From Leptolyngbyaceae cyanobacterium (GTDB lineage Bacteria; Cyanobacteriota; Cyanobacteriia; Phormidesmidales; Phormidesmidaceae), in NCBI GenBank assembly GCA_965263355.1, contig CBDHHL010000032.1:896001-960000 (forward strand): a stretch of 64,000 nucleotides of DNA. The letters are read 5' to 3'. A model generated the notes under the pieces. It did no database searches, was not told where the DNA came from, and saw only the letters and a list, made by a program, of their open reading frames with translations. Below, piece by piece: positions 1-64,000 of this stretch. The number at the start of each line of letters is the position of its first letter. Position 1 is the stretch's first letter. Both the position numbers and the translations under genes were made by a program.

Positions 1-710
1 CTCAAAAAAATAGCAAATCGGTTTCCCCCTAAATAAGTTAGGGTACTGATTGATAACCTTGGGTCGTTCCACACTCTTTGCCATTGGTGTAGTTGTTGCC
101 CAATTGACTTTAGTACTAGCTGGCTAAATGCATGGCCGTAGCCTGTTTGGAATTCAACATAATTATTGAGGTGGATGATCCACAGACCTGACCATGGCAT
201 TTGCCTAATGCGTTCAAACTGTTCTTTGAGGGTTTCCCAAGTTGCTGCAGACATTAATTGTTTGCAAGTTGACATGGTTGGGGCAAAACTTTTTGCTAAT
301 TGCTCACGCTTACTTAGCTGTGTTTGTACTGCGCGCAAAAAGCTTTGTACGTTAGTTGGTTTAGTGAGATAATCGTCAGCACCATGCTCCATGCTACGTC
401 GAAATGTATTGGAGATATCATGGCCAGTCAACATAATCACAGGAATGGTAGTGGTGGCTGGATGCGATCGCAAATTTGTCAACACATCATATCCACTAAT
501 ATCTGGTAACCCTATGTCACACACAACTAGTTTTGGATGATGTAGCTGTGCTAATTGCATGCCTTCTTGACCAGTAGTAGCGCTCAAGGCTCTAAAGCCA
601 TTAAGATCTAATAGATCACAAAACACCGTAACTAGATCGGCATCATCATCAATGACCAAAACGGTTGTCATTGAATCAGTTTTTTCAGATATCAACTCAG
701 ACATCGGCAT
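1..710 (-). CDS. Response regulator (REC) fused to a degenerate GGDEF domain; C-terminus runs off the left edge of the window
   Basis: Not in the ORF track; translated by hand. ATG at 710 (alternative 671): MTTVLVIDDDADLVTVFCDLL..LVVCDIGLPDISGYDVL..IPVIMLTG..GADDYLTKP (REC), then ..NNYVEFQTGYGHAFSQLVLK..YLGGNRFAIFL (GGDEF-like with GGNRF). Confidence 0.85.
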   Translation of the reverse strand, partial: MPMSELISEKTDSMTTVLVIDDDADLVTVFCDLLDLNGFRALSATTGQEGMQLAQLHHPKLVVCDIGLPDISGYDVLTNLRSHPATTTIPVIMLTGHDISNTFRRSMEHGADDYLTKPTNVQSFLRAVQTQLSKREQLAKSFAPTMSTCKQLMSAATWETLKEQFERIRQMPWSGLWIIHLNNYVEFQTGYGHAFSQLVLKSIGQQLHQWQRVWNDPRLSISTLTYLGGNRFAIFL

Positions 711-1227
711 ATATTAGAGTCACTGCAATCAATTAGCTTCTGTGCCAACATCACATCTCGCCATCGATAGAGTACCCAGCCCTACCCTTAGGTGTCTTAG
801 CCCAATAATCCAAGGCTGATTCCGGACAAGCGGATACCATAGGCAATTTTGCTGATTCTTATAAAAGCATCACAGTACAAATGATGTAAGAGACCTCTAG
901 TGAATGTTGGTTAGACTAGAATTTCCCCCTAGCTTGAATACCAGATCGTGATCTTACCAAGGTAGTTTCGTACTATGAAGAGTCTGTGAATACTATGCAA
1001 AGATTGAAACCCTAACAGGGAAGAAAACATCTTTCTCGTAAAGATTTAATATAAGCAAGCAAGACCACGCCAATAGCATCACCAGGCTATGGTGTTTGAA
1101 TGCACTAACTATTCAAATTACTAGAGCCTTTAGCGGCTGATATCAATCTTTGTTTTTTACATGCATTCAACCGCTTAAAGGGATTCCTATTATTAACTTC
1201 TTACAATTAATTATCTAGCTATCTTTT

Positions 1228-2430
1228 ATGGACTTACAGCATCTGCGTTTACTACTGGTTCAAGCAAACGAACCCTATCGAGATGGCCTAGAGAATGGCA
1301 CACTGAATGCTGAGCAATTAGTCATGCTAGAAGGGTTGACTACATGGGGATTTCAACTACAACAGGTGGGTGTATTGGGCTGTGCCTCAAATGAAATCTA
1401 TGATGAAATCCTAGACACAGGTGTGCGGGTTATCGGCAGTGGTTTGCCTGCAACCAACGAGGCTATTTTTAAGCGATTAGCAGACTTTTGTCCCACCCAT
1501 CTCGTCATTGATGTGCCCGATACTACCCTTTTTCGTTGGGCTGTGCGTAAGCAAGTGCCCTGCATAGCCATGTTTCGAGAACCTCTGACAGGGCCAAGCT
1601 TGAAGCAACGTTGGGATAACTATCAATTATCTAAAGCCTTAAATCACAGTGGTGTTGACTGGGTTGGTGTTCTAGGCCTCGATAATTGTGAGGCTCTGGC
1701 ACAAATAGGTGTACTTCGGGACAAATTAATTCCTTGGAACTGGCCACCGTCAAATCGGGCTGAAACCTTCGAACCAAAACAGTTGAGATCTAAACCTAAC
1801 CCAATACAACTAATTTATGTTGGTCCTCTTTTCTCGACGCGAGGTATCGGTGATTTACTAATTGCTGCAGCTCAACTGAAGTCCCAAGGATGGAATATTC
1901 AACTCAAACTAGTAGGGCAAGGGGATATTAACCGATTTAAGCTGCAAGCAAAACGACTACTAATAGACCATATTGAATTTATTGAAAATATCCCAGATCA
2001 CAATCTAGTGCATCTTATTCGACAAGCTGACATTTTTGTCATGCCGAGCCGCCACGAATCACCAGAAAACTCAAACACTACTTTGAACACCTGTCTACAA
2101 GCACATACACCAATTGTGGCATCCGATCACCCGATGTTTGCTGGTAGTCTCAGCCATGATGTTAACGCCATGATTTTTCCAGCCGGTAACGCCCGTGCCC
2201 TTGCTCAACGCATCGACTATTTGCTAAATCATCCAGACGTATACACCCGGATGTCTGCGGCTAGTCAAAAAAACTGGCAATCACTACAGCTACCCGTACA
2301 TTGGATATCCCTATTGGAGCATTGGCTTCAGGGAACTCACACATCACATCAATGGCTGCAAAAGCACGTATTGACATCCCTTCTTTATCAGCAGCAGTTA
2401 ACCTCAAAACTACTACAGCCCTCTTCGTGA
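1228..2430 (+). CDS. Glycosyltransferase family 4 (GT-B)
   Basis: C-terminal GT4 features LIYVGPL..RGIGDLLIAA, ADIFVMPS, PIVASD, NARALAQRI. Confidence 0.85.
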   Translation: MDLQHLRLLLVQANEPYRDGLENGTLNAEQLVMLEGLTTWGFQLQQVGVLGCASNEIYDEILDTGVRVIGSGLPATNEAIFKRLADFCPTHLVIDVPDTTLFRWAVRKQVPCIAMFREPLTGPSLKQRWDNYQLSKALNHSGVDWVGVLGLDNCEALAQIGVLRDKLIPWNWPPSNRAETFEPKQLRSKPNPIQLIYVGPLFSTRGIGDLLIAAAQLKSQGWNIQLKLVGQGDINRFKLQAKRLLIDHIEFIENIPDHNLVHLIRQADIFVMPSRHESPENSNTTLNTCLQAHTPIVASDHPMFAGSLSHDVNAMIFPAGNARALAQRIDYLLNHPDVYTRMSAASQKNWQSLQLPVHWISLLEHWLQGTHTSHQWLQKHVLTSLLYQQQLTSKLLQPSS

Positions 2431-2473
2431 ACGCTTGATCCAAATCATTCGTGAACGCTTGATCCAAATCATT
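2424..2473. repeat. 24-bp direct tandem duplication spanning the GT4 stop codon
   Basis: TTCGTGAACGCTTGATCCAAATCA x2 (2424-2447, 2448-2471). Confidence 0.95.
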
Positions 2474-2806
2474 GGATGGGCAAGCTTATTGTTGGAAATG
2501 CCCCTCAGACATGCATTAATACCAGAAAATATTGAAATTTTGGTTATTGGCTATAAATTCTGGTGCAGCTAAACCATAAATTTACGAAGCCTGGTTAAAC
2601 TGCAATATTTGGGACAAATAGTCGTAACAAACACGGGCATCCTGGATCAGTAATGTAGGTCGATAGAAGTAGCCCACTAGATCATATGTCTAGGTAGATA
2701 AAACTAAAAGAACTTGAAACTTTCCTGGATAGAAATCAGTCCAATAACTGAGTAAGAACAAACTAGCCTGCAATTTTCATTCGCCTACATCTTCCTAGAG
2801 ACAGTC

Positions 2807-3997
2807 ATGGAAATCGTTCAACCCCCAACCAATAATCAATTACTATCCAGACATTGTTTACAATTGCTACCGTCTCCCTGTAACTCAAAACATGCTCGGT
2901 CAACGTTTCTTAACCTTGTAGGGATCTTATTCCTCAGTAGCCTTTCCATCAATCTCGTGGCGTCTCCAACATTGGCTCAACTGCCGCCCCTGGATCCTCC
3001 TGTTAACAGCTCTACGACAGCTCAGGGGGGAAATATTAATGAGTCAACTGTTGCTTTGGAAACCTATACATTGGGGCCAGGTGACCAGTTAAGGGTAGAT
3101 GTGTTAGTTAACGATGAAGTATTTGCAGACCCCATCGATCAAATTGTTTTACTAGATGGCTCATTAACCTTACCTTGGGTAGGCAAGATTACTGTTGCTG
3201 GGCTGAATCCGATTCAGGCTGAGGCAAAAATAGTGAATGCCTACAGTCGCTATATTCGTACTCCACAAATCACATTCCAGCTGCTACAGCCTCGACCAAT
3301 TCGGGTAGGTATTGTTGGAGAAATCAAACGCCCTGGTGGTTATACCTTGCAAGTCAACTCAGAAGCTGGTGAAGGATCCGAAGCGAGTGAAAGCCGCACT
3401 CGTTTCTGGCCTAGTGTCACTCAAGCCATTAGTAATGCAGGTGGCATTACCCGTTCTGCAGATGTTCGTTCTGTAATAGTCAAACGTGAAGGTGTATCTG
3501 AACTTATTCAGGTCAATCTTTGGGATTTAGTAGAAAGCGGTGATTTACGCCAGGATGTTCTACTTCGAGATGGCGATCAAATTTTCATTCCTACTGCCCA
3601 AGCCATCGACAATGCTGAAGTAATTGCCCTAGCCAACACTACATTTGCCCCCGAAGCTATAACAGTTAACGTTGTTGGTGAGGTCCCATCTCCTGGAAGT
3701 TTTTCAGTTGCCCCAGACACTCTTTTAAATGAAGCTCTATTGACAGCGGGTGGCTTCAATGCCCGATCTCGTACTAGCCGAGTGGAATTAGTTCGCATTA
3801 ATCCCAACGGTACAGTTTCGCAACAAAGGGTAAAAATTGACTTGGCTCAGGATGTTAATAACGAGCAAAATCCTATTCTCCAGGAAGGAGACACCATTAT
3901 TGTGGGTCGTTCAGGTCTGGCTGCCACTGCAGATACTGCGGAGTTAATTTTCTCACCATTGACTAATTTATTTCTGGGCATCTTTGGTATCCAATAA
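2807..3997 (+). CDS. wza: Polysaccharide export protein Wza/OPX (Poly_export + SLBB domains)
   Basis: YTLGPGDQLRVDV, DGSLTLPWVGKITVAGL, VGEIKRPGGY, AISNAGG, LRDGDQIFIP, NPILQEGDTIIV. Confidence 0.92.
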   Translation: MEIVQPPTNNQLLSRHCLQLLPSPCNSKHARSTFLNLVGILFLSSLSINLVASPTLAQLPPLDPPVNSSTTAQGGNINESTVALETYTLGPGDQLRVDVLVNDEVFADPIDQIVLLDGSLTLPWVGKITVAGLNPIQAEAKIVNAYSRYIRTPQITFQLLQPRPIRVGIVGEIKRPGGYTLQVNSEAGEGSEASESRTRFWPSVTQAISNAGGITRSADVRSVIVKREGVSELIQVNLWDLVESGDLRQDVLLRDGDQIFIPTAQAIDNAEVIALANTTFAPEAITVNVVGEVPSPGSFSVAPDTLLNEALLTAGGFNARSRTSRVELVRINPNGTVSQQRVKIDLAQDVNNEQNPILQEGDTIIVGRSGLAATADTAELIFSPLTNLFLGIFGIQ

Positions 3998-4074
3998 TTG
4001 ATGCTGATATTGCTTGTGCGTCTCTACTTACTGCTTTTTTAATTACTACGTTTAGATGGCAGCCTAACTTAACC

Positions 4075-5595
4075 ATGAACTTTATTCGTAACGTTATTGA
4101 CCTTAACCTTCAGTATCTATTTGCTGCAACTCGTCGTGGCATCGTGCCTGCAACGACAGCATTTATTCTGACCGTTTTAGGTGCTGCCACAGTCGCAAAA
4201 CTATTAAAGCCAACCTACTTAGCTGAAGGAAAACTTTTATTTAAACCAGACCGTGCGGCAACACTGACAGGCCTAGACGAAACGGGAAGTCCGTTACAAA
4301 CCATTAGTTTCGGAACCCAGCTAAATTCTGAAATTGAAATCATAACGTCAAAACCATTGGTACAGAAAACCATTGATACACTTCAGCTAACCAACGATGA
4401 AGGCGAACCTTTGAAGGTTGAAGATATTTGGCAAAATCTTCAAGTAAGCGTTATTTTCCAAACAGATGTTTTGTCCTTCTCCTACCTAGATCAGGATCCA
4501 GTAAAGGCAGCTGATATTGTCAATACCCTGATGGATTCGTATCGCGCAGAGAAGCTAGCTAACACCCAAACCGACACTGAAAGTGCAGGAGATTTCTTGG
4601 ATCGCCAGCTACCTCTAAGTGCCGAAAGAGTCAGGCAGGCAGAATATGAGCTGAGGATTTTTCGTGAAACTTACAACATCGTAGATCTACCTGAAGAGCG
4701 TGGCATTGCGGTAGCTGCTCTAAATGATTTTCGTAAAGATACAGACGCCATAAAAGCTCAGTTAGGAGGTCTATATAGCGTACAGGAAGATTTGAGTCGT
4801 CAGGTAGGTATGTCTGTTCCTGAAGCTATTCAGGCAAGTACACTGAGTCAATCTGGTCAGGTTACCGGTATCCTTGCAGACCTTAATGCCGTTCGGCGTC
4901 AAATAGCGTTGCAACAGGTTGAATTTACTGAGGAAAGCCCCGTCCTACAGCGATTATTAGCCCAGGAAGCTACCCTTTTAAACCTTTTAAGTGAAGCCAC
5001 ACAATCGTTAGGTGGCGGTACTATTCAAGAGTCTCTGTTGCAACTTAGTGGTGGCGGTGGTGGCAGTGCAGCAGCCGGTGGTGCAGCCGGTGGTGCAGCC
5101 GGTGGCGGTGGTGCAGCCGGTGGCGGTGGTGCAGCCGGTGGCGGTGGTGCCTCGTTGAGAGCCTCGCTGATTCAAAAATATGTCGACAATGAGCTTCAGA
5201 TTACTACCCTAGAGGGACGTCTTGGAGCTATTGAAACTAATGCCAGCGTGTATCAAGAGCGTGTAAATCTCTTTCCAGAACTGGAACAGCGTCAGCGAGA
5301 CTTAATTCGTAACTTGGAGGCTGCCCAAAAAACGTATCAGGAGCTTTTGGGCAAACGGCAAGAGATACAAGTTAAAGAAAATCAGCTCACTAACTTTATC
5401 CAAATCATTGAACCTGCTATTCCACCAGAAAATCCATCATCCCAGGTGGCAGTTAAGGTAATAGCCATGGGGATTATCGCAGGCTTCGCCCTTGCACTCG
5501 CCATTATTGTTGCAATTGACTTCTTCATCGTCGATATCAATGGTGCGAATAAGGCCTATGATCCCGATGTTTATGACATACCTTCAGGGCTTTAA
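4075..5595 (+). CDS. wzc: Polysaccharide co-polymerase Wzc/GumC-like (no C-terminal kinase domain)
   Basis: N-terminal TM, PTYLAEGKLL, EIEIITSKPLV, DPVKAADIVNTL, coiled coils, IIEPAIPP followed by a C-terminal TM; no Walker A motif. Confidence 0.85.
   Translation: MNFIRNVIDLNLQYLFAATRRGIVPATTAFILTVLGAATVAKLLKPTYLAEGKLLFKPDRAATLTGLDETGSPLQTISFGTQLNSEIEIITSKPLVQKTIDTLQLTNDEGEPLKVEDIWQNLQVSVIFQTDVLSFSYLDQDPVKAADIVNTLMDSYRAEKLANTQTDTESAGDFLDRQLPLSAERVRQAEYELRIFRETYNIVDLPEERGIAVAALNDFRKDTDAIKAQLGGLYSVQEDLSRQVGMSVPEAIQASTLSQSGQVTGILADLNAVRRQIALQQVEFTEESPVLQRLLAQEATLLNLLSEATQSLGGGTIQESLLQLSGGGGGSAAAGGAAGGAAGGGGAAGGGGAAGGGGASLRASLIQKYVDNELQITTLEGRLGAIETNASVYQERVNLFPELEQRQRDLIRNLEAAQKTYQELLGKRQEIQVKENQLTNFIQIIEPAIPPENPSSQVAVKVIAMGIIAGFALALAIIVAIDFFIVDINGANKAYDPDVYDIPSGL
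5047..5151 (+). repeat. In-frame Gly/Ala tandem repeat inside wzc
   Basis: GCAGCCGGTGGT x2 (5071-5094) then GCAGCCGGTGGCGGTGGT x3 (5095-5148). Confidence 0.95.
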
Positions 5596-5691
5596 CAGAA
5601 GACTCTTCAATAACGTACCATCGAATGAAATACGTTTTCATAAGTAACGTTTGTCCATTACGTTTCACAAACCATATACACCCGTTGCCTT

Positions 5692-7164
5692 ATGGTGCTT
5701 CAAAATGCTGCTGCAAGCAAACCATTCTCGGAAGCCAAAAATAAAACTGTCTTAAGAAAGATTGTTGATATATATTTTCGCAAAGACCTCATTGATGGTA
5801 TTCTCGAAAAGTTTGAGTATGCTTTCGTTTTTATTTCGTTCTTTCTCTACACAGATGCAGTTTTAATCGTTATCCTGAGTGGCGGAGCTAGCGAAGGAGA
5901 TGGATTTGACTATGGATCAGTCAACTTTGCGCCTGTTCAGCTATTTTATGTTGCTAATCTCGGGCTTACACTTCTTTTCTTGGCCTGTAGATATAAACGT
6001 ACGATCTATGTGCTACTCAGCAATCCATTGATGCTTGCCACCAGCACGCTGATTGCTCTGTCATTTTTATGGTCAGCCTCCCCTGATGATTCATTTACCG
6101 GAGGGATATTTGCGACCTGTAATATGCTGTTTGCTGTGTATGTATCGGGACGATTCACCCTAAAGCAACAGCTCACCATACTCGGCTATGTCATGCTGAG
6201 TCTTGCGATTCTGAATATTGTTTTTGTCAAAGCATTACCCCTTTACGGAGTTATGGGTCCCCCAGTTCACACGGGGGCTTGGCGAGGAGTATTCACCCAC
6301 AAAAATGGGGCTGGAAAAATGATGGTACTCGCCTGCGGTGTGATGCTTACCATGTTCAACGAGGTCAAAGACAATCGCATCAAATGGCTGTACGTAATCG
6401 GGCTATTGCTTTCCTTCTACATGATCAAGAAAACAGGATCTGGGGGGGCCTTAGTTAATTCGATGTTCATTATGATGATTGTCCTCATCACTCAAGTGTT
6501 TAAAACGGCACCGCGAAAGCTGTTTTTGGCACTTATTTTCATGACATCCTCCGCCATCTTTATCAGTGCTGCCTATGTTCCGATCATGACATTTGCTCTT
6601 GGACTAATTGGTAAGGATCCCACGTTTACAGGACGAACGGATATTTGGGAGTTTGTTTTTGAAATGATTGCCAGACGCCCTGCCCTTGGATACGGGGTTG
6701 GTGGTTTTTGGAATGGCACAGATGGACCATCTCTTTATATTATTCAACGAGCTAAGTGGATGGTGCCTGATGCTCACCAGGGTTTTCTGGATATGACCCT
6801 ACAAATTGGTGTGATTGGTACTTCCATGGTGTGCTTGGTGATGTGGCAAACCCTGCTTCGAGGCATTGCTAGAATCCGCTGGTACAGATCATGGGTAAGC
6901 TGCTTTCCAGCAGTCTACGTAATGTATATCTCCCTGATTAATTTATCGGAGTCATCGCTTTTAGCTCCCAACAGTCTCTTTTGGGTTTTGATCTGTGTGA
7001 CTAGCTTTACCACATCATTTGAGGCCAAGTACCTGATTGACTCTGATCGGTTTGGTTTAGTTGAAAACAGTAAGCTAGTAGAAAGTCCAATGATGCGAAA
7101 AATGCAGCCACCCACACCCCCCACAAATACGCCTTCACCCATAGATACATCTTCTAAAGTTTAA
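5692..7164 (+). CDS. wzy: O-antigen ligase/polymerase family protein (Wzy, ExoQ-like)
   Basis: Multiple TMs; WRGVFTHKN, KDPTFTGRTDIW, RPALGYG, AHQGFLD. Confidence 0.85.
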   Translation: MVLQNAAASKPFSEAKNKTVLRKIVDIYFRKDLIDGILEKFEYAFVFISFFLYTDAVLIVILSGGASEGDGFDYGSVNFAPVQLFYVANLGLTLLFLACRYKRTIYVLLSNPLMLATSTLIALSFLWSASPDDSFTGGIFATCNMLFAVYVSGRFTLKQQLTILGYVMLSLAILNIVFVKALPLYGVMGPPVHTGAWRGVFTHKNGAGKMMVLACGVMLTMFNEVKDNRIKWLYVIGLLLSFYMIKKTGSGGALVNSMFIMMIVLITQVFKTAPRKLFLALIFMTSSAIFISAAYVPIMTFALGLIGKDPTFTGRTDIWEFVFEMIARRPALGYGVGGFWNGTDGPSLYIIQRAKWMVPDAHQGFLDMTLQIGVIGTSMVCLVMWQTLLRGIARIRWYRSWVSCFPAVYVMYISLINLSESSLLAPNSLFWVLICVTSFTTSFEAKYLIDSDRFGLVENSKLVESPMMRKMQPPTPPTNTPSPIDTSSKV

Positions 7165-7290
7165 TGAGTATTGCTGTTCAGCACTTTTCATCTGCTGTAG
7201 CGGATTGAGCAAACTATTTCTCACTATTATTGTTGTGCACTATATGCACAAAGCTATCTTTCTTATACGTCTTAGTTATTAATAAATGAA

Positions 7291-8604
7291 GTGGAAAAAA
7301 TTATTTCTAAAATCAGGGGGATTTTAAGCGGCTCCCTAGCTAAAGACAGCATGTGGATGTTGTCTTCCCAAGTACTGGGAATTTTTATTCAAGGTGCCTA
7401 CTTTGTTATTGTAGCTAGGGTTCTAGGCGCTGAAGCATACGGTATATTTATTGGTATTGCTTCCTTTGTCAAATTAGTTTTTCCGTTTGTTGGCCTGGGT
7501 AATGCTGACATTTTCCTTAAGCACGTTTCAAGAGATCAAAGCTTATTCAGAGGTTACTGGGGCACTACGTTACTGACTTGTTTGCTCTTCAACCTGGGCT
7601 TGATACCTCTGATGCTAGGGCTAGCAAAGTTGATTTTTAGCCCTGAAACATCGCTGCTACTGGTCTTTTTTGTATTGGTAGCAGATTTATTGGGGGGCAA
7701 GTTATGGGACCTAGCCGCTGGTGCGTTTGTTGTCTGTGATCAGTTTAAGCTGGTTGCCCAGAGTAAAATTATTTATGGTCTAGGTAAACTCATTGCAGCT
7801 TTTGGCTTATTGGTCTTCTTTGAGCATGGCAATGTTGTTGCTTGGGGTGGATTATATTGCTTAGGGTCAATTCTACCCGCCCTTTCATCGATACTGACAG
7901 TTAATAAGCTCTTTGGCAAGCCTATATTCAACCTCAGCAAGTATCCACCTGAATTTGCTGAAGGATTTTTCTTTGCCATTGCTCAGTCGGCAGAGACGGT
8001 AAATGGTCAAATTGACAGAACTATGCTGGTCAGTCTGGCTTCAGCAGAAGCCGCTGGTATTTATGCGGCAGGTTACCGGTTTATCGATGTTGGATACATC
8101 ATTATTATTGCCGTAATGAGTGCCACCTACACTCGATTCCTGCGCCATGGTGCTGGTGGCATTAAGGCTGGACTCCAATTTGCAGTAAAGTTAGTCCCTA
8201 TTTCTGTTGGCTATGGAGTAATTTCTGCTATTGCCCTGGTGAGCCTTTCTCCCTTTACAGCCACCCTCTTAGGTGAAGAGTTTGCTCGCTCAGGTGGTGT
8301 GCTGTTGTGGCTAGCGCCTATTCACCTGATTGCCACATTACAGTTCATTGCAGCTGATACTCTGACTGGTGCAGGTTTCCATAGAGTGAGAAGTGCCTTG
8401 CAAGTCACGGCTGCATTTATTAATTTTGGGGCAAACTTATACTTGATTCCTCGTTTTTCTTGGCAAGGGGCCGCTTGGGCCACCCTAACGTCCGAAACGT
8501 TTAAGCTTGTAACCCTTTGGTTGGCTGTCTTCTTTTATAACAGACGAGCAAATATTCAGGGCCAACTGGCCAATGCTGGAACTGCTGGCCCTGATACTGA
8601 TTAA
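7291..8604 (+). CDS. wzx: Wzx-type polysaccharide flippase (MOP superfamily)
   Basis: About 12 TMs; ARVLGAEAYG, IDRTML, AGIYAAGYRF, LIPRFSWQGAAWAT. Confidence 0.88.
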   Translation: MEKIISKIRGILSGSLAKDSMWMLSSQVLGIFIQGAYFVIVARVLGAEAYGIFIGIASFVKLVFPFVGLGNADIFLKHVSRDQSLFRGYWGTTLLTCLLFNLGLIPLMLGLAKLIFSPETSLLLVFFVLVADLLGGKLWDLAAGAFVVCDQFKLVAQSKIIYGLGKLIAAFGLLVFFEHGNVVAWGGLYCLGSILPALSSILTVNKLFGKPIFNLSKYPPEFAEGFFFAIAQSAETVNGQIDRTMLVSLASAEAAGIYAAGYRFIDVGYIIIIAVMSATYTRFLRHGAGGIKAGLQFAVKLVPISVGYGVISAIALVSLSPFTATLLGEEFARSGGVLLWLAPIHLIATLQFIAADTLTGAGFHRVRSALQVTAAFINFGANLYLIPRFSWQGAAWATLTSETFKLVTLWLAVFFYNRRANIQGQLANAGTAGPDTD

Positions 8605-8606
8605 TC

Positions 8607-9695
8607 TTAGCCATGATGCCATTGCATTAACAAGGATTCCATAGTTTCCATAATTTCAATGGTTTCTGATAAAGGCATCAAATCACTTTCTAATTTACCT
8701 GTTTGAAGACACCTAACAACTTCTGTCGCCTCATAGTTATAGCCGTTGCCAGTGAGTGCTCGATGAATATTTTTGGATTTCTCTTTCCGTAACTTGACGA
8801 GAGTCTTAATCAACTGATTTTGTTTCAGCTGATTGATGGCAGATCGTTTCCAACCAGTATAAATGTTTGGCTTCTGAGATGTTACTACTATAGGTTCTTC
8901 AGAAAAACGGGTAATCGTAATATTCTCTGGTTTATAAAATGGTTCTTTAATAGTTATTTTGCCTCGAGTTCCAACAATCAAAGCTTCATTAGAGCTATAG
9001 CTACGTAAGGTAGAATGTAAAACAGCCATAGCTCCATTCTTATAGCGTAGAATTATGGCTGATTGGTCGTCTACTCCTGTTGTACCGATACAAGGATTTC
9101 CACTAATTTGACTAGGCTTGCCAAGTAGAAGAAAGGCAAGGGATAGTGGGTAAACGCCCCGATCAAGAAGGGCCCCCCCTCCTAGTTCAGGGTTAAAAAA
9201 ACGATTTTTTGGATCAAATTCCGTTGGATAACCAAATCCGGCTGTTAACAATTGGACTTCACCAATTTCACCTGATTGAATTAACTGACGTACTTCCTGG
9301 ATTAGTGGCATAAAGCGCATCCACATAGCTTCCATACAGAATACTCGCTGCTGTTTGGCTACGGTCATCACCTCCCGAGCTTCTTGCGAGGTAACTGTAA
9401 ATGGCTTCTCACAAAGTACTGCTTTTCCTGCATTAAGACATAAAATACTGTCAGCTTTATGGCGTGTTTGAGGAGTTGCAATATAAACAACATCGATGTC
9501 TGGGTCCTGTACTAGCTCGTCATAGCTGCCATAGGCTTTATGGGCACTAAATATGTTTGCTAATTCCTGTGCCTTACCAAGTGTCCTAGAGCCAATGGCC
9601 CATAATTGAGCATCAGTAACAGATTGAAGACCTTCGATAAATTGCATGGCTACTGTACCAGTACCCAATATTCCCCAACGAATCACATTACTCAT
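8607..9695 (-). CDS. Gfo/Idh/MocA family oxidoreductase
   Basis: WGILGTG, DVVYIATP, VLCEKP, MEAMWMRF, GGGALLDRGVY. Confidence 0.92.
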   Translation of the reverse strand: MSNVIRWGILGTGTVAMQFIEGLQSVTDAQLWAIGSRTLGKAQELANIFSAHKAYGSYDELVQDPDIDVVYIATPQTRHKADSILCLNAGKAVLCEKPFTVTSQEAREVMTVAKQQRVFCMEAMWMRFMPLIQEVRQLIQSGEIGEVQLLTAGFGYPTEFDPKNRFFNPELGGGALLDRGVYPLSLAFLLLGKPSQISGNPCIGTTGVDDQSAIILRYKNGAMAVLHSTLRSYSSNEALIVGTRGKITIKEPFYKPENITITRFSEEPIVVTSQKPNIYTGWKRSAINQLKQNQLIKTLVKLRKEKSKNIHRALTGNGYNYEATEVVRCLQTGKLESDLMPLSETIEIMETMESLLMQWHHG

Positions 9696-10364
9696 AACTT
9701 ATATAAATATAGTGTTTGTTTAGATTGAGTTTGTAGTCGAGTAAATCTATATCAGCATCATTACTCTTTGAATAAGTTAGCTCACAAGACCCAGTAAATG
9801 ACTATTGCATCAATAGTATTTATCAATAAAAAGTACAATTCTAATACTTTTATTTGTAATGACCTTTGATTTGTCAGGTTCTGTGTGAATTAACCACAGT
9901 GCTTAAGAGAAGTTTATCTTATTTTTTTGGGAATCTTAGTTTAAGGAGCGATTTATTTCTTTCAGCTCTGTTAAGGCTCATAACCTTATAGAACGATAAG
10001 TCTAGTGTATCGTCAAAGCTAAAATTTCAGGTTGGTTACTGATAAAGAGTGAAGGGTAAATAGCAACTCTTCATTCCTTTAAACTCCTTTACTCTTTACG
10101 AGTCTTACCCAAATTTTTAGTCTTGACAGACCACTAGACATAATTTCTGTACAGAGAAACTTTATATGAGTGAGTTCGTCTACAGATGTGTTGCTGGGGC
10201 AAATTACTGAATCCATATTTGTATGGCTTAAATGAGTTCTCGCGACTGTCCGATAGTTTTAATTGTTCTCCTAATGTTTTCCAGATAAAACATTAGTTCT
10301 GATTTTTGTGCGTGTTATCTAAAAGCTTCAATGGTGCAGCTCTGTTAGGTTGAAGGATTAATCT

Positions 10365-11345
10365 ATGAATAATTTACTAGAACGTGATATCTACGATATT
10401 AATGAAGATAACGCTGCAGAACTGTTTGCCCAGCAAGCTAATGCACCTGCACCTGAGCTAGGAAATTTCTCTGGCAGAGGGTTTGTGCTCTGCGCAGGAG
10501 GCCCCTATTTGGAGAGTGCGTATGTTGTGGTTCGTCTCCTGCGTCATTACGGTGCAACGTTGCCGATTGAAGTTTGGCACGCCGGGGAAGATGAGATTCC
10601 TGCTTGGGCAAGACCTGCATTTGTAGAACATGGTGTCACCCTTCACGACATCATGGATTACTGCCAAAATCGGCCCCTCAAACAGATGCGCGGTTTTCCA
10701 ATCAAAACAGCGGCAATCCTCAACACCCGCTTGCGCGAGGTGATGTTTATTGATGCCGACTGTTTCCCCGTTCGCAATCTGGAATTTCTATTTGAGACGC
10801 AAGAATTTAAAGACAATAAGGCAATCTTTTTCCCCGATTACCAGCGTCACTTACTTTTGCCAGATAAACCCGTCTGGGACCACGTAGATATGCCCTACAA
10901 AGGAGATACAGAATTCGAAACGGGTCTACTGTTGTTTGATAAGATTGCCTGCTGGAAAGCTCTCAATCTTGCAGAGTGGATGAATCTTGGGTCAGAGTTT
11001 TGGTATCAGCATGCTATGGGAGACAAAGATACGTTCTATTTAGCCTGGAGAAAAGTCAATCAATCTTATTTCTTAGCACCGGATTGCGTCCGCATTCCCA
11101 CGGTTCTTAGCCGACATTATTGGACAGGGAAAAAGCATTTGGCTGACCACCGCACAGGAACTTCAAAGTATACAGTGCCTTACAAAAAAGGCATCTTTAA
11201 AAGTTACCTAGCTCCCTACAAGGGACGTCCTCTCTATAAGGATTTTATTGACGAGTTTTTACAACGATTTGTCAATAGCAACTATAGTTTACACACCCAG
11301 TTCCTAGACAATCTGAAAATTTATAAAGACGCTTCTGAAGCTTAG
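10365..11345 (+). CDS. GT71 / Mnn-type alpha-mannosyltransferase-like glycosyltransferase
   Basis: GFVLCAGG, LPIEVW, GFPIKTAAIL, FIDAD (DXD), AIFFPD, ETGLLLFDK, GDKDTF.LAW. Confidence 0.78.
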   Translation: MNNLLERDIYDINEDNAAELFAQQANAPAPELGNFSGRGFVLCAGGPYLESAYVVVRLLRHYGATLPIEVWHAGEDEIPAWARPAFVEHGVTLHDIMDYCQNRPLKQMRGFPIKTAAILNTRLREVMFIDADCFPVRNLEFLFETQEFKDNKAIFFPDYQRHLLLPDKPVWDHVDMPYKGDTEFETGLLLFDKIACWKALNLAEWMNLGSEFWYQHAMGDKDTFYLAWRKVNQSYFLAPDCVRIPTVLSRHYWTGKKHLADHRTGTSKYTVPYKKGIFKSYLAPYKGRPLYKDFIDEFLQRFVNSNYSLHTQFLDNLKIYKDASEA

Positions 11346-11653
11346 TACTCAGTCTTGAGTGAACCCTCTTCACGTCTAAAACGGTCATTTTTTCGAGACC
11401 CAAAGGTTTCAACTTGGACGTGGTTTAGCTCAGGAACCTCTGTGGAGAATACTTGAGCGATAAAGCCATTTCAGCTGCAGGAACAATTTACCTGATTTTG
11501 ATTCATGACTGTAGGTGGGGCATCCTAGAGACGCACTTTACTGTGTCTATTTTTAGTTAGCCATTAATTGCAATATACTTTTCAGCTTGGATCATACTGA
11601 AGCTGGCTTAGGTCAGCCACCATTCAATCTCCAACTATTACTTAAATTTAAAG

Positions 11654-12640
11654 ATGCAGGCAATTTCCAACCAACCAACCAATGGAAAGAATAATCTCAG
11701 CACATCCACAAAACTGATGAAGATTTCAGTGTGTGCTGCAACTTACAAGCGACCTGAATTATTACATAAGTTACTAGAATCTCTGAATGACCTGACGTTT
11801 ACCCGCCTTCCCACACCTACTATCGAAGTCATCATTGTTGATAATGACTCTACAGGGTCAGCCGAGGAGACTGTTAAATCAATGCAATCTTCTTTTAAGT
11901 GGCCCTTAAGGTATGTCGTAGAAACTAATCAGGGTGTTACCTATGCTCGCAATCGCTGCATCAGTGAAGCCTCTAAAGAGTCAGATTTCATCGCGATGCT
12001 TGATGATGATGAAACGGCGACTCCCAAGTGGCTGGAGGAACTCTTATTGAGTCAGGAAAAATTCGATGCTGAAATTGTTTCAGGACCTGTTCTAGCTGTT
12101 TACAGTGAAGGACAAGAAGTCCCTGGTTGGATTAAGGCTGGTGACTTTTACTCATTTCCTCGATATAAGACTGGTCGGGAAATGGAGGTTGCTTTTACAG
12201 GCAACGTTATGTTTAGCACTAAACTTTTGAACAATCTCAAAGAAGGTGAGACCTTTTTTAACCATCGCTTTGCCCACAAAGGCGCAGAAGATGTTTATTG
12301 CTTTTCAAGCTTGCATAAAGCGGGTCATAAGATTGTTTGGGCTGATGATGCCGTTCTGTATGAGCCCATTGCCGATCAACGCCTGTCGCTGAAATGGATT
12401 TTGAACCGAGGATTTTGGGCGTGGAGTGTCCATAGCCTGATTGAGAAAGAACTTTATCCATCAATCAGAATTCAAGCTAGTCGAGCCCTTAAGGGTCTAG
12501 GGTTAATTGTGATAGGAACCCTATCTGTTGGACCATCATTACTTTTGGGCAGACATAAAGCTGCTAAGGCCCTAGTAAAAGTATATAAAGGCATGGGTAC
12601 AATTTCTGGACTATTGGGACGCCAGGGTAATTGGCAATAA
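11654..12640 (+). CDS. Glycosyltransferase family 2 (ExoM-like)
   Basis: ISVCAATYKRP, IIVDND, GVTYARN, FIAMLDDDE, GAED. Confidence 0.9.
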   Translation: MQAISNQPTNGKNNLSTSTKLMKISVCAATYKRPELLHKLLESLNDLTFTRLPTPTIEVIIVDNDSTGSAEETVKSMQSSFKWPLRYVVETNQGVTYARNRCISEASKESDFIAMLDDDETATPKWLEELLLSQEKFDAEIVSGPVLAVYSEGQEVPGWIKAGDFYSFPRYKTGREMEVAFTGNVMFSTKLLNNLKEGETFFNHRFAHKGAEDVYCFSSLHKAGHKIVWADDAVLYEPIADQRLSLKWILNRGFWAWSVHSLIEKELYPSIRIQASRALKGLGLIVIGTLSVGPSLLLGRHKAAKALVKVYKGMGTISGLLGRQGNWQ

Positions 12641-12737
12641 CAGATGGCCAACATTTTCTCAGGCAATGTCTGCACGCTTGTGATTATGTTATTTTTTTTT
12701 AGAATGCCCTTAGTATTACAACGTATATAAATCTCCT

Positions 12738-14621
12738 ATGGCAAACTCTATATTTACTAAGCCCAGTAAACTGTGCTCAAAAATTTTCAGAAAGTTGCCA
12801 GGGATAGCGGGTGCTGTTCTTTTAGCAGCTAGCACCTTGAGTTGCTCAGTGGGGGGAGAGGAAACTAAAGAGATTGAAATTCCAGATTTTAAGATTCTGG
12901 TAGATCAGTTTGGCTATCGTCCTCAAGACCCTAAAGTAGCTGTTGTTGTCTCTGAAGTAGATAGCAATCAACCCTATGAGTTGAGAAATGTAGAAACCGA
13001 TGCGGTTATAGAGGTCATCGAACCAATACAGTGGGCTGATGGAGCTATTCATTCACAATCAGGTGTGAAAGCACTATGGATTGATTTTTCAGAAGTGGAA
13101 GAGCCTGGCAACTATGTTATTGTTCGTCAGGATGGTGAAACTCGTTCAGCTGAATTCGAGATTAACAAAGACGTCTACAAAGATGTTTTAGTTGCTGCCA
13201 CTAAAATGTTTTTCTATCAGCGCAGTGGATATCCAAAAACAAAACCCTTTGCAGATGAGCGTTGGACTGACGGAGCAAGTTATATCGGCACTGGACAAGA
13301 TACCCAGGCTCGATATGTCAAAGAAAAGGAGAATCCCCTTTCTGAAAGAGTAATGCATGGTGGTTGGTTCGACGCAGGGGACACCAACAAATATGTGACC
13401 TATGCGCTTCAACCGATGCACCAATTGCTTAGTGCCTACGGCCAAAATCCAGAAATCTGGACGGATGATTTCAATATTCCAGAATCGGGTAACGGGATTC
13501 CCGATTTGTTGGACGAGATCAAGTTTGAATTGGATTGGCTAATTCGAATGCAGGATAGTGATGGGGGTGCATTTATCAAGCTAGGGACGTTGGATTATGA
13601 TCCGCCTAACACGATTCCCAGTAAGGATACTCGACCTCGATATTATGGCCCTAAGTGCTCATCCTCGACAATTACTCTCGCTAGTGTTTTTGCCCATGCT
13701 GCCGTAGAAATGCGGAATATTCCTGGACTAGAAGACTATGCGACTGAGTTGACATCACGGGCGAGGCAAGCGTGGGACTGGTTTCAGAGCAATCCAGTAG
13801 ATACAGACTGTGATGATGGCGAAATCAAGTCCGGTGATGCCGATATGATTGAAGATGCCCAGATGGGGACAACCGTCAGTGCAGCCGTTTATCTTTTTGC
13901 AGCAACAGGCGATCCTCAATATTCGCAATATGTTGCTGACAATCTTAGTCTTGCTCAGCCCTATAGAGATGGTCCTTGGTCTCGCTATGATCCCTGGCAA
14001 GGAGATGCCCTGATCTTTTATTCTCAATTACCTGATGGTGACAGCACAGTAAAAGAGAAGATTCTAACGGACTTGGAGAGCACGTTGCTGAACCAGCATC
14101 CAGACGCCTATGGCAATGATGATTCGCTTGATCCATTTCGGTCTTATATGCCCGATGAACAATATCACTGGGGCAGCAACATGATCAAGTCAAACTACGG
14201 AAGTATGAACTACGATCCTGTGATGCTGGGCATTCATGAAGCTGAACACCAGGCTTATGTAGAAAGAGCTTTGGGAGCCGTTAACTATATCCATGGGGTT
14301 AATCCATTGGGTCTGGTATATCTCACCAACATGTATGAGTATGGTGCAGAGTCTTCAGCCAACGAGATGTACCATCAGTGGCTGGGCGTAGATGACTATC
14401 AGAATGCCTTAACATCTAAGCGGGGGCCTGCGCCTGGCTTTTTAACGGGTGGTCCCAATCAGTTTTATGCCGGAGATGCTGCCCTTAAGGGAGGTCCTCC
14501 TATGAAAGTCTACGTTGACAAAGCAGCTCAAGAGGTTGCAGCCTGGGAAATTACAGAGCCTGCTATCTACTACCAGTCTGCGTATATTAAATTGTTATCT
14601 AAGTTTGTCACCGCAGAATAG
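12738..14621 (+). CDS. Glycoside hydrolase family 9 with N-terminal Ig-like domain, probable lipoprotein
   Basis: Lipobox-like LLAASTLSC, VDQFGYRP, FFYQRSG, GGWFDAGD (catalytic Asp motif), YIHGVNP, EPAIYYQ (catalytic Glu). Confidence 0.88.
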   Translation: MANSIFTKPSKLCSKIFRKLPGIAGAVLLAASTLSCSVGGEETKEIEIPDFKILVDQFGYRPQDPKVAVVVSEVDSNQPYELRNVETDAVIEVIEPIQWADGAIHSQSGVKALWIDFSEVEEPGNYVIVRQDGETRSAEFEINKDVYKDVLVAATKMFFYQRSGYPKTKPFADERWTDGASYIGTGQDTQARYVKEKENPLSERVMHGGWFDAGDTNKYVTYALQPMHQLLSAYGQNPEIWTDDFNIPESGNGIPDLLDEIKFELDWLIRMQDSDGGAFIKLGTLDYDPPNTIPSKDTRPRYYGPKCSSSTITLASVFAHAAVEMRNIPGLEDYATELTSRARQAWDWFQSNPVDTDCDDGEIKSGDADMIEDAQMGTTVSAAVYLFAATGDPQYSQYVADNLSLAQPYRDGPWSRYDPWQGDALIFYSQLPDGDSTVKEKILTDLESTLLNQHPDAYGNDDSLDPFRSYMPDEQYHWGSNMIKSNYGSMNYDPVMLGIHEAEHQAYVERALGAVNYIHGVNPLGLVYLTNMYEYGAESSANEMYHQWLGVDDYQNALTSKRGPAPGFLTGGPNQFYAGDAALKGGPPMKVYVDKAAQEVAAWEITEPAIYYQSAYIKLLSKFVTAE

Positions 14622-14732
14622 ACATAGGCCATACTTTGCAGTATGGTCGCCAAAATTTTCTATTCAGGGAACTCTATCACTCAAACCGTTCAATAGTAAC
14701 GTCCTATTTTTTAATCCTTATTAGTTTTACCT

Positions 14733-15863
14733 ATGAACATTGCCATTGTCGGGTGCGGCTTTGTTGCTGACTACTACCTTAAGACTCTTCCACTGCATCC
14801 AGAACTTAAGCTAATTGGAGTGATGGATAAAAATCTGGCACGGGCTCAGAAGTTAGCTGACGTATACTCCATCAAGAAAGTTTATGAGACTTTTGACGAA
14901 CTGTTAAAAGACAGTTCTATTGATATTGTTCTGAATCTAACTAATCCTCGCAACCACTATGAGGTGTCTAAAGCCTGTTTGGAATGTTATAAGCATGTTT
15001 ATTCTGAAAAGCCTTTAGCCACCACTATTCCTGAGGCGAAAGAGCTGGTGGAACTTGCCAAAAGTAGAGGTCTGCACATTTCGTCTGCGCCGTGTAATGT
15101 TCTAAGTGAATCGGCCCAAACCCTTTGGAAAGCCCTTAGGGACAATGTTGCCGGTAAAGTCCGGCTAGTCTATGCCGAAATGGATGATGGCCTAGTGCAC
15201 AAAATGCCCTACACGCTTTGGCTGAGTGAATCTGGCATTCCGTGGCCTTACAAAGATGAATTTGAAGTAGGCTGCACCCTTGAACATGCCGGGTATTATG
15301 TAACCTGGTTAACCACCTTTTTTGGTCCTGCAACTACAGTGACTGCATTCTCATCTTGTCTCGTCCCTGATAAAGAGACCGATGTCTCTCTAGACCCTAA
15401 TGATACTCCTGATTTTTCAGTAGCTTGTATCAAGTTTGAATCAGGCGTAGTTGCCCGCCTAACCTGTGGCATTATTGCTCCCCACGATCATGAATTTAAG
15501 GTGATTGGAGATAAAGGAGTTCTCAGCACCCATGACTGTTGGTTTTATGAGAGCCCTGTAAAATTCCAAAAAATGATGAAAATCCGACGTAAGGTCTTCA
15601 TGAGTCCCTTTAAACAGACGATTCCTATGGTCAAAAAGCCACCTAAATTTAAGTCCAAGGGAGCTAATCATATGGACTTTGCCAGGGGTGTGGCTGAACT
15701 GGCTGCAGCTATAAGAGTTCAGCGACCTGGACGTCTATCCGCTGATTTTTCTCTACACAATAACGAGTTAGTTTTAGCTATCCAAAACAGTCTAGATAGT
15801 GAAGGTGTCTATAAAATGACGACAACATTTGATGAGGTTCAACCAATGCCCTGGGCTACATAA
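14733..15863 (+). CDS. Gfo/Idh/MocA family oxidoreductase
   Basis: IAIVGCG, VLNLTNP..H, HVYSEKP. Confidence 0.9.
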   Translation: MNIAIVGCGFVADYYLKTLPLHPELKLIGVMDKNLARAQKLADVYSIKKVYETFDELLKDSSIDIVLNLTNPRNHYEVSKACLECYKHVYSEKPLATTIPEAKELVELAKSRGLHISSAPCNVLSESAQTLWKALRDNVAGKVRLVYAEMDDGLVHKMPYTLWLSESGIPWPYKDEFEVGCTLEHAGYYVTWLTTFFGPATTVTAFSSCLVPDKETDVSLDPNDTPDFSVACIKFESGVVARLTCGIIAPHDHEFKVIGDKGVLSTHDCWFYESPVKFQKMMKIRRKVFMSPFKQTIPMVKKPPKFKSKGANHMDFARGVAELAAAIRVQRPGRLSADFSLHNNELVLAIQNSLDSEGVYKMTTTFDEVQPMPWAT

Positions 15864-16121
15864 TAGTTGCAATAAGCAAGCACATGTTGCCAGTCAACCA
15901 AGTGAAACGACTTTCAGATTATTCTAATTTCAACTAGATTTGAATAGAGTGAAGTCTCTAGCTAAGCATTTATGTTTGTTGCCGTAGCAAGATATATCTA
16001 CTGAAAGGTAATGTAGGTCTTATATAAACCTTGTCCACATCCAGGATTGGGGTTCTTCCGGTGAAGAATCTACATGTTTCAACTTGGAAGTGGTTTGAAT
16101 ATGTTCTAGGATAACTAACTC

Positions 16122-17444
16122 ATGACTGAAAAAAAGTTGAAAGTACTATTAATTATTGAACAATGTAATCCGGCCTGGAACTCGGTTCCGCTCGAAGGAT
16201 ATCATTTGTATGCAGGCATTAGTCGCTTTGTTGATACAACCTTGGTGACCCATGAACGTAACCAGGAAGAACTTGAAAAGGTACATCCTGATGCAGATAT
16301 TGTCTATTTAGAAGATAGCAATTTTATTAAGAGGCTTGAACAATTAGGTGAACGATTGAGTACATACAAAGGCCAAATAATTTGGCCTTTGTTTAATGCG
16401 CTTACCTATCCAGTTTATTGGGGATTCAATCGTGAAGTCTATCGTCAGTTTAAGGATGCGATTGCCCGTGGTGACTATGATTTAGTCCATACAATTACTC
16501 CTATGATGCCGCGCTATCCTGCAAAAGCGGTTAAAGCATGCAAAAAAACACCCTTTATTCTTGGACCAGTGAATGGTGGTGTTCCTTTTCCAGATGGATT
16601 CAAAGAGCTAGGCCGCAGAGAATTCTCTTATCTTAACTTCCTTCGTGCAGTCGGTCGTTCTATTATTCCTGGATACCGTGAGACCTATAAAAAAGCGGAC
16701 TATATTTTAGCGGGGTCAAGTTACACCCTTGGGCTTATCAAAGAACTGTTTCCTAAAACGAGCGATGACAAGATAGAATTATTTTATGAGAATGGTATTA
16801 CCAGTTCCTTTGTTAGAACTGATAAGGATTTTGCTCAACACAAAAAAGCGACTGAAGCCTCAGTAGACAATAAGGTTAAGCTACTTTATGTGGGGCGTTT
16901 AGTTCCCTATAAAGGCGCTGATATGATTCTAGATGCTATCGATCGGCTCGATGCATCTGTCAAAGCAAAAATCAATTTGACAATTGTGGGTAAAGGTTCT
17001 GAGCAAGAGCGCTTAGAAAATCAAGTAAAACGGCTAAATCTTAAGGAGTGCGTTTACTTCACTGGTTATGTTGAACAGTGGCAAACATTGGAGTATTACC
17101 AAACTTCTGACATCTTCTGCTTTCCTTCTGTACGTGAATTTGGTGGCGCAGTGGTACTAGAAGCTATGGCCAATGCGTTACCTTGTATTGTGGTTGACAA
17201 TGGTGGTATTGGTGAATATGTAACAGAGAAAACAGGATTTAAGATTAGTCCCGTGTCTAGAGAGTTTGTCGTTAAGAAAATGGCTATTTACATTGCCCAA
17301 TTGGTTAATGACCACATAATGCGACACGATATGGCCTATGAGGCTCTTCAACGTGCACGAGAATTTACATGGGATATGAAAACTCGTACAGTTGTTAATG
17401 ATATTTACCCGAAGGTCTTAGCAAAACAAAAAAAGGCTGTTTAA
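16122..17444 (+). CDS. Glycosyltransferase family 4
   Basis: LLYVGRLVPYKG, FCFPSVREFGGAVVLEAMA (EX7E motif). Confidence 0.92.
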   Translation: MTEKKLKVLLIIEQCNPAWNSVPLEGYHLYAGISRFVDTTLVTHERNQEELEKVHPDADIVYLEDSNFIKRLEQLGERLSTYKGQIIWPLFNALTYPVYWGFNREVYRQFKDAIARGDYDLVHTITPMMPRYPAKAVKACKKTPFILGPVNGGVPFPDGFKELGRREFSYLNFLRAVGRSIIPGYRETYKKADYILAGSSYTLGLIKELFPKTSDDKIELFYENGITSSFVRTDKDFAQHKKATEASVDNKVKLLYVGRLVPYKGADMILDAIDRLDASVKAKINLTIVGKGSEQERLENQVKRLNLKECVYFTGYVEQWQTLEYYQTSDIFCFPSVREFGGAVVLEAMANALPCIVVDNGGIGEYVTEKTGFKISPVSREFVVKKMAIYIAQLVNDHIMRHDMAYEALQRAREFTWDMKTRTVVNDIYPKVLAKQKKAV

Positions 17445-17512
17445 TATAGCTTTCGCGCATCGTTTAAAGCAGAGGTAATCTTTGAAGGATTTAGATAGCA
17501 ATAGTTATAGTT

Positions 17513-17607
17513 ATATAGCAATCCGGCCTAGTCTTTGAATATTTTGAGACTTTGATGCCTTTTAGAAGCTAGAGATGGCTCTCACAAATCAAATTGGATT
17601 GCTATAT
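17513..17607. mobile_element. MITE-like element with 12-bp terminal inverted repeats
   Basis: ATATAGCAATCC (17513-17524) and GGATTGCTATAT (17596-17607); non-coding. Confidence 0.5.
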
Positions 17608-17699
17608 GCGACACAATCTGACAAATGTATTCAGCAGATTGCTATAAAATTGCCAATTGTAATGTTGAACATCTCTTTTTTTGACTGTTGAAGGGGAAA

Positions 17700-17737
17700 A
17701 GCCAAGAAGCCATTCCTTAAGGAATGGCTTCTTGGCT
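17700..17737. terminator. Perfect 38-bp palindrome between convergent genes
   Basis: AGCCAAGAAGCCATTCCTT|AAGGAATGGCTTCTTGGCT, with an A-run on the left (U-tail on the minus strand). Confidence 0.6.
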
Positions 17738-17755
17738 GATAAAATTTGCAAATGT

Positions 17756-17805
17756 TGCTGCTCCTCATTATTTTACTTGTAAGATTCTGAGGAGCAGCAT
17801 TTTTT
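17756..17805 (+). terminator. Intrinsic terminator-like hairpin
   Basis: TGCTGCTCCTCA...TGAGGAGCAGCA followed by T6. Confidence 0.6.
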
Positions 17806-17860
17806 ACAGATGATTCATCTTTTAAATCAAAAACGGTAAATCTTCCTTCTTGATGTAAAC

Positions 17861-18589
17861 CTAGGCTTCGAGTGCCATCAACTCAGAGACTGTCTTAAAT
17901 TGATATCCTTCTTTCTGCAACTGTTGTAAAGCTAATTTAGTCGCTTTAACAGTCTGAGAACGATCAGAATCTCCATCATTCATACCATCATGCATGAGAA
18001 CAATTGAACCAGGCTTCACATTGCGAATGATAGAATCAGCGATTGCTTCTGGTCCAGGATTTTCAAAATCTTTGGGATCAACATCCCAAAGAACATTAAT
18101 TTTCCGTCTGCGGGCAAGCTCCCAAGGTAATCTGATGCGTTTAAGACCATAGGGAGCCCGAAAGAGTATCTCTGATTTAGCACCCAAATCAGTTAATAAG
18201 TCATCTGTTTTCTGAATTTCTGAGCGGATAGTATTGAGGCTAATGTCGACCAACCGCTTGTGGGAATAGGAGTGGTTGCCTAACTCATGCCCCTCTGTAA
18301 TCATGCGACGAGTTGTTTCTAAATTATTTTCGATATTTTCACCAATTGCAAAAAAAGTTGCTTTTGCATCAAACTCGTTGAGCACATCTAACAAGCTATC
18401 TGTGTAGGGATAATTAGGACCATCGTCATAGGTCAGTGCTAGTGCTTTTTCCCGGGTGTTTACACAAGTAACCATTTGCCCAAACAATTGATACTTGTAT
18501 GATTTTGCCAACCAGTCCCAAGCATAGCGAAGCAAGAAAACCAATAGCGCTGTACCAGAAAAACAGATAAAAGCTAGAAAGAAATTCAT
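17861..18589 (-). CDS. Membrane-anchored polysaccharide deacetylase (CE4/NodB)
   Basis: N-terminal TM; ALTYDDGP, ATFF, GNHSYSH, FRAPYG, IVLMHD. Confidence 0.93.
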   Translation of the reverse strand: MNFFLAFICFSGTALLVFLLRYAWDWLAKSYKYQLFGQMVTCVNTREKALALTYDDGPNYPYTDSLLDVLNEFDAKATFFAIGENIENNLETTRRMITEGHELGNHSYSHKRLVDISLNTIRSEIQKTDDLLTDLGAKSEILFRAPYGLKRIRLPWELARRRKINVLWDVDPKDFENPGPEAIADSIIRNVKPGSIVLMHDGMNDGDSDRSQTVKATKLALQQLQKEGYQFKTVSELMALEA

Positions 18590-19372
18590 CTTATTGAAAA
18601 ACTAGTTGTTTTTTAGATTAATTAAGTAGGTCGGTTCAATCTTCTGTAAAATACAAGCAAACTGCTTAACTCTTTGGAATCTGCCGCATCCCCTTAATTA
18701 TCAAGGCTTTAAATCTAGTCTCCAGAATTGGAAAACAGAAGGAGGCCTGAATATCTGATAGTTAACTTGGACTACCTACTTATATACACCTTCAAGACGA
18801 ACAAAACATACGAAGGATTGCAGCAAAAACGTGTAAAAGGCTCAAACTCATTGTATCAAGCAGAAGCAAACATATCTCTACGGCAGTTTTATTTCAAGTG
18901 TATACTCACTAATTCGATGAGTAAGACACTTACATGAGAAGAGTAATAGTCACATTAGACTCAAAGGCGTCTTGAATAAGAAATCTGTTAAGCAATGGGG
19001 GTATCTTTAACAAATAGAAGTCATTCACTCGAAAAACTATAAATATATAATACCGTGTAATTCGTAAGGTAGCTTATTTAATAGATTGAGAGCTATGTGC
19101 CTTAGTAGCTGAAACTCTAGTCGTTAACAGCTTTGGAACTTAGAAATAAGTTAGCGTTCTCACGGTGGGAATCATACAGATGTGAACATAATGATTGACT
19201 TTACAGGAAAATGAGGCTGTTTTTTGTTGATTGGAAATGTTAGCCCTAGATTTGTAATATTTTCTTAATGTAGATGTTTATCACATTAAGAAGCTCCTGA
19301 TATAGGGGACTTTTATTTTTCTGTTAAGTCATATATGAGTAGAAACTAGGAATTGGGGATTACTAAGTAACT

Positions 19373-20779
19373 ATGCCGAAAACTCAAGCGAAACGGCTTG
19401 TACGTAATATTAGCGCCCAAGCATTGCAGAAACAGGTGGGCGTACGTCAAGATTTATCTCCCCAGCTTTGGAATCTATCCTATGAGAATCATTTACTTAC
19501 ATTACATGGTATCAATCTCCGAGATATTTTAGAACAGTATGGAAGTCCATTACATGTTTTAAATACACAGAGATTAGAACAAAATGCAAATGCCATGATG
19601 TATGGGCGTCAACAGACTAAGCTGCTGAATGTTTACTATTCCTACAAGACTCATCCTATTCCTCGGGTCTTACAGCTTTTGCATGGTTATGGTATTGGAG
19701 CAGAGGTAATTTCTCCCTACGAATTATGGTTAGCTCTACGTCTTGGAGTAGATCCTCAGAAAATTATTTATAATGGTCCGGCTAAGTCAGACGAATCCAT
19801 TGAAACAGCTATTAAGCAAGGTATCCGCTTACTTAATATCAACCACCGTGAAGAGCTAGAACGTTTTGCCAAAATATCCCGGCAGGTTGGTAAAACGGCC
19901 AATATTGCTATTCGATTAATATTTGCTAAGGGTTGGAGTGGCCAATTTGGTCTAGGAGTTGATACTGGGGAAGCTTTAGAGGTCTATCGCCAAGCTCTGA
20001 GTATGCCTGAACTAAATGTTATTGGTGTGCACTGTCATCGAGGGATACTCTTTAAGGGACTCGATGATATGGCAGGATATCTTCAAGGAATTAAAGATTT
20101 TTTAGATACCCTGCATAGGGAACTTAATTTTCACCCTGAAATTTTAGATGTGGGTGGTAGCATTGCCATATCTACGGTGCGGCCATTTTCAGACTTTGAC
20201 AAAAAGCTAGGTGAAACGTTTCGCATTGAGGTACGAGAGCCAGATCCTCAGAGTTATCCTTTGCTAGAAGACTTTGCAGAATTTATTGCTAAAGATCTCA
20301 CAGGCTATTTCCAAAGCGTTAATCGTCCTTTACCAGAGCTAGCTGTTGAGCCAGGAAGAGCTATTACTGGCAATACGCAGATGTTACTATCTCGCATTGT
20401 CGATACCAAAGAAACAGCTGAAACGTTTACCTATGGAATTTTAGATGCGGGTATTAGTGTTGCTGAAATTGTAAAACTTGAATTTCATCAAGTCTTTCCC
20501 CTACAACGCAAGATTCATCAACTAGAAGAACTTTATCGCCTAGTGGGGCCTATTTGTCATATGGGAGACACGCTGTATCCTGCTTGGCGGTTGCCTAAGT
20601 TAAGCAAGGGCGATGCTATTGCAATTATGGATTCAGGTGCTTACTTCGTACCTGAGGCTCGAGCTTTTTCTTTTCCCAAACCTGGTATTGTTGGATTAAA
20701 CAGCAACGGCGAGTCTTTCGTTATCCGTAAGTCTGACACATTTGAAAGTATTATCCATATGGATTGCTTGGCTGAATAG
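19373..20779 (+). CDS. Fold-type III PLP-dependent decarboxylase (LysA/ornithine decarboxylase family, divergent)
   Basis: YYSYKT (PLP Lys), IIYNGPAKS, QFG, HCHRG, LDVGG, EPGR, GPICHMGD, GAY. Confidence 0.88.
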   Translation: MPKTQAKRLVRNISAQALQKQVGVRQDLSPQLWNLSYENHLLTLHGINLRDILEQYGSPLHVLNTQRLEQNANAMMYGRQQTKLLNVYYSYKTHPIPRVLQLLHGYGIGAEVISPYELWLALRLGVDPQKIIYNGPAKSDESIETAIKQGIRLLNINHREELERFAKISRQVGKTANIAIRLIFAKGWSGQFGLGVDTGEALEVYRQALSMPELNVIGVHCHRGILFKGLDDMAGYLQGIKDFLDTLHRELNFHPEILDVGGSIAISTVRPFSDFDKKLGETFRIEVREPDPQSYPLLEDFAEFIAKDLTGYFQSVNRPLPELAVEPGRAITGNTQMLLSRIVDTKETAETFTYGILDAGISVAEIVKLEFHQVFPLQRKIHQLEELYRLVGPICHMGDTLYPAWRLPKLSKGDAIAIMDSGAYFVPEARAFSFPKPGIVGLNSNGESFVIRKSDTFESIIHMDCLAE

Positions 20780-20833
20780 GCTGCGTGTTGCGAAAACTAT
20801 TTTAGAATCTCTTAGCGATATCAATTTTTTCCT

Positions 20834-22120
20834 ATGGTTGCCATTAGTTCACTTAACCAAGCTCCGATTATGATGACTATGGGAGATTATGGGGGGACTC
20901 TAGCAGTTGTCAGGTCCTATGGCAAACATAATCAGCCCACTGTATTAGCGGACCCTAACACATCTACCCTAACCCATAAATCTCGCTATCTTTCAAAGGC
21001 ACTTAAATCTCCACCAGTAGAAGACTTTGAGCGTTTCTTTGATTGGTTGATGGAGTATGGAAAACAGAATCCTGGGGCGTTTCTCTATCCATCTAGTGAC
21101 GATATGACTTGGTTGATCGCTTACTATCGCGATCAGCTAAGCAAATATTACAAGCTTTACAGTCCCGATGTTAAAACTATCTATACACTCCTAAATAAAC
21201 CGGAGCTAAATGCAATCGCAAAAAAGCTGAGTATTCCCATACCAGCTACTATTGCTCCCACCTCTGTGGAAGAACTCAAAGCTCAAGCTCATGATTTAAC
21301 CTATCCGGTACTTATCAAACCCAGAACTCAAATTGGCATGCTCCGCCGTCAAAAGGGATTGGTTTTTGAAACTCCTGAAAAACTGTTAGAGACTTACCCA
21401 AACTACCAGCAAAAATTTTATTATCATCCGCTATTAGCCAACTTTGACCCAGACGTAGTATGGCCTATGGTGCAGGAATTTCATGTATCTGCTGGTCAGA
21501 ATACTTATAGTGTGGCTGGTTTTGTTGATGAAAGTCAAGAAATCTTTTTAACTCGCGCCTCGGCCAAGGTTTTACAATTTCCCATTCGAGTCGGTGTAGG
21601 GCTGTGTTTTGAAAGTCGTCCCATAAACCCTAAAGCCTTGCAATACCTTAAAGCTATTTGCAAAGAAGTTAGTTACTACGGTGTCTTTGAAGCTGAATTT
21701 ATAGTCGATGGCGATCAAATGCTGTTGATGGACTTTAATCCAAGATTTTACGGTCAAATGGCCTTTGAATTAGCCCGTAAGTTACCGTTAGATCAACTGG
21801 TATTAGCTTACGCTAACAACGACTTTGAGTATGGTAAAGCAGTTCAACAGCAGGACCAGATGTGGGACCATAACACAGTTTATCGTTTTAGTAATCGATG
21901 GCGACTGTGGTTGATTTTGACGACTCAGGCCTTTGCTGGACGCTTTTCTTGGGCCGAACGACGTAAGTGGTTAACCTGGGCGAGTCAGGCTGGTGATGGA
22001 TGCGATCCAGTCTACACCGACGATGATCCAAATCCTCGTCGTGCTGACATACAGTCGGTCGTTAAAAGCTGGGTAAAACATCCACGAAGTACGTTTAAGA
22101 CATTTTTTGCAGATCTTTGA
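20834..22120 (+). CDS. ATP-grasp carboxylate-amine ligase (D-aspartate-ligase-like)
   Basis: LAVVRSYG, SRYL, LYPSSD, YPVLIKP, MVQEF, FEAEF, LMDFNPRF. Confidence 0.82.
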   Translation: MVAISSLNQAPIMMTMGDYGGTLAVVRSYGKHNQPTVLADPNTSTLTHKSRYLSKALKSPPVEDFERFFDWLMEYGKQNPGAFLYPSSDDMTWLIAYYRDQLSKYYKLYSPDVKTIYTLLNKPELNAIAKKLSIPIPATIAPTSVEELKAQAHDLTYPVLIKPRTQIGMLRRQKGLVFETPEKLLETYPNYQQKFYYHPLLANFDPDVVWPMVQEFHVSAGQNTYSVAGFVDESQEIFLTRASAKVLQFPIRVGVGLCFESRPINPKALQYLKAICKEVSYYGVFEAEFIVDGDQMLLMDFNPRFYGQMAFELARKLPLDQLVLAYANNDFEYGKAVQQQDQMWDHNTVYRFSNRWRLWLILTTQAFAGRFSWAERRKWLTWASQAGDGCDPVYTDDDPNPRRADIQSVVKSWVKHPRSTFKTFFADL

Positions 22121-22391
22121 AAAATCATCTAAATGTTTGGCATAGGGACAGGCTACTTCCTCGATAGATGCCAGTTTCCCTTTCCTACACCAAATATTGC
22201 GCTAATAGGTCTTGACAAGCATACACTGGGGTTTGCGTCCCAGCGTATTGCGCAATATAGTCCAAAAACGTATCTTCGGAGTTAAGAGCATCGACTACGT
22301 TGCACTTTTTGCAGGCCGAGTGTGAAACTTAACAAATACGCTGCAACGTAATAGAGACGTAATAGAATGAAAGCAAAATAGCAGAGATCAT

Positions 22392-22427
22392 AATAAATCC
22401 TCTGATGTTTCAATCAGAGGATTTATT
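22392..22427. terminator. Terminator-like inverted repeat (possibly bidirectional)
   Basis: AATAAATCCTCTGAT-gtttca-ATCAGAGGATTTATT. Confidence 0.55.
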
Positions 22428-23132
22428 GATTTAATGCCTGAATGCAGATAGACAATTGGCCACATGAACGGGCCTACTGTACGTGGCAGTTATGCAGGGA
22501 CTGATGTTACGGATACGTTTGGTAGTGTGATTGTAGATGCTGGATTGAGGGCTGCGATCGCATGTAAAGACATTGCGCCTCTATCCACTGAACAAACCTA
22601 TGTCCTCTGAGTATGCGCGTTACCAGGGCCGATAATGTTTCCCTTACATTTACCTAACCCACTGACCCAATTGTGGCTGAAACCTTACAGGGAAAGGGCT
22701 TTAGGAAAAATCGAAAAAACATCATCCAAACCACAACTTCATTCGTATTAATAGTCAAACAGATAAATCGTTGTTGATGCGAGGTTGAACTGGATATTTC
22801 TGTTGCACTGTAACTAGTGTGATAGTGGAGGCCATTGTTTGTAGTAATTTGTTTAATAAACAAATGAACCATAACCTGTTCAAAAAAACTACAAATAATC
22901 TCATCCAATATCAACGCTTACTCGTATCTATGACTGAATGCAATTGTGTTCTTTTCAAACCTCAAGTTTGATTTAGCCATAGAACAGTAATTGCAATCTG
23001 TTCGTTAGTCCTTTTCTCGTTAAGAATATCCGCAACAGCTATCTTGGCAGTTCTGTCAGGAGCGTTTAAGCGTACTGACTCTTTATCGAGACTGCTCGTT
23101 TTTAGCTATCTACCACTATAGGAGAATCCAAA

Positions 23133-25568
23133 ATGAACGTTTTTCTAGCTTTTTTTGTTAACCAGATTGTTAGCGCATTATTTCAAGATGCCCCTGAGAT
23201 TGAAGATTTAGGAGATATCTTGATTGGTGGCAATGGTGACGACAATCTTCAAGGCGGAGATCAGGATGATATCTTTTTCGGTGGCAACGGAAATGACACT
23301 ATTCTTGGCGGTGCTGGAACTGACATAGTGTTTGCTGGCAGAGGTGATGATATTGTTGTTGGCCAGACAGGTAACGACGTTGCTTTTTTGGGCTCAGGTG
23401 ATGATCGTTTTATCTGGAACAATGGCGATGGGAGTGACTTCATCAACGGTGGATTAGGCTATGATACCACCCAGGTGAATGGAGCAGATGGTCCTGGTGA
23501 TGAGTTTGATTTGAGTCAGGTGGATGGCCAAGCTATTTTCAACCGTCTCAATCTTGGTCTCTTTACACTCACCAATGAAGGTATTGAACAGTTTGAGATC
23601 AATGGTCAGGGGGGGGATGATTCTTTGACAGTGGGTGACCTGACCGGCAGTGAGGTGCAAAAAGTTGTCTTCTCGGGTGGTTATGGTAATGACATATTAG
23701 ATGCCCGTGAAAGCTCCACTACGATTGAGGCGTTTGGTGGTGACGGTAATGACTTGCTGCAGGGTGGTTCAGCAGAGGATACTTTCTTTGCTGGCGCAGG
23801 CGATGATATTGTTGTTGGCCAGCGCGGCAATGACACGGCAGACCTGGGTGAAGGCGACGACCGGTTTATCTGGAATAACGGAGATGGTAGCGACTTCATC
23901 AATGGCGGTACTGGGTTTGACGTCACTCAAGTCAACGGTGCGGATGGTCCTGGCGATGAGTTTGATTTGAGTCAGGTGGATGGCCAAGCTATTTTCAACC
24001 GTCTTAATCTTGGTCTCTTTACCCTAACTAATGAAGGTATTGAACAGTTTGAGATCAATGGTCAGGGGGGGGATGATTCTCTGACAGTGGGCGACCTGAC
24101 CGGCAGTGAGGTGCAAAAAGTTGTCTTCTCGGGTGGTAACGGTAATGACATATTAGATGCCCGTGAAAGTTCCACCACGATTGAAGCGTTTGGTGGTGAC
24201 GGCAATGACTTGCTGCAGGGTGGTTCAGCAGAGGATACTTTCTTTGCTGGCGCAGGCGATGATATTGTTGTTGGCCAGCGCGGCAATGACACGGCAGACC
24301 TGGGTGAAGGCGACGACCGGTTTATCTGGAATAACGGAGATGGTAGCGACTTCATCAATGGCGGTACTGGGTTTGACGTCACTCAAGTCAACGGTGCGGA
24401 TGGTCCTGGCGATGAGTTTGATTTGAGTCAGGTGGATGGCCAAGCTATTTTCAACCGTCTTAATCTTGGTCTCTTTACCCTAACTAATGAAGGTATTGAA
24501 CAGTTTGAGATCAATGGTCAGGGGGGGGATGATTCTCTGACAGTGGGCGACCTGACCGGCAGTGAGGTGCAAAAAGTTGTCTTCTCGGGTGGTAACGGTA
24601 ATGACATATTAGATGCCCGTGAAAGTTCCACCACGATTGAAGCGTTTGGTGGTGACGGCAATGACTTGCTGCAGGGTGGTTCAGCAGAGGATACTTTCTT
24701 TGCTGGCGCAGGCGATGATATTGTTGTTGGCCAGCGCGGCAATGACACGGCAGACCTGGGTGAAGGCGACGACCGGTTTATCTGGAATAACGGAGATGGT
24801 AGCGACTTCATCAATGGCGGTACTGGGTTTGACGTCACTCAAGTCAACGGTGCGGATGGTCCTGGCGATGAGTTTGATTTGAGTCAGGTGGATGGCCAAG
24901 CTATTTTCAACCGTCTTAATCTTGGTCTCTTTACCCTAACTAATGAAGGTATTGAACAGTTTGAGATCAATGGTCAGGGGGGGGATGATTCTCTGACAGT
25001 GGGCGACCTGACCGGCAGTGAGGTGCAAAAAGTTGTCTTCTCGGGTGGTAACGGTAATGACATATTAGATGCCCGTGAAAGTTCCACCACGATTGAAGCG
25101 TTTGGTGGTGACGGCAATGACATCCTTATCGGTGGTGCAGGTGACGACATTCTCATTGGTGGTGACGGTTTCGACTTGCTGATTGGTGGCGCAGGTAGTG
25201 ATATTCTCATCGGTGGCAATGGTGCCGACCTATTTGGCTTCGATACTGGTACTACCTTTAATGCGGCTGATATTGGCACCAATCAAATCCAAAACTTTGA
25301 GGCTATCGATAGCATTGTGCTAGATGTCACTGTCTTCTCACAGTTGACCAGTGCAGTGGGTGGTACACTGTCCGCTAGCGAGTTTGCAGTTGTGAATAGT
25401 GTAGAGGAAGCGGCTCTGAGTGACGCATTAATTGTCTACGGTGCGAATACCGGGAACCTATATTACAACCCGAACGGCGTTGAAGAGGGCTTTGGCAATG
25501 GTGCTCAAATGGCAACAATTGAAGGTGCTCCCACATTAGATGCTAATAGCTTTGTCATTCAGGCATAG
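23133..25568 (+). CDS. RTX (hemolysin-type Ca-binding) repeat protein, probable secreted surface protein
   Basis: Many GGxGxDxLx nonapeptides; 152-aa repeated module; C-terminal GNLYYN..G.GFG.G region typical of cyanobacterial RTX proteins. Confidence 0.9.
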   Translation: MNVFLAFFVNQIVSALFQDAPEIEDLGDILIGGNGDDNLQGGDQDDIFFGGNGNDTILGGAGTDIVFAGRGDDIVVGQTGNDVAFLGSGDDRFIWNNGDGSDFINGGLGYDTTQVNGADGPGDEFDLSQVDGQAIFNRLNLGLFTLTNEGIEQFEINGQGGDDSLTVGDLTGSEVQKVVFSGGYGNDILDARESSTTIEAFGGDGNDLLQGGSAEDTFFAGAGDDIVVGQRGNDTADLGEGDDRFIWNNGDGSDFINGGTGFDVTQVNGADGPGDEFDLSQVDGQAIFNRLNLGLFTLTNEGIEQFEINGQGGDDSLTVGDLTGSEVQKVVFSGGNGNDILDARESSTTIEAFGGDGNDLLQGGSAEDTFFAGAGDDIVVGQRGNDTADLGEGDDRFIWNNGDGSDFINGGTGFDVTQVNGADGPGDEFDLSQVDGQAIFNRLNLGLFTLTNEGIEQFEINGQGGDDSLTVGDLTGSEVQKVVFSGGNGNDILDARESSTTIEAFGGDGNDLLQGGSAEDTFFAGAGDDIVVGQRGNDTADLGEGDDRFIWNNGDGSDFINGGTGFDVTQVNGADGPGDEFDLSQVDGQAIFNRLNLGLFTLTNEGIEQFEINGQGGDDSLTVGDLTGSEVQKVVFSGGNGNDILDARESSTTIEAFGGDGNDILIGGAGDDILIGGDGFDLLIGGAGSDILIGGNGADLFGFDTGTTFNAADIGTNQIQNFEAIDSIVLDVTVFSQLTSAVGGTLSASEFAVVNSVEEAALSDALIVYGANTGNLYYNPNGVEEGFGNGAQMATIEGAPTLDANSFVIQA
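23343..25121 (+). repeat. 456-bp tandem repeat, about 3.9 copies
   Basis: Unit starts at 23343, 23799, 24255 and 24711; copies 2-4 look identical by eye, copy 1 is diverged at its 5' part. Confidence 0.95.
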
Positions 25569-25599
25569 TTATAACTGGTTACATCGGTAAAGATAAGAG

Positions 25600-25646
25600 C
25601 CCTAAGTAGAACAATGTCTCAAGCGCATTGTCTTGCTTAGGGTTTT
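25600..25646 (+). terminator. Intrinsic terminator after the RTX gene
   Basis: CCCTAAGTAGAACAATG...CATTGTCTTGCTTAGGG followed by TTTT. Confidence 0.6.
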
Positions 25647-25784
25647 GAAATCTGAACTAGCCCAATGCTAATAGCCTGTAGCCTGTAGAAAAATCCCAGT
25701 TTCTGCCGGATGCCTGGGTTTAGTGCGGGAATAATGTAAGTATGGTCCTGATACCGATATAGATCTGTCTATGGTTGCCAGCCC

Positions 25785-27149
25785 ATGAAGCATTTACCAG
25801 AAAATACTAGCCGTCGATTGACGATTTTATACGTTTCGTCATTGGGTGCGATCGCAACCCTGGCCATTATGGGTCAAATCCGTGTGCAACGGTTACTTAA
25901 CGAACAAAAGCTAGATATTCAGGTGATTACGGCAGCCCAACGGCAGCAATTAGTCAGCCAGCAATTAGTTAAATCCACCCTGGCCATGAGACTACCTACG
26001 GCGGATGACGTCAGGCAGGAGCAGGCCACACACTTACAAGAGGTTATTCAAAGCGCAGAATCTTGGCAACAGACGCTAATCAATTTGCAAACAGCAACGC
26101 ACCTATCGGAGCAACAGCAACAACAGGTACAGGCTATGACAATCGGCCTTCCGAAGGAATATGAGGTATTGATTGAAACGGCCAAGGAAGAACTCGCAAG
26201 TGCGTCCACTGAGAACACAAGCAACAAGATTCAAAGACCAAGGCAGGAAGTATATGATGTAGCTCAACTACTCAGAACAGAAAAAGCATTTATCAACGAT
26301 ATGGATCAATTGATCCTGGCCTACAACCAACAGGTTGACCTTGAGGCCAATCGTCTGAAGCGCCTTGAACATGGTCTTTTCTTAGTGACAATTACCGTGC
26401 TGATTTTAGAAGGTTGTTTCATCTTTCGTCCGGCCACGCAAAAGATTCGCCACACACTGAAAAGTTTAAAGCAATCCTTACAAGAGACCCAAGAAACAGC
26501 CGCTCATTTAGCCATAGAACAACAAAAATCAGAGAACCTGTTGCTCAATATTTTGCCCCAACCCATCGCTCAGCGGCTCAAAAAAGAGCCCCAGGCCATT
26601 GCCGATGGCTTTTCCAACGTCACCGTTTTATTTGCCGACATTGTTGGTTTTACCCAGCTATCTACCCAGATCTCTCCAGAAGAGTTAGTATCTCTGTTGA
26701 ACAGTATTTTCTCTGCCTTTGATGAACTGGTGGAAAACCATGGACTAGAAAAAATCAAAACTATCGGTGATGCCTATATGGCCGTCGGTGGCTTACCAGA
26801 ACCTCGTGCTGATCATGCCCAAGCTGTAATCAGGTTTGCCCTCAATATGCAAACCGTCATTGACAAGTTTAATTGGGAAACCGGTCACAATTTAAGTATT
26901 CGGATTGGTATTAATTCGGGACCTGTAGTAGCTGGAGTGATTGGTATTAAGAAGTTTATTTATGATCTATGGGGCGATACGGTGAATACAGCCAGCCGCA
27001 TGGAATCCCATGGAGCACCAGGAACGATTCAAATCACAGAAAGTACGTTTCAGCTGATCCAACATCAGTTTCACATTGAGCCGATTGGCCAGATTGCTAT
27101 CAAGGGGAAAGGGCATATGATGACCTATCGAGTCATTGAGGCGGTTTAG
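25785..27149 (+). CDS. Class III adenylate/guanylate cyclase with a two-TM periplasmic four-helix (NarX/PilJ-like) sensor
   Basis: LLLNILPQPIA, VTVLFADIVGFT, EKIKTIGDAYM, YDLWGDTVNTASRMES; Lys/Asp specificity residues suggest ATP. Confidence 0.92.
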   Translation: MKHLPENTSRRLTILYVSSLGAIATLAIMGQIRVQRLLNEQKLDIQVITAAQRQQLVSQQLVKSTLAMRLPTADDVRQEQATHLQEVIQSAESWQQTLINLQTATHLSEQQQQQVQAMTIGLPKEYEVLIETAKEELASASTENTSNKIQRPRQEVYDVAQLLRTEKAFINDMDQLILAYNQQVDLEANRLKRLEHGLFLVTITVLILEGCFIFRPATQKIRHTLKSLKQSLQETQETAAHLAIEQQKSENLLLNILPQPIAQRLKKEPQAIADGFSNVTVLFADIVGFTQLSTQISPEELVSLLNSIFSAFDELVENHGLEKIKTIGDAYMAVGGLPEPRADHAQAVIRFALNMQTVIDKFNWETGHNLSIRIGINSGPVVAGVIGIKKFIYDLWGDTVNTASRMESHGAPGTIQITESTFQLIQHQFHIEPIGQIAIKGKGHMMTYRVIEAV

Positions 27150-27276
27150 ATTTTTTATAATGTCAACTACGATCTTTGCGAAGGTAACAACTCACTGAAG
27201 GGGATATTACGAGGATTACGGTTGCCCACTTTGCTAATATGCTAGCACTAATCACTATGCAGCCATTGGCTCTGCA

Positions 27277-28329
27277 TTAGCTCTGCATTGGCAGTGTAAT
27301 TGTAAACACTGTCCCATGTTCATCTGTGTTACAGAAGAGCTTGCCACGATGTTTCTCGACAATAATCTGATAGCTAATTGATAGTCCTAATCCTGTTCCT
27401 TTACCTACTGGCTTAGTGGTAAAAAACGGATCAAACAATTTCGGAGTGATATCTGCCGGGATGCCTGGCCCATTGTTACCAATGCGAATTACAATATTGG
27501 CGGCATCAACCATTGTTTCAATTGTAATTTGGGGATCTTGTAATTTCTGAGTTAAGCTAACCTCTTGCCATCCTTCAACGCCCATAGCAGCCTCTAGGGC
27601 ATCGATCGCATTTGAAAGAATATTCATAAATACCTGATTAAGCTTACCTGGATAACAGTGTACCCTAGGTAAATGGCCGTAGTGTTTTACTAGAGCAATA
27701 CCGCCATGGTAGTTGCTTGGTTTCAGACGGTGGCCGAGAATACTCAGGGTGCTGTCTAACCCCATATGGAGATCGGCCTCCTTGTGTTCAGCTTCATCTA
27801 AGCGAGAAAAGGAACGAAGTGCTCCTGTGATGTTATAAATGCGTTCTGCCCCTTTGTACATAGACTGGAGCAGAGCGTTATAGTCTTCTTTTAGAAAATC
27901 TAGTTCAATCTCTGTAATGAGGTTTTGAATCGACTCAGGCGGGTTGGGATATTCTTGTTGGTAGGCGTACACTAACTTGAGCAAATCCCGGGCATAATTT
28001 TGAGCATAGGTGAGATTACCATAGATAAAGCTCACCGGATTGTTAATTTCATGAGCAATACCCGCCACCAAGATCCCCAAGGCTGACATTTTTTCGGATT
28101 CAACCAGTTGGGTTTGTGTCGCTTGCAGCTCTGTGAGTAAGTTTTCCAAGGCCTGACCACGGTCTTCTAGTTCTTGCTTAGAAGATTGCAATTCTTCAAT
28201 GACTCGTTTCAGGAGAGATTCTGTGCGGGCATTATTAGTTTCTAACAGACGCCGGTCAGCTTGGGAGCGATTCAGTTTTTTTTGGAGCAATCGTACCTTT
28301 CTTTCTAAAGCATTAATCTGATCCTGCAT
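27277..28329 (-). CDS. Soluble sensor-less histidine kinase (NtrB-like HisKA + HATPase)
   Basis: AGIAHEINNP, QVFMNILSNAIDA, FDPFFTTKPVGKGTGLGLSISY. Confidence 0.93.
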   Translation of the reverse strand: MQDQINALERKVRLLQKKLNRSQADRRLLETNNARTESLLKRVIEELQSSKQELEDRGQALENLLTELQATQTQLVESEKMSALGILVAGIAHEINNPVSFIYGNLTYAQNYARDLLKLVYAYQQEYPNPPESIQNLITEIELDFLKEDYNALLQSMYKGAERIYNITGALRSFSRLDEAEHKEADLHMGLDSTLSILGHRLKPSNYHGGIALVKHYGHLPRVHCYPGKLNQVFMNILSNAIDALEAAMGVEGWQEVSLTQKLQDPQITIETMVDAANIVIRIGNNGPGIPADITPKLFDPFFTTKPVGKGTGLGLSISYQIIVEKHRGKLFCNTDEHGTVFTITLPMQS

Positions 28330-28345
28330 CGCATTTACATGGTCC

Positions 28346-29497
28346 TTAATTGCTACCTAACAGCAACATTACAAACGCTTCGTGATTAAGACAACCCTTA
28401 TCCTGAAAAGTAACGGGTGCAATTTCACCGTAGGAATATAATCCAGCCAGAGGTAGATCAGGAGGCAACAACCGTTGAGCAATCTGAGTTTCTTCCTCGG
28501 TGCGAGTGCCAAGTAAATAGCGACGGGTACAGCAGGTGAACATTAGCGCTGCTGCGGGTCGTTCTCCGGGATAATGCTCAAGCGCTTGACGAGTTGCCGT
28601 TTCACAGGCATTAAGGATATCAGCCTGGCTGGCATGAGCAATTTGAGCATCGACCTGGGCCGGGATATCTACCAGGAAATGAATCTGACCAGTGGTGAGA
28701 TCACACCCCACCGGAGCCCGCAAATAAAAGTTATCACTCTCTTTCTCAAAAATAGCCAGAGGGTATTCTGGAGAAGGGGTCAGGCCACTCAAGTAGTAAT
28801 CATAGAGTTCCAAAGCGGGCTTCTCATTGATGGTATCTACGCTGTTTTTACCCACAGTGCTGATAGTGCCTCGTTGGGAGATAGGGGTCCAACCATGGGC
28901 CATGCCGTAGGAAAATTGGAGGGGCCCAAAAAATAAGAGGATCGGAATGCTATCAGTAATTACCTGCTGGTTAAAAAACTGATGGGTCTGTTGAAATCGG
29001 GCCTGGTCTCCAGCAAGCCCACCAAAGAGAGGGAACTGTTTCCCTAATACAACTTGCAGACTCTCTATGATGGATACACTATTAAGGTGTAAGCTTTCAG
29101 CAATGGTGAGCCCCAGTACTGGCATCTCTGTTTGCCCCTGCTGCGCCTGCGTCACTGCCTGCTGAGCTGCCTTGAGTGGATCTTGAGAGGCAAATTGCCC
29201 CAACCCTGCCTGAATTGTAATGGTATCAGAGACAAACAGCATCAGGACCACCGAGTCTTGTTGAAAACCTGCCTGGGAAGACACTTCCCCGTCAGTGGTA
29301 CCACCAATCAGCTGTAGTTCGGGATATGTTTTGTAAATGTCTGACAGCATAGCTCCGTAGTTGAAGTCTATTGCACTGAGTAAAATTCCGGCTTGGGGCT
29401 GCTGTCCTGCCAAGACGGTTTGACATTGTGCTAAGACATCTGCGATCGCATAATCGGCATCGGCTTCATCACTATGACCCACGACCACCCTCAACAT
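28346..29497 (-). CDS. FIST N/C domain signal protein (NosP-like)
   Basis: LIGGTTDGEVSS, FGGLAGD, GWTPI, FTCCTRR, GLYSYGEIAP. Confidence 0.88.
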   Translation of the reverse strand: MLRVVVGHSDEADADYAIADVLAQCQTVLAGQQPQAGILLSAIDFNYGAMLSDIYKTYPELQLIGGTTDGEVSSQAGFQQDSVVLMLFVSDTITIQAGLGQFASQDPLKAAQQAVTQAQQGQTEMPVLGLTIAESLHLNSVSIIESLQVVLGKQFPLFGGLAGDQARFQQTHQFFNQQVITDSIPILLFFGPLQFSYGMAHGWTPISQRGTISTVGKNSVDTINEKPALELYDYYLSGLTPSPEYPLAIFEKESDNFYLRAPVGCDLTTGQIHFLVDIPAQVDAQIAHASQADILNACETATRQALEHYPGERPAAALMFTCCTRRYLLGTRTEEETQIAQRLLPPDLPLAGLYSYGEIAPVTFQDKGCLNHEAFVMLLLGSN

Positions 29498-29866
29498 ACA
29501 TGCTCCTCCGCTTTAATCAGCATTACTCAAGATGCAGGCCCCAGAGGTTGTTTGCTAAGCAACCGGCCCTATTCAAGGTTAAGACGAAATAACTATAGGG
29601 TTCCCAGGCTGAGTATAATCTCACAATCTGTACTGAGCGACACACACTGAAGCTTTAACTTTGTTTTGCAAGCGTAAGAGCTTGTCAAATTTCACCCAAA
29701 CACATTGGCACAGAAAGGTTCACAGCTGTCATCATCCCTTAAATTAGCAACGACACAAGGTCAATACTATACAAAAGCATACTTCCTATCAAAAATGTGC
29801 GTACTTACATAGAACGTCTATATAACTTATTCTCGTAATGTGTCGGTAGCAACTAGGTAAACAGAC

Positions 29867-30157
29867 ATGAGTAAGCAATTGACAATCGTAGCGAAAATAG
29901 AGGCTAACGCTGACAAAGTCGAATTTGTTAAAGCTGAGCTACTCAAGCTAATTCCCATAACGTTAGAAGAAGCTGGTTGTATTCAGTATGATTTACATCA
30001 GGACAATGACAATCCAGCGGTCTTTGTGTTCTATGAAAATTGGGAAAGCCGTGAGCTTTGGCAACAACACATGAACAACACTCACCTGGCAGAGTATATG
30101 AAAGCAACAGAAGGGGCAGTTGCGTCGTTTACATTGAATGAAATGACTAAATTCTAA
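29867..30157 (+). CDS. Putative quinol monooxygenase (ABM/YgiN family)
   Basis: EAGCIQYDLHQD, FVFYENWES, QHMNNTHL. Confidence 0.88.
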   Translation: MSKQLTIVAKIEANADKVEFVKAELLKLIPITLEEAGCIQYDLHQDNDNPAVFVFYENWESRELWQQHMNNTHLAEYMKATEGAVASFTLNEMTKF

Positions 30158-30383
30158 AAATCCCCATTCAGATCTTGCACCTGGCGAAGAAACGCCAGCC
30201 AACCCTGACATTAAAGTCACAAGGTTAACTGCATCAACACCCGCTAAAGGGGTTAGGAGATCGACAAAAGCCATATATAAAAGACTTTACAGCTGATTTT
30301 GTTACTTTAGCGACAGCTCTCAATTAGTGCTCGGTATTGAACCGGGCGTAGGCCCAAGCCTCATGACCAACAGGAAACCCACT

Positions 30384-31397
30384 ATGAAAGCTATTGGTTA
30401 CAAAGCACCCGGTCCAATTGATCGTGAAGATGCCCTGCAGGACATCACCCTTGAAACGCCTAAAGCCGAAGGCCGCGATCTACTCATCAAGGTTAACGCC
30501 GTATCAGTCAACCCCGTGGACACAAAATTACGTCTCAGTGTGACACCAGAAGGCGGGAATTGGCGGATCCTTGGATTTGATGCTGCTGGCGTTGTCGAGT
30601 CCGTTGGACCTGATGTTCAGATATTCAAACCAGGTGATGCGGTTTTCTACGCTGGTTCTATTGTACGCCCTGGCACTAACAGCGAATATCACTTGGTCGA
30701 TGAACGCATCGTGGGCTGCAAACCTGCCAGTCTAAATGACGCAGAAGCTGCTGCATTGCCGCTCACAGCGATCACTGCTTGGGAAATGCTGTTTGATCGG
30801 CTGGATGTAAAACGTCCGACACCACAGGGAGGAAATATTTTTCTGATCGTTGGTGGTGCGGGGGGCGTTGGCTCGATCGCTATTCAATTACTGCGGGCAT
30901 TGACTGATCTCACAGTAATCGCTACTGCTTCGCGGCCTGAGACGCAAGAGTGGGTACGCGAATGCGGTGCCCATCACATCATCAACCACCGCCAACCTAT
31001 GGCACCCCAAATTGAGGATTTGGCTCTTGGTGCTCCTGGTTTTGTGTTCTCCACAAATCACTCCGATTCACATTTTGCTGATATTGTCGAATTGATTGCC
31101 CCCCAGGGTCGCTTTGGTCTGATCGATGATCCCGAAGTGCTCAACGCCACAGCTCTCAAAACCAAAGCCCTGTCCCTACATTGGGAATTGATGTTCACTC
31201 GCTCGTTGTTTGGCACACCGGATATGGCAAAACAGGGCCAACTGTTAAACGAAGTAGCCAAACTGGTGGATGAAGGGCACCTCCGCTCTACCATCACTGA
31301 AGTCGCGGGCACAATTGATGCGGCAACTCTGCGAGCAGCCCATGCTCAGATCGAAAGCGGCTCAGCACGCGGCAAAATTGTGCTTGAAGGATTCTGA
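30384..31397 (+). CDS. Zinc-binding alcohol dehydrogenase family protein / quinone oxidoreductase
   Basis: Likely start MKAIGY at 30384; AVSVNPVDTK, AALPLTAITAWE, GGAGGVGS, HWELMFTRS, GKIVLEGF. Confidence 0.9.
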   Translation: MKAIGYKAPGPIDREDALQDITLETPKAEGRDLLIKVNAVSVNPVDTKLRLSVTPEGGNWRILGFDAAGVVESVGPDVQIFKPGDAVFYAGSIVRPGTNSEYHLVDERIVGCKPASLNDAEAAALPLTAITAWEMLFDRLDVKRPTPQGGNIFLIVGGAGGVGSIAIQLLRALTDLTVIATASRPETQEWVRECGAHHIINHRQPMAPQIEDLALGAPGFVFSTNHSDSHFADIVELIAPQGRFGLIDDPEVLNATALKTKALSLHWELMFTRSLFGTPDMAKQGQLLNEVAKLVDEGHLRSTITEVAGTIDAATLRAAHAQIESGSARGKIVLEGF

Positions 31398-31407
31398 AAA
31401 AAGTAGG

Positions 31408-32964
31408 TTATAGCGTCAATGACGCCACATTCGATAATTGCCAATGATTTTGATTTTTTTCCACCACGATGGGCTGGACTACAAATTGAGGTGGACTACC
31501 CGCTTTAACATTGATCCGTAAACAAGAAAAAGGACGCCGTTTCTCAGCTCCTCGTCCCTCACGCCCAATAAACAAATGTGACGTAGCCACTTGTTGAGGT
31601 TTACCATTAATCACCTCAAGGATAGTTGGCCCATTCTCACGCTGTCGCCGGAGACTATAACCACTGCCGCCACACACTAGACAAGGAATATTCCCATCGG
31701 CCAACCCACTATCAGTCGTACGCAGATATTCTAAACAATGGGCATGGCCATTAATGATCAAGTCCACCAAGGATCTCCCATGGGTCACCTCACCCAGTTC
31801 TGCTTTCACTTCGGCCAATACCTGACGCAGGTTTTGACGCACAGCCAGGGTTTGGGCCTGGGGCCATTTTGTTGCTTCAGTCACATAGGGAGGATGATGG
31901 AAATACAAGATTCTCCCCCGTGATGTGGAATCTTGCCAAGAGGCAATTAACCGATCTCGCAGCCAGTGAAGTTGTTCTATATCATTGTTGTTATGAAATA
32001 CCACAGGATTTAACTGTCTTGAAATATCGCGGATTTCCTCTTCTAACTGCTCCACATCCCCTGACAAATCACCAATTCGCTCTGCATGATTGGCATCATC
32101 AGTGTGTAAGTTAGCGACTTTCTCCAATAGAGAAAGCCTTGTTTTCTCCAGCTCAATTCGCTCCAGAATCAACCGTTTGCGTTGCTCCAGACCTTCCTGC
32201 CCTTGAGATAACGGCTGAGGCTCGTTAAATGTATTGGAATCTAGGGCAAAAAAGTCGATACCTCCATAGCGAAAGGTATAGTATCGGTTTGGTACACGGG
32301 TAAATTCACCGGGTACATAGCGCAAACAGGTATTGTCTGCAGCTGTGTAGTGCTTATCTAGATGAGCCCTTAGCTGTGCTGGCTCTAACTCACCCAGATA
32401 ATCGATAAAGGCCTTTGCATAAGCCTTGCCGGTATAGGACCCATGCCAACCTAAATCAATATCAATATAAGACCGTAACAGTTTGCGGATAGGCTTGCTC
32501 AAAATTGACAAAATCCCCAAAAGCAGCGGCAGATTGTAGTAGTCATGGTTGCCCAAAGTGGGTAAAAATGGCCGCCGAAAAATCATCTGATCATAGGCAA
32601 TCTTTTTAGGCGTCTTCCCACCGACTAACCATTCTCGATAGGGATTAATAAAATTTTCAAAATATTGTTCACTGGAACCCACCAGATACACTACATCCCC
32701 TGTATGGAGGCAAAACCGAGCATCTTCTCCCTGGGATAGCATGGCTTCAGCCACTCGACGCTGGGGGCTATCGCCCCGATATCGTCCGGTGCCACTGTCG
32801 CCAAGCACCATAAATGAAAACTCAGGATCATCCGCATGGCCATCATCAATAAAGAGCCGGGTTTGGTCGATATTGCGCTCTGCAATCAGTGGGTGTTTCC
32901 AGTGGACCCGAGCACGCATTTTGCGAATTTTAGTGGCAATAGACGTATCAGTAGGTAGAAGCAT
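31408..32964 (-). CDS. Calcineurin-like metallophosphoesterase
   Basis: GDSG, HTGDVVY, GNHDY, HHPPY, NGHAH. Confidence 0.88.
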   Translation of the reverse strand: MLLPTDTSIATKIRKMRARVHWKHPLIAERNIDQTRLFIDDGHADDPEFSFMVLGDSGTGRYRGDSPQRRVAEAMLSQGEDARFCLHTGDVVYLVGSSEQYFENFINPYREWLVGGKTPKKIAYDQMIFRRPFLPTLGNHDYYNLPLLLGILSILSKPIRKLLRSYIDIDLGWHGSYTGKAYAKAFIDYLGELEPAQLRAHLDKHYTAADNTCLRYVPGEFTRVPNRYYTFRYGGIDFFALDSNTFNEPQPLSQGQEGLEQRKRLILERIELEKTRLSLLEKVANLHTDDANHAERIGDLSGDVEQLEEEIRDISRQLNPVVFHNNNDIEQLHWLRDRLIASWQDSTSRGRILYFHHPPYVTEATKWPQAQTLAVRQNLRQVLAEVKAELGEVTHGRSLVDLIINGHAHCLEYLRTTDSGLADGNIPCLVCGGSGYSLRRQRENGPTILEVINGKPQQVATSHLFIGREGRGAEKRRPFSCLRINVKAGSPPQFVVQPIVVEKNQNHWQLSNVASLTL

Positions 32965-33027
32965 AAAGATAAATAATCAAAATCCCAGGGATAATATTAG
33001 AAAATCGCAGTCTCTAAAACATTTCTG

Positions 33028-33855
33028 TTATAGTTGTCTTTTCAAAGATTGTTTGAAATTTCCAATAAACTGCTGACATAGTTCTTTTTCAATATCCAAA
33101 AGAGAAAGAAATGGATTTAAGTCCTCCAATTCCACCAGGAGTAAATCTCCATCTTTCGAACGACACGCATCCACACGCTGTATCCCATATTCTAAAGGAC
33201 TCCATTCAATAAACTGTTGGGCAAATGCCAAATCCTCCTGAGAATAATCATAGGATTCTAATTGCCACCGCTTCTGTTGGTCAGGTGCATAGAGAGCATA
33301 CTGGATTTCGTTGTCTATGTAATAAAAGGAGATTTCATGGCGGATATCTATTTTGGGCTGAACCAGAATGTTATCAAAGTCTATGTGCTCCAGTTTGTCA
33401 GGCTCAACCATTCTCATACCAATAGAGTCTGCGCCATTCTTAAGCTTAACGACATAAGACTCTACATCCGGTAATAGACCGATATTTTCCTTCGCATCAA
33501 TGGTGGGTATAACTGGAAAATTCTGCTCCGACCGACTAAGATCAACCAAATATTGTTTTCCTAACATATCAGCCTTGCCCGTAAGACTGTTATAAACAAC
33601 ACTGTTATTAGCCAACAAACGGTTTCGAAATGCCTCATATTCTTTTTGATAGTACATAACCGGCCCTGTATTTCTGAAAACGATGGCATCGACCACGGTT
33701 TCAAACGGCTCCGTATCTTTAGGGTGACAAATAATCAAATTAAAGTCTTCCCTGAGCTGGGATGTTAGGAAAATGTCTTCGGCATTGTAAGCTCTGCCCC
33801 TGGCTTCGCAGTAAAGGTCTGTCACAAATAGGATAGTTGGCTTTCTGGATAGCAT
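33028..33855 (-). CDS. ATP-grasp-fold protein (RimK/glutathione-synthetase-like)
   Basis: KQYL, YVVK..GADS, LVQP, QRVDACR, LLVELEDLNPFL. Confidence 0.65.
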   Translation of the reverse strand: MLSRKPTILFVTDLYCEARGRAYNAEDIFLTSQLREDFNLIICHPKDTEPFETVVDAIVFRNTGPVMYYQKEYEAFRNRLLANNSVVYNSLTGKADMLGKQYLVDLSRSEQNFPVIPTIDAKENIGLLPDVESYVVKLKNGADSIGMRMVEPDKLEHIDFDNILVQPKIDIRHEISFYYIDNEIQYALYAPDQQKRWQLESYDYSQEDLAFAQQFIEWSPLEYGIQRVDACRSKDGDLLLVELEDLNPFLSLLDIEKELCQQFIGNFKQSLKRQL

Positions 33856-33941
33856 ATGATATCCCCCTAAGTTTAGACGATAGGTTCACTGGGCAATAAA
33901 TGATTGGAAACGTATTACTTACCGATAGAGCTATGAAAGAG

Positions 33942-35024
33942 TCATACCTTGGCAACCAAGTTATGACTTAATGACTCAGAGTCATCTAAATTTCGCATCA
34001 TATCTCCAATGCGCTTGATAAAACTAGCCGTTGGTACTGCTAGTAACAGTCCTAAAAAGCCAGCTACTTTTGCCCCCACCAACACCGCAATCAGGACCAC
34101 AGCTGGATTTACCCCCGTCATCTCTCCAATTAATCGGGGTGCGACCACATTTTCATTGATTTGACCAAGAATAATAGCCGTTACTAATACCTTTAACCCC
34201 AACCATGGACTTTGAAATGCCAGTAGGCTGCTAACCAAAACAATACTGATCGTACCGCCAAAGGGAATAACACTAGAGGCCCCAATAACCACACCAAATA
34301 ATAATCCAAAAGGAATTTCTAAGACGGTAAATGCCACTGACAATATGGTCCCTAAAACTAAAGCAATAATCGCTTGTCCAGCAAAATAGTTTTGCAAACT
34401 AGGCTGCAGTGCAATCTGTATTCGATCTTGCCATAGAGGGGGGAACCAACTTAAGAGACCTCGCCACAGCTCAGGACCAAAGACAACTAATAAAACGCAG
34501 AGAATTAAGGTAATGAGCAAATTTACGGTACTGCTAATAGTTTCAACGGTCAGGTTAATGAGCTGACTGGTGAGTGATTTTAGTGCTGTTGATGCTTGTT
34601 GTAGAAGTTGATTAGATAAATCGCTTAAATCTACTGGCAAGTTTTGTATGACACTCTGTTCATCCAGAACTTGAATCTGTTGTTCAATTTTGTTCAGCCA
34701 AGCGGGTAATCGATTGGCAAACTCCACCAACTGTTGAAAAATCAACGGACCTAAAATCAAGACAATGATGCTAATCGAAATCAGAGTGGATATCATCACC
34801 AGTGAAATGGCCCAACCTCGGCCTAAGCCTCGCTTTTCTAAAAAAACGATTGGAAATTCCAGTAGAAACGCGAGTAGACTAGCCAGGGTAACGATACTAG
34901 TGATCGGTTGAAAATATTCAAATAGCAGAACTATCAACCAACCATCGATAAAAATCAGGGGTAAAATCAGCCCAAATTTGAGCCATCCCGGTAGTTTTAG
35001 TTCTGACAACATAGACGAAGCCAT
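33942..35024 (-). CDS. AI-2E family transporter
   Basis: Multiple TMs; LQNYFAGQ, IPFGG, QINENVVAPRLIG, GFLGLLLAVP. Confidence 0.9.
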   Translation of the reverse strand: MASSMLSELKLPGWLKFGLILPLIFIDGWLIVLLFEYFQPITSIVTLASLLAFLLEFPIVFLEKRGLGRGWAISLVMISTLISISIIVLILGPLIFQQLVEFANRLPAWLNKIEQQIQVLDEQSVIQNLPVDLSDLSNQLLQQASTALKSLTSQLINLTVETISSTVNLLITLILCVLLVVFGPELWRGLLSWFPPLWQDRIQIALQPSLQNYFAGQAIIALVLGTILSVAFTVLEIPFGLLFGVVIGASSVIPFGGTISIVLVSSLLAFQSPWLGLKVLVTAIILGQINENVVAPRLIGEMTGVNPAVVLIAVLVGAKVAGFLGLLLAVPTASFIKRIGDMMRNLDDSESLSHNLVAKV

Positions 35025-35425
35025 TGCTTAGGGTTACAACCAGCAATCATAGCGAATGGCTAATCAACTGAAAGTAGTGCAGATGCCCTAGCTCTATCAG
35101 GTTCATCGGGCTTGTTCGCGTTACTGCTACTGTCGCCAATGTAGCTAGCACTTATGGAAACAATGTAATGGCCATGGGGGGACTTAAACAATCGATATTT
35201 CGAAATGTCTGTAGTAAGAGTTGTCGAGAACTATCATAAAAGCCGATGGAGTAGAGCGATGGGACCGTTATCTTGAGGCTGGTCTATATCTGTTGCGACG
35301 GCCAATGATATATGGCCACTCAACCTTCATTTATCAGCTTGACTATGCCTCATGGTTAATACACAAAGTTGCCACTATCAAGTGAACGCGTAAAAATAAT
35401 ATAGATATGCAACGAACGAGCTACT

Positions 35426-36670
35426 TTGAACGCTTTTACTGCTAACCCCCTTAGTGCACAGCCCGACCATCAACAGCGGACTGCTCATACTGATATTGCA
35501 ATTGTCGGTGCAGGCATAGTGGGTCTGACCCTGGCCTGTGCCCTTCGCTATAGTGGTCTGACAGTGGCCGTGATCGATGCTCAAAGTCAGGAAAAGACAG
35601 CAGCTCGCGATCGCGCCTATGCGTTTTCCCCTATGTCAGCTCGTATTTTTCAGGAACTGGGGCTATGGGAGCAGGTGGGTCCTTACATTACTCACTTTCA
35701 GCGTGTGCGCATGTCCGACGCAGACTATAGCAAAACGGTTAATTTTTATCCCACAGACAGCCCTGTTGATGCTGTTTATTACGGTGCAGAGCATCGAGTA
35801 TTACTCAATGCCTTACAAGGTTTAGCCATTAATATCCATCGTCTGACCCCGTATTATGAAACGACCCTGGTTGATATTCAAACAACAGCATTGGGGACAC
35901 AGCTCACCTTAGAGGGGAATGGCCAGCGGCAGATATTACATACTCAATTATTGGTAGGTGCCGATGGGAATCGGTCAAAAATCCGCCATTTTGCGGGTAT
36001 TCAAACCTCAGGTTGGGCCTATTGGCAATCGTGTATCACAACAGTGCTAGCCCCGGCTAAATCTCACCAAAATACAGCCTATGAAAAATTTTGGCCCAGC
36101 GGTCCCTTCGCCATTTTGCCGATTCCAGGGAACCGTTGCCAGGTCGTGTGGACGGCTTCCCATGCCGAAGCAGAGGCGATGTTGACCCTATCTGAGCAAG
36201 CGTTTTTGACAGAGCTGCGCCGTCGCTATGGCGACGACATGGGTGACTTAAAAATGCTGAAACCACCCATGATGTTTCCAGTGCAGTTAATGCAAAGCCA
36301 TCACTACGTAAAACCAGGCATTGCCCTGGTGGGTGATGCAGCCCACTGCTGTCATCCTGTCGGCGGACAGGGACTCAATATGGGTATTCGGGATGCTGCT
36401 GCCCTGGCCAAAATTCTACAAGCAGCCCACGTCCGTCAGGAGTCAATTGGGGACATACGCGTCCTCAAACGCTATGAACGCTGGCGACGCAACGAGAACT
36501 GGCTAATTTTAGCCATGACCGATCTGCTAAATCGGTCATTTTCTAATCACTTTTTGCCCTTGGTATGGCTCCGTCGCGCCGGTTTTTGGGTAATTGAACA
36601 TACCATACCCCTCAAACGTATGATTTTACGTATTATGACAGGCTTTTTTGGACGGCAACCAATTGTTTAA
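35426..36670 (+). CDS. FAD-dependent hydroxylase (UbiH/COQ6 family)
   Basis: IVGAGIVG, LLVGADG, GPFAILP, LVGDAAHCCHPVGGQGLNMG. Confidence 0.9.
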   Translation: MNAFTANPLSAQPDHQQRTAHTDIAIVGAGIVGLTLACALRYSGLTVAVIDAQSQEKTAARDRAYAFSPMSARIFQELGLWEQVGPYITHFQRVRMSDADYSKTVNFYPTDSPVDAVYYGAEHRVLLNALQGLAINIHRLTPYYETTLVDIQTTALGTQLTLEGNGQRQILHTQLLVGADGNRSKIRHFAGIQTSGWAYWQSCITTVLAPAKSHQNTAYEKFWPSGPFAILPIPGNRCQVVWTASHAEAEAMLTLSEQAFLTELRRRYGDDMGDLKMLKPPMMFPVQLMQSHHYVKPGIALVGDAAHCCHPVGGQGLNMGIRDAAALAKILQAAHVRQESIGDIRVLKRYERWRRNENWLILAMTDLLNRSFSNHFLPLVWLRRAGFWVIEHTIPLKRMILRIMTGFFGRQPIV

Positions 36671-36956
36671 ATACAGTAAAGAATCCTTGCTTAAGCACTG
36701 ATCACCTCAGCAGAAAACCATTGAAGATAAAAGGTTTCAGCGGCCATTGAAAGCTTTACAAAGAATAGTAACAGCATTGTTTCGTAGGGTTTTGCCGTAT
36801 TCCAGAATACCTATTACGCGTTTTGGCGTAGATGTTTGCTGTAATAGCTGATGTTCTTAGCCTAAGGAATTTCCTATTCTCTATATCAAGGGTGTTTAAG
36901 GCATTAGTTCTCATCTACGCATCAAAACTATATACACCCTTTAAAGAAATCGCATT

Positions 36957-37223
36957 ATGTCGATGTCGTCTTTAGCTCTATCTCCTCACCCGCAGTATCT
37001 GAGTAATAACACGCCCCCCCCCCCAAATATGCAACGTATGGGGACACGTTGTTGGCAACGGCTTGTCAACCAGGGAGTGCCCCTTGAGGATGCTCGAGAA
37101 CTCGCGGCTACAATTGTCCACTTTATTTATTTGGATAGTACGCTCTCATCAGCCCAAAAGGAGCTAATTGGTCGTTACTATCAACATATCTGTGCTGCAA
37201 AACTGTCGTCCCTACAGATTTAA
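36957..37223 (+). CDS. Small hypothetical protein, paralogue of 37560..37844
   Basis: Gapless similarity to its neighbour (GTRxWQxL, GVP, LIGRYxQHxCA). Confidence 0.75.
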   Translation: MSMSSLALSPHPQYLSNNTPPPPNMQRMGTRCWQRLVNQGVPLEDARELAATIVHFIYLDSTLSSAQKELIGRYYQHICAAKLSSLQI

Positions 37224-37559
37224 TAGGGGTAAAATGCTATCTCTCAGGGGCTTCAGGACTGAGTTGATGGTGTGCACATAGGGGGTGTGATCAAACAAAC
37301 GGAAGACCGGGTATCAAATCACACCTACTTCTTGATAGTTTGAATAGATTTACGAAATAGTCTTCGCAGTTTCTGTAGAGGCTTTACATGAGGTCAGGAC
37401 GTTTGCCAAGCAGTTCAACGATTACGGTTTTACGAATGAAGTTGTTTTTGCAAACGTTTGTCCTGAGGCAGGATACTGTAATTCATCAAGTCTTACGGTA
37501 TTCGATCAGTTCTGTTGCTTCCTGAATCACACTAACCCGCTTATACGGAAGGGGATACT

Positions 37560-37844
37560 ATGCAGTCGTCTGCATCTGTTTTGTTAGAGAGAGAACCACA
37601 ACCTATTGCCACAAAAAAAATCTCTAAGCGAGAAAGGCTTAAACGAATAGGGACTCGCCATTGGCAACAGCTAATGAGAGTTGGGGTGCCCCAAGACCAT
37701 GCTAAGGAAATTGCGATCGCAGTCGTTCGTTATAGCCACCTCGACTGTCGTCCATCATTTAAGGAAAAGCGTCTGATTGGCCGCTACTGTCAGCATCTAT
37801 GCGCTGTCGGTCTGTGGCGATTAGAAATGTTACTCGGCAGCTAG
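37560..37844 (+). CDS. Small hypothetical protein, paralogue of 36957..37223
   Basis: RBS-like GAAGGGG upstream; shares motifs with the preceding ORF. Confidence 0.78.
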   Translation: MQSSASVLLEREPQPIATKKISKRERLKRIGTRHWQQLMRVGVPQDHAKEIAIAVVRYSHLDCRPSFKEKRLIGRYCQHLCAVGLWRLEMLLGS

Positions 37845-37854
37845 GATGCTGATC

Positions 37855-37883
37855 GTAGGGGCAACTGCATGCAATGCCCCTAC
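37855..37883. repeat. REP-like GTAG palindrome
   Basis: GTAGGGGCA...TGCCCCTAC between convergent genes. Confidence 0.7.
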
Positions 37884-37900
37884 AAGATTTTTCCTAATAT

Positions 37901-38167
37901 CTACGCTGCAACGGCTAGTAGCTCATCCAGCTTCTGACTCGCATTCAGAGCATGGAGCGCATCACAGCCACCAATGTGCTGATCGTTGATAAAAATCTGA
38001 GGCACTGAGCGCTTACCATCGGACCCACGGGCAACCATCGCCTCCCGTGCTTCTTCGTCTCCGTCGATCATGTGCTCAATATAATCGACATCTTTGCCGT
38101 CCAGGAGCCGCTTAGCACGAATACAGAAGGGACAACTCATCCATGTATAGATTTCAACCTTTGCCAT
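37901..38167 (-). CDS. grxC: Glutaredoxin 3
   Basis: CPFC active site, SVPQIFI, IGGCD. Confidence 0.95.
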   Translation of the reverse strand: MAKVEIYTWMSCPFCIRAKRLLDGKDVDYIEHMIDGDEEAREAMVARGSDGKRSVPQIFINDQHIGGCDALHALNASQKLDELLAVAA

Positions 38168-38259
38168 TGATTTGATACCTGAAGTAGAACTGCTGGTGAG
38201 ATCCTAGCGCATCTCTATCTGCCAGAAAATATTTGCCAGAAAACCGTCAGATGTAAGCC

Positions 38260-39393
38260 CTAAAAGTCTACGCCGCGCTTTAGCTCCACACCACGCTCAG
38301 CATAGTGCTTATGGTTAAACACCTCAGAATGGGCACTGGCTAGCTGAAAATAGGCAGGTGGATTTTTACAGCGTCCTGTAATAATCACTTCTGTATCCTT
38401 TGGTTTACGCAGCAATGCCTGCAATATGGGCTCCTCGGGCAATAGTTCCAGGTCCACCGTAGGATTGAGTTCATCCAAAATAATTGTTTTGTACAAACCT
38501 GACGCAATGGCTGTACGAGCTATTTCCCAGCCTCGCTCAGCTTCTACATAGTCAATGGTTTGCTGTTGTCCACGCCAAACGATAGCATCTCGACCACAAC
38601 GTTGATGGTCCACTAGATTTGGATAGCTCTGACGCAGAGCCTCAATGGCCGCATCCTCGGTATAACCATTTCCCCCCTTCAGCCACTGGATAATCATCAC
38701 CCGATGGGACTTATCCTGACTGATGCCAATGCCAATGGCCTGAAGCGCCTTACCCAGGGCACTGGTGGATTTACCTTTGCCATTGCCAGTGTAGATTTCA
38801 ATACCGGTTAGGCCTGGAATTTCGGAAATAGCATAGTGCTGTGGCTTCATCTCTGAGTGCAGGTCGGCCACCTCAAGCAAAGCAGACGGTGCACTACGCC
38901 CCGTGGCAATCACTTCTAGATAGTCGGGTTTACGTCTCAGGGTGCGGACGACATCGTCAATGTCCAATAGCCCCAAATCAAGTACTGGGTTTAATTCGTC
39001 TAATACCACAACGGAATAAAGGCCAGATGCGATCGCCCCCTTCGCCACATCCCATCCTCGTTGGGCTTCTTGTTGATCAAATTTAGTAATATCCTCAGCC
39101 CCAAAATACTCAGCCCGCCCTGTCCGCACCTGATCGATCAGGTGCGGAAAGCCCCGTTGTAGTGCCTCAATGGCCGCATCTTCGTCATAGGTACGGCCCG
39201 GCCCCTTAAGAAACCGCAGCAACAGGACGCGACTTTCCATAAAGGTTTGAATACCTAGCCCAATGGAACGTAGCACCACCCCCAATGCCACCTGAGATTT
39301 ACCCTTACCCTCGCCATCGTAGACATGGATTTGCCCCACCATACGCTCTGAGTTTTTTTGAGCAGTGCGAATGCCGATACCGGAGCGAGCCAT
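38260..39393 (-). CDS. cobO: Cob(I)yrinic acid a,c-diamide adenosyltransferase (tandem two-domain form)
   Basis: Two copies of GxGKGKS, LDELNP and TGR; C-terminal GVDF. Confidence 0.9.
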   Translation of the reverse strand: MARSGIGIRTAQKNSERMVGQIHVYDGEGKGKSQVALGVVLRSIGLGIQTFMESRVLLLRFLKGPGRTYDEDAAIEALQRGFPHLIDQVRTGRAEYFGAEDITKFDQQEAQRGWDVAKGAIASGLYSVVVLDELNPVLDLGLLDIDDVVRTLRRKPDYLEVIATGRSAPSALLEVADLHSEMKPQHYAISEIPGLTGIEIYTGNGKGKSTSALGKALQAIGIGISQDKSHRVMIIQWLKGGNGYTEDAAIEALRQSYPNLVDHQRCGRDAIVWRGQQQTIDYVEAERGWEIARTAIASGLYKTIILDELNPTVDLELLPEEPILQALLRKPKDTEVIITGRCKNPPAYFQLASAHSEVFNHKHYAERGVELKRGVDF

Positions 39394-39440
39394 GAAGAAA
39401 TTAACAATAGGGTGAACCGTCTACGATTGTAGCGTTAGGC

Positions 39441-39480
39441 ATCCCGGTAGGGACGTTCCATGGCAAGTCCCTACCGGGAT
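39441..39480. repeat. REP-like palindrome
   Basis: ATCCCGGTAGGGAC-gttccatggcaa-GTCCCTACCGGGAT. Confidence 0.75.
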
Positions 39481-39583
39481 ATCCCAAAATTATCAACATT
39501 AAATCATGGGGTATTTATATATTTTAGATGTTCTTCTTTCCAAATTAGGTATACCCTAATGTCTTAGATTCTCGGAAAGGCCC

Positions 39584-40153
39584 ATGGGCGAACTTGAACC
39601 GGTATTTCCGCTAAAGGCGGTAATATTTCAAATTTTATTTTTATCAGTGGCGATCGCATTAGAAGCTATGGTGCTACGCCAAGGGTTACGGCTTGGCTAT
39701 AAAAAGAGCGTGCGCTATGCGGCGGCAGTTAATCTACTGGCAGTGGTGGTAGGTTGGTTTGCCTTCTTAGCCATCGAGCCACTCTTTGACCCCCGCCTCC
39801 AGGCTCAGGTGATTAGCTATGTGCTATTTGATAATTTGATCAATAACACCCTTAAACCTCAGATGGGGTGGATCATTCTAGTTATTGGTCTGGTCGCTTT
39901 TTTTATGACCCTCATTCTCAAGCTCAAAGGATTAGAGCTGTTGATGAAGGCTGTCAATGATTGGAATTTACCCACTAAACCTAAAAACTTAAGTCGCAAA
40001 GAACGCTACAGCCGTTCTCGTACGGGTACGACTTTGTATCAAGAGGCGGCGTCCAAATTTGCGATCACAGTCCTCCAGGCCAATGCTTTGAGCTTTAGTG
40101 CCATTCTATTGCTGTTAGTTATGCGGTCTTACCTGCTTAGGAGTGTCGCATGA
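39584..40153 (+). CDS. fraC: Filament integrity / septal junction protein FraC
   Basis: FP..AVIFQILFLSVAIALEA, three TMs, first gene of a three-gene operon. Confidence 0.8.
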   Translation: MGELEPVFPLKAVIFQILFLSVAIALEAMVLRQGLRLGYKKSVRYAAAVNLLAVVVGWFAFLAIEPLFDPRLQAQVISYVLFDNLINNTLKPQMGWIILVIGLVAFFMTLILKLKGLELLMKAVNDWNLPTKPKNLSRKERYSRSRTGTTLYQEAASKFAITVLQANALSFSAILLLLVMRSYLLRSVA

Positions 40154-41145
40154 TTGATGTACTCAAGGATGCTATCGATAAAATGCGCGGGCTGATCACA
40201 CCACCCCGCTATCTGTCCTGGCAAACGTTGTTATTGCTAAGTTTGTTTTCTTGGGGCATGGCTACCCTGGCCGAAAGCACTGAGGCCACTTCGACCACCG
40301 TATCAATCCTCAGCACCGGCAGCTGGCTGTTTCTAACCATCGCCATTTGGTGGGGGCTGGCCACTAATCCAGTCAAAATCGGGGTTGTTTCCATTAGCCC
40401 CTGGATTACAGCAGCAGTCATGTGTGTATTCGTATTTAGGCCATGGACGCCTGAACGACTACAGCTAGCCATGGCCCTTTGGCCAGTGATTGCCACCGTC
40501 CTGGTGGCAATTCCTAAGTTTTGTGACTGGAAATTGGACCTATCAATCCCCCCTCCCCCGGTGCGTCAGGAACTGATTGTTCTTTTGCTAATCAATTTAT
40601 TGTTTAGTAGCTGGATTATGTTTCATTTTCGTATCCAGCATTGGTTCAATGATTATCCTAGTCTGGTTGTCGAAAATTTAGATAGCAGTGCCTTTGTCTA
40701 TCGAATTGGTGATGACACAAACGGCAGCTCTCAGGCCGAGACCTTGCTGACCAGTGCCGCAGATAACCTGGTCAAACAGTTGGATGATACGCCCTGGCCC
40801 CGAGTAGAACGATGGTTGTTGAATTTAGACAACAGCATCAATTCGGTTGCCGATAACATCGTTCTTAATGCCATCAGTGAAAGTGTTTTTTGGAGTTTGG
40901 ATGCGCCGCGTCCCAAGTCTGTATCCAATGGCTATCAGATCAAGCTCAGGGCTAATTGGTTAGGACCAACGGCGGAACAAAATGGTTATTACGTTGAAAA
41001 AGTCTGTACCATTTTGCCTCGCACCCTTAAAAAACGAACTGGTGACGAACCGACTCAAACCTCCACCCCTGTCGCCGAGGTCAAGTGCTCTGATCAGACG
41101 ACCAGGGTGGAACGTCAGGTTGCCACTGACAAACCGGCCACGTAG
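40150..41145 (+). CDS. fraD: Septal junction protein FraD
   Basis: SWQTLLLLSLFSW, five N-terminal TMs, YPSL..SAFV, periplasmic domain with a Cys pair; ATGA overlap with fraC. Confidence 0.8.
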   Translation: MIDVLKDAIDKMRGLITPPRYLSWQTLLLLSLFSWGMATLAESTEATSTTVSILSTGSWLFLTIAIWWGLATNPVKIGVVSISPWITAAVMCVFVFRPWTPERLQLAMALWPVIATVLVAIPKFCDWKLDLSIPPPPVRQELIVLLLINLLFSSWIMFHFRIQHWFNDYPSLVVENLDSSAFVYRIGDDTNGSSQAETLLTSAADNLVKQLDDTPWPRVERWLLNLDNSINSVADNIVLNAISESVFWSLDAPRPKSVSNGYQIKLRANWLGPTAEQNGYYVEKVCTILPRTLKKRTGDEPTQTSTPVAEVKCSDQTTRVERQVATDKPAT

Positions 41146-41152
41146 GGTACAC

Positions 41153-41190
41153 AAATTGTGGAGACGTTCCATGGAACGTCTCCACAATTT
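41153..41190. repeat. Perfect 38-bp REP-like palindrome inside the fra operon
   Basis: AAATTGTGGAGACGTTCCA|TGGAACGTCTCCACAATTT. Confidence 0.85.
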
Positions 41191-41210
41191 AATATCAATC
41201 ACAAATCGCT

Positions 41211-41993
41211 ATGTTAAATCTTGCTCGTATTATCGTAGTGGCTCGCAATGTCTTTCTAGAAGTCATTCGCGATCGCATCCTATACCTGGCTGGGTTGTTT
41301 GCACTGCTGATGGTTCTGGCGTCGGTAATGCTGCCCCAAGTGGCTGCGGGCACTAGTGACAAAATCTTTTTAGACCTGGGGTTGGCAGCCATCAACCTAT
41401 TTACCCTGGTGGTCGCTATTTTTGTTGGCACCAGCTTGGTCAATAAAGAAATTGAAAAAAAGACGGTGCTGGTCTTACTGGCCAAGCCCGTCAGCCGATT
41501 TGAAATTATCCTGGGCAAACATTTGGGACTGGCTGCTGTAATTGGGGTTTTGATGCTAGTTCAAACGGGGATTTTTATCATCCTACTGACGGTTCAGAGC
41601 ATTGAGTATCCAGCGGGGAGTATGCTGGTTGCGATCGCATTTATGTATCTCGAAATGCTGCTGATCATCGCCATCACCATCGTATTTGGTGTATTTACCA
41701 GTTCGCTATTGGCCACACTGCTCTCCTTTGGTACCTATCTCGTCGGTCACCTCAGCACCGACCTACTTAAACTTAGTCAGCTAGCCGAGTCCCAAGGCTT
41801 CCAAAAAGCTGTAGAAGCCATGTATTTGGTGCTGCCTGACCTGGAACGGTTTAACCTTAAAAACGAAGCTGTTTATGGTGCAGCGTTGTTGCCCGGTCCT
41901 GGCACCTTAGCCTTAAACGTGCTGTATGGCATGATTTACACGGTTTTGTTATTAATCATTGCCGGTAATATTTTTACTCGCCGTCAGTTTTAA
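41211..41993 (+). CDS. fraE: FraE, ABC-2-type permease-like protein
   Basis: VIRDRILY, KEIEKKTVLVLLAKPVSR, LPDL...LKNEAVYG; follows fraCD. Confidence 0.82.
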   Translation: MLNLARIIVVARNVFLEVIRDRILYLAGLFALLMVLASVMLPQVAAGTSDKIFLDLGLAAINLFTLVVAIFVGTSLVNKEIEKKTVLVLLAKPVSRFEIILGKHLGLAAVIGVLMLVQTGIFIILLTVQSIEYPAGSMLVAIAFMYLEMLLIIAITIVFGVFTSSLLATLLSFGTYLVGHLSTDLLKLSQLAESQGFQKAVEAMYLVLPDLERFNLKNEAVYGAALLPGPGTLALNVLYGMIYTVLLLIIAGNIFTRRQF

Positions 41994-42131
41994 GGGCATC
42001 CAACTCGGTCGCCTCACCCTCTAACAGTAAGCATGTCTAACATTATGAGACTTGAAGAGGTCATGTTCATAGTCTCCAGGGGCTCATATCACCACTTAAA
42101 ATGGAAGCTAGTTCTGTAGAAACGTTCCATT

Positions 42132-42779
42132 ATGGTTAGTGCAGCTCCTTTAGTTAAGCAGCCTGTACCAAAGCCAGTGGGTGAACAGCGGGTGGTATTT
42201 AACTCGCTTACCTGGCAAGGTTTTTTAACGATGCGGCAATCGCTGAGTCCAGATCGCAATACGCGATTAACTTACTTAGAGGGGACATTAGAAATTACGA
42301 TGCCGCTTGAGATCCATGAGTTTTCAGCCTGGTTAATTGGGCGTTTCATCTACATTTTAGTATCGGAACTGGGTATGGAACTCAAGACTATGGGCTCAAC
42401 GACACTGGATCGGCAAACGTTAGATCGATCGGGTGAACCCGATGCGGCCTACTATATTCAGAATCAACCATTAGTAGCGGGGCGGGATGTAGATCTAGAA
42501 AAGGACCCACCGCCGGATTTGATTGTGGAAGTAGATATCACCCATACGGATATTGATAAGTTGCAACTGTATGCAGCGATGGGTGTACCCGAATTTTGGC
42601 GGTATAACGGAGAAGTTTGGCGGATTTACCAGTTACAGAATTCTGATTACGAGGAAGTGGATCAAAGTCCCACATTTCCCCAGGTCCCTAAGACCAAACT
42701 ATATGGGTTTTTATCGACAGCTAGAGAAAATGAGATGAGGGCCGATCGAGAATTACGAGCGTGGGTGAGAACTCTGTAG
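42132..42779 (+). CDS. Uma2 family (DUF820) PD-(D/E)xK endonuclease-like protein
   Basis: GTLEITMP, EPDAAYYIQN, PPDLIVEVDIT, GVPEFWRYNG. Confidence 0.92.
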   Translation: MVSAAPLVKQPVPKPVGEQRVVFNSLTWQGFLTMRQSLSPDRNTRLTYLEGTLEITMPLEIHEFSAWLIGRFIYILVSELGMELKTMGSTTLDRQTLDRSGEPDAAYYIQNQPLVAGRDVDLEKDPPPDLIVEVDITHTDIDKLQLYAAMGVPEFWRYNGEVWRIYQLQNSDYEEVDQSPTFPQVPKTKLYGFLSTARENEMRADRELRAWVRTL

Positions 42780-42871
42780 TTTGTCCACAGACTACTTTCT
42801 AGCTGACTGGAAAACTGTGTACTACCGAATGCGCAGTTAGTTACACTATGGCTGTCGTCACCTGTAAAACT

Positions 42872-43030
42872 ATGACAGCTCCACAACCAGGCGTTTCCAT
42901 TTCCAGTAGCACCGTCTCTGGTGAGAACATTAACCAGGGCGATAATAATCAGGTAGTACAGGGCGATGGCAACCAGGCCGTCGTCGGCAATGTCGGCACC
43001 TGGTTAGGCATCGCCGCATTATTTGCCTAA
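42872..43030 (+). CDS. Micro-protein with an amyloid-like Q/N/G motif and a short hydrophobic tail (putative NLR partner, or an internally deleted effector)
   Basis: MTAPQPGVSISSSTVSGENINQGDNNQVVQGDGNQAVVGNVGTWLGIAALFA; aligns without gaps to the N-terminus of the downstream NACHT protein. Confidence 0.6.
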   Translation: MTAPQPGVSISSSTVSGENINQGDNNQVVQGDGNQAVVGNVGTWLGIAALFA

Positions 43031-43146
43031 AAAAAATCCTTATCCCGAACCCCGACCAATCCCCACGTAGGTTGGGTTGAACCTCCCATACCCTAATCCT
43101 CACATCCCCCCCTACATCCCGCGAAACCCAACAAATCCGATACCCC

Positions 43147-45239
43147 ATGCCCCATCCCCCCGAGCATGAATTTGAAATCGAAAATTCCTCTGTGCAAGAC
43201 ACCAACATTGCCCAAGGCGATCATGCTCACACCCTCCAGGGCAATCAAAACAAAGCCAATGTCGGCAACCATAATGTCCAGGTAGATGGCCAGGGGCACA
43301 CCGTCATCGTCCAAACAGCCCCCACCGAAAAACGCCCCCACTTGGAGCACATCCTGCTAGACGAAGTGGCCAACGAAGTCAGCTACCGACGGCAGCAGTC
43401 ATTACACAATCAGGTCTTTATCGAACTGGGTAAAACACAAGCCCCAGAGCAGATTCGTTGCCCATGGGCCATGGAAGTGAAAATAGGCAAACAAGCCCCG
43501 GAACCCATTCCCCATGGTCAGACCATCGCCGATGTATTTGAGCGGGATGACATTAAAGGAAAATTGCTCATCCTAGGTCAGCCAGGAGCAGGCAAAACCA
43601 CCACCCTGCTAGACCTGTCTAAAGCATTGTTAGAAAATGCCCAGCAAGACGCCACCAAACCTATTCCCGTTCTGTTTAACCTATCTAGCTGGCGGGATGA
43701 CAAACAAACCATTGCCCAATGGCTGGTAAACGAACTGCAAGAAAAATATCAGGTGCGCGAGGCCAAAGGGCAGGAACTACTAGAAGCTAAAAAGCTACTG
43801 CCCCTGCTAGACGGTTTAGATGAACTGGCAGCCCAGCGCCAGGAGGGTTGTGTAAAAGCTATTAACACCTGGCTGGGGTCAGACCTGGGTGTGGGCAAAG
43901 TAACTGTATGCAGCCGCATACATGAATATGAGACCTACAAAACGAAGCTAGCGCTCAATGGCGCAATTTGCCTACAGTCGCTAGAGAAAGCAGAAATAGA
44001 ACAATATTTGCAACGGACTGGCAAGACCAAACTCTGGCCCGTGATCAGTCAAGATAAAACTGTTTTGGACCTGGTGCAGGTGCCCCTATGGTTAAGCGTA
44101 TTGACCCTGGCGCAGGATGAACTAGATCTAGAAAAGTGGTCACGGTTAGAGACAGATAAAGAAAGGCTGACGCTGTTGCTAGATGCCTATGTGAGTTCGC
44201 GGCTGGCGGCACCGCTGAACGAGAAAAATTGTAAGTACTACAAACTGAGTAAAGTCCCTACAGCAAGGAAAACCCGTCATTGGCTGGTGTGGCTAGCCCA
44301 GAATATGGGTCAGGATGAGTTTTTAATTGAGCGTATGCAGCCTGAGTTGTTAAAGACCCGTGGTGAAAAGTGGCAGATGCGTCTGCTTGGATGGCTTATT
44401 TGGGTCTGATTTTGTCTGATTGGAGTTGTGAGTCTGATTGCGGAAGTGGCCTGGGTCTGGTTGATTTTCTGATTTGGGGTCTGAGTTTGGGTCTATTTTT
44501 AGGTCTGAATTGGGGTCTGATTTGGGGTCTGATTTGGGGTCTGATTAGGGGATTATTTGGGTCTGATTCAATTGATACTGTTGAGGTTTTGAAAATAAGT
44601 TTTTCGCGGCGCGAAAAATATTTTTCAACCAACTGATTGTGGGGTCTGATAGTGGGTCTGATTGGGGGGGGATTTTGGGTCTGGTTTTGGGGCTGCTTGA
44701 GGGTCTGATTGTGGGTCTGATTGGGGGTCTGATTTGGGGTCTGATTATTTTGGGGTCTGATTGTGGGTCTGATTGTGGGTCTGATTTTGGGTCTAGTCGA
44801 AGGCTTTAAAGCTGACATTCAAACTCAAGTACAGCCAAACCAGGGCATTCTCAACTCTGGTAGAAATACCCTATTTTTGTTGGTCATTTCTGTTCCCACT
44901 GCTCTTTTACTGTGGTTCGCTTTGCCCCCTATACTTGCCAGCACCAACCTATTAACCAGTGATGAAATTGCCACCACTACTGCATCAGGAATTGCCATTC
45001 TTTTTTGGAGCACATGGGCCTACGGCGGCGGCGACGCCTACCTCCGCCATTACGCCCTCCGCTTCGTCCTCGCCCGCTCCGGCAAAATCCCCTACCTCTA
45101 CGCCAACTTCCTCAACTATTGCACCGAGCGCCTACTGCTCCAGCGCGTCGGCGGTCGCTTTCGCTTTTTACACCGCACCCTGCAAGAACACTTTGCCACC
45201 ATGCCATTAGAAGATTATGGTCAGGGAATGAAACCTTAA
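43147..45239 (+). pseudogene. NACHT (STAND/NLR-like) NTPase with C-terminal GLIx-repeat membrane region, broken by several frameshifts and stops in the repeat tract
   Basis: Walker A GQPGAGKTT, Walker B LLDGLDE, PLWL; the ORF 43147..44409 continues in shifting frames through GLIxGLIx repeats into 44763..45239 (PNQGI, LRHYALRFVL, LLQRVGGRFRFLHRTLQEHFA). Confidence 0.85.
44400..44797 (+). repeat. Degenerate 12-bp tandem repeat GGTCTGATTNNN (Gly-Leu-Ile-X) in two blocks
   Basis: Many GGTCTGATT units at about 44400-44570 and 44640-44797 with a variable fourth codon and indels. Confidence 0.9.
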
Positions 45240-45289
45240 AACAACTCACATCCCTTGATGGGTAGGCATTTAGGCTCAATCGGTTGGAT

Positions 45290-45310
45290 GGTGGGCCGTG
45301 CCCACCCTAC
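45290..45310 (-). repeat. REP-like GTAGGGTGGGCACGGCCCACC element
   Basis: GGTGGGCCGTGCCCACCCTAC at the Uma2 stop; partial relatives near 47341 and 58043. Confidence 0.55.
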
Positions 45311-45888
45311 AGGATATTCTCTACGTTTAAAACAAAGCCGGGCAAAACATCTCCGCCATCAATCTGTTGCGGAACTTGCAATACTTCCACAACTTGCCCT
45401 GGACGATAAATCTCTACCGTTTTATTTTGCGGGTCAATCAACCATCCCAACCGCACATCGTTTTCCCGATACTCTTCCATTTTTGCCTGCAACGTCGTCA
45501 ACCGATCCGTTGCCGAACGCAGCTCAATCACAAAATCAGGCGCAATGGGCGGAAACTTTTCTCGCTCTGTTGCACTCAACGCCTCCCAACGACTGAGCTC
45601 AATCCACGATGCATCTGGAGAGCGCTCTGCACCATTCGGTAACTTAAAACAGGTGGACGAATCAAACGTATAGCCAAGTTTGGTTTGTCGATTCCATAGA
45701 TTCAGATCAGTCGTAATATCAGCATTACGACGACCACTTTCACCACCTGTGGGGGGCATAATAATCAACTCTCCCTGGGCGGAACGTTCAAATTTTACAT
45801 CTGGGTTGGCTCGACAAAGCTGATAAAACGCCTCGTCTGTCAGCTTGCCAATGGGATCAAGGGTAATAGTGAAAGCGGTCATAGACAA
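45307..45888 (-). CDS. Uma2 family endonuclease-like protein
   Basis: GELIIMPPTG, RSPDASW, PDFVIELRS, LGWLIDP, VLPGF. Confidence 0.92.
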   Translation of the reverse strand: MSMTAFTITLDPIGKLTDEAFYQLCRANPDVKFERSAQGELIIMPPTGGESGRRNADITTDLNLWNRQTKLGYTFDSSTCFKLPNGAERSPDASWIELSRWEALSATEREKFPPIAPDFVIELRSATDRLTTLQAKMEEYRENDVRLGWLIDPQNKTVEIYRPGQVVEVLQVPQQIDGGDVLPGFVLNVENIL

Positions 45889-45941
45889 AAACGCTAAGAT
45901 TAGCCATTACTGACTCAAATTATAGAAGATCGCTTTATTCC

Positions 45942-47339
45942 ATGAATTATGTCAAACCTTGGGCGACCCTAATCACGGCCCTCGCTGTTCTGTTTCCCAC
46001 CACTTCGGTCAGTGCCTACTGCCGAGCTGATCTCACCCAAGAAATTGATGCCATTGCCGCTCAGCCTAGCCTAAAAAAAGCTCGTCTTGGTGTACTGATC
46101 GAAACCCAGTCTGGGCAGGAAATTTATAATCGCGATGGCGAGCGCTACTTTGTACCAGCCTCTAATGTTAAGCTGCTGACCACAGCAGCGGCCCTAACAA
46201 GCTTGGGGCCTAACTTCACCATTCGCACCTCAGTCTACGGTCAACCCGAAGCGAACAGCTTGCAAGTAGTGGGCCGGGGCGACCCCACCTTTAGCGATGA
46301 GCAGCTCAACAACCTGGCCAATCAACTCAAAACCCTAGGTATTACTAATATCAGTACCCTGCTTGGCAATGACACTTATTTTGCTGGCCCCACCGTTAAC
46401 CCCAACTGGGAATGGGAAGACGTCCAGGCCGGTTATGGAGCCTCCGCCAATAGTCTAATTCTCAACGCGAATGAACTGGGCCTAACCCTTTATCCCCAAG
46501 CGGTTGGTCAACCCCTGCGCATCGAATGGGACGACCCCACCCTGCAACGCCAGTGGCAGATCGAAAACTTCTCCCGGTCAGTTAGCGCTGGCCAACCAGA
46601 ATATGTCGACATTGGTCGCGATTTGAGTCGCCCTATCCTCAGAGTCTACGGTCAGCTGATCGCCGGAGCTGCCCCCGACACTGCCTCAGTCGCCATACCC
46701 AATCCAGCCGACTACTTCATCAACCGCTTTCAAAGCATATTAAGCCGACAGGGCATTACCGTTAACCAAACAGGTCTTACCACCGCAGCCCCCAGCGGCT
46801 CCGAGTTAGCCGCCATTACCTCCCCACCCCTGGCTGAATGGATGATCCGCACCAACCGCAATAGCAAAAACATCTACGCCGAAGCTATGCTGAAATCCTT
46901 AGGTGCAAAAGATCCTGAGGATGCCACCACCGCTGGCATCATGGCCGTAGAAACCATCTTGGAACGTGCAGGCGTCAATCCAGATTTATACGAAATTGTC
47001 GATGGCTCTGGTCTTTCGCGCCATAATCTGGCCACCCCCCAAGCCTTTGTCGATACCCTCCAGGCCATGGCTCGCTCACCGCACGCCACCACGTATCGCA
47101 ATTCCCTGGCTGTTGCTGGCTCTAGCGGAACCCTCCGCAATCGTCTGGGCGGCATTCGCTTTGTTGGCAAAACCGGAGCCATCAGCCACAACGCCTCACT
47201 GTCAGGCTATCTCGACCCAGTCAACCATCAACCCTTAGTCCTCAGCATTATCATCAATAACCTGGACCAACGCGGTGCAGTCCTACGCCGCACCATAGAC
47301 GACATCGTCAAAGTTACCGCTCAACTAAAAAATTGCTAA
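45942..47339 (+). CDS. dacB: D-Ala-D-Ala carboxypeptidase/endopeptidase (PBP4, peptidase S13)
   Basis: PASNVK (SxxK), SKN (SxN), DGSGLSR, KTG. Confidence 0.92.
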   Translation: MNYVKPWATLITALAVLFPTTSVSAYCRADLTQEIDAIAAQPSLKKARLGVLIETQSGQEIYNRDGERYFVPASNVKLLTTAAALTSLGPNFTIRTSVYGQPEANSLQVVGRGDPTFSDEQLNNLANQLKTLGITNISTLLGNDTYFAGPTVNPNWEWEDVQAGYGASANSLILNANELGLTLYPQAVGQPLRIEWDDPTLQRQWQIENFSRSVSAGQPEYVDIGRDLSRPILRVYGQLIAGAAPDTASVAIPNPADYFINRFQSILSRQGITVNQTGLTTAAPSGSELAAITSPPLAEWMIRTNRNSKNIYAEAMLKSLGAKDPEDATTAGIMAVETILERAGVNPDLYEIVDGSGLSRHNLATPQAFVDTLQAMARSPHATTYRNSLAVAGSSGTLRNRLGGIRFVGKTGAISHNASLSGYLDPVNHQPLVLSIIINNLDQRGAVLRRTIDDIVKVTAQLKNC

Positions 47340-47542
47340 ACCGTGCCCACTCAACAGCAATTGGTGGCTGAGCTGGCCGAAGCCCACTCAACAGTAATCC
47401 AGCCATTTGGGAATACTGTTGGGGTATACGCTAAAATATACGTCTTCCTTAATATTTATTTTAGATTTTCTTTTTTTAGTAATTTTTTCACGTCCCCTGT
47501 CCTCTATCAAAGGGGATTACCACTATTTCCTAGTGCCCCACC

Positions 47543-50500
47543 ATGTCTCGTTTCAATTCTCGTCAAGACCACCTCAACTATTACTATCAGCAGATTCAGA
47601 CGGTTATTTTGTCGCGTCAAAACCCAGTCACGGGTCTGCTGCCCGCAAGCACTGCTATTAATACCCATGGGGACTATACCGACGCCTGGGTACGGGACAA
47701 TGTGTATAGCATTATGGCGGTGTGGGGGCTGGCCCTGGCCTATCGAAAAATTGATGAGAATCTGGGTCGTACCTATGAGCTAGAACAAAGTGTTACTAAA
47801 CTGATGCGCGGTTTGCTATTTGCCATGATGCAGCAAACCCCAAAAGTAGAAAAATTTAAGCGCACTCAAGCCCCCCTCGATGCACTCCACGCCAAGTATG
47901 ACACCCCTACTGGCACTACTGTAGTGGGCGACGATGAGTGGGGCCATTTACAGCTGGACGCCACCTCTGTCTACTTGTTGATGCTGGCCCAAATGACCAG
48001 TTCAGGATTACAGATTATCTATACCCATGACGAGGTCGATTTTGTTCAAAATCTGGTTTACTACATTGGTCGTGCCTATCGCACAGCTGACTATGGCATC
48101 TGGGAGCGAGGTAATAAGCTAAACCACGGTAAACCTGAACTGAATGGTAGTTCAGTTGGTATGGCCAAAGCCGCCCTGGAAGCGATGAATGGCCTCAATC
48201 TATATGGCGTGCGCGGCGGTCATGGATCAGTAATCCATGTACTGCCAGATGAAATTGCTCGCACCAGGATTACGTTGGAGTCTTTGCTGCCTAGGGAATC
48301 GGGTTCTAAAGAAATCGACGCGGCACTGCTTAGTGTGATTGGCTTTCCAGCATTTGCGGTGGATAATCTTGATTTATTACAAGCCACAAATAACGCTATT
48401 GTCGAAAAGCTACAGGGGCAATATGGCTGTAAGCGATTTCTTAGGGACGGCCATCAGGCTGTGGTAGAAGATGCTGAGCGCCTGCATTATGAGCCTGGAG
48501 AACTCAAGGATTTTGAGCATATTGAATGTGAATGGCCACTGTTTTTCTGTTATTTGCTACTCAATAGTCTCTTTCGGAATGAAGGCGATCAGGCGGCATT
48601 CTATCGGGAACGTTTGGAGGCCTTGGCTATTAGTAAAAATGGGCTAGATCTGCTGCCCGAGCTATACTACGTTCCCAAGACGGTGATCGAGGCTGAACGT
48701 GATAATCCCCATAGCCAGATTCGTGAACCCAACGACAATGTTCCCCTGGTATGGGCTCAGAGCCTATATTATCTGGGGCAAATGCTTCAGGATAAACTGA
48801 TTACCCTAGGTGACATTGACCCCTTGGCCCGCCATCTTAAAGTGGGACAAAATCGCCGACCCATTGTGCAGGTTTCATTGTTATCGGAAGATAGTGACTT
48901 ACAACAGGAACTGGCTAACTATGGTATCGAAACTCAGGTTTTAGAACAGATCGATCCGGTACAGGTACGGACCTCGACTGATTTGGCTGACCTTTATGCC
49001 CAAATTGGCTGTAATGACAAACTGCAAACGACTGGACGTCCCGATCGTCGTCTGCGCAGCCTGACCACATCCCGGATCTTTCGCATTCAGCGAGAAACGG
49101 TCGTTTTTGTGCCTGCTTTTCTGGACCCCAGCCAGTTTTACATTACCCTTGACTATCACTTTCTGGTGGCCCAGATTCGTAGTGAGCTGGCCTACATCCA
49201 TGAGCATTGGAATGAGCCTGGTCGGCCTACGGTAACATTGCTGTTAACCCATCGTATGTTTGAACTGGGGCATAAGGCGATTAATGATTCCCCATTACTA
49301 CAGTTGATTTTTGAGCTAAAGGATGGTGAATGTAACGGTGTCCCCGTTAAGGTGGGGTCATTGTTCCAAATGATGCTGACAGCGGCCACCGAACGCATAG
49401 AAGATGTGCCTTTAACGAATACGGGTGAGACATTATCGTCCTACACCATGCCCATTTCGGCCTATTTAACACTGTCTGATAACAATACTAAACCGCTTAA
49501 TCAGATTCAGGAACTCGATCTGGAACGCGAAACGGATAGTAGGCAGCTGCTTCAGGCACTAAAGGCATCTGACAATCTATATGAGCAAATCGAACTGACC
49601 AGTAATTTGTGCCGGTTAGAAAATCTGGGTTTTGACACTGGCTGGGGTGAAGAAACTGGAGAACCGGTCATCCTGGCTAATTTACTAAATGAGATTTATA
49701 CGAAGGCAGGGCGTCTAGAGCTGTGGGGCATTGTGCGACGGGCAGCTGGATTACTTAATAAAATGGCCATTGGTTTGGCGGATGCAGCCACCGAACTGCT
49801 AGTCCGGCAAAAGCAAATTGCTGTGGGTAAGGCCTACAGTGAGGCATCGCTGATTACAGACCCACTGTCCCCCCAGGAATTGCTGGCCAAGATTAATGAG
49901 TTTTGTGGTGAGGATATTCGCGATCGCACCCTCAGCCAAGAAATCCTTATTTACCTCAGCGTTTTGATCAAATCAGAACCTGAGCTATTCGAAGGGCTGC
50001 TTACCCTACGAGTCAGCTACTTAATCTTGCTGATCAACAGTGAGATTTGTCGTGAACATTACTGCACCCAGGACGAAGCCTACGAAACTCTCATGGCCAT
50101 GAGCCCGTTTGAGATCAAAATGCGTCTGAGACGTGTATTGGCAGGCTATGAAGGGCTAGATAACAATCTGTTTCGTCAGGAATCTATCCAGGCTCGTAAA
50201 CCTAAATCAGTTAACTGGGTCGTTTTTCCCAAGGCTGAAGAATCAATATCTTCAGAAGAAGACTGGTTACACAAGCGTCAGCGGGAAGGGGGCTTACATC
50301 GTATTCCGGACGATTTTTATCCCCGCATCTGGCGGCTACTCAAGCACTGTAAAGGTATTGTCATTGGTGACAAACTAGAACGCCGAAACCGGCTAATCAG
50401 CGAACTGATCCTATCTGACACCACACCCGAAGAAAAAGATTTCGCGTTGCGTATCGAACATCTTTTCAACAAGATTCAGGCCCCCGAATATCGCCAGGTC

Positions 50501-50782
50501 AATGTCGAAGCCCTGATGGAACTCTCAGAACTTTTCGACACAAACTCTGACTGGCAGATAGACGACTACATCGTTTTAGATGTCCTCGTCGGTCACGCTG
50601 TCCGTCTGGCCTGGATCGAAGGTGGCGATCATCGTGCCCATCGCTATCTTCAAGATAAAGCCAAAGCCTGGCGTTCATTTTACCAAGACTCTCCTCACCG
50701 CTGTGCTCAATACATTGCAAAAGCAATGGAGTTTCTGATCGAACTCAATGAGCTAGGGGCAGGGGAAATGAATTCCCTATAA
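47543..50782 (+). CDS. Glycoside hydrolase 15 / phosphorylase kinase alpha-beta-like protein
   Basis: QNPVTGLLPAS, AWVRDNVY, WGHLQLDA, DYGIWERG, LLPRESGSKE, GCKRFLRDG, ECEWPLF, PEYRQ. Confidence 0.9.
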   Translation: MSRFNSRQDHLNYYYQQIQTVILSRQNPVTGLLPASTAINTHGDYTDAWVRDNVYSIMAVWGLALAYRKIDENLGRTYELEQSVTKLMRGLLFAMMQQTPKVEKFKRTQAPLDALHAKYDTPTGTTVVGDDEWGHLQLDATSVYLLMLAQMTSSGLQIIYTHDEVDFVQNLVYYIGRAYRTADYGIWERGNKLNHGKPELNGSSVGMAKAALEAMNGLNLYGVRGGHGSVIHVLPDEIARTRITLESLLPRESGSKEIDAALLSVIGFPAFAVDNLDLLQATNNAIVEKLQGQYGCKRFLRDGHQAVVEDAERLHYEPGELKDFEHIECEWPLFFCYLLLNSLFRNEGDQAAFYRERLEALAISKNGLDLLPELYYVPKTVIEAERDNPHSQIREPNDNVPLVWAQSLYYLGQMLQDKLITLGDIDPLARHLKVGQNRRPIVQVSLLSEDSDLQQELANYGIETQVLEQIDPVQVRTSTDLADLYAQIGCNDKLQTTGRPDRRLRSLTTSRIFRIQRETVVFVPAFLDPSQFYITLDYHFLVAQIRSELAYIHEHWNEPGRPTVTLLLTHRMFELGHKAINDSPLLQLIFELKDGECNGVPVKVGSLFQMMLTAATERIEDVPLTNTGETLSSYTMPISAYLTLSDNNTKPLNQIQELDLERETDSRQLLQALKASDNLYEQIELTSNLCRLENLGFDTGWGEETGEPVILANLLNEIYTKAGRLELWGIVRRAAGLLNKMAIGLADAATELLVRQKQIAVGKAYSEASLITDPLSPQELLAKINEFCGEDIRDRTLSQEILIYLSVLIKSEPELFEGLLTLRVSYLILLINSEICREHYCTQDEAYETLMAMSPFEIKMRLRRVLAGYEGLDNNLFRQESIQARKPKSVNWVVFPKAEESISSEEDWLHKRQREGGLHRIPDDFYPRIWRLLKHCKGIVIGDKLERRNRLISELILSDTTPEEKDFALRIEHLFNKIQAPEYRQVNVEALMELSELFDTNSDWQIDDYIVLDVLVGHAVRLAWIEGGDHRAHRYLQDKAKAWRSFYQDSPHRCAQYIAKAMEFLIELNELGAGEMNSL

Positions 50783-50846
50783 CCAAAGACCTATCTCTGG
50801 CACCAGCCGCTACAATAGGACACGTTCATTTCACCCCTCGTCCACT

Positions 50847-52337
50847 ATGACCGCTGCGGCACCTGCAAAGACCGAGTACGAAGCCGTCATTGGCTTAGAG
50901 ATCCACTGCCAACTCAGCACCAACACCAAAATTTTCACCCCCAGCTCAGCTGAGTTTGGGGCAGCCCCCAATACCCACATTGATCCCATTACCTTGGGTA
51001 TGCCTGGGGTGCTACCGGTGCTTAACGAAAAGGTTTTGGAATACGCGGTCAAAACGGGCCTGGCCCTAAATTGCCAGATCGCTCCTTACAGCAAGTTTGA
51101 CCGTAAGCAGTACTTCTATCCTGACCTGCCCAAAAACTACCAAATTTCCCAGTATGACCTGCCCATTGCTGAGCACGGTTGGATTGAAATTGAACTGGTC
51201 GATAAAAAGAGCGGCAATGTAGACCGTAAGAAGATCGGCATCACTCGTCTACATATGGAAGAAGATGCCGGCAAACTAGTCCACGCTGGTAGTGATCGAC
51301 TTGCCGGCTCTACTTACTCATTAGTGGACTACAACCGAGCAGGGGTGCCGCTGGTTGAAATCGTCTCCGAACCTGATTTACGTACAGGCAAAGAAGCCGC
51401 TGAATATGCCCAGGAAATCCGCCGAGTTGTCCGCTACTTGGGTGTGGGTGACGGCAATATGCAGGAAGGGTCTCTGCGCTGTGATGTCAACATTTCCATC
51501 CGGCCCAAGGGACAGGAAGCCTTTGGTACCAAGGTAGAAATCAAAAACATGAACTCCTTCAGCGCTATTCAAAAGGCGATTGAGTACGAAATTGAACGTC
51601 AGACTGAAGCTGTAGAAAGCGGTGACGAAGAAATCATTCAAGAAACTCGTCTGTGGGATGAAAGCACCCAGGTTACTAAGAGCATGCGCTCTAAGGAAGG
51701 TTCTAGTGACTATCGTTACTTCCCAGAGCCTGACCTACCTCCGATCGAAGTGTCTAAAGAGCAGCTCGAAAGCTGGAAATCGGAGTTGCCTGAGCTGCCA
51801 GTTGACAAACGCCATCGCTATGAAACCGAGCTAGGATTATCTGCCTACGATACCCGCGTGATTACCGACGACGCCAGCATTGCCGACTATTTTGAGCGGA
51901 CTATTGCCACTGGAGCTGAGGCTAAGACCTCCGCCAACTGGGTGATGGGTGATATTGCCGGTTACCTTAATGCCGAAAAGCTCGCTATCGGTGATATTGC
52001 TTTAACACCAGAGAATTTGGGTGAAATGGTTAACCTGATCACCTCCGGCACCATCAGCAATAAGATTGGCAAGGATCTGCTACCCACACTGCTCAAAGAA
52101 GGGGGATCCCCAAAAGCCATTGTCGAAGAAAAAGGGTTGGTCCAGATTTCTGACCCCGCTGCCATTGAGGCGATCATCGATGAAGTCATGGCGGACAACC
52201 CAGATGAGTTAGCAAAATATCGGGCTGGCAAAAAGAAACTTCAAGGCTTTTTCGTTGGCCAGGTGATGAAACGTTCTGGTGGAAGGGTTGACCCTAAACT
52301 AACTAACCAGTTACTTGGCAAAAAGCTAAATGGGTAA
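50847..52337 (+). CDS. gatB: Asp-tRNA(Asn)/Glu-tRNA(Gln) amidotransferase subunit B
   Basis: IGLEIHCQL, FDRKQYFYPDLPK, HMEEDAGK, EGSLRCDVN, DYRYFPEPDL. Confidence 0.98.
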   Translation: MTAAAPAKTEYEAVIGLEIHCQLSTNTKIFTPSSAEFGAAPNTHIDPITLGMPGVLPVLNEKVLEYAVKTGLALNCQIAPYSKFDRKQYFYPDLPKNYQISQYDLPIAEHGWIEIELVDKKSGNVDRKKIGITRLHMEEDAGKLVHAGSDRLAGSTYSLVDYNRAGVPLVEIVSEPDLRTGKEAAEYAQEIRRVVRYLGVGDGNMQEGSLRCDVNISIRPKGQEAFGTKVEIKNMNSFSAIQKAIEYEIERQTEAVESGDEEIIQETRLWDESTQVTKSMRSKEGSSDYRYFPEPDLPPIEVSKEQLESWKSELPELPVDKRHRYETELGLSAYDTRVITDDASIADYFERTIATGAEAKTSANWVMGDIAGYLNAEKLAIGDIALTPENLGEMVNLITSGTISNKIGKDLLPTLLKEGGSPKAIVEEKGLVQISDPAAIEAIIDEVMADNPDELAKYRAGKKKLQGFFVGQVMKRSGGRVDPKLTNQLLGKKLNG

Positions 52338-52521
52338 ACTGGACGTATGGTTACCTGACAGTTATCCTATTTCAGGATAGAAACAGGCACTCACCTGGGC
52401 TAATTGCCCCTGAATTGGCGGGCTTTACATCAACTTTAAGATTGTAAAGTTCTAACAAAATTCCAAAAAAAACTAAATAGGGGGTTACACCCCACACCCC
52501 ATCCGTGGCATACTATGTTAA

Positions 52522-52568
52522 GTAGATGCACCCTGATGGTTGGAGAGCTTGCAGCTCTCCTTTTTTTT
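52522..52568 (+). ncRNA. Candidate small RNA, NsiR1-like 5' sequence with an intrinsic terminator
   Basis: -10-like TACTAT (52511-52516), then GTAGATGCACCCTGAT, hairpin GGAGAGCT-tgc-AGCTCTCC and T8; the NsiR1 resemblance is from memory. Confidence 0.55.
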
Positions 52569-52797
52569 GGGCATTTTTCAGTAGGTGTAGAAAATTGTCT
52601 GGAACCATTGTTAGGTCTTCAATTCTGCTAACTATTCCCACTAAAAAATGCTCTCGTAGTCTGTCAGGTCACTCCTCACCCCTCACCCTGATCATTAACG
52701 TTTGCTCCAATTTATTTTCATTCCCAGGGCAACTTTGTAGAGTATGGCAAGGACATTTATTGCCTTATTCCTTAATCTCTATTGCTCCTTCAGCTGC

Positions 52798-53508
52798 ATG
52801 CTTCAACTCATCAATGTTTTACCTCCAGCCAAGCAGCATAAGCTTCGTAAACATCTCAACAAACATCGCTCACTATTAGAATTTGATAACTCTAGCTATG
52901 GCGTGGGGCGACAGCGTTACTGGCTAGAACATCAGCCAATTTTAGGTAGCGGTGGCAGATCGTACCAACCCGCTGTGCGACAGCCTCAATTTTGGGATTT
53001 TTGTCAAACTATTTATCAACGGGCCAGCCGTATTGCCCTGCCAGATCAGGAAGCCCTCAAACCGGATCTAGGCCTGATTGCCTACGGCGGTGTTGGCATT
53101 CGTGCACATCGTGACGATCCCTATGCCGCTTGTCCAGCAGTTAGTATCAATCTTTCTATCAACCCTACCCAATGGGGCTATACCCCCACCTATCCTGGTT
53201 TTGCTAAACGTCGTCCTAAACGAGCATCAGAGCAAATTTATCGATTACCACCGGGGGCGATCATTATGTTTAATAGTCAAAATCCCCACCGTGTGATTAA
53301 TCCTGATTTGGAACGGTGGTCTATCAATCTGTGGCGGATTTCCTCCGCTTGCCGCCCCTACTTTCAAAGCTATTTGGATGCCTGTGCTGACGATAATGCG
53401 GTAAGCTTTTTGCCACAGGTGGGAGAAAACGACCATGAACCAGATCGAGCAAAAGGACCTAGAAATTGGGAGCCTACAGTGGGTATACCGCGAACTAGTC
53501 CCCAATAG
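52798..53508 (+). CDS. Putative 2OG-Fe(II) dioxygenase (AlkB-like fold)
   Basis: HxD (AHRDD), VSINL, GAIIMF..PHRV (distal His), ERWSINLWR; the C-terminus overlaps the next gene by 74 bp. Confidence 0.65.
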   Translation: MLQLINVLPPAKQHKLRKHLNKHRSLLEFDNSSYGVGRQRYWLEHQPILGSGGRSYQPAVRQPQFWDFCQTIYQRASRIALPDQEALKPDLGLIAYGGVGIRAHRDDPYAACPAVSINLSINPTQWGYTPTYPGFAKRRPKRASEQIYRLPPGAIIMFNSQNPHRVINPDLERWSINLWRISSACRPYFQSYLDACADDNAVSFLPQVGENDHEPDRAKGPRNWEPTVGIPRTSPQ

Positions 53509-54286
53509 TCCCAACGATAAACCACCTGTTTTGATGCTCCATGGGTTAGTCTCCCAAAGTTATAGTTGGCGTGATGTGATGCCCGCCCTGGCAGAACAGG
53601 GCTTTCGTAGCATTGCCCCCGACTGGATCGGCCATGGATCATCCTCAAAGCCAGATAAGCGTGAGTTTGCTTACGATCAAACCAGTTATTTCAAGGCCCT
53701 CAGCGCCTATATTGAGGCATTGGAATTAACTCGATTTTCTTTGGTGGTGCAGGGCTTTTTAGGCGTCACCGGGCTACTCTACGCCGCCAAAAATCCTGAC
53801 AAAATTGAAAAGCTGGTTATTCTCAACACTCCCTTACCACCGACAGCAGATCTACCGTTTCCTGTAAAAATGATGGGCTGGCCCTTTGTGGGTGACATGA
53901 TGACCCAGGATCCGCTCCTGGTAGACCGTACCCTGGAAGGCGGTGGCCCTTACCAGGTGGACGATGAAGATTTGGATATCTATCGGCGTCCATTTCTAAA
54001 AAGTTCTGATGTGGGCCGTGCTCTGATGTGGACCATTCGAGCGATGAAAACACCCCAAATCACTCAGCAAATCGCCCAAGACTTTGCTAATTGGTCCCGT
54101 CCTACACTAGTCGCCTGGGGCATTTCAGATCCCTGGCTATCGGCGGAAAATGCAAAAGCCTTTGCCCAAGGACTTGAGAACGGTGAGTACGTGGAACTTG
54201 AAGAGGTTGGCCATTACGCCCAGGAAGATTGGGCAGATAAGGTCAGTGAAGCAGTGGTGCCATTCTTGCGAAAGCAAGCAGTTTAG
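53435..54286 (+). CDS. Alpha/beta hydrolase (haloalkane-dehalogenase-like)
   Basis: MLHG, APDWIGHGSS, GHYAQED. Confidence 0.85.
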   Translation: MNQIEQKDLEIGSLQWVYRELVPNSPNDKPPVLMLHGLVSQSYSWRDVMPALAEQGFRSIAPDWIGHGSSSKPDKREFAYDQTSYFKALSAYIEALELTRFSLVVQGFLGVTGLLYAAKNPDKIEKLVILNTPLPPTADLPFPVKMMGWPFVGDMMTQDPLLVDRTLEGGGPYQVDDEDLDIYRRPFLKSSDVGRALMWTIRAMKTPQITQQIAQDFANWSRPTLVAWGISDPWLSAENAKAFAQGLENGEYVELEEVGHYAQEDWADKVSEAVVPFLRKQAV

Positions 54287-54341
54287 AGAGTTTTAATTCA
54301 CTCCTCACGGTCTCAACCGAAATTTTAGCGTTGACACTGCC

Positions 54342-54579
54342 CTAGGTGAATTGGTCAGGATCTATCCCTAAGGCCCATAGTTGTTCTGCTAGTTTAGAAG
54401 CTGTAGATAACTCCCAGTCGCGCATCTTCCTGCAGCTTACTCCCCAGTTCATTTCCGACTTTGGTCGCAACAATCTCGATGACAACATCAGGTGATTTAC
54501 CAAATTCCCATACCAAGTATGTGCGGTTTTTCTCCGTGGGAAACGCATCTAGTCCTAAAGAGACATCATTAGACAGGAA
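54342..54579 (-). pseudogene. Uma2-family remnant with an internal deletion
   Basis: Minus strand reads FLSNDVSL..EKNRTYLVWEFGKSPDVVIEIV..GNELGSKL..ARLGV, stops, then in another frame the typical tail KLAEQLWALGIDPDQ. Confidence 0.7.
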
Positions 54580-54581
54580 CT

Positions 54582-54974
54582 TTATTCACTCTTTTGTTGG
54601 ATATCTCTGGCGCTCAATGTTGTTTGCAACTCTGTAAGTATTAGAGCTTGCTCTTTTTGGAGATTCTCTAGTCTGGCCAAGATACTGATTAATTTTTGCT
54701 CTACAAGTTCGTCAGTTGGAGCGCTTGAAGTAGACGGAATTTTTGCGAGTAACCAACGCACCAGGAAAAAAGGAGATTTTCCTAACCATTTAAGGAGACG
54801 ACGTAGGAGCTGACCAATCAGGGAGATACTTAATTGCAGAAAAATGATCAGGGCGATTGCGATCGCAAACAACCAATACGGATGATGCAGCCCCCACAAA
54901 AATGCTGTTTCCGTTGGCGTTAATATTGCCCCTGCCAGGACAGTGGGCATTGCCCACCCTATAGTAATCATCAT
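54582..54974 (-). CDS. Hypothetical membrane protein with a C-terminal coiled coil
   Basis: Hydrophobic segment then LARLENLQKEQALIL; co-oriented with the upstream hydrolase. Confidence 0.6.
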   Translation of the reverse strand: MMITIGWAMPTVLAGAILTPTETAFLWGLHHPYWLFAIAIALIIFLQLSISLIGQLLRRLLKWLGKSPFFLVRWLLAKIPSTSSAPTDELVEQKLISILARLENLQKEQALILTELQTTLSARDIQQKSE

Positions 54975-55013
54975 CTCACTCTTTATGCTTCACCCCAACC
55001 CTTACCAATCATC

Positions 55014-56063
55014 TCACCGACCACGGCGGAACCGCTTACGATTTTTCAACTCTCGTTTCACAGCAATGCTCCATTTATCCACCAACGTCATCATGGCAGG
55101 CATATCCCGCGAGACTTTATCCTCCCAACCTAGCTCAGCCACCACCGACTTAAATGTACGCCGCTTAGTCATCCGATAGGCAATCTCCTCCACCTCATGC
55201 CAGGTCAATTGGCTTTCAATATTGGCCTTAGTAATTACCGTTAATAGGCTGGTATATCGATTTCCCTCCGCCTCAGTCATCATAGTATGGGGAATATCTA
55301 ACACTCGAGCAAAGCAGTGGTACCAGCAATAGGGTTGATGTTCTAAGGCTGCTTCAAAAAAGCGCTCATGATCATAATTATTAACAGCTCGATCGCTTTC
55401 ACTAGAGACCATAAAAATTGGCGCAATGGGAGATTTTTTGACCCGCTTAAAGTTATATTTTGCAATTCGTAGCACCGCCCGCAGAGCAGAAATCTCAAAC
55501 CCTGGATAGCTCGGCCCCATCAGTTGTTCCCACTCAAAATAGGTGTCGATGTGGTTAACAAATAGATCAATTACTTTGCTACTAGCACTAAAATAGGGCG
55601 CAAACAAAATTGTCCGGTAGACATCATCGGCCTTTTCCATCGCCAACCAGGTAGCCAGGGTAGCTCCCCCCGACAACCCCCCAATAATCACCTTAGCCCC
55701 CATCTTTTTAGCAATTTGGAGCCACTGGAGTCCAAACTTAAGATATAGCCGTGGATCGTCCGTCAACGGGGGTGGATTACTCGGTCCCCAATTACCGGCT
55801 AAGCCGTGGTAGGGCAGTAAAGGGACCAATACGTTATAGCCAGCCTTATGCATGGTCTGAGCCATGGGAATAAATTGATAAGGCCCCGCCGTAAATCCAT
55901 GGAAAAACAAACAAACCTTATCAGTAGGTTGACTATGGAATAAAAAGTACGAACGGCACAGATTATCAATCAGTGATAACTCTGATTCACGAGCCGATAT
56001 TTTGCTCTCTATAACCTTTTTAAGTGTTAGGTAGTCTGCCATAGCAACATGATGTCTGGGCAT
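55014..56063 (-). CDS. Alpha/beta hydrolase (carboxylesterase-like)
   Basis: FFHGFT, GLSGG nucleophile elbow, D..V, IPH. Confidence 0.85.
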   Translation of the reverse strand: MPRHHVAMADYLTLKKVIESKISARESELSLIDNLCRSYFLFHSQPTDKVCLFFHGFTAGPYQFIPMAQTMHKAGYNVLVPLLPYHGLAGNWGPSNPPPLTDDPRLYLKFGLQWLQIAKKMGAKVIIGGLSGGATLATWLAMEKADDVYRTILFAPYFSASSKVIDLFVNHIDTYFEWEQLMGPSYPGFEISALRAVLRIAKYNFKRVKKSPIAPIFMVSSESDRAVNNYDHERFFEAALEHQPYCWYHCFARVLDIPHTMMTEAEGNRYTSLLTVITKANIESQLTWHEVEEIAYRMTKRRTFKSVVAELGWEDKVSRDMPAMMTLVDKWSIAVKRELKNRKRFRRGR

Positions 56064-56169
56064 AGTCGCATACTACCGCTCAGACTTTACATATTCCTCA
56101 AGAATACGGGACTGCTTAATATCTTGGTCAAAGAGTAGCCTGAGAGGGTATCTTTATTGCCTAAAACTT

Positions 56170-56511
56170 CTATTCTTGAGACGTTGACTTTTCAGTTGAT
56201 GTCTCCTCAGGTCGCCGCTGCTTATCCGCATTGCTTGTCAGTAATAAGACAGTTCCACTGCCATCTACAATGCATGAGCCCCACTCGTTGGGTACTTCGG
56301 CAACAGACCAAAGGATCAAAAATGTGCCGTCTTCCATTGCCTCTGCTGGGTTTAATGTTGGCGTTCGCTCAGGTGCTGCCACGGTTTCATAACAGCGATG
56401 GGCAATCGCTTCAACATCATTTGGAATCACTAGTTTCTTAGGACCACAGGCACTTACGCCCGTCAACAGCAATAACAATAGGTAACGCAGCTTAGTCGCC
56501 TCCATGGTCAT
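56170..56511 (-). CDS. Hypothetical lipoprotein
   Basis: Signal peptide LLLLLLTGVSAC (lipobox); likely start at MTMEAT. Confidence 0.6.
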   Translation of the reverse strand: MTMEATKLRYLLLLLLTGVSACGPKKLVIPNDVEAIAHRCYETVAAPERTPTLNPAEAMEDGTFLILWSVAEVPNEWGSCIVDGSGTVLLLTSNADKQRRPEETSTEKSTSQE

Positions 56512-56662
56512 CGGGCTGAAATCGATAAAATTTCCACAGCGCTTAAATCGTTCCCAGCGGTAATCAACGGATATCCTCGACAGAATCATTCCTTAAATCA
56601 GTAACGCCCTTACAATCAATAGAAGCTGGTAGCAGCTTACAGAACTTTTAGACCCAGTCCCC

Positions 56663-57169
56663 ATGCAATTATTTCCCTTAGTCCTCTCCCTACTAATTGC
56701 CGTTTGCCTAGCGTTTACTGGTTTACCGGCGATAGCTGCGCCTGTGGCAGTCTTACCGGGTCTAAAGGGCGTCTTTACAGGCACACCGCCCACCGACATT
56801 GGTCTTCATGATGCCCAATTGATTGCCTGTCCAACGTCGCCTAACTGTGTCAGCAGCAGTGCCAGGGATGACGAGCACTATATTGCTCCGATTGCCTATT
56901 CAGCAGATAAAGACGCTGTCCTGGATAAGCTGGTGGCCATTATTAACAATCAGCCTCGTACGGAGATTATTGAACAAACGGATGATTACATTTTGGTAGA
57001 GTTTACAAGCCGTTTAATGGGGTTTGTGGACGATGCTGAATTTTACTTTCTACCCAATGAAAAGGCCATTGCCATGCGATCTGCAGCGCGGTTGGGTGAG
57101 TCTGATTTAGGTGTGAACCGGCGGCGATTAGAGCAGTTTCGTCTAGTATTACAGAATTTGGGGGCCTAG
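56663..57169 (+). CDS. DUF1499 family protein
   Basis: CPTSPNCVSS, GFVDDAEF, RSAARLGESDLGVNRRR. Confidence 0.92.
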   Translation: MQLFPLVLSLLIAVCLAFTGLPAIAAPVAVLPGLKGVFTGTPPTDIGLHDAQLIACPTSPNCVSSSARDDEHYIAPIAYSADKDAVLDKLVAIINNQPRTEIIEQTDDYILVEFTSRLMGFVDDAEFYFLPNEKAIAMRSAARLGESDLGVNRRRLEQFRLVLQNLGA

Positions 57170-57175
57170 TGATGT

Positions 57176-58042
57176 ATGGCGAGCGTGCCAACCGTAGCTG
57201 CTGATTCTTACCAAATCCGCCCCATGAGTCGCCGCGAGCTAGACCTTGCCGTTGACTGGGCTGCTGCAGAGGGATGGAATCCAGGTCTGCACGATGCAAA
57301 TTGCTTTTACCAGGCTGACCCGACTGGATTTCTAATGGGGTTTCTCGATGGCAAGCCCATCGCCTCGATTTCAGCGGTTAAGTACGGTGAATCCTTTGGC
57401 TTTATTGGCTTTTATATTGTACAGCCAGACTTTCGAGGTCAAGGGTATGGGTTAGCCATTTGGAGAACTGCCCTTAATTATTTGCAGGGGCGTAATATTG
57501 GTTTAGACGGTGTCGTTGCCCAGCAGGATAACTACGCAAAGTCTGGGTTTAGCCTGGCCTATCGGAATATCCGGTATGAAGGTGTGGGTAACGGTCAGGC
57601 GCAGGGGTCAAACTGTATGCCATTGGCCGATTTGCCATTGGAAACTGTGCTTGAGTATGATCGGCGCTTTTTTCCTGAGGTGAGATCGCACTTCACCCAA
57701 TGCTGGACTACCCACCCCAATCACTACGCTGTGGCCAGGGTACAAGCACAAACGCTAACAGGCTATGGCGTCCTACGTCCCTGCCGCAGCGGGCATAAGA
57801 TTGGGCCGCTCTTTGCTGATACAGCCGCTGTGGCCAATGAAATTTTTCAGACCTTGGTGGCTCAGGTTCCGGCAGGCAGCAAATTTTATTTAGATGTCCC
57901 GGAAGTTAATGGTGACGCTATCGCACTGGCTAAGCGGTACAACCTGAACTATGCATTTGAAACAGCCCGGATGTATACCCAAGCAGCCCCAGACTTACCA
58001 TTAGACAGAATTTTTGGGGTCACTACCTTTGAGTTGGGCTAG
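57176..58042 (+). CDS. GNAT N-acetyltransferase (YitH-like)
   Basis: WAAAEGWNPG, FRGQGYG, KIGPLFAD, FETARMY. Confidence 0.9.
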   Translation: MASVPTVAADSYQIRPMSRRELDLAVDWAAAEGWNPGLHDANCFYQADPTGFLMGFLDGKPIASISAVKYGESFGFIGFYIVQPDFRGQGYGLAIWRTALNYLQGRNIGLDGVVAQQDNYAKSGFSLAYRNIRYEGVGNGQAQGSNCMPLADLPLETVLEYDRRFFPEVRSHFTQCWTTHPNHYAVARVQAQTLTGYGVLRPCRSGHKIGPLFADTAAVANEIFQTLVAQVPAGSKFYLDVPEVNGDAIALAKRYNLNYAFETARMYTQAAPDLPLDRIFGVTTFELG

Positions 58043-58111
58043 TGCCCACGCCCTAGAACGCTACAATATTAGAAATATTAAGTGTTCGTTACATTGGGAA
58101 GGAAGTTGGTT

Positions 58112-59758
58112 ATGGGGCGCAAGCAAGCCATCGTCATTGGGGCTGGAATTGGTGGACTAGCCATGGGCATCCGCCTCCAGAGCTTAGGATTTGATACCAC
58201 CATTGTGGAAATGCTAGACGCCCCCGGTGGTCGTGCCTATGTACGCAAGGCAGACGGGTTTACCTTTGATATGGGGCCAACCGTGATTACCGTCCCCCAC
58301 TTTATTGAGGAGCTATTCTCCCTGGGGCGTGATAAAGCTGCCTTAACCCAAGATGATTTTCCAGCAGACATTGTTGATGAGAGCAAGCGTATCAAATCCG
58401 GCATTTCTGGCGGACCTAACACCAGTCGCTACGTCAAAATTGTTCCGGTTCTTCCTTTTTACCGCATCTACTTTGATGATGGCACCTTCTTTGACTACGA
58501 CAGCGACCCTGAGAACACCCACCGACAGATTTTAGAACTGGGTGAACCTGGCGATTTAGAAGGCTACGAACGTTTCCATGCTGCCGCTAAAGCCGTTTTT
58601 GAGCGAGGCTTTTTACAATTAGGCTATACCCACTTTGGTAGTGTTGGCTCCATGCTGCGGGTGGTGCCCGAACTGCTTAAATTAGATGCGGTACGCACTC
58701 TGTTTAGCTTCGCGAGTAAGTATTTTAAGAGTGACAAACTGCGCCAGGTGTTTAGCTTTGAGCCCTTGCTAGTGGGCGGCAATCCCCTCTCAGTACCTGG
58801 CATCTACGCCATGATCCACTTTGTTGAGAGCACCTGGGGTATTCACTTTGTCATGGGGGGTACTGGCGCTTTAGTTAGTGGCTTTGTGAAAAAATTTGAG
58901 GAGTTGGGTGGAAAGATTGTTTACAACGCCCAAGTCAGCAAGATTAATGTCACAAAGGAAAATGGAACGAAAGTTACTAAGGGCGTGACCCTGGCTGATG
59001 GTACGGTCATGGACGCCAATGCGGTAGTGTCTAATGCTGACTGGGCCACCACCTACGGCAAAATGATTGAGCCCAAATATCGATTCTGGAATAGCGACCT
59101 GCGGGTAAAAGTGACCCAGCAGTCCATGTCAGTATTTGTCATGTATCTCGGCTTTAAGGCCGACGGCAATGAAAATACCAAACTGCGGCACCACAATATC
59201 ATTTTAGGTCCTCGCTACGAAGAGCTATTGAAAGACCTCTTTGGTCGCAAGATTATGCCTAAAGACTACTCTCAATATGTCCACCTACCCACATTGACCG
59301 ATCCTTCCCTGGCACCGGCAGGACACCATGCAGCCTATATTTTGGTCCCCGTGCCCCACAATGGGTCTGGCATCAACTGGGATGAAATGGGCGAGACACT
59401 GAAAGATAGCGTGTTGACATTTATGCATGAACGGGGCTATCTGCCAAACATCAAAGAGCGTTTAGTGCACTGCAGCTACATCACGCCCGACTACTTTGAG
59501 AACACCCTGGATGCTTACATGGGCAATGCGTTTGGCCCTGAACCCCTGTTGATACAGTCAGCGTTCTTTAGACCCCATAATCGCAGTGAGGATATTACAA
59601 ACTTATATATCGTCGGTGCAGGCACACAGCCAGGGGCGGGGACACCTAGCGTGATGATGTCCGCAAAGATGACAGCGCGTCTGGTGGCAGAGGATTTTGC
59701 GATCGCGCCCGAAATCTTAAGTGGCACTTCTGAAGAGAAAGAAGCTTCCCTAGTTTAG
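58112..59758 (+). CDS. crtI: CrtI-family phytoene desaturase
   Basis: [58 protein letters not shown]; likely ATG start at 58112. Confidence 0.8.
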
Positions 59759-59792
59759 AAAGTTGTTCGTTAAAGCAAACAACTTTCTAAAC
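59753..59792. terminator. Inverted repeat after crtI
   Basis: GTTTAGAAAGTTGTT-N10-AACAACTTTCTAAAC. Confidence 0.55.
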
Positions 59793-60168
59793 TTGACAAC
59801 TTTTGATTTGTGTCACTTTTTCAACCGATCACAAAATATTAGCTGAGGCCTCGTTTGCTGTAATAGTGACTGGGCCTTTATTTTAGCAATCAATACGTCT
59901 GTTATTCAGAGCATTCTAACGCTCACAAACTAACCATGTATTGACTCAACCATATATAAAAGGTAAAGAAAGACTAAGAGTATTTACCCATTTCACAAAA
60001 ACCACGCCATTATCATAGGCAAGCGAACATAATTAACACTTTGATGGTGGTTCTTGAACATCATCAACACGTTTAGAAGTGGCAGAGGAGTTGCATTATT
60101 TAGATGACTTAGGAGAGACCTGAGTCATTTCATTGACCATTGTATTATCTTTATATCAAGGGGTTCCC

Positions 60169-60348
60169 ATGACACTTTTTCCTGCAATTATAGTGTTCGT
60201 GATCGTTTTTCTGTCTTTCTCTAAAGAAATACTCGGAAAGACCGAAGAACCTAAACAGAAAAAGTTAAAAACTGATGGTACTGAGCCCAGCATGTCCGAT
60301 GTTCTGCTCAGATATAGACTAATGAATGAACTCCAGGAAAAGTCCTAG
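60169..60348 (+). CDS. Small single-TM hypothetical protein
   Basis: AAGGGG RBS, MTLFPAIIVFVIVFLSFS followed by a charged tail; terminator downstream. Confidence 0.55.
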   Translation: MTLFPAIIVFVIVFLSFSKEILGKTEEPKQKKLKTDGTEPSMSDVLLRYRLMNELQEKS

Positions 60349-60397
60349 AGAGAAAAGATTACCCATCACTTGGTGTCAACTTGGCACAAATATATTG

Positions 60398-60434
60398 AAA
60401 GGCCAGCTACTCTTGTAACAAGCTGGTCTTTTTT
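60398..60434 (+). terminator. Intrinsic terminator
   Basis: AAAGGCCAGCT...AGCTGGTCTTTTTT. Confidence 0.6.
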
Positions 60435-60585
60435 AGCTAAGGTGACTTATTTAACCTTTTCCCCAGAAGCATCCATCACCAATTCTGATCAGTTGTTGTT
60501 AACCAATAAAATCGATTTTAGTCTCAATACTTGGCAACACTAATACTCTGCAAATCTGAACCACTCTAAAAAGAAGGAGTTGTTT

Positions 60586-60851
60586 ATGGTGACAAAACGG
60601 AAACAATACAGTGCAGAATTTAAGGCAAAGGTAGCAATAGAAGTCATTTAAGAAAAAACGCCTGAATTAGCTAGCCAACATGCGATCTACCCAACGATGA
60701 TCAATGACTGGCAATGTTAGCCTTTCGAAGAGGCCAGCACCCTGCTTGAAACTATCAAAAGCAAGAATCAACAAAAATTGGGATACCTAAGTTCAAATTA
60801 GTGCACTGTATTATCAAATCGGTCCACTGAAGTTAGAGGGCGATTTTTTAA
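60586..60851 (+). mobile_element. IS3-family transposase OrfA remnant
   Basis: MVTKRKQYSAEFKAKVAIEVI*EKTPELASQHAIYPTMINDW...LYYQIGPLKLEGDFL, with stops and a frameshift. Confidence 0.8.
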
Positions 60852-60855
60852 CCAC

Positions 60856-60979
60856 GGACGGGCATGTCTAGCGTGATGATATCCGCAAAGATGCCAGCCC
60901 GTCTGGTGATTGAGGATTTTGATATCAATCCTTCAGTTTAGCTGGTACTTCTAAAGAGAAAAAAGTCTACTCATTTTGA
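60856..60979 (+). pseudogene. Decayed duplicate of the crtI 3' end
   Basis: CTAGCGTGATGATATCCGCAAAGATGCCAGCCCGTCTGGTGATTGAGGATTTTG matches crtI at about 59646-59700; reads SVMISAKMPARLVIEDF..GTSKEK against [23 protein letters not shown]. Confidence 0.85.
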
Positions 60980-61145
60980 CTTAAACCGCATTCAAATTGA
61001 AAACTGGAGACTCCTCTATAGGAAAACTACAGTTCTAGATGTGAATAAGGTTTAATAAATTCCCTATTTTGTTACTTTTTCCAGAGGGTAGTAGAGAATT
61101 GATTAGTCGGCCAAGAAATTAGCTTTGGAGCTTAAGAATAGAATC

Positions 61146-61706
61146 ATGTCTAACTTAAATTTGAACTTAGGCTGCGGTGCTACGCGCTTAGCAAACTATA
61201 TTAATGTCGATAAGTTTGGTGACCCAGATCTTAAAGTCGATCTAGAAGAGTTTCCATGGCCTTGGAATAGTAACAGTGTGGCAAACATTGAGTTAAGCCA
61301 TGTTCTAGAACATTTGGGTCAACAGACAGATGTATATCTTCAAATTATTCAAGAGATGTATCGGGTCTGCCAACCCTCAGCAAAGGTACATATAAGGGTT
61401 CCTCACCATCGCCATGACAACTTTCTACACGATCCCACCCATGTTCGGGCAATTACCCCTTATGGTTTAAGCATGTTCTCCCAAAAATTTAATAGAGAAC
61501 GCCAGCTCAATGGAGAACCGACAACACCTCTAGGAATCTATTTAGGGGTTGATTTTGAGTTAACCAAAACTCACTACGTACCCAGTAAACTCTGGTATAA
61601 GCGCGAACCTGAGCGAGCTGATGATATCGATTACTTACTTGAGCAAAGTGCCCTCTACAATAACTTAATTCAGGAAGTCGATATGATTCTGATGGCAATT
61701 AAGTAA
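61146..61706 (+). CDS. Class I SAM-dependent methyltransferase (type 11-like)
   Basis: LNLGCG, YINVD, SHVLEHL, YRVC, DPTHVR. Confidence 0.85.
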   Translation: MSNLNLNLGCGATRLANYINVDKFGDPDLKVDLEEFPWPWNSNSVANIELSHVLEHLGQQTDVYLQIIQEMYRVCQPSAKVHIRVPHHRHDNFLHDPTHVRAITPYGLSMFSQKFNRERQLNGEPTTPLGIYLGVDFELTKTHYVPSKLWYKREPERADDIDYLLEQSALYNNLIQEVDMILMAIK

Positions 61707-61982
61707 GGTGTGACTCTTTTAGAGTGGGTTCATAAACTATTATTAATTTACACTGTATCCCTTTTGAATAAAGTTTTTTGGTATTACAGTTCAGATGCAC
61801 TGAAAATACTTTAAATAATTTCAAATCCTTTACGTTAGTTCACGAATCCACTCTACATAGGATACTACCACTGCCCACCAACCTTCATCCTCAAAGTACC
61901 CCTGCGGGTAATGTCAAACATTTATCCGAAATCCATACTTAAGGGATTGTTGTATAAGCGGCAGCAGTCAAGGTGTCTGTCT

Positions 61983-62501
61983 ATGTCTACACAACCCATC
62001 ACCCCAAGTTCGATCACGCTCCGAGCATACTGCGACGAAGATTGGCCCGCAGTATGCACAATCCATGATCGTGCCCGTCCTTATGAATTAGAAGGATCAT
62101 GTGATTCTCAGGCATTTCTACCCCTGGCAGATGACCATGACGACCTCGAAACCTTTCACCGCGCTGAAAAGTTTATTGCCTGCTTAGCAGAAGACATCGT
62201 TGGGTTTGTCGGAGTTGACGAAAATTTGATCTCCTGGCTATATGTAGACCCCGATTACTTTAGCTTGGGCATTGGCCGGGAACTCCTGCAACTAGGCCTG
62301 GAGTTAGCTGGCCCCAACGCCTGGACAGTGGTACTAAACGGCAACACCCGTGCCCGACAACTCTACGCTAGCGAAGGCTTCCAGGTTATTCACAGATTTA
62401 AAGGCACCAATGCCGGATATCCATGCATCTGCTTAGAACTCGCACTCAAGCCAAACCGTACACAGTTATGTGTAGACCAAACACAGTTTTATGCAGCCTA
62501 G
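61983..62501 (+). CDS. GNAT N-acetyltransferase
   Basis: WLYVDPDY..LGIGRELL, N.RARQLY..EGF; start could be 61911. Confidence 0.85.
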   Translation: MSTQPITPSSITLRAYCDEDWPAVCTIHDRARPYELEGSCDSQAFLPLADDHDDLETFHRAEKFIACLAEDIVGFVGVDENLISWLYVDPDYFSLGIGRELLQLGLELAGPNAWTVVLNGNTRARQLYASEGFQVIHRFKGTNAGYPCICLELALKPNRTQLCVDQTQFYAA

Positions 62502-63016
62502 AACTCTTTAAAAATCAGGCTCGTGGTTTCCCTTATTAAGCCTTGATTCACTTGATAGGAAAGACTACGTGTATCCAATGCTACGGTTGTTGCGAACTAA
62601 TAAGCATGAATTGATGCATCCACTTTTTTTAGTAATCAAAGGTATTAAGCATTATTTCAAATCGAGTTTTCCTGTTTTTTTTTAAAAAGTGTTGGGCAAT
62701 ACTTAACGTATCAGAATCATTTGCCTCAAGCATGTTCACGTTAAAGGTCTGTAGAGATTTCTGTAGCAAAGTTAACGTTTTGAGCATGAAAAATGGTTGG
62801 CTTAGGTTCTCTTCTATAATGCTTAGTCACTCCCAAAAGAGAGCTGAAGCACGCCTCAAATACCTGTCAACATCATTCGCAAATATAACCGTCCTTAGAG
62901 ACCTTTATGGTTTGAGATTAAACGTTATCGATAATCTCCTGACTTAGTTAAAGCGATCTAGAAACAGTAGTAGGGTTCTGAACTATATGAAACAATCTGT
63001 CCAAGGAAATTAAGGA

Positions 63017-63535
63017 ATGTCAAGAAGACTCTTCACTGGAATCACGTTAGGAATCGTTTCACTCACTGTATTAGCTGGAGCCAGCTATGGGTCTTCTAGC
63101 GAGCCAGTTACTGTCGACGTTTATGGCTCATCCTATAGCATTGAGTTAGACCATGATGCGACGGATCATGTGCTCAGAAATCAACCATGGTGGGGCAATA
63201 AGGAACTCGCCAGTGAACTCTGTGAAGCATTGGTTTATCAGGGTGAAGATATTGCCAGTATTGGCTACAACACAATGGAAATCAGAGGACAAGACTATAT
63301 TGAAGCCTATCTTGTCATGCCTCTCGCCACATGCACTGGTCCTGTTTTAGTTTCGCAAGCAGATATTGGCCAAATGACTAGCGGTACGTTTTTTGTCATT
63401 TCAGGTAATGTTTGCTTAACCAGTAATACTGACGTGCTGAGTAGCCAACTTCGTAAGCATCAGCATCCATATCTTATGCCTCAGAATATAAGCGTACTCA
63501 ATTGTGATTATTTAAACAATTCAATTATGTATTAA
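63017..63535 (+). CDS. Secreted hypothetical protein
   Basis: AAGGA RBS, signal peptide, QPWWGNxxLA motif. Confidence 0.55.
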   Translation: MSRRLFTGITLGIVSLTVLAGASYGSSSEPVTVDVYGSSYSIELDHDATDHVLRNQPWWGNKELASELCEALVYQGEDIASIGYNTMEIRGQDYIEAYLVMPLATCTGPVLVSQADIGQMTSGTFFVISGNVCLTSNTDVLSSQLRKHQHPYLMPQNISVLNCDYLNNSIMY

Positions 63536-63648
63536 GGGCAATTCTGCATTAAGGGGAACAAACTGGCAAGTTAGTGTTTGTGGGTTAGCAAAGCCTCTAC
63601 AACGGAGAATCCTACTTGTCGTAACGTTAGGCTTTGACTAATATACGT

Positions 63649-63686
63649 AAAAAAAGGAGTCAAAGGCATTCTCGCTTCTGACTCCT
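63649..63686 (-). terminator. Minus-strand intrinsic terminator
   Basis: A-run followed by AGGAGTCA...TGACTCCT stem. Confidence 0.5.
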
Positions 63687-64000
63687 ATCTCTTGCTCCCT
63701 AAATTCTGAACACACTCAATGAATTAAATGCTGACGGCAGCATTCCTGTTTTTGTCGATTAGCTGGACTGCCATAGGGTTTAGTATCCATTACAGAAAAT
63801 AAAACTACCCCTAGACACAGCAACACACTGAATCGAATAAACATTTGAGCAATTAAGTTCAATCCAGCTTAAGTGTGAAACTGGCCTTTAAAGAAATCTA
63901 ACGGCTGCCTAAAGGGCGACGAGCCACTAATAACCCAGCACAAAATTGGACAAAATACGATGAAATAAACTGTCAGTACTGCAATTAGTTCAGTAGCAGT

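Follow-up and report, generated by a model that had tools for sequence, protein, structure and literature searches.

Results

The window, by which we mean the whole 64,000-nucleotide stretch of cyanobacterial DNA that was analyzed, carries a Wzx/Wzy-type polysaccharide cluster (positions 1228 to 17444) with genes for a GT4, an OPX, a PCP, a Wzy_C-domain protein, Wzx, two Gfo oxidoreductases, a GT, a GT2, a GH9, and a further GT4. Beyond it lie a CE4/NodB polysaccharide deacetylase gene (17861 to 18589, minus strand) and, on the plus strand, the genes of a 468-amino-acid fold III (alanine-racemase-fold) PLP decarboxylase (19373 to 20779) and a 428-amino-acid ATP-grasp carboxylate-amine ligase (20834 to 22120). 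The last two genes, spaced by 54 nucleotides, form the core of the module considered here, and the polysaccharide cluster is its presumed client pathway. The CE4 gene is divergent from the decarboxylase gene, with a start-to-start distance of 783 nucleotides. All three open reading frames were found where the original prediction had placed them, as were the decarboxylase motifs that it had quoted, GPICHMGD and QFG. In base composition the pair resembled the adjoining GT4 and CE4 genes and thus showed no sign of recent arrival; promoter and terminator scans stayed near chance (21 sites versus 15.1 ± 4.1).

The decarboxylase scored above the Pfam cutoffs for PF02784 and PF00278, and the fold search gave a Foldseek E value of 2e-35. 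It has the barrel and beta-domain of the alanine-racemase-fold (group IV) enzymes together with their catalytic residues: the Schiff-base lysine (K92), the stacking histidine (H222), the glutamate and arginine of EPGR (E326 and R329), the cysteine (C395), and the tyrosine of GAY (Y424). Among 197 homologues, K92 was conserved in 196, and H222, E326, C395, and Y424 were conserved in all. The positions expected to set specificity behaved differently: GPICHMGD (residues 392 to 399) and QFG (residues 191 to 193) align with GPICETGD and SKFG in the diaminopimelate (DAP) decarboxylase of Aquifex, so that His396, directly after the catalytic Cys395, stands where the DAP decarboxylase has an acid. None of the 197 homologues had Asp or Glu there (Thr in 78, His in 66, Ser in 48, Met in 3, and Gln in 2), and Ala364, at the aligned site of the substrate arginine on the DAP decarboxylase specificity helix, was invariant (197/197). 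Two pocket subtypes were seen, His-Met-acid in cyanobacteria and allies and Thr/Ser-Pro-Phe in myxobacteria and others. Compared with the closest solved folds (TM about 0.8; identity, 21 to 25%), the window enzyme keeps the PLP-binding residues and is changed at the substrate-binding acid, the specificity-helix arginine, and the position of DokD Tyr430.

The best family match of the decarboxylase was TIGR01048 (LysA), but at 202.7 bits it fell below the cutoff of 297.9, and a separate lysA above the cutoff was present in all five related genomes tested. Together with the loss of both DAP-binding residues, these results uphold the earlier view that the enzyme is not LysA. From its sequence, the decarboxylase is predicted to be a new specificity class of fold III decarboxylases. 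Racemase activity, which the original prediction had also allowed for, was not supported: the decarboxylase-type Cys395 and the DAP decarboxylase fold speak against a racemase role for the PLP enzyme.

The ligase belongs to the ATP-grasp superfamily by its fold and its ATP/Mg residues (two lysines, a glutamate, and N-x-R), and it aligned with 2pn1 at a Z score of 27.1 (rmsd, 3.2; 296 residues aligned). Residues K122, K162, Q214, K245, E288, N302, and R304 were invariant or nearly so, with K122 and K162 conserved in 194 of 195 homologues and E288, N302, and R304 in all 195. No NCBIfam family scored above its cutoff for this protein, phmmer gave no matches in the PDB, and a profile search returned only weak biotin-carboxylase/CPS matches. 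The label D-aspartate ligase, carried by many homologues, comes only from automatic JGI names, and no racemase was among the recurring neighbors. Matches on plasmids were distant (21 to 28% among the 30 of 70 matches listed), and at the two plasmid loci examined the ligase-like gene had no decarboxylase gene beside it. The C-terminal helix of the ligase and the N-terminal helix of the decarboxylase are both basic and amphipathic, the most so of the terminal helices measured, which agrees with action at the membrane; alternatively, they may be protein interfaces.

The two enzymes are coupled, as had been proposed. Of 79 genome loci, which span 10 phylum-level groups, 74 had a ligase homologue together with the decarboxylase, lying within 500 nucleotides of it in 64 of the 74 and in four gene arrangements. 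Tree distances of the two proteins were correlated (rho, 0.76; 39 pairs; 0 of 999 permutations as high), and both were found in the identical 12 of 172 family genomes, 9 of which come from one clade. Carriers include Leptolyngbya PCC 7375 and one strain of Myxococcus xanthus. The decarboxylase gene is preceded at two loci, L010 and L109, by an adenylation/carrier-protein gene; the L010 genome gave no match to the ligase, and the upstream frame at L109 contains a stop. When the adenylation-domain profile was run against 401 genomes from the class of L010, the L010 genome was the only match. A crude motif scan for stand-alone ACP-like open reading frames picked them up at 2 of 79 loci, and none of at least 45 amino acids was found in the surroundings of the window's pair (17445 to 23132).

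The unit consists of two genes, the decarboxylase and the ligase, and not of three. The identity of the CE4 enzyme and its predicted membrane anchor were borne out: PF01522 matched at 110 bits, all five NodB motifs are present (TYDDG, HSxxH, RxPYG, DxxD, and LxHD), and a single N-terminal hydrophobic stretch reaches a Kyte-Doolittle 19-mer value of 2.23 from residue 2. Its proposed place as a third member was not, as a close homologue was found in only 2 of 79 loci. The gene is missing between cluster and pair at L002, L003, L005, and L007, and it remains with the EPS cluster in genome G007, where no pair is adjacent, and in G044, where the pair was not found. CE4 is thus accessory to the EPS cluster and lies outside the pair.

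The proposed association with Wzx and glycosyltransferase genes was supported by a strong enrichment of these genes beside the pair. Of 44 less-redundant loci, 8 carried a wzx gene. The density of Wzx-family matches (33 in 66 Mb) would lead one to expect about 1%; the enrichment is about 18-fold over independent tree branches. Wzx directly adjoins the pair in five loci (L016, L049, L058, L068, and L074), and in 26 Myxococcaceae loci a GT2 gene is the immediate upstream neighbor. Of the 12 family genomes with the pair, 11 also matched the window's Wzx and GH9; among the 160 without the pair, 17 matched the window's Wzx. Against a glycan reading, no glycan gene was seen in 23 of the 44 less-redundant loci, a count that covers about 230 of 361 single-copy neighbors and includes many short contigs. 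The pair is optional to the window's EPS cluster: it stood apart from the cluster in three of nine close cyanobacterial relatives and at least four relatives (G039, G042, G044, and G051) retain the cluster but gave no match to the pair.

Discussion

Part of the original interpretation stood, namely the non-LysA decarboxylase, the coupled pair, and the enrichment of Wzx and glycosyltransferase genes, while membership of the deacetylase and racemase activity did not. We favor, at slightly better than even confidence, a reading in which the pair is a mobile, optional cassette by which a lipid-linked cell surface glycan, here the Wzx/Wzy EPS, gains an amide-linked, amine-ended group. Neither type of acceptor is backed by the window's EPS cluster, since it contains no aminotransferase and no UDP-glucose dehydrogenase gene, and this counts against our explanation. 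The order in which the cassette would act is proposed more tentatively, by analogy, as ligation followed by decarboxylation. At the inner membrane face, the ATP-driven ligase would couple an L-amino acid through its side chain to the lipid-linked repeat unit: either a sugar amine would receive the omega-carboxyl of Asp or Glu, or a uronic acid would receive an amine of the side chain, and the alpha-amino acid would stay free. The PLP enzyme would then strip off the alpha-carboxyl, and the amide left behind would be of the beta-alanyl/aminobutyryl type or of the diamine type. This order is favored because of family precedent, the lack of an acid after Cys395, and Ala364 in place of the DAP decarboxylase arginine; the carrier-protein arrangement at L010 and L109 was also counted for it. 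Somewhat unlikely in our estimate is the wider proposal of a cross-phylum route, free of carrier proteins, in which a membrane-associated ligase would build a cationic side group on the Wzx/Wzy repeat unit, the new fold III subfamily would trim the L-amino acid on the glycan, and the two pocket subtypes would give different substituents.

The strongest alternative, possible although well short of probable, is that the product of the pair is a small soluble amide or a modified lipid or glycolipid, the end of the EPS cluster being only a frequent landing site. The loci without glycan genes agree with this, their neighbors including ribosomal protein genes (L014), cbb3 oxidase (L013), and PhoX (L019), as do the persistence of the pair when detached from the cluster, the NRPS-like and AsnB/ACP/NadE neighbors at L010, L057, L061, L063, and L117, and the small-molecule products described for FigA/FigC and BtrJ/BtrK. 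The Wzx enrichment across independent branches argues against it, and neither a transporter nor an NIS synthetase accompanies the pair repeatedly across lineages. A sub-case of our favored cassette, which we consider unlikely, is that the decarboxylase would first turn a free amino acid without a basic side chain (e.g., Ser or Thr or their phosphates) into a small amine and the ligase would then amidate a uronic acid. The Campylobacter jejuni HS:2 capsule offers a direct precedent, in which the serine-phosphate decarboxylase Cj1436 and the ATP-grasp amidoligase Cj1438C are described as serving glucuronate amidation (PMC12409886, PMC11800379). Loss of the distal-amine acid would suit any nonbasic substrate, and UDP-glucose dehydrogenase occurs in 3 of 79 loci (L062, L065, and L071). 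However, the fold III enzymes other than LysA and the polyamine enzymes that are described in PMC7857480 all use ligated substrates, the TupA-like family of Cj1438C was absent from the ligase's Pfam matches (E ≤ 0.001) and from the Atlas matches listed, and no Cj1435-like phosphatase recurs among the neighbor clusters.

Far less probable is a three-gene unit in which CE4 frees a sugar amine that the ligase then acylates, the second option of the original prediction; CE4 adjoins the pair divergently in the window, L001, and L009, the CE4 motifs are intact, and L072 has a distant CE4 and L065 a PIG-L deacetylase, but the distribution given above opposes it. Modification of a peptidoglycan side chain or cross-bridge is very improbable: the D-aspartate ligase names and the ATP-grasp AslA, which shares an operon with a racemase (PMC4155827), point that way, but the ligase partner here is a decarboxylase and not a racemase, no mur genes were among the recurring neighbors, DokD Tyr430 is replaced by an invariant Phe432, and presence is patchy (12/172). 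A divergent housekeeping LysA, as the top family match of the decarboxylase and the diaminopimelate decarboxylase label of its homologues would have it, has a negligible chance given the score, residues, and separate lysA genes described above.

In databases the pair enzymes are mislabeled (lysA, alanine racemase, or D-aspartate ligase); our reading gives this widespread pair a testable function, which can be addressed in cultured organisms since Leptolyngbya PCC 7375 and a strain of Myxococcus xanthus carry the pair. If a glycan is the target, the pair would explain amine groups and positive charge in cyanobacterial and myxobacterial surface polysaccharides, and adhesion, metal binding, and phage recognition would be affected.

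The original prediction knew of no such pathway for cyanobacterial EPS. Chemistry of the proposed kind is on record for the HS:2 capsule, and a literature search, mostly at listing level, found no paper on either the pair or its family. Among fold III relatives, FigC is described as marked by loss of the acid after Cys, and FigC, SbnH, AcsE, MccE, and BtrK as acting on ligated substrates (PMC7857480). FigA/FigC (FslA/FslC) of rhizoferrin, SbnH, and AcsE share with our enzyme a nonacidic residue after Cys (Met355 in FigC, His396 here), and FigC Arg387 would correspond to Glu428 by equal Cys-Tyr spacing. Their partner is an NIS synthetase, of which none was found among the scanned neighbors, whereas the window partner is an ATP-grasp ligase, and the FslC model scored 134.2 bits against a cutoff of 500. 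DokD, a D-Orn/D-Lys decarboxylase (NF052544, 147.7 against 700), has a Cys-Asp motif and Tyr430, whereas the window enzyme has His396 and Phe432, the latter predicting specificity for L-amino acids. The exosortase-A-associated decarboxylase TIGR03099 is likewise an uncharacterized fold III enzyme, tied to EPS/PEP-CTERM by its family name, but is a different subfamily (96.9 bits against 478). In the butirosin route (BtrI/BtrJ/BtrK; also CtaD/E/F and FlvN/L/O), an acidic amino acid is described as being ligated through its side-chain carboxyl before PLP alpha-decarboxylation (PMC11350588). BtrK is a structural relative of the window decarboxylase, and the L010/L109 arrangement is similar to this route. 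Cj1436 is a fold I enzyme. In the C. jejuni route (Cj1436, Cj1437, Cj1438C, and the phosphatase Cj1435), Cj1438C joins a TupA-like domain and a GT2 in one protein, whereas the window ligase stands alone in a Wzx/Wzy-type locus without a recurring phosphatase partner. The logic of decarboxylation plus ligation is thus known already from Cj1436/Cj1438, BtrJ/BtrK, and FigA/FigC, and the Campylobacter system, as described, shares with the window a polysaccharide locus that contains a decarboxylase and an ATP-grasp ligase, its product being an amide-linked amine on a glycan.

Conservation of the decarboxylase-ligase pair

Rereading of the window returned the three open reading frames as originally predicted: the decarboxylase (19373-20779, plus strand) with its GPICHMGD and QFG motifs, the ligase (20834-22120, plus strand) after a 54-nt gap, and the divergent CE4 deacetylase (17861-18589, minus strand). 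The closest named homologues were from marine Leptolyngbya/Adonisia (78 to 90% identity). A genome scan confirmed 337 candidate stretches, and the locus counts given here rest on the best 79 of these. A ligase homologue was present in 74 of the 79 loci, no more than 500 nt from the decarboxylase in 64 of the 74, with the two genes in tandem in one order or the other (29 and 13 loci), convergent (30), or divergent (2). For the five ligase-less loci, a ligase was found elsewhere in one genome, while the other four, whose assemblies are possibly incomplete, gave no match. The 79 loci represented 10 phylum-level groups, which were mixed in a quick decarboxylase tree (61 rows) built from the window, four LysA outgroups, and the 56 loci that remained after L074 and 22 Myxococcaceae loci had been set aside. 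Decarboxylase and ligase trees agreed for 39 less-redundant pairs (rho, 0.76; 16 of 24 supported splits shared), and both genes occurred in the same 12 of 172 genomes of the cyanobacterial family. These results bear out the proposed coupling and show that the pair is a real, conserved, uncharacterized two-gene cassette.

The CE4 deacetylase, which had been proposed as a third member, lies outside this unit. Close homologues occurred in only 2 of the 79 loci, and beyond these there were one distant CE4 and one PIG-L gene. The relative G007 carries the CE4 gene at the exopolysaccharide (EPS) cluster and the pair on another contig. Another relative, G044, also has CE4 at the EPS cluster, immediately followed by the genes that trail the pair at loci L001 and L009.

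Active-site features

The predicted decarboxylase model (pLDDT, 91) had the alanine-racemase fold, with DAPDC and DokD as top Foldseek matches. The protein scored below all NCBIfam cutoffs (lysA, 202.7 versus 297.9), and a canonical lysA above the cutoff was present elsewhere in all five related genomes, as expected if the enzyme is something other than LysA. Among 197 aligned homologues (120 from a homologue search and 77 from the loci, overlapping), the PLP and catalytic residues were invariant or nearly so, none had Asp or Glu after Cys395, and both Phe432 and Ala364 were invariant, the latter aligning with the specificity-helix Arg of Aquifex DAPDC. Phe432 aligns with DokD position 430, as counted in the printed alignment; the DokD Y430F mutant reportedly has altered stereospecificity, and Phe at this place may favor L-substrates. 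Two co-varying pocket subtypes were seen, one with T/S-P-F (121 of 197) and one in which His396 mostly accompanied an acid at position 428. According to PMC7857480, the acid beside the catalytic Cys binds the side-chain amine of the substrate, FigC has Met in its place, and FigC, SbnH, AcsE, MccE, and BtrK use ligated substrates. A sister group of decarboxylases, more distantly related (L064, L067, L070-L072, and L121-L129) and with GPTCMPWD in several members, had a likewise more distant ATP-grasp partner.

The ligase had an ATP-grasp fold (Z, 27.1; rmsd, 3.2; 296 residues aligned to 2pn1), and its ATP/Mg residues were kept in 194 to 195 of 195 sequences. No membership in a curated NCBIfam family was found; the "D-aspartate ligase" label on its homologues is an automatic name.

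Association with polysaccharide genes

Upstream of the pair is a Wzx/Wzy-type cluster (1228-17444) that includes a GH9 glycoside hydrolase (12738-14621) with a lipoprotein-like N terminus, matched in 30 of 172 family genomes and tracking the Wzx. Over the best 79 loci, 17 had core Wzx/Wzy/PCP/OPX/initiating-transferase genes (two at 10 to 11 kb, just beyond the fetched flank), 36 had only glycosyltransferase or nucleotide-sugar genes (26 being one Myxococcaceae locus, and L069 being weak), and 26 had no glycan gene. With the Myxococcaceae loci (26) and those of close cyanobacterial relatives (9) excluded, 44 remained, with 11, 10, and 23 in these classes, the last class being an upper bound in both tallies because about 230 of 361 single-copy neighbors were scanned and many contigs were short.

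The predicted recurrence with wzx clusters held in part. Wzx was enriched, at 8 of the 44 loci against about 1% expected per 21 kb, the rate implied by 33 matches over 66 Mb from ten genomes (binomial P, 2e-8, relatedness ignored). Likewise, 11 of 12 pair carriers matched the window's Wzx and GH9, a co-occurrence weighed on by nine of the 12 being one clade; the window's Wzx was matched in 17 of 160 other family genomes. However, besides the 23 loci without a glycan gene, the pair was detached from the EPS cluster, kept elsewhere, in three of nine close relatives, and it was not found in G039, G042, G044, or G051, which all keep the cluster. The relatives' clusters also vary in other tailoring genes (acyltransferase, GT87, DegT, and HAD), and thus the pair seems to be one of several optional cassettes. 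On balance, the pair probably decorates a glycan, by a judgment only a little better than even; a non-glycan product, with which the glycan-free and detached loci agree and the Wzx enrichment does not, is a lesser but substantial possibility.

Other features of these neighborhoods were recorded. Two Gfo/Idh/MocA oxidoreductases of the window (8607-9695 and 14733-15863) have counterparts (44% and 53% identical) in L062:6144-8404, adjoining the pair inside an actinobacterial polysaccharide locus. In a conserved Myxococcaceae block (26 loci, L017-L047 and L073), glnS, GT4, alpha/beta hydrolase, arginyl-tRNA transferase, and GT2 genes come before the decarboxylase; after it stand the convergent ligase, two genes without annotation (273 and 349 amino acids), and often a metallo-beta-lactamase-fold gene. 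Downstream of the pair in the window is an acidic Ca-binding repeat protein (23133-25568; four internal repeats, nearly identical and each about 152 amino acids long), whose neighborhood with the pair is not conserved at other loci. The window also holds a filament-integrity-type operon (fraC-like gene, DUF5357, and ABC-2 membrane protein; 39584-41993) and a 1,079-amino-acid protein with GH15 and phosphorylase-kinase C-terminal domains (47543-50782).

Clues to mechanism

At L010:6586-11416, the decarboxylase is directly preceded by a protein that combines adenylation, carrier, and thioesterase domains, and the L010 genome gave no ligase match. The top NCBIfam match of this protein was aminoadipate reductase (508.8 bits; cutoff, 1030), an enzyme that activates a side-chain carboxyl. 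The arrangement is repeated at L109:1-1751 with 50% identity, in a copy carrying an in-frame stop. A PLP enzyme requires a free alpha-amino group, and therefore a ligation-first route must run via the side chain. AsnB and/or NadE genes join the pair at L063, L117, and L118, with a ligase and ACP in L063. The pair lies within or beside an AsnB/AMP-ligase/ACP/NadE cassette at L063:5975-14796, L117, L118, and L074, and an unannotated 354-amino-acid gene separates decarboxylase from ligase in the first three. A class I methyltransferase-like gene is next to or near the pair at eight loci (L012, L045, L053, L055, L058, L059, L066, and L068), which may recall the MccD/MccE aminopropyl logic. The N-terminal helix of the decarboxylase (median moment, 0.76; net charge, +5) and the C-terminal helix of the ligase (0.76; +3) exceeded the other 8 and 10 segments, respectively (0.40 to 0.64), and such terminal amphipathic helices would fit membrane association of both proteins.

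Comparison with known systems

A literature search covering few subscription papers found no published description of the pair. As described in PMC11350588, BtrJ/BtrK, CtaD/F, and FlvN/O offer a counterpart logic to the L010/L109 arrangement. Capsule amidation in C. jejuni, as described in PMC12409886 and PMC11800379, resembles the pair in likely outcome, but the pair is not a member of that system. By our tests, it is also a member of neither BtrJ/K nor FigA/C, although it resembles both in the likely order of steps.

Follow-up and report, generated by a model that had tools for sequence, protein, structure and literature searches.

In the available parts of the published accounts, amyloid signalling motifs linked to NLR receptors are located at the N-terminus of the receptor and at the C-terminus of the effector (PMC12261475; PMC13506858). 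In bacteria, the C-termini of Bell proteins and other C-terminal motifs were screened against NLR N-termini (10.1101/2020.01.06.895854). Such screens are biased toward this layout, and other layouts have been posed as a question (PMC7889193). The Bell/BASS1-10 pairs, as described in the accessible text, are collinear adjacent genes of multicellular-type bacteria and fall into several motif classes. The NLR shares with a helical partner of ~100 aa a short N-terminal motif in which Q, N, G, V, and I are frequent and K, P, and L are scarce; TIR and CHAT are associated, and the NLR sensor is TPR or WD40 (10.1101/2020.01.06.895854, section 9 for the composition). In the Agp/Bab system of E. coli (BASS11), an amyloid motif of ~20 aa relays the signal for antiphage death to a small helical protein that targets the membrane; the hydrophobic helix of this Babybell protein is N-terminal and its motif C-terminal, and the receptor is TPR-GreA/B-PIN (10.1101/2024.11.07.622273). 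In NWD2/HET-S, a NACHT receptor with an N-terminal motif and a WD40 sensor is encoded beside the effector, and HET-s is a disabled allele that retains the motif (PMC7889193). EADs of NTP-dependent conflict systems are small folded domains, described as mostly alpha-helical, whose paired copies in adjacent genes are closest to each other and whose partner pool includes iSTAND, nSTAND1, FGS, TRADD-N, caspase-like, and TIR proteins (PMC7159879; PMC8195603). The 'TM regions' sensor class of bacterial NACHT proteins, which carry multiple transmembrane segments, is common in cyanobacteria; the part of that report consulted names neither an amyloid motif nor an upstream partner for them (10.1101/2022.07.19.500537).

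In this study, we analysed a window of 64,000 nt, the whole stretch of DNA under consideration, from a Leptolyngbyaceae cyanobacterium (GCA_965263355.1 CBDHHL010000032.1:896001-960000). A first-pass annotation had proposed that a 52-aa ORF and an adjacent NACHT gene of this window form an amyloid signalling module. We put at an even chance the reading that an immune-type module of two genes, widespread in cyanobacteria, is present here in damaged form and would use mirror-image amyloid signalling to a membrane-active bundle. In the intact partner, a Q/N/G-rich motif of 35-50 aa is followed by a four-helix bundle of ~100 aa that ends in an amphipathic W-L-G helix. The module resembles the Bell/BASS pairs in its collinear adjacent genes, multicellular-type hosts, several motif classes, receptor-side motif, size of the helical partner, and association with TIR and CHAT. 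Unlike in Bell, the motif comes first and the bundle last, the bundle ending at most 15 residues from the C-terminus in 149 of 150 listed relatives. The hydrophobicity peak lies within the final 30 residues in 57/67 members, whereas the conserved hydrophobic helix of Bell is N-terminal, and the NACHT carries a transmembrane region instead of TPR or WD40. Judged from sequence, the system would work like BASS/Bell but departs from its definition in the position of the motif, the position of the helix, and the type of sensor, and membership is not assigned; the comparison with BASS1-11 rests on published descriptions, and motif classes may overlap. The Agp/Bab system is similar in its small helical partner and different in polarity and receptor. 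NWD2/HET-S is similar in its NACHT receptor and in the disabled allele, and different in its opposite polarity and WD40 sensor; the Pfam HeLo match to the partner was not significant (E 0.14). Unlike the folded EADs, the motif here is of low complexity and tied to one constant C-terminal bundle. The NACHTs of the window and of its orthologous locus L001 have the Walker A/B domain and multiple transmembrane segments of the 'TM regions' class.

The small ORF, the two copies of the motif, and the flanking genes are located as follows.

42132..42779, + strand: Uma2 gene (PF05685), flanking, context only
42872..43030, + strand: 52-aa remnant of the partner gene, first 40 aa fused in frame to the final 12 aa, with 291 nt absent
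42893..42991, + strand: partner-side Q/N/G motif of the QGD class with three 8-residue pseudo-repeats, a candidate amyloid signalling sequence
42983..42998, + strand: region of the deletion junction 42991/42992; the GTCGGCA repeat is kept in both copies, spaced 9 nt apart
42992..43027, + strand: end of the bundle's last helix, 12 residues kept, containing the family-conserved W-L-G
43171..43269, + strand: receptor-side motif, residues 9-41 of the NACHT protein, matching the partner motif
45307..45888, - strand: Uma2 gene (PF05685), flanking, context only; L001 has the same downstream neighbour

The two motif copies, at 42893-42991 in the 52-aa ORF and 43171-43269 in the NACHT gene, align without gaps over 33 residues, 15 of which are identical, as the first-pass annotation had stated. 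The best ungapped BLOSUM62 score was 75, vs 22.8 ± 4.4 (maximum 51) in 2000 composition-preserving shuffles, none of which reached 75. The 8-residue spacing of the pseudo-repeats, claimed in the same annotation, was confirmed (24 nt). The motif composition was Q 14%, N 11%, G 15%, V 8%, I 7%, K 2%, P 2%, and L 2%; compared with the published BASS description rather than with a UniProt background, it has the BASS-type bias. In two monomer AlphaFold2 models, the partner motif had a pLDDT below 50 and no secondary structure, and no beta-solenoid was formed over it. Weak matches to the beta-roll family PF21300 were obtained. A profile of the QGD motif gave 12 matches in 7/120 genomes, namely nine partner or NACHT starts and three short relics. 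A second motif profile gave 16 matches in five chosen genomes (seven partner-sized frames, eight longer frames, and one relic). Both profiles were specific, and both were built partly from genomes on which they were run. The names of the motif classes (QGD, VQIGG, and others) were coined in this analysis.

The small ORF might also have arisen as a piece duplicated from the 5' end of the NACHT gene, which the first-pass annotation had named as a refuting outcome, or resemble that gene by chance. An exact match of 11 nt joins 42988-42998 to 43257-43267, and 10 of the 15 identical residues use the same codon. Nevertheless, only 55 of 99 nt are identical between the two motif sequences, the ORF aligns at either end with a distinct family of 138-151-aa proteins, and the pairing recurs with other motif classes. 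The duplication is refuted by the intact orthologues L001 and L004, and this explanation is exceedingly improbable.

The 52-aa ORF is almost certainly a remnant of a paired family. Locus L004 contains an intact 450-nt orthologue at the same genomic site, and the same permease gene and a Uma2 gene precede both. In the alignment, the window ORF corresponds to residues 1-40 and the terminal 12 residues of the 149-aa partner of L004; the absent 291 nt are 97 codons that encode most of the four-helix bundle. The fallback of the first-pass annotation, an internally deleted longer effector, is thus borne out by the alignments with L001 and L004 and by the in-frame loss. The short hydrophobic helix described in that annotation is the last 12 residues of a deleted helical domain of ~100 aa. 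The direct repeat reported at the junction is present in two copies (42983-42989 and 42992-42998). A simple repeat-mediated deletion was ruled out, because it would leave one GTCGGCA copy and both survive. Four further short relics of the 5' end of the partner gene were found, each truncated at a different point.

The junction was checked with four public short-read runs aligned to 42000-45400. Two runs, X1 and X2, cover most of this interval; they come from a single study that may include the source of the window, and serve as a check on the assembly and not as an independent occurrence. One X2 contig covers 42000-43516 gap-free with one differing letter, and a 60-nt X1 contig crosses the deletion junction at a depth of 18; the short ORF is therefore real. 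The flanking X1 contigs stop at 42991 and restart at 42992, and from these contig ends it is possible that X1 holds a minor longer allele at the junction. In another run, X5, the contigs diverge at this junction and continue with sequence of the intact type.

The 52-aa product might itself be functional, either as the minimal membrane-active effector that had first been proposed or as a HET-s-like decoy that absorbs the receptor seed. The in-frame deletion keeps the motif and the W-L-G tail, and the ORF is present in two samples. Against this, a homologue search over the range of 28-91 aa found none, all eight close relatives are 145-151 aa, and the other relics are cut at different places. 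A deletion is in frame by chance one time in three, and only 12 residues of the helix are left. We consider a functional 52-aa product very unlikely, and the minimal effector has given way to a remnant. Most likely, the effector output is switched off in this strain, and the receptor is probably intact. At locus L133, the partner is missing and the NACHT is kept, and L134 has both genes at that site. Loss of the partner beside a kept NACHT, in the window and in L133 vs L134, fits a costly output gene.

The NACHT gene and its parts are located as follows.

43147..45239, + strand: NACHT (STAND) gene with N-terminal motif, NACHT domain, Gly/Leu-rich multi-transmembrane region, and conserved C-terminal block; broken in the assembly
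43576..43824, + strand: intact part of the NACHT domain that runs from Walker A (residues 144-151) to Walker B (residues 220-226)
44386..44762, + strand: GLIx repeat region of 12-nt units, with stops and frameshifts that lack short-read contig support
44763..45239, + strand: C-terminal 158 aa of the NACHT gene, with hydrophobic segments and the conserved terminal block

The NACHT domain noted in the first-pass annotation was recovered by Pfam above the cut-off (PF05729, E 7e-9). The same annotation described a GLIx sensor region; an intact-type repeat does occur in the short-read contigs, but the stop of the window frame at 44409 had been missed. The frame ends there after 420 aa, a separate 158-aa ORF extends from 44763 to 45239, and the GLIx region contains 15, 8, and 5 stops in the three frames. 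X1 and X2 contigs diverge after 44385, ahead of the first stop, into an in-frame repeat like that of the intact orthologue. Depth is ~2 across 44394-44507, X2 lacks 4 nt at 44745, and no single contig bridges the repeat. The repeat units of the window are irregularly spaced, whereas L001 has a 12-nt spacing in 18 of 19 intervals. From the contig divergence, the low depth, and the 4-nt difference, the stops are probably assembly errors, with the NACHT intact in the organism. A reading of the NACHT gene as a pseudogene was rejected, as the window sequence is contradicted by the short reads. The L001 orthologue has a 669-aa NACHT behind a 138-aa partner. This NACHT contains PF05729 above the cut-off and five hydrophobic windows, and a Pfam scan of L001 found no TPR or WD40 family. 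The NACHTs examined have hydrophobic transmembrane-type segments after the NACHT domain, except two truncated or N-masked frames with none. The conserved block after the transmembrane region is what we take to be the NACHT winged helix.

The partner family is widespread in cyanobacteria and has neither a name nor a Pfam model. A genome scan with 57 pattern matches yielded two loci, both cyanobacterial, one of which is L001. The close relatives mentioned above were drawn from candidates of 75-242 aa. With a profile built from nine close relatives, 301 clusters (50% identity) were matched at E ≤ 0.001, and 152 of these also reached 1e-10; the relatives characterised are the 150 listed of these 301 clusters. 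In genome samples searched at differing thresholds, matches were found in 24/301 (13 strong and 11 weak), 74/120, 30/201, and 8/89 genomes. The 11 weak matches, in genomes of 1.7-2.1 Mb, were not counted further; L023, the one that was examined, proved to be a different protein of 504 aa. None of 121 pattern matches in viral contigs was a relative of the partner. A promoter scan gave four sites vs 2.5 expected, and a terminator scan gave five vs 3.4 expected; both results were taken as uninformative.

In AlphaFold2 models of two partners, the first 50-59 residues were unstructured and were followed by four helices at pLDDT ~80. In 67 aligned members, the W and G of the last helix were conserved at 96% and 93%, exceeded only by the start Met and one Pro. 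The listed relatives include 63/150 of 125-170 aa and 65/150 fusions longer than 250 aa. In the 64 of 65 long relatives that were scanned, the fused domains were pentapeptide (30), CHAT (7), TIR (3), AbiTii (2), COR (2), TRADD-N (1), DUF4062 (1), and PMT_2 (1), with none in 17; one CHAT fusion also has a caspase domain. A Met lies just ahead of the motif in 51/65 long relatives vs 31% of background windows, a pattern suggestive of a second start or of recent fusion. No significant Pfam or NCBIfam model was found for the partner, and Foldseek gave no match for the bundle at E ≤ 0.001. VIA-align returned generic helical bundles only (best Z 11.5), and the ties included proteins of the bacteriocin-immunity type; its best 50 rows contained none of HeLo, MLKL, and Bab, from which no exclusion follows. 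A profile search of the PDB gave six weak matches, the best of which (E 8e-4) is a small protein complex taken as uninformative. In the ESM Atlas, cyanobacterial clusters without a name were obtained together with the leads DUF4404 (0.91) and TCAD2 (0.88); Pfam scans confirmed neither identity.

For the analysis of pairing, 105 loci were reduced to 91 with the module, 75 distinct, 68 full length, 65 with downstream room, and 58 tested. The tested loci have a co-directional ORF within 500 nt downstream (7/65 had none), and the loci are the best-scoring of each search rather than a random sample. The rule was fixed as a cognate motif match of z ≥ 4 within the first 65 residues. Such a match was found in 45/58 pairs, with a median gap of 30 nt between the partner and the downstream gene. 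A post hoc rescan of the 13 failing pairs recovered three, left six weak, and found four without the motif; in two of the three recovered pairs, the motif sits behind N-terminal membrane helices. In 15 dereplicated clusters, the mean score was 61 for cognate vs 30 for non-cognate pairs, and none of 100,000 permutations was as high; the cognate partner ranked first in only ~9/15 clusters, and the motif of L007 matches another locus better than its own neighbour. Co-occurrence of the motif in adjacent genes, by which the first-pass annotation had proposed to judge the module, was thereby found, and the coupled pair with the motif at the N-terminus of the partner, the reverse of the Bell order, is conserved across many loci.

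The downstream proteins of the 58 pairs were NACHT (36), iSTAND (3), FGE-sulfatase (3), TPR (2), PDZ (2), nSTAND1 (1), a sub-threshold STAND protein (1), a Rieske protein without the motif (1), and proteins without a name (9). Several motif classes co-vary with the partner. A partial Mantel test between the two motifs, given bundle similarity, gave a correlation of 0.49, with none of 1000 as high. In genome G001, a QGD partner scores 87 with its own NACHT and 21-28 with three other downstream proteins. At L114, L115, and L136, one partner lies ahead of two NACHT genes, both of which carry the motif at L114 and L115. Part of this co-variation is co-inheritance, because the motif classes cluster on both the bundle tree (45 rows) and the NACHT tree (24 rows). 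However, two points speak for a contribution beyond co-inheritance: one class, QGD, joins the bundle to unrelated NACHT, iSTAND, and FGE-sulfatase proteins, and the two trees conflict at L070 and L083. The bundles of these two loci group with the QGD set (94/94) and their NACHTs with the VQIGG set (100/99), and each locus has its own matching motif on both sides.

On these data, physical coupling of the two proteins through the motif is likely, and the coupling is probably amyloid. The motif could instead be a non-amyloid homotypic docking element of the EAD kind, making limited beta-strand or beta-roll contacts without self-propagating fibrils. The closest copies lie in adjacent genes, the partners are the same (iSTAND, nSTAND1, and FGS), and the PF21300 matches hint at a beta-roll. 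Yet EADs are described as small and mostly alpha-helical, whereas the motif is 35-50 aa, low-complexity, unstructured as a monomer, and BASS-like in composition, and no EAD model of Pfam matched among 67 members scanned. We regard EAD-like docking as improbable.

By analogy with NWD2/HET-S and Agp/Bab, a mechanism can be outlined for amyloid coupling. A membrane or phage cue, for which the NACHT transmembrane region is the likely sensor, would cause the NACHT to oligomerise. The clustered NACHT motifs would nucleate a cross-beta fold, which would template the motif of the partner. The bundle might then free its terminal helix into the membrane, leading to cell death. Such a scheme would mirror that of HeLo/Bell, in which a helix at the N-terminus is set free and the motif lies at the C-terminus.

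Whether the bundle is a membrane-active executor is close to evenly balanced, with the balance slightly on the doubtful side. The motif may couple the two proteins while the bundle acts as a cap or adaptor that keeps the motif soluble or restrains the receptor; the output would then be the multi-transmembrane NACHT, or a fused TIR, CHAT, or AbiTii domain upstream of the motif. Hydrophobicity of the terminal helix is modest (mean best 19-residue Kyte-Doolittle value 1.25; ≥ 1.6 in 6/67), and the four-helix fold is generic, with the immunity-type proteins among its ties. The fusions make up a large part of the listed relatives, some of them behind enzymatic effectors. The small gene lies upstream, as antitoxin genes often do. 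In contrast, the shorter relatives leave no room for an extra enzyme domain, and it is the W and G of the last helix that are so conserved. The partner was deleted or lost beside a kept NACHT, which is unexpected for an obligatory inhibitor; this speaks mildly against such an inhibitor, although G001 has a second QGD partner elsewhere. A cap or adaptor role is thus rather unlikely, and an executor bundle is preferred.

The PADLOC candidate model PDC-M14B matches 64/67 members through its C-terminal ~110 positions (matches start at ~145; best E 1e-11), with its N-terminal ~150 positions unmatched. The model also matches 3/14 control genomes, and PDC-M14A gave no match on the L001 NACHT. PDC-M14 is a candidate model only, and no published description of the system was found. 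No description of the partner family was found in the accessible text of the published accounts searched, among them PMC9815663, PMC7159879, PMC8195603, PMC10907252, and PMC13581612, and a sequence look-up also yielded nothing. We tentatively propose, with some doubt, that these proteins are an undescribed mirror-image family of amyloid signalling, in which a prion-like tag at the N-terminus switches on a four-helix executor whose C-terminal membrane helix is free. Tags of at least five classes would serve as separate channels that connect the executor, and its TIR, CHAT, or AbiTii fusions, to membrane-sensing NACHT, iSTAND, FGE-lectin, and TPR proteins, and the family would have been missed by screens of effector C-termini.

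Such a family would break the N-receptor/C-effector layout rule at scale and would provide a candidate death effector, as yet without a name, of opposite polarity. It offers natural sets of cognate and non-cognate tags, which are usable for the study of seeding specificity. The copy in the window would be a natural effector-deletion allele, and the family matters more than this copy. For many cyanobacterial transmembrane NACHTs without a fused effector domain, the partner is a possible output.

The window's partner gene encodes a 52-aa deletion remnant whose junction lies at 42991/42992. The short-read graph of X1, one of two public runs from a single study, forked precisely at this junction, the pattern that a minor undeleted allele would cause; no fork was found there in the graph of the second run (X2). 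In the NACHT gene downstream, the probable assembly errors at window 44386-44762 are limited to a 12-nt tandem repeat. The truncated 420-aa NACHT protein is represented in the protein database by entry P0001.

The following features lie within or beside the cassette:
42132-42779, Uma2 (PF05685) gene on one side of the cassette
43071-43132, short palindromic element (8-nt arms, 46 nt apart) between the partner and NACHT genes
45307-45888, Uma2 gene on the other side

At L119:854-3076 (L043, L044), the matching motif of the NACHT proteins is not terminal and sits after two N-terminal membrane helices. A 275-311-aa protein with the matching motif at its start and no Pfam match occupies the receptor's position at L007, L020, L066, L067, and L069. 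Using the PADLOC candidate model PDC-M14B, a distant relative was found at L138:222-1584, where an unnamed 315-aa protein has a glycine-rich motif at its C-terminal end; the motif appears again at the start of the next protein, which is helical and 127 aa long.

Met immediately precedes the motif in most long fusion proteins (51/65; range P0014-P0161), which suggests a second translation start that would release the motif-bundle unit. At L011, L012, and L014, this unit forms the C-terminal end of pentapeptide membrane proteins, and the next protein is an FGE-sulfatase (C-type-lectin-fold) with the motif at its start. Such domains have been reported to be targeted by diversity-generating retroelements.

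The palindromic element was also found between the two genes of L001, an intact orthologue. The same cassette type is preceded by different upstream genes in L001, L004 (also intact), and L134, which would fit a unit that is mobile or often replaced. Isolated 5' partner-gene relics in four genomes besides the window's (L144, L145, L146, and L163) point to frequent loss of the cassette.
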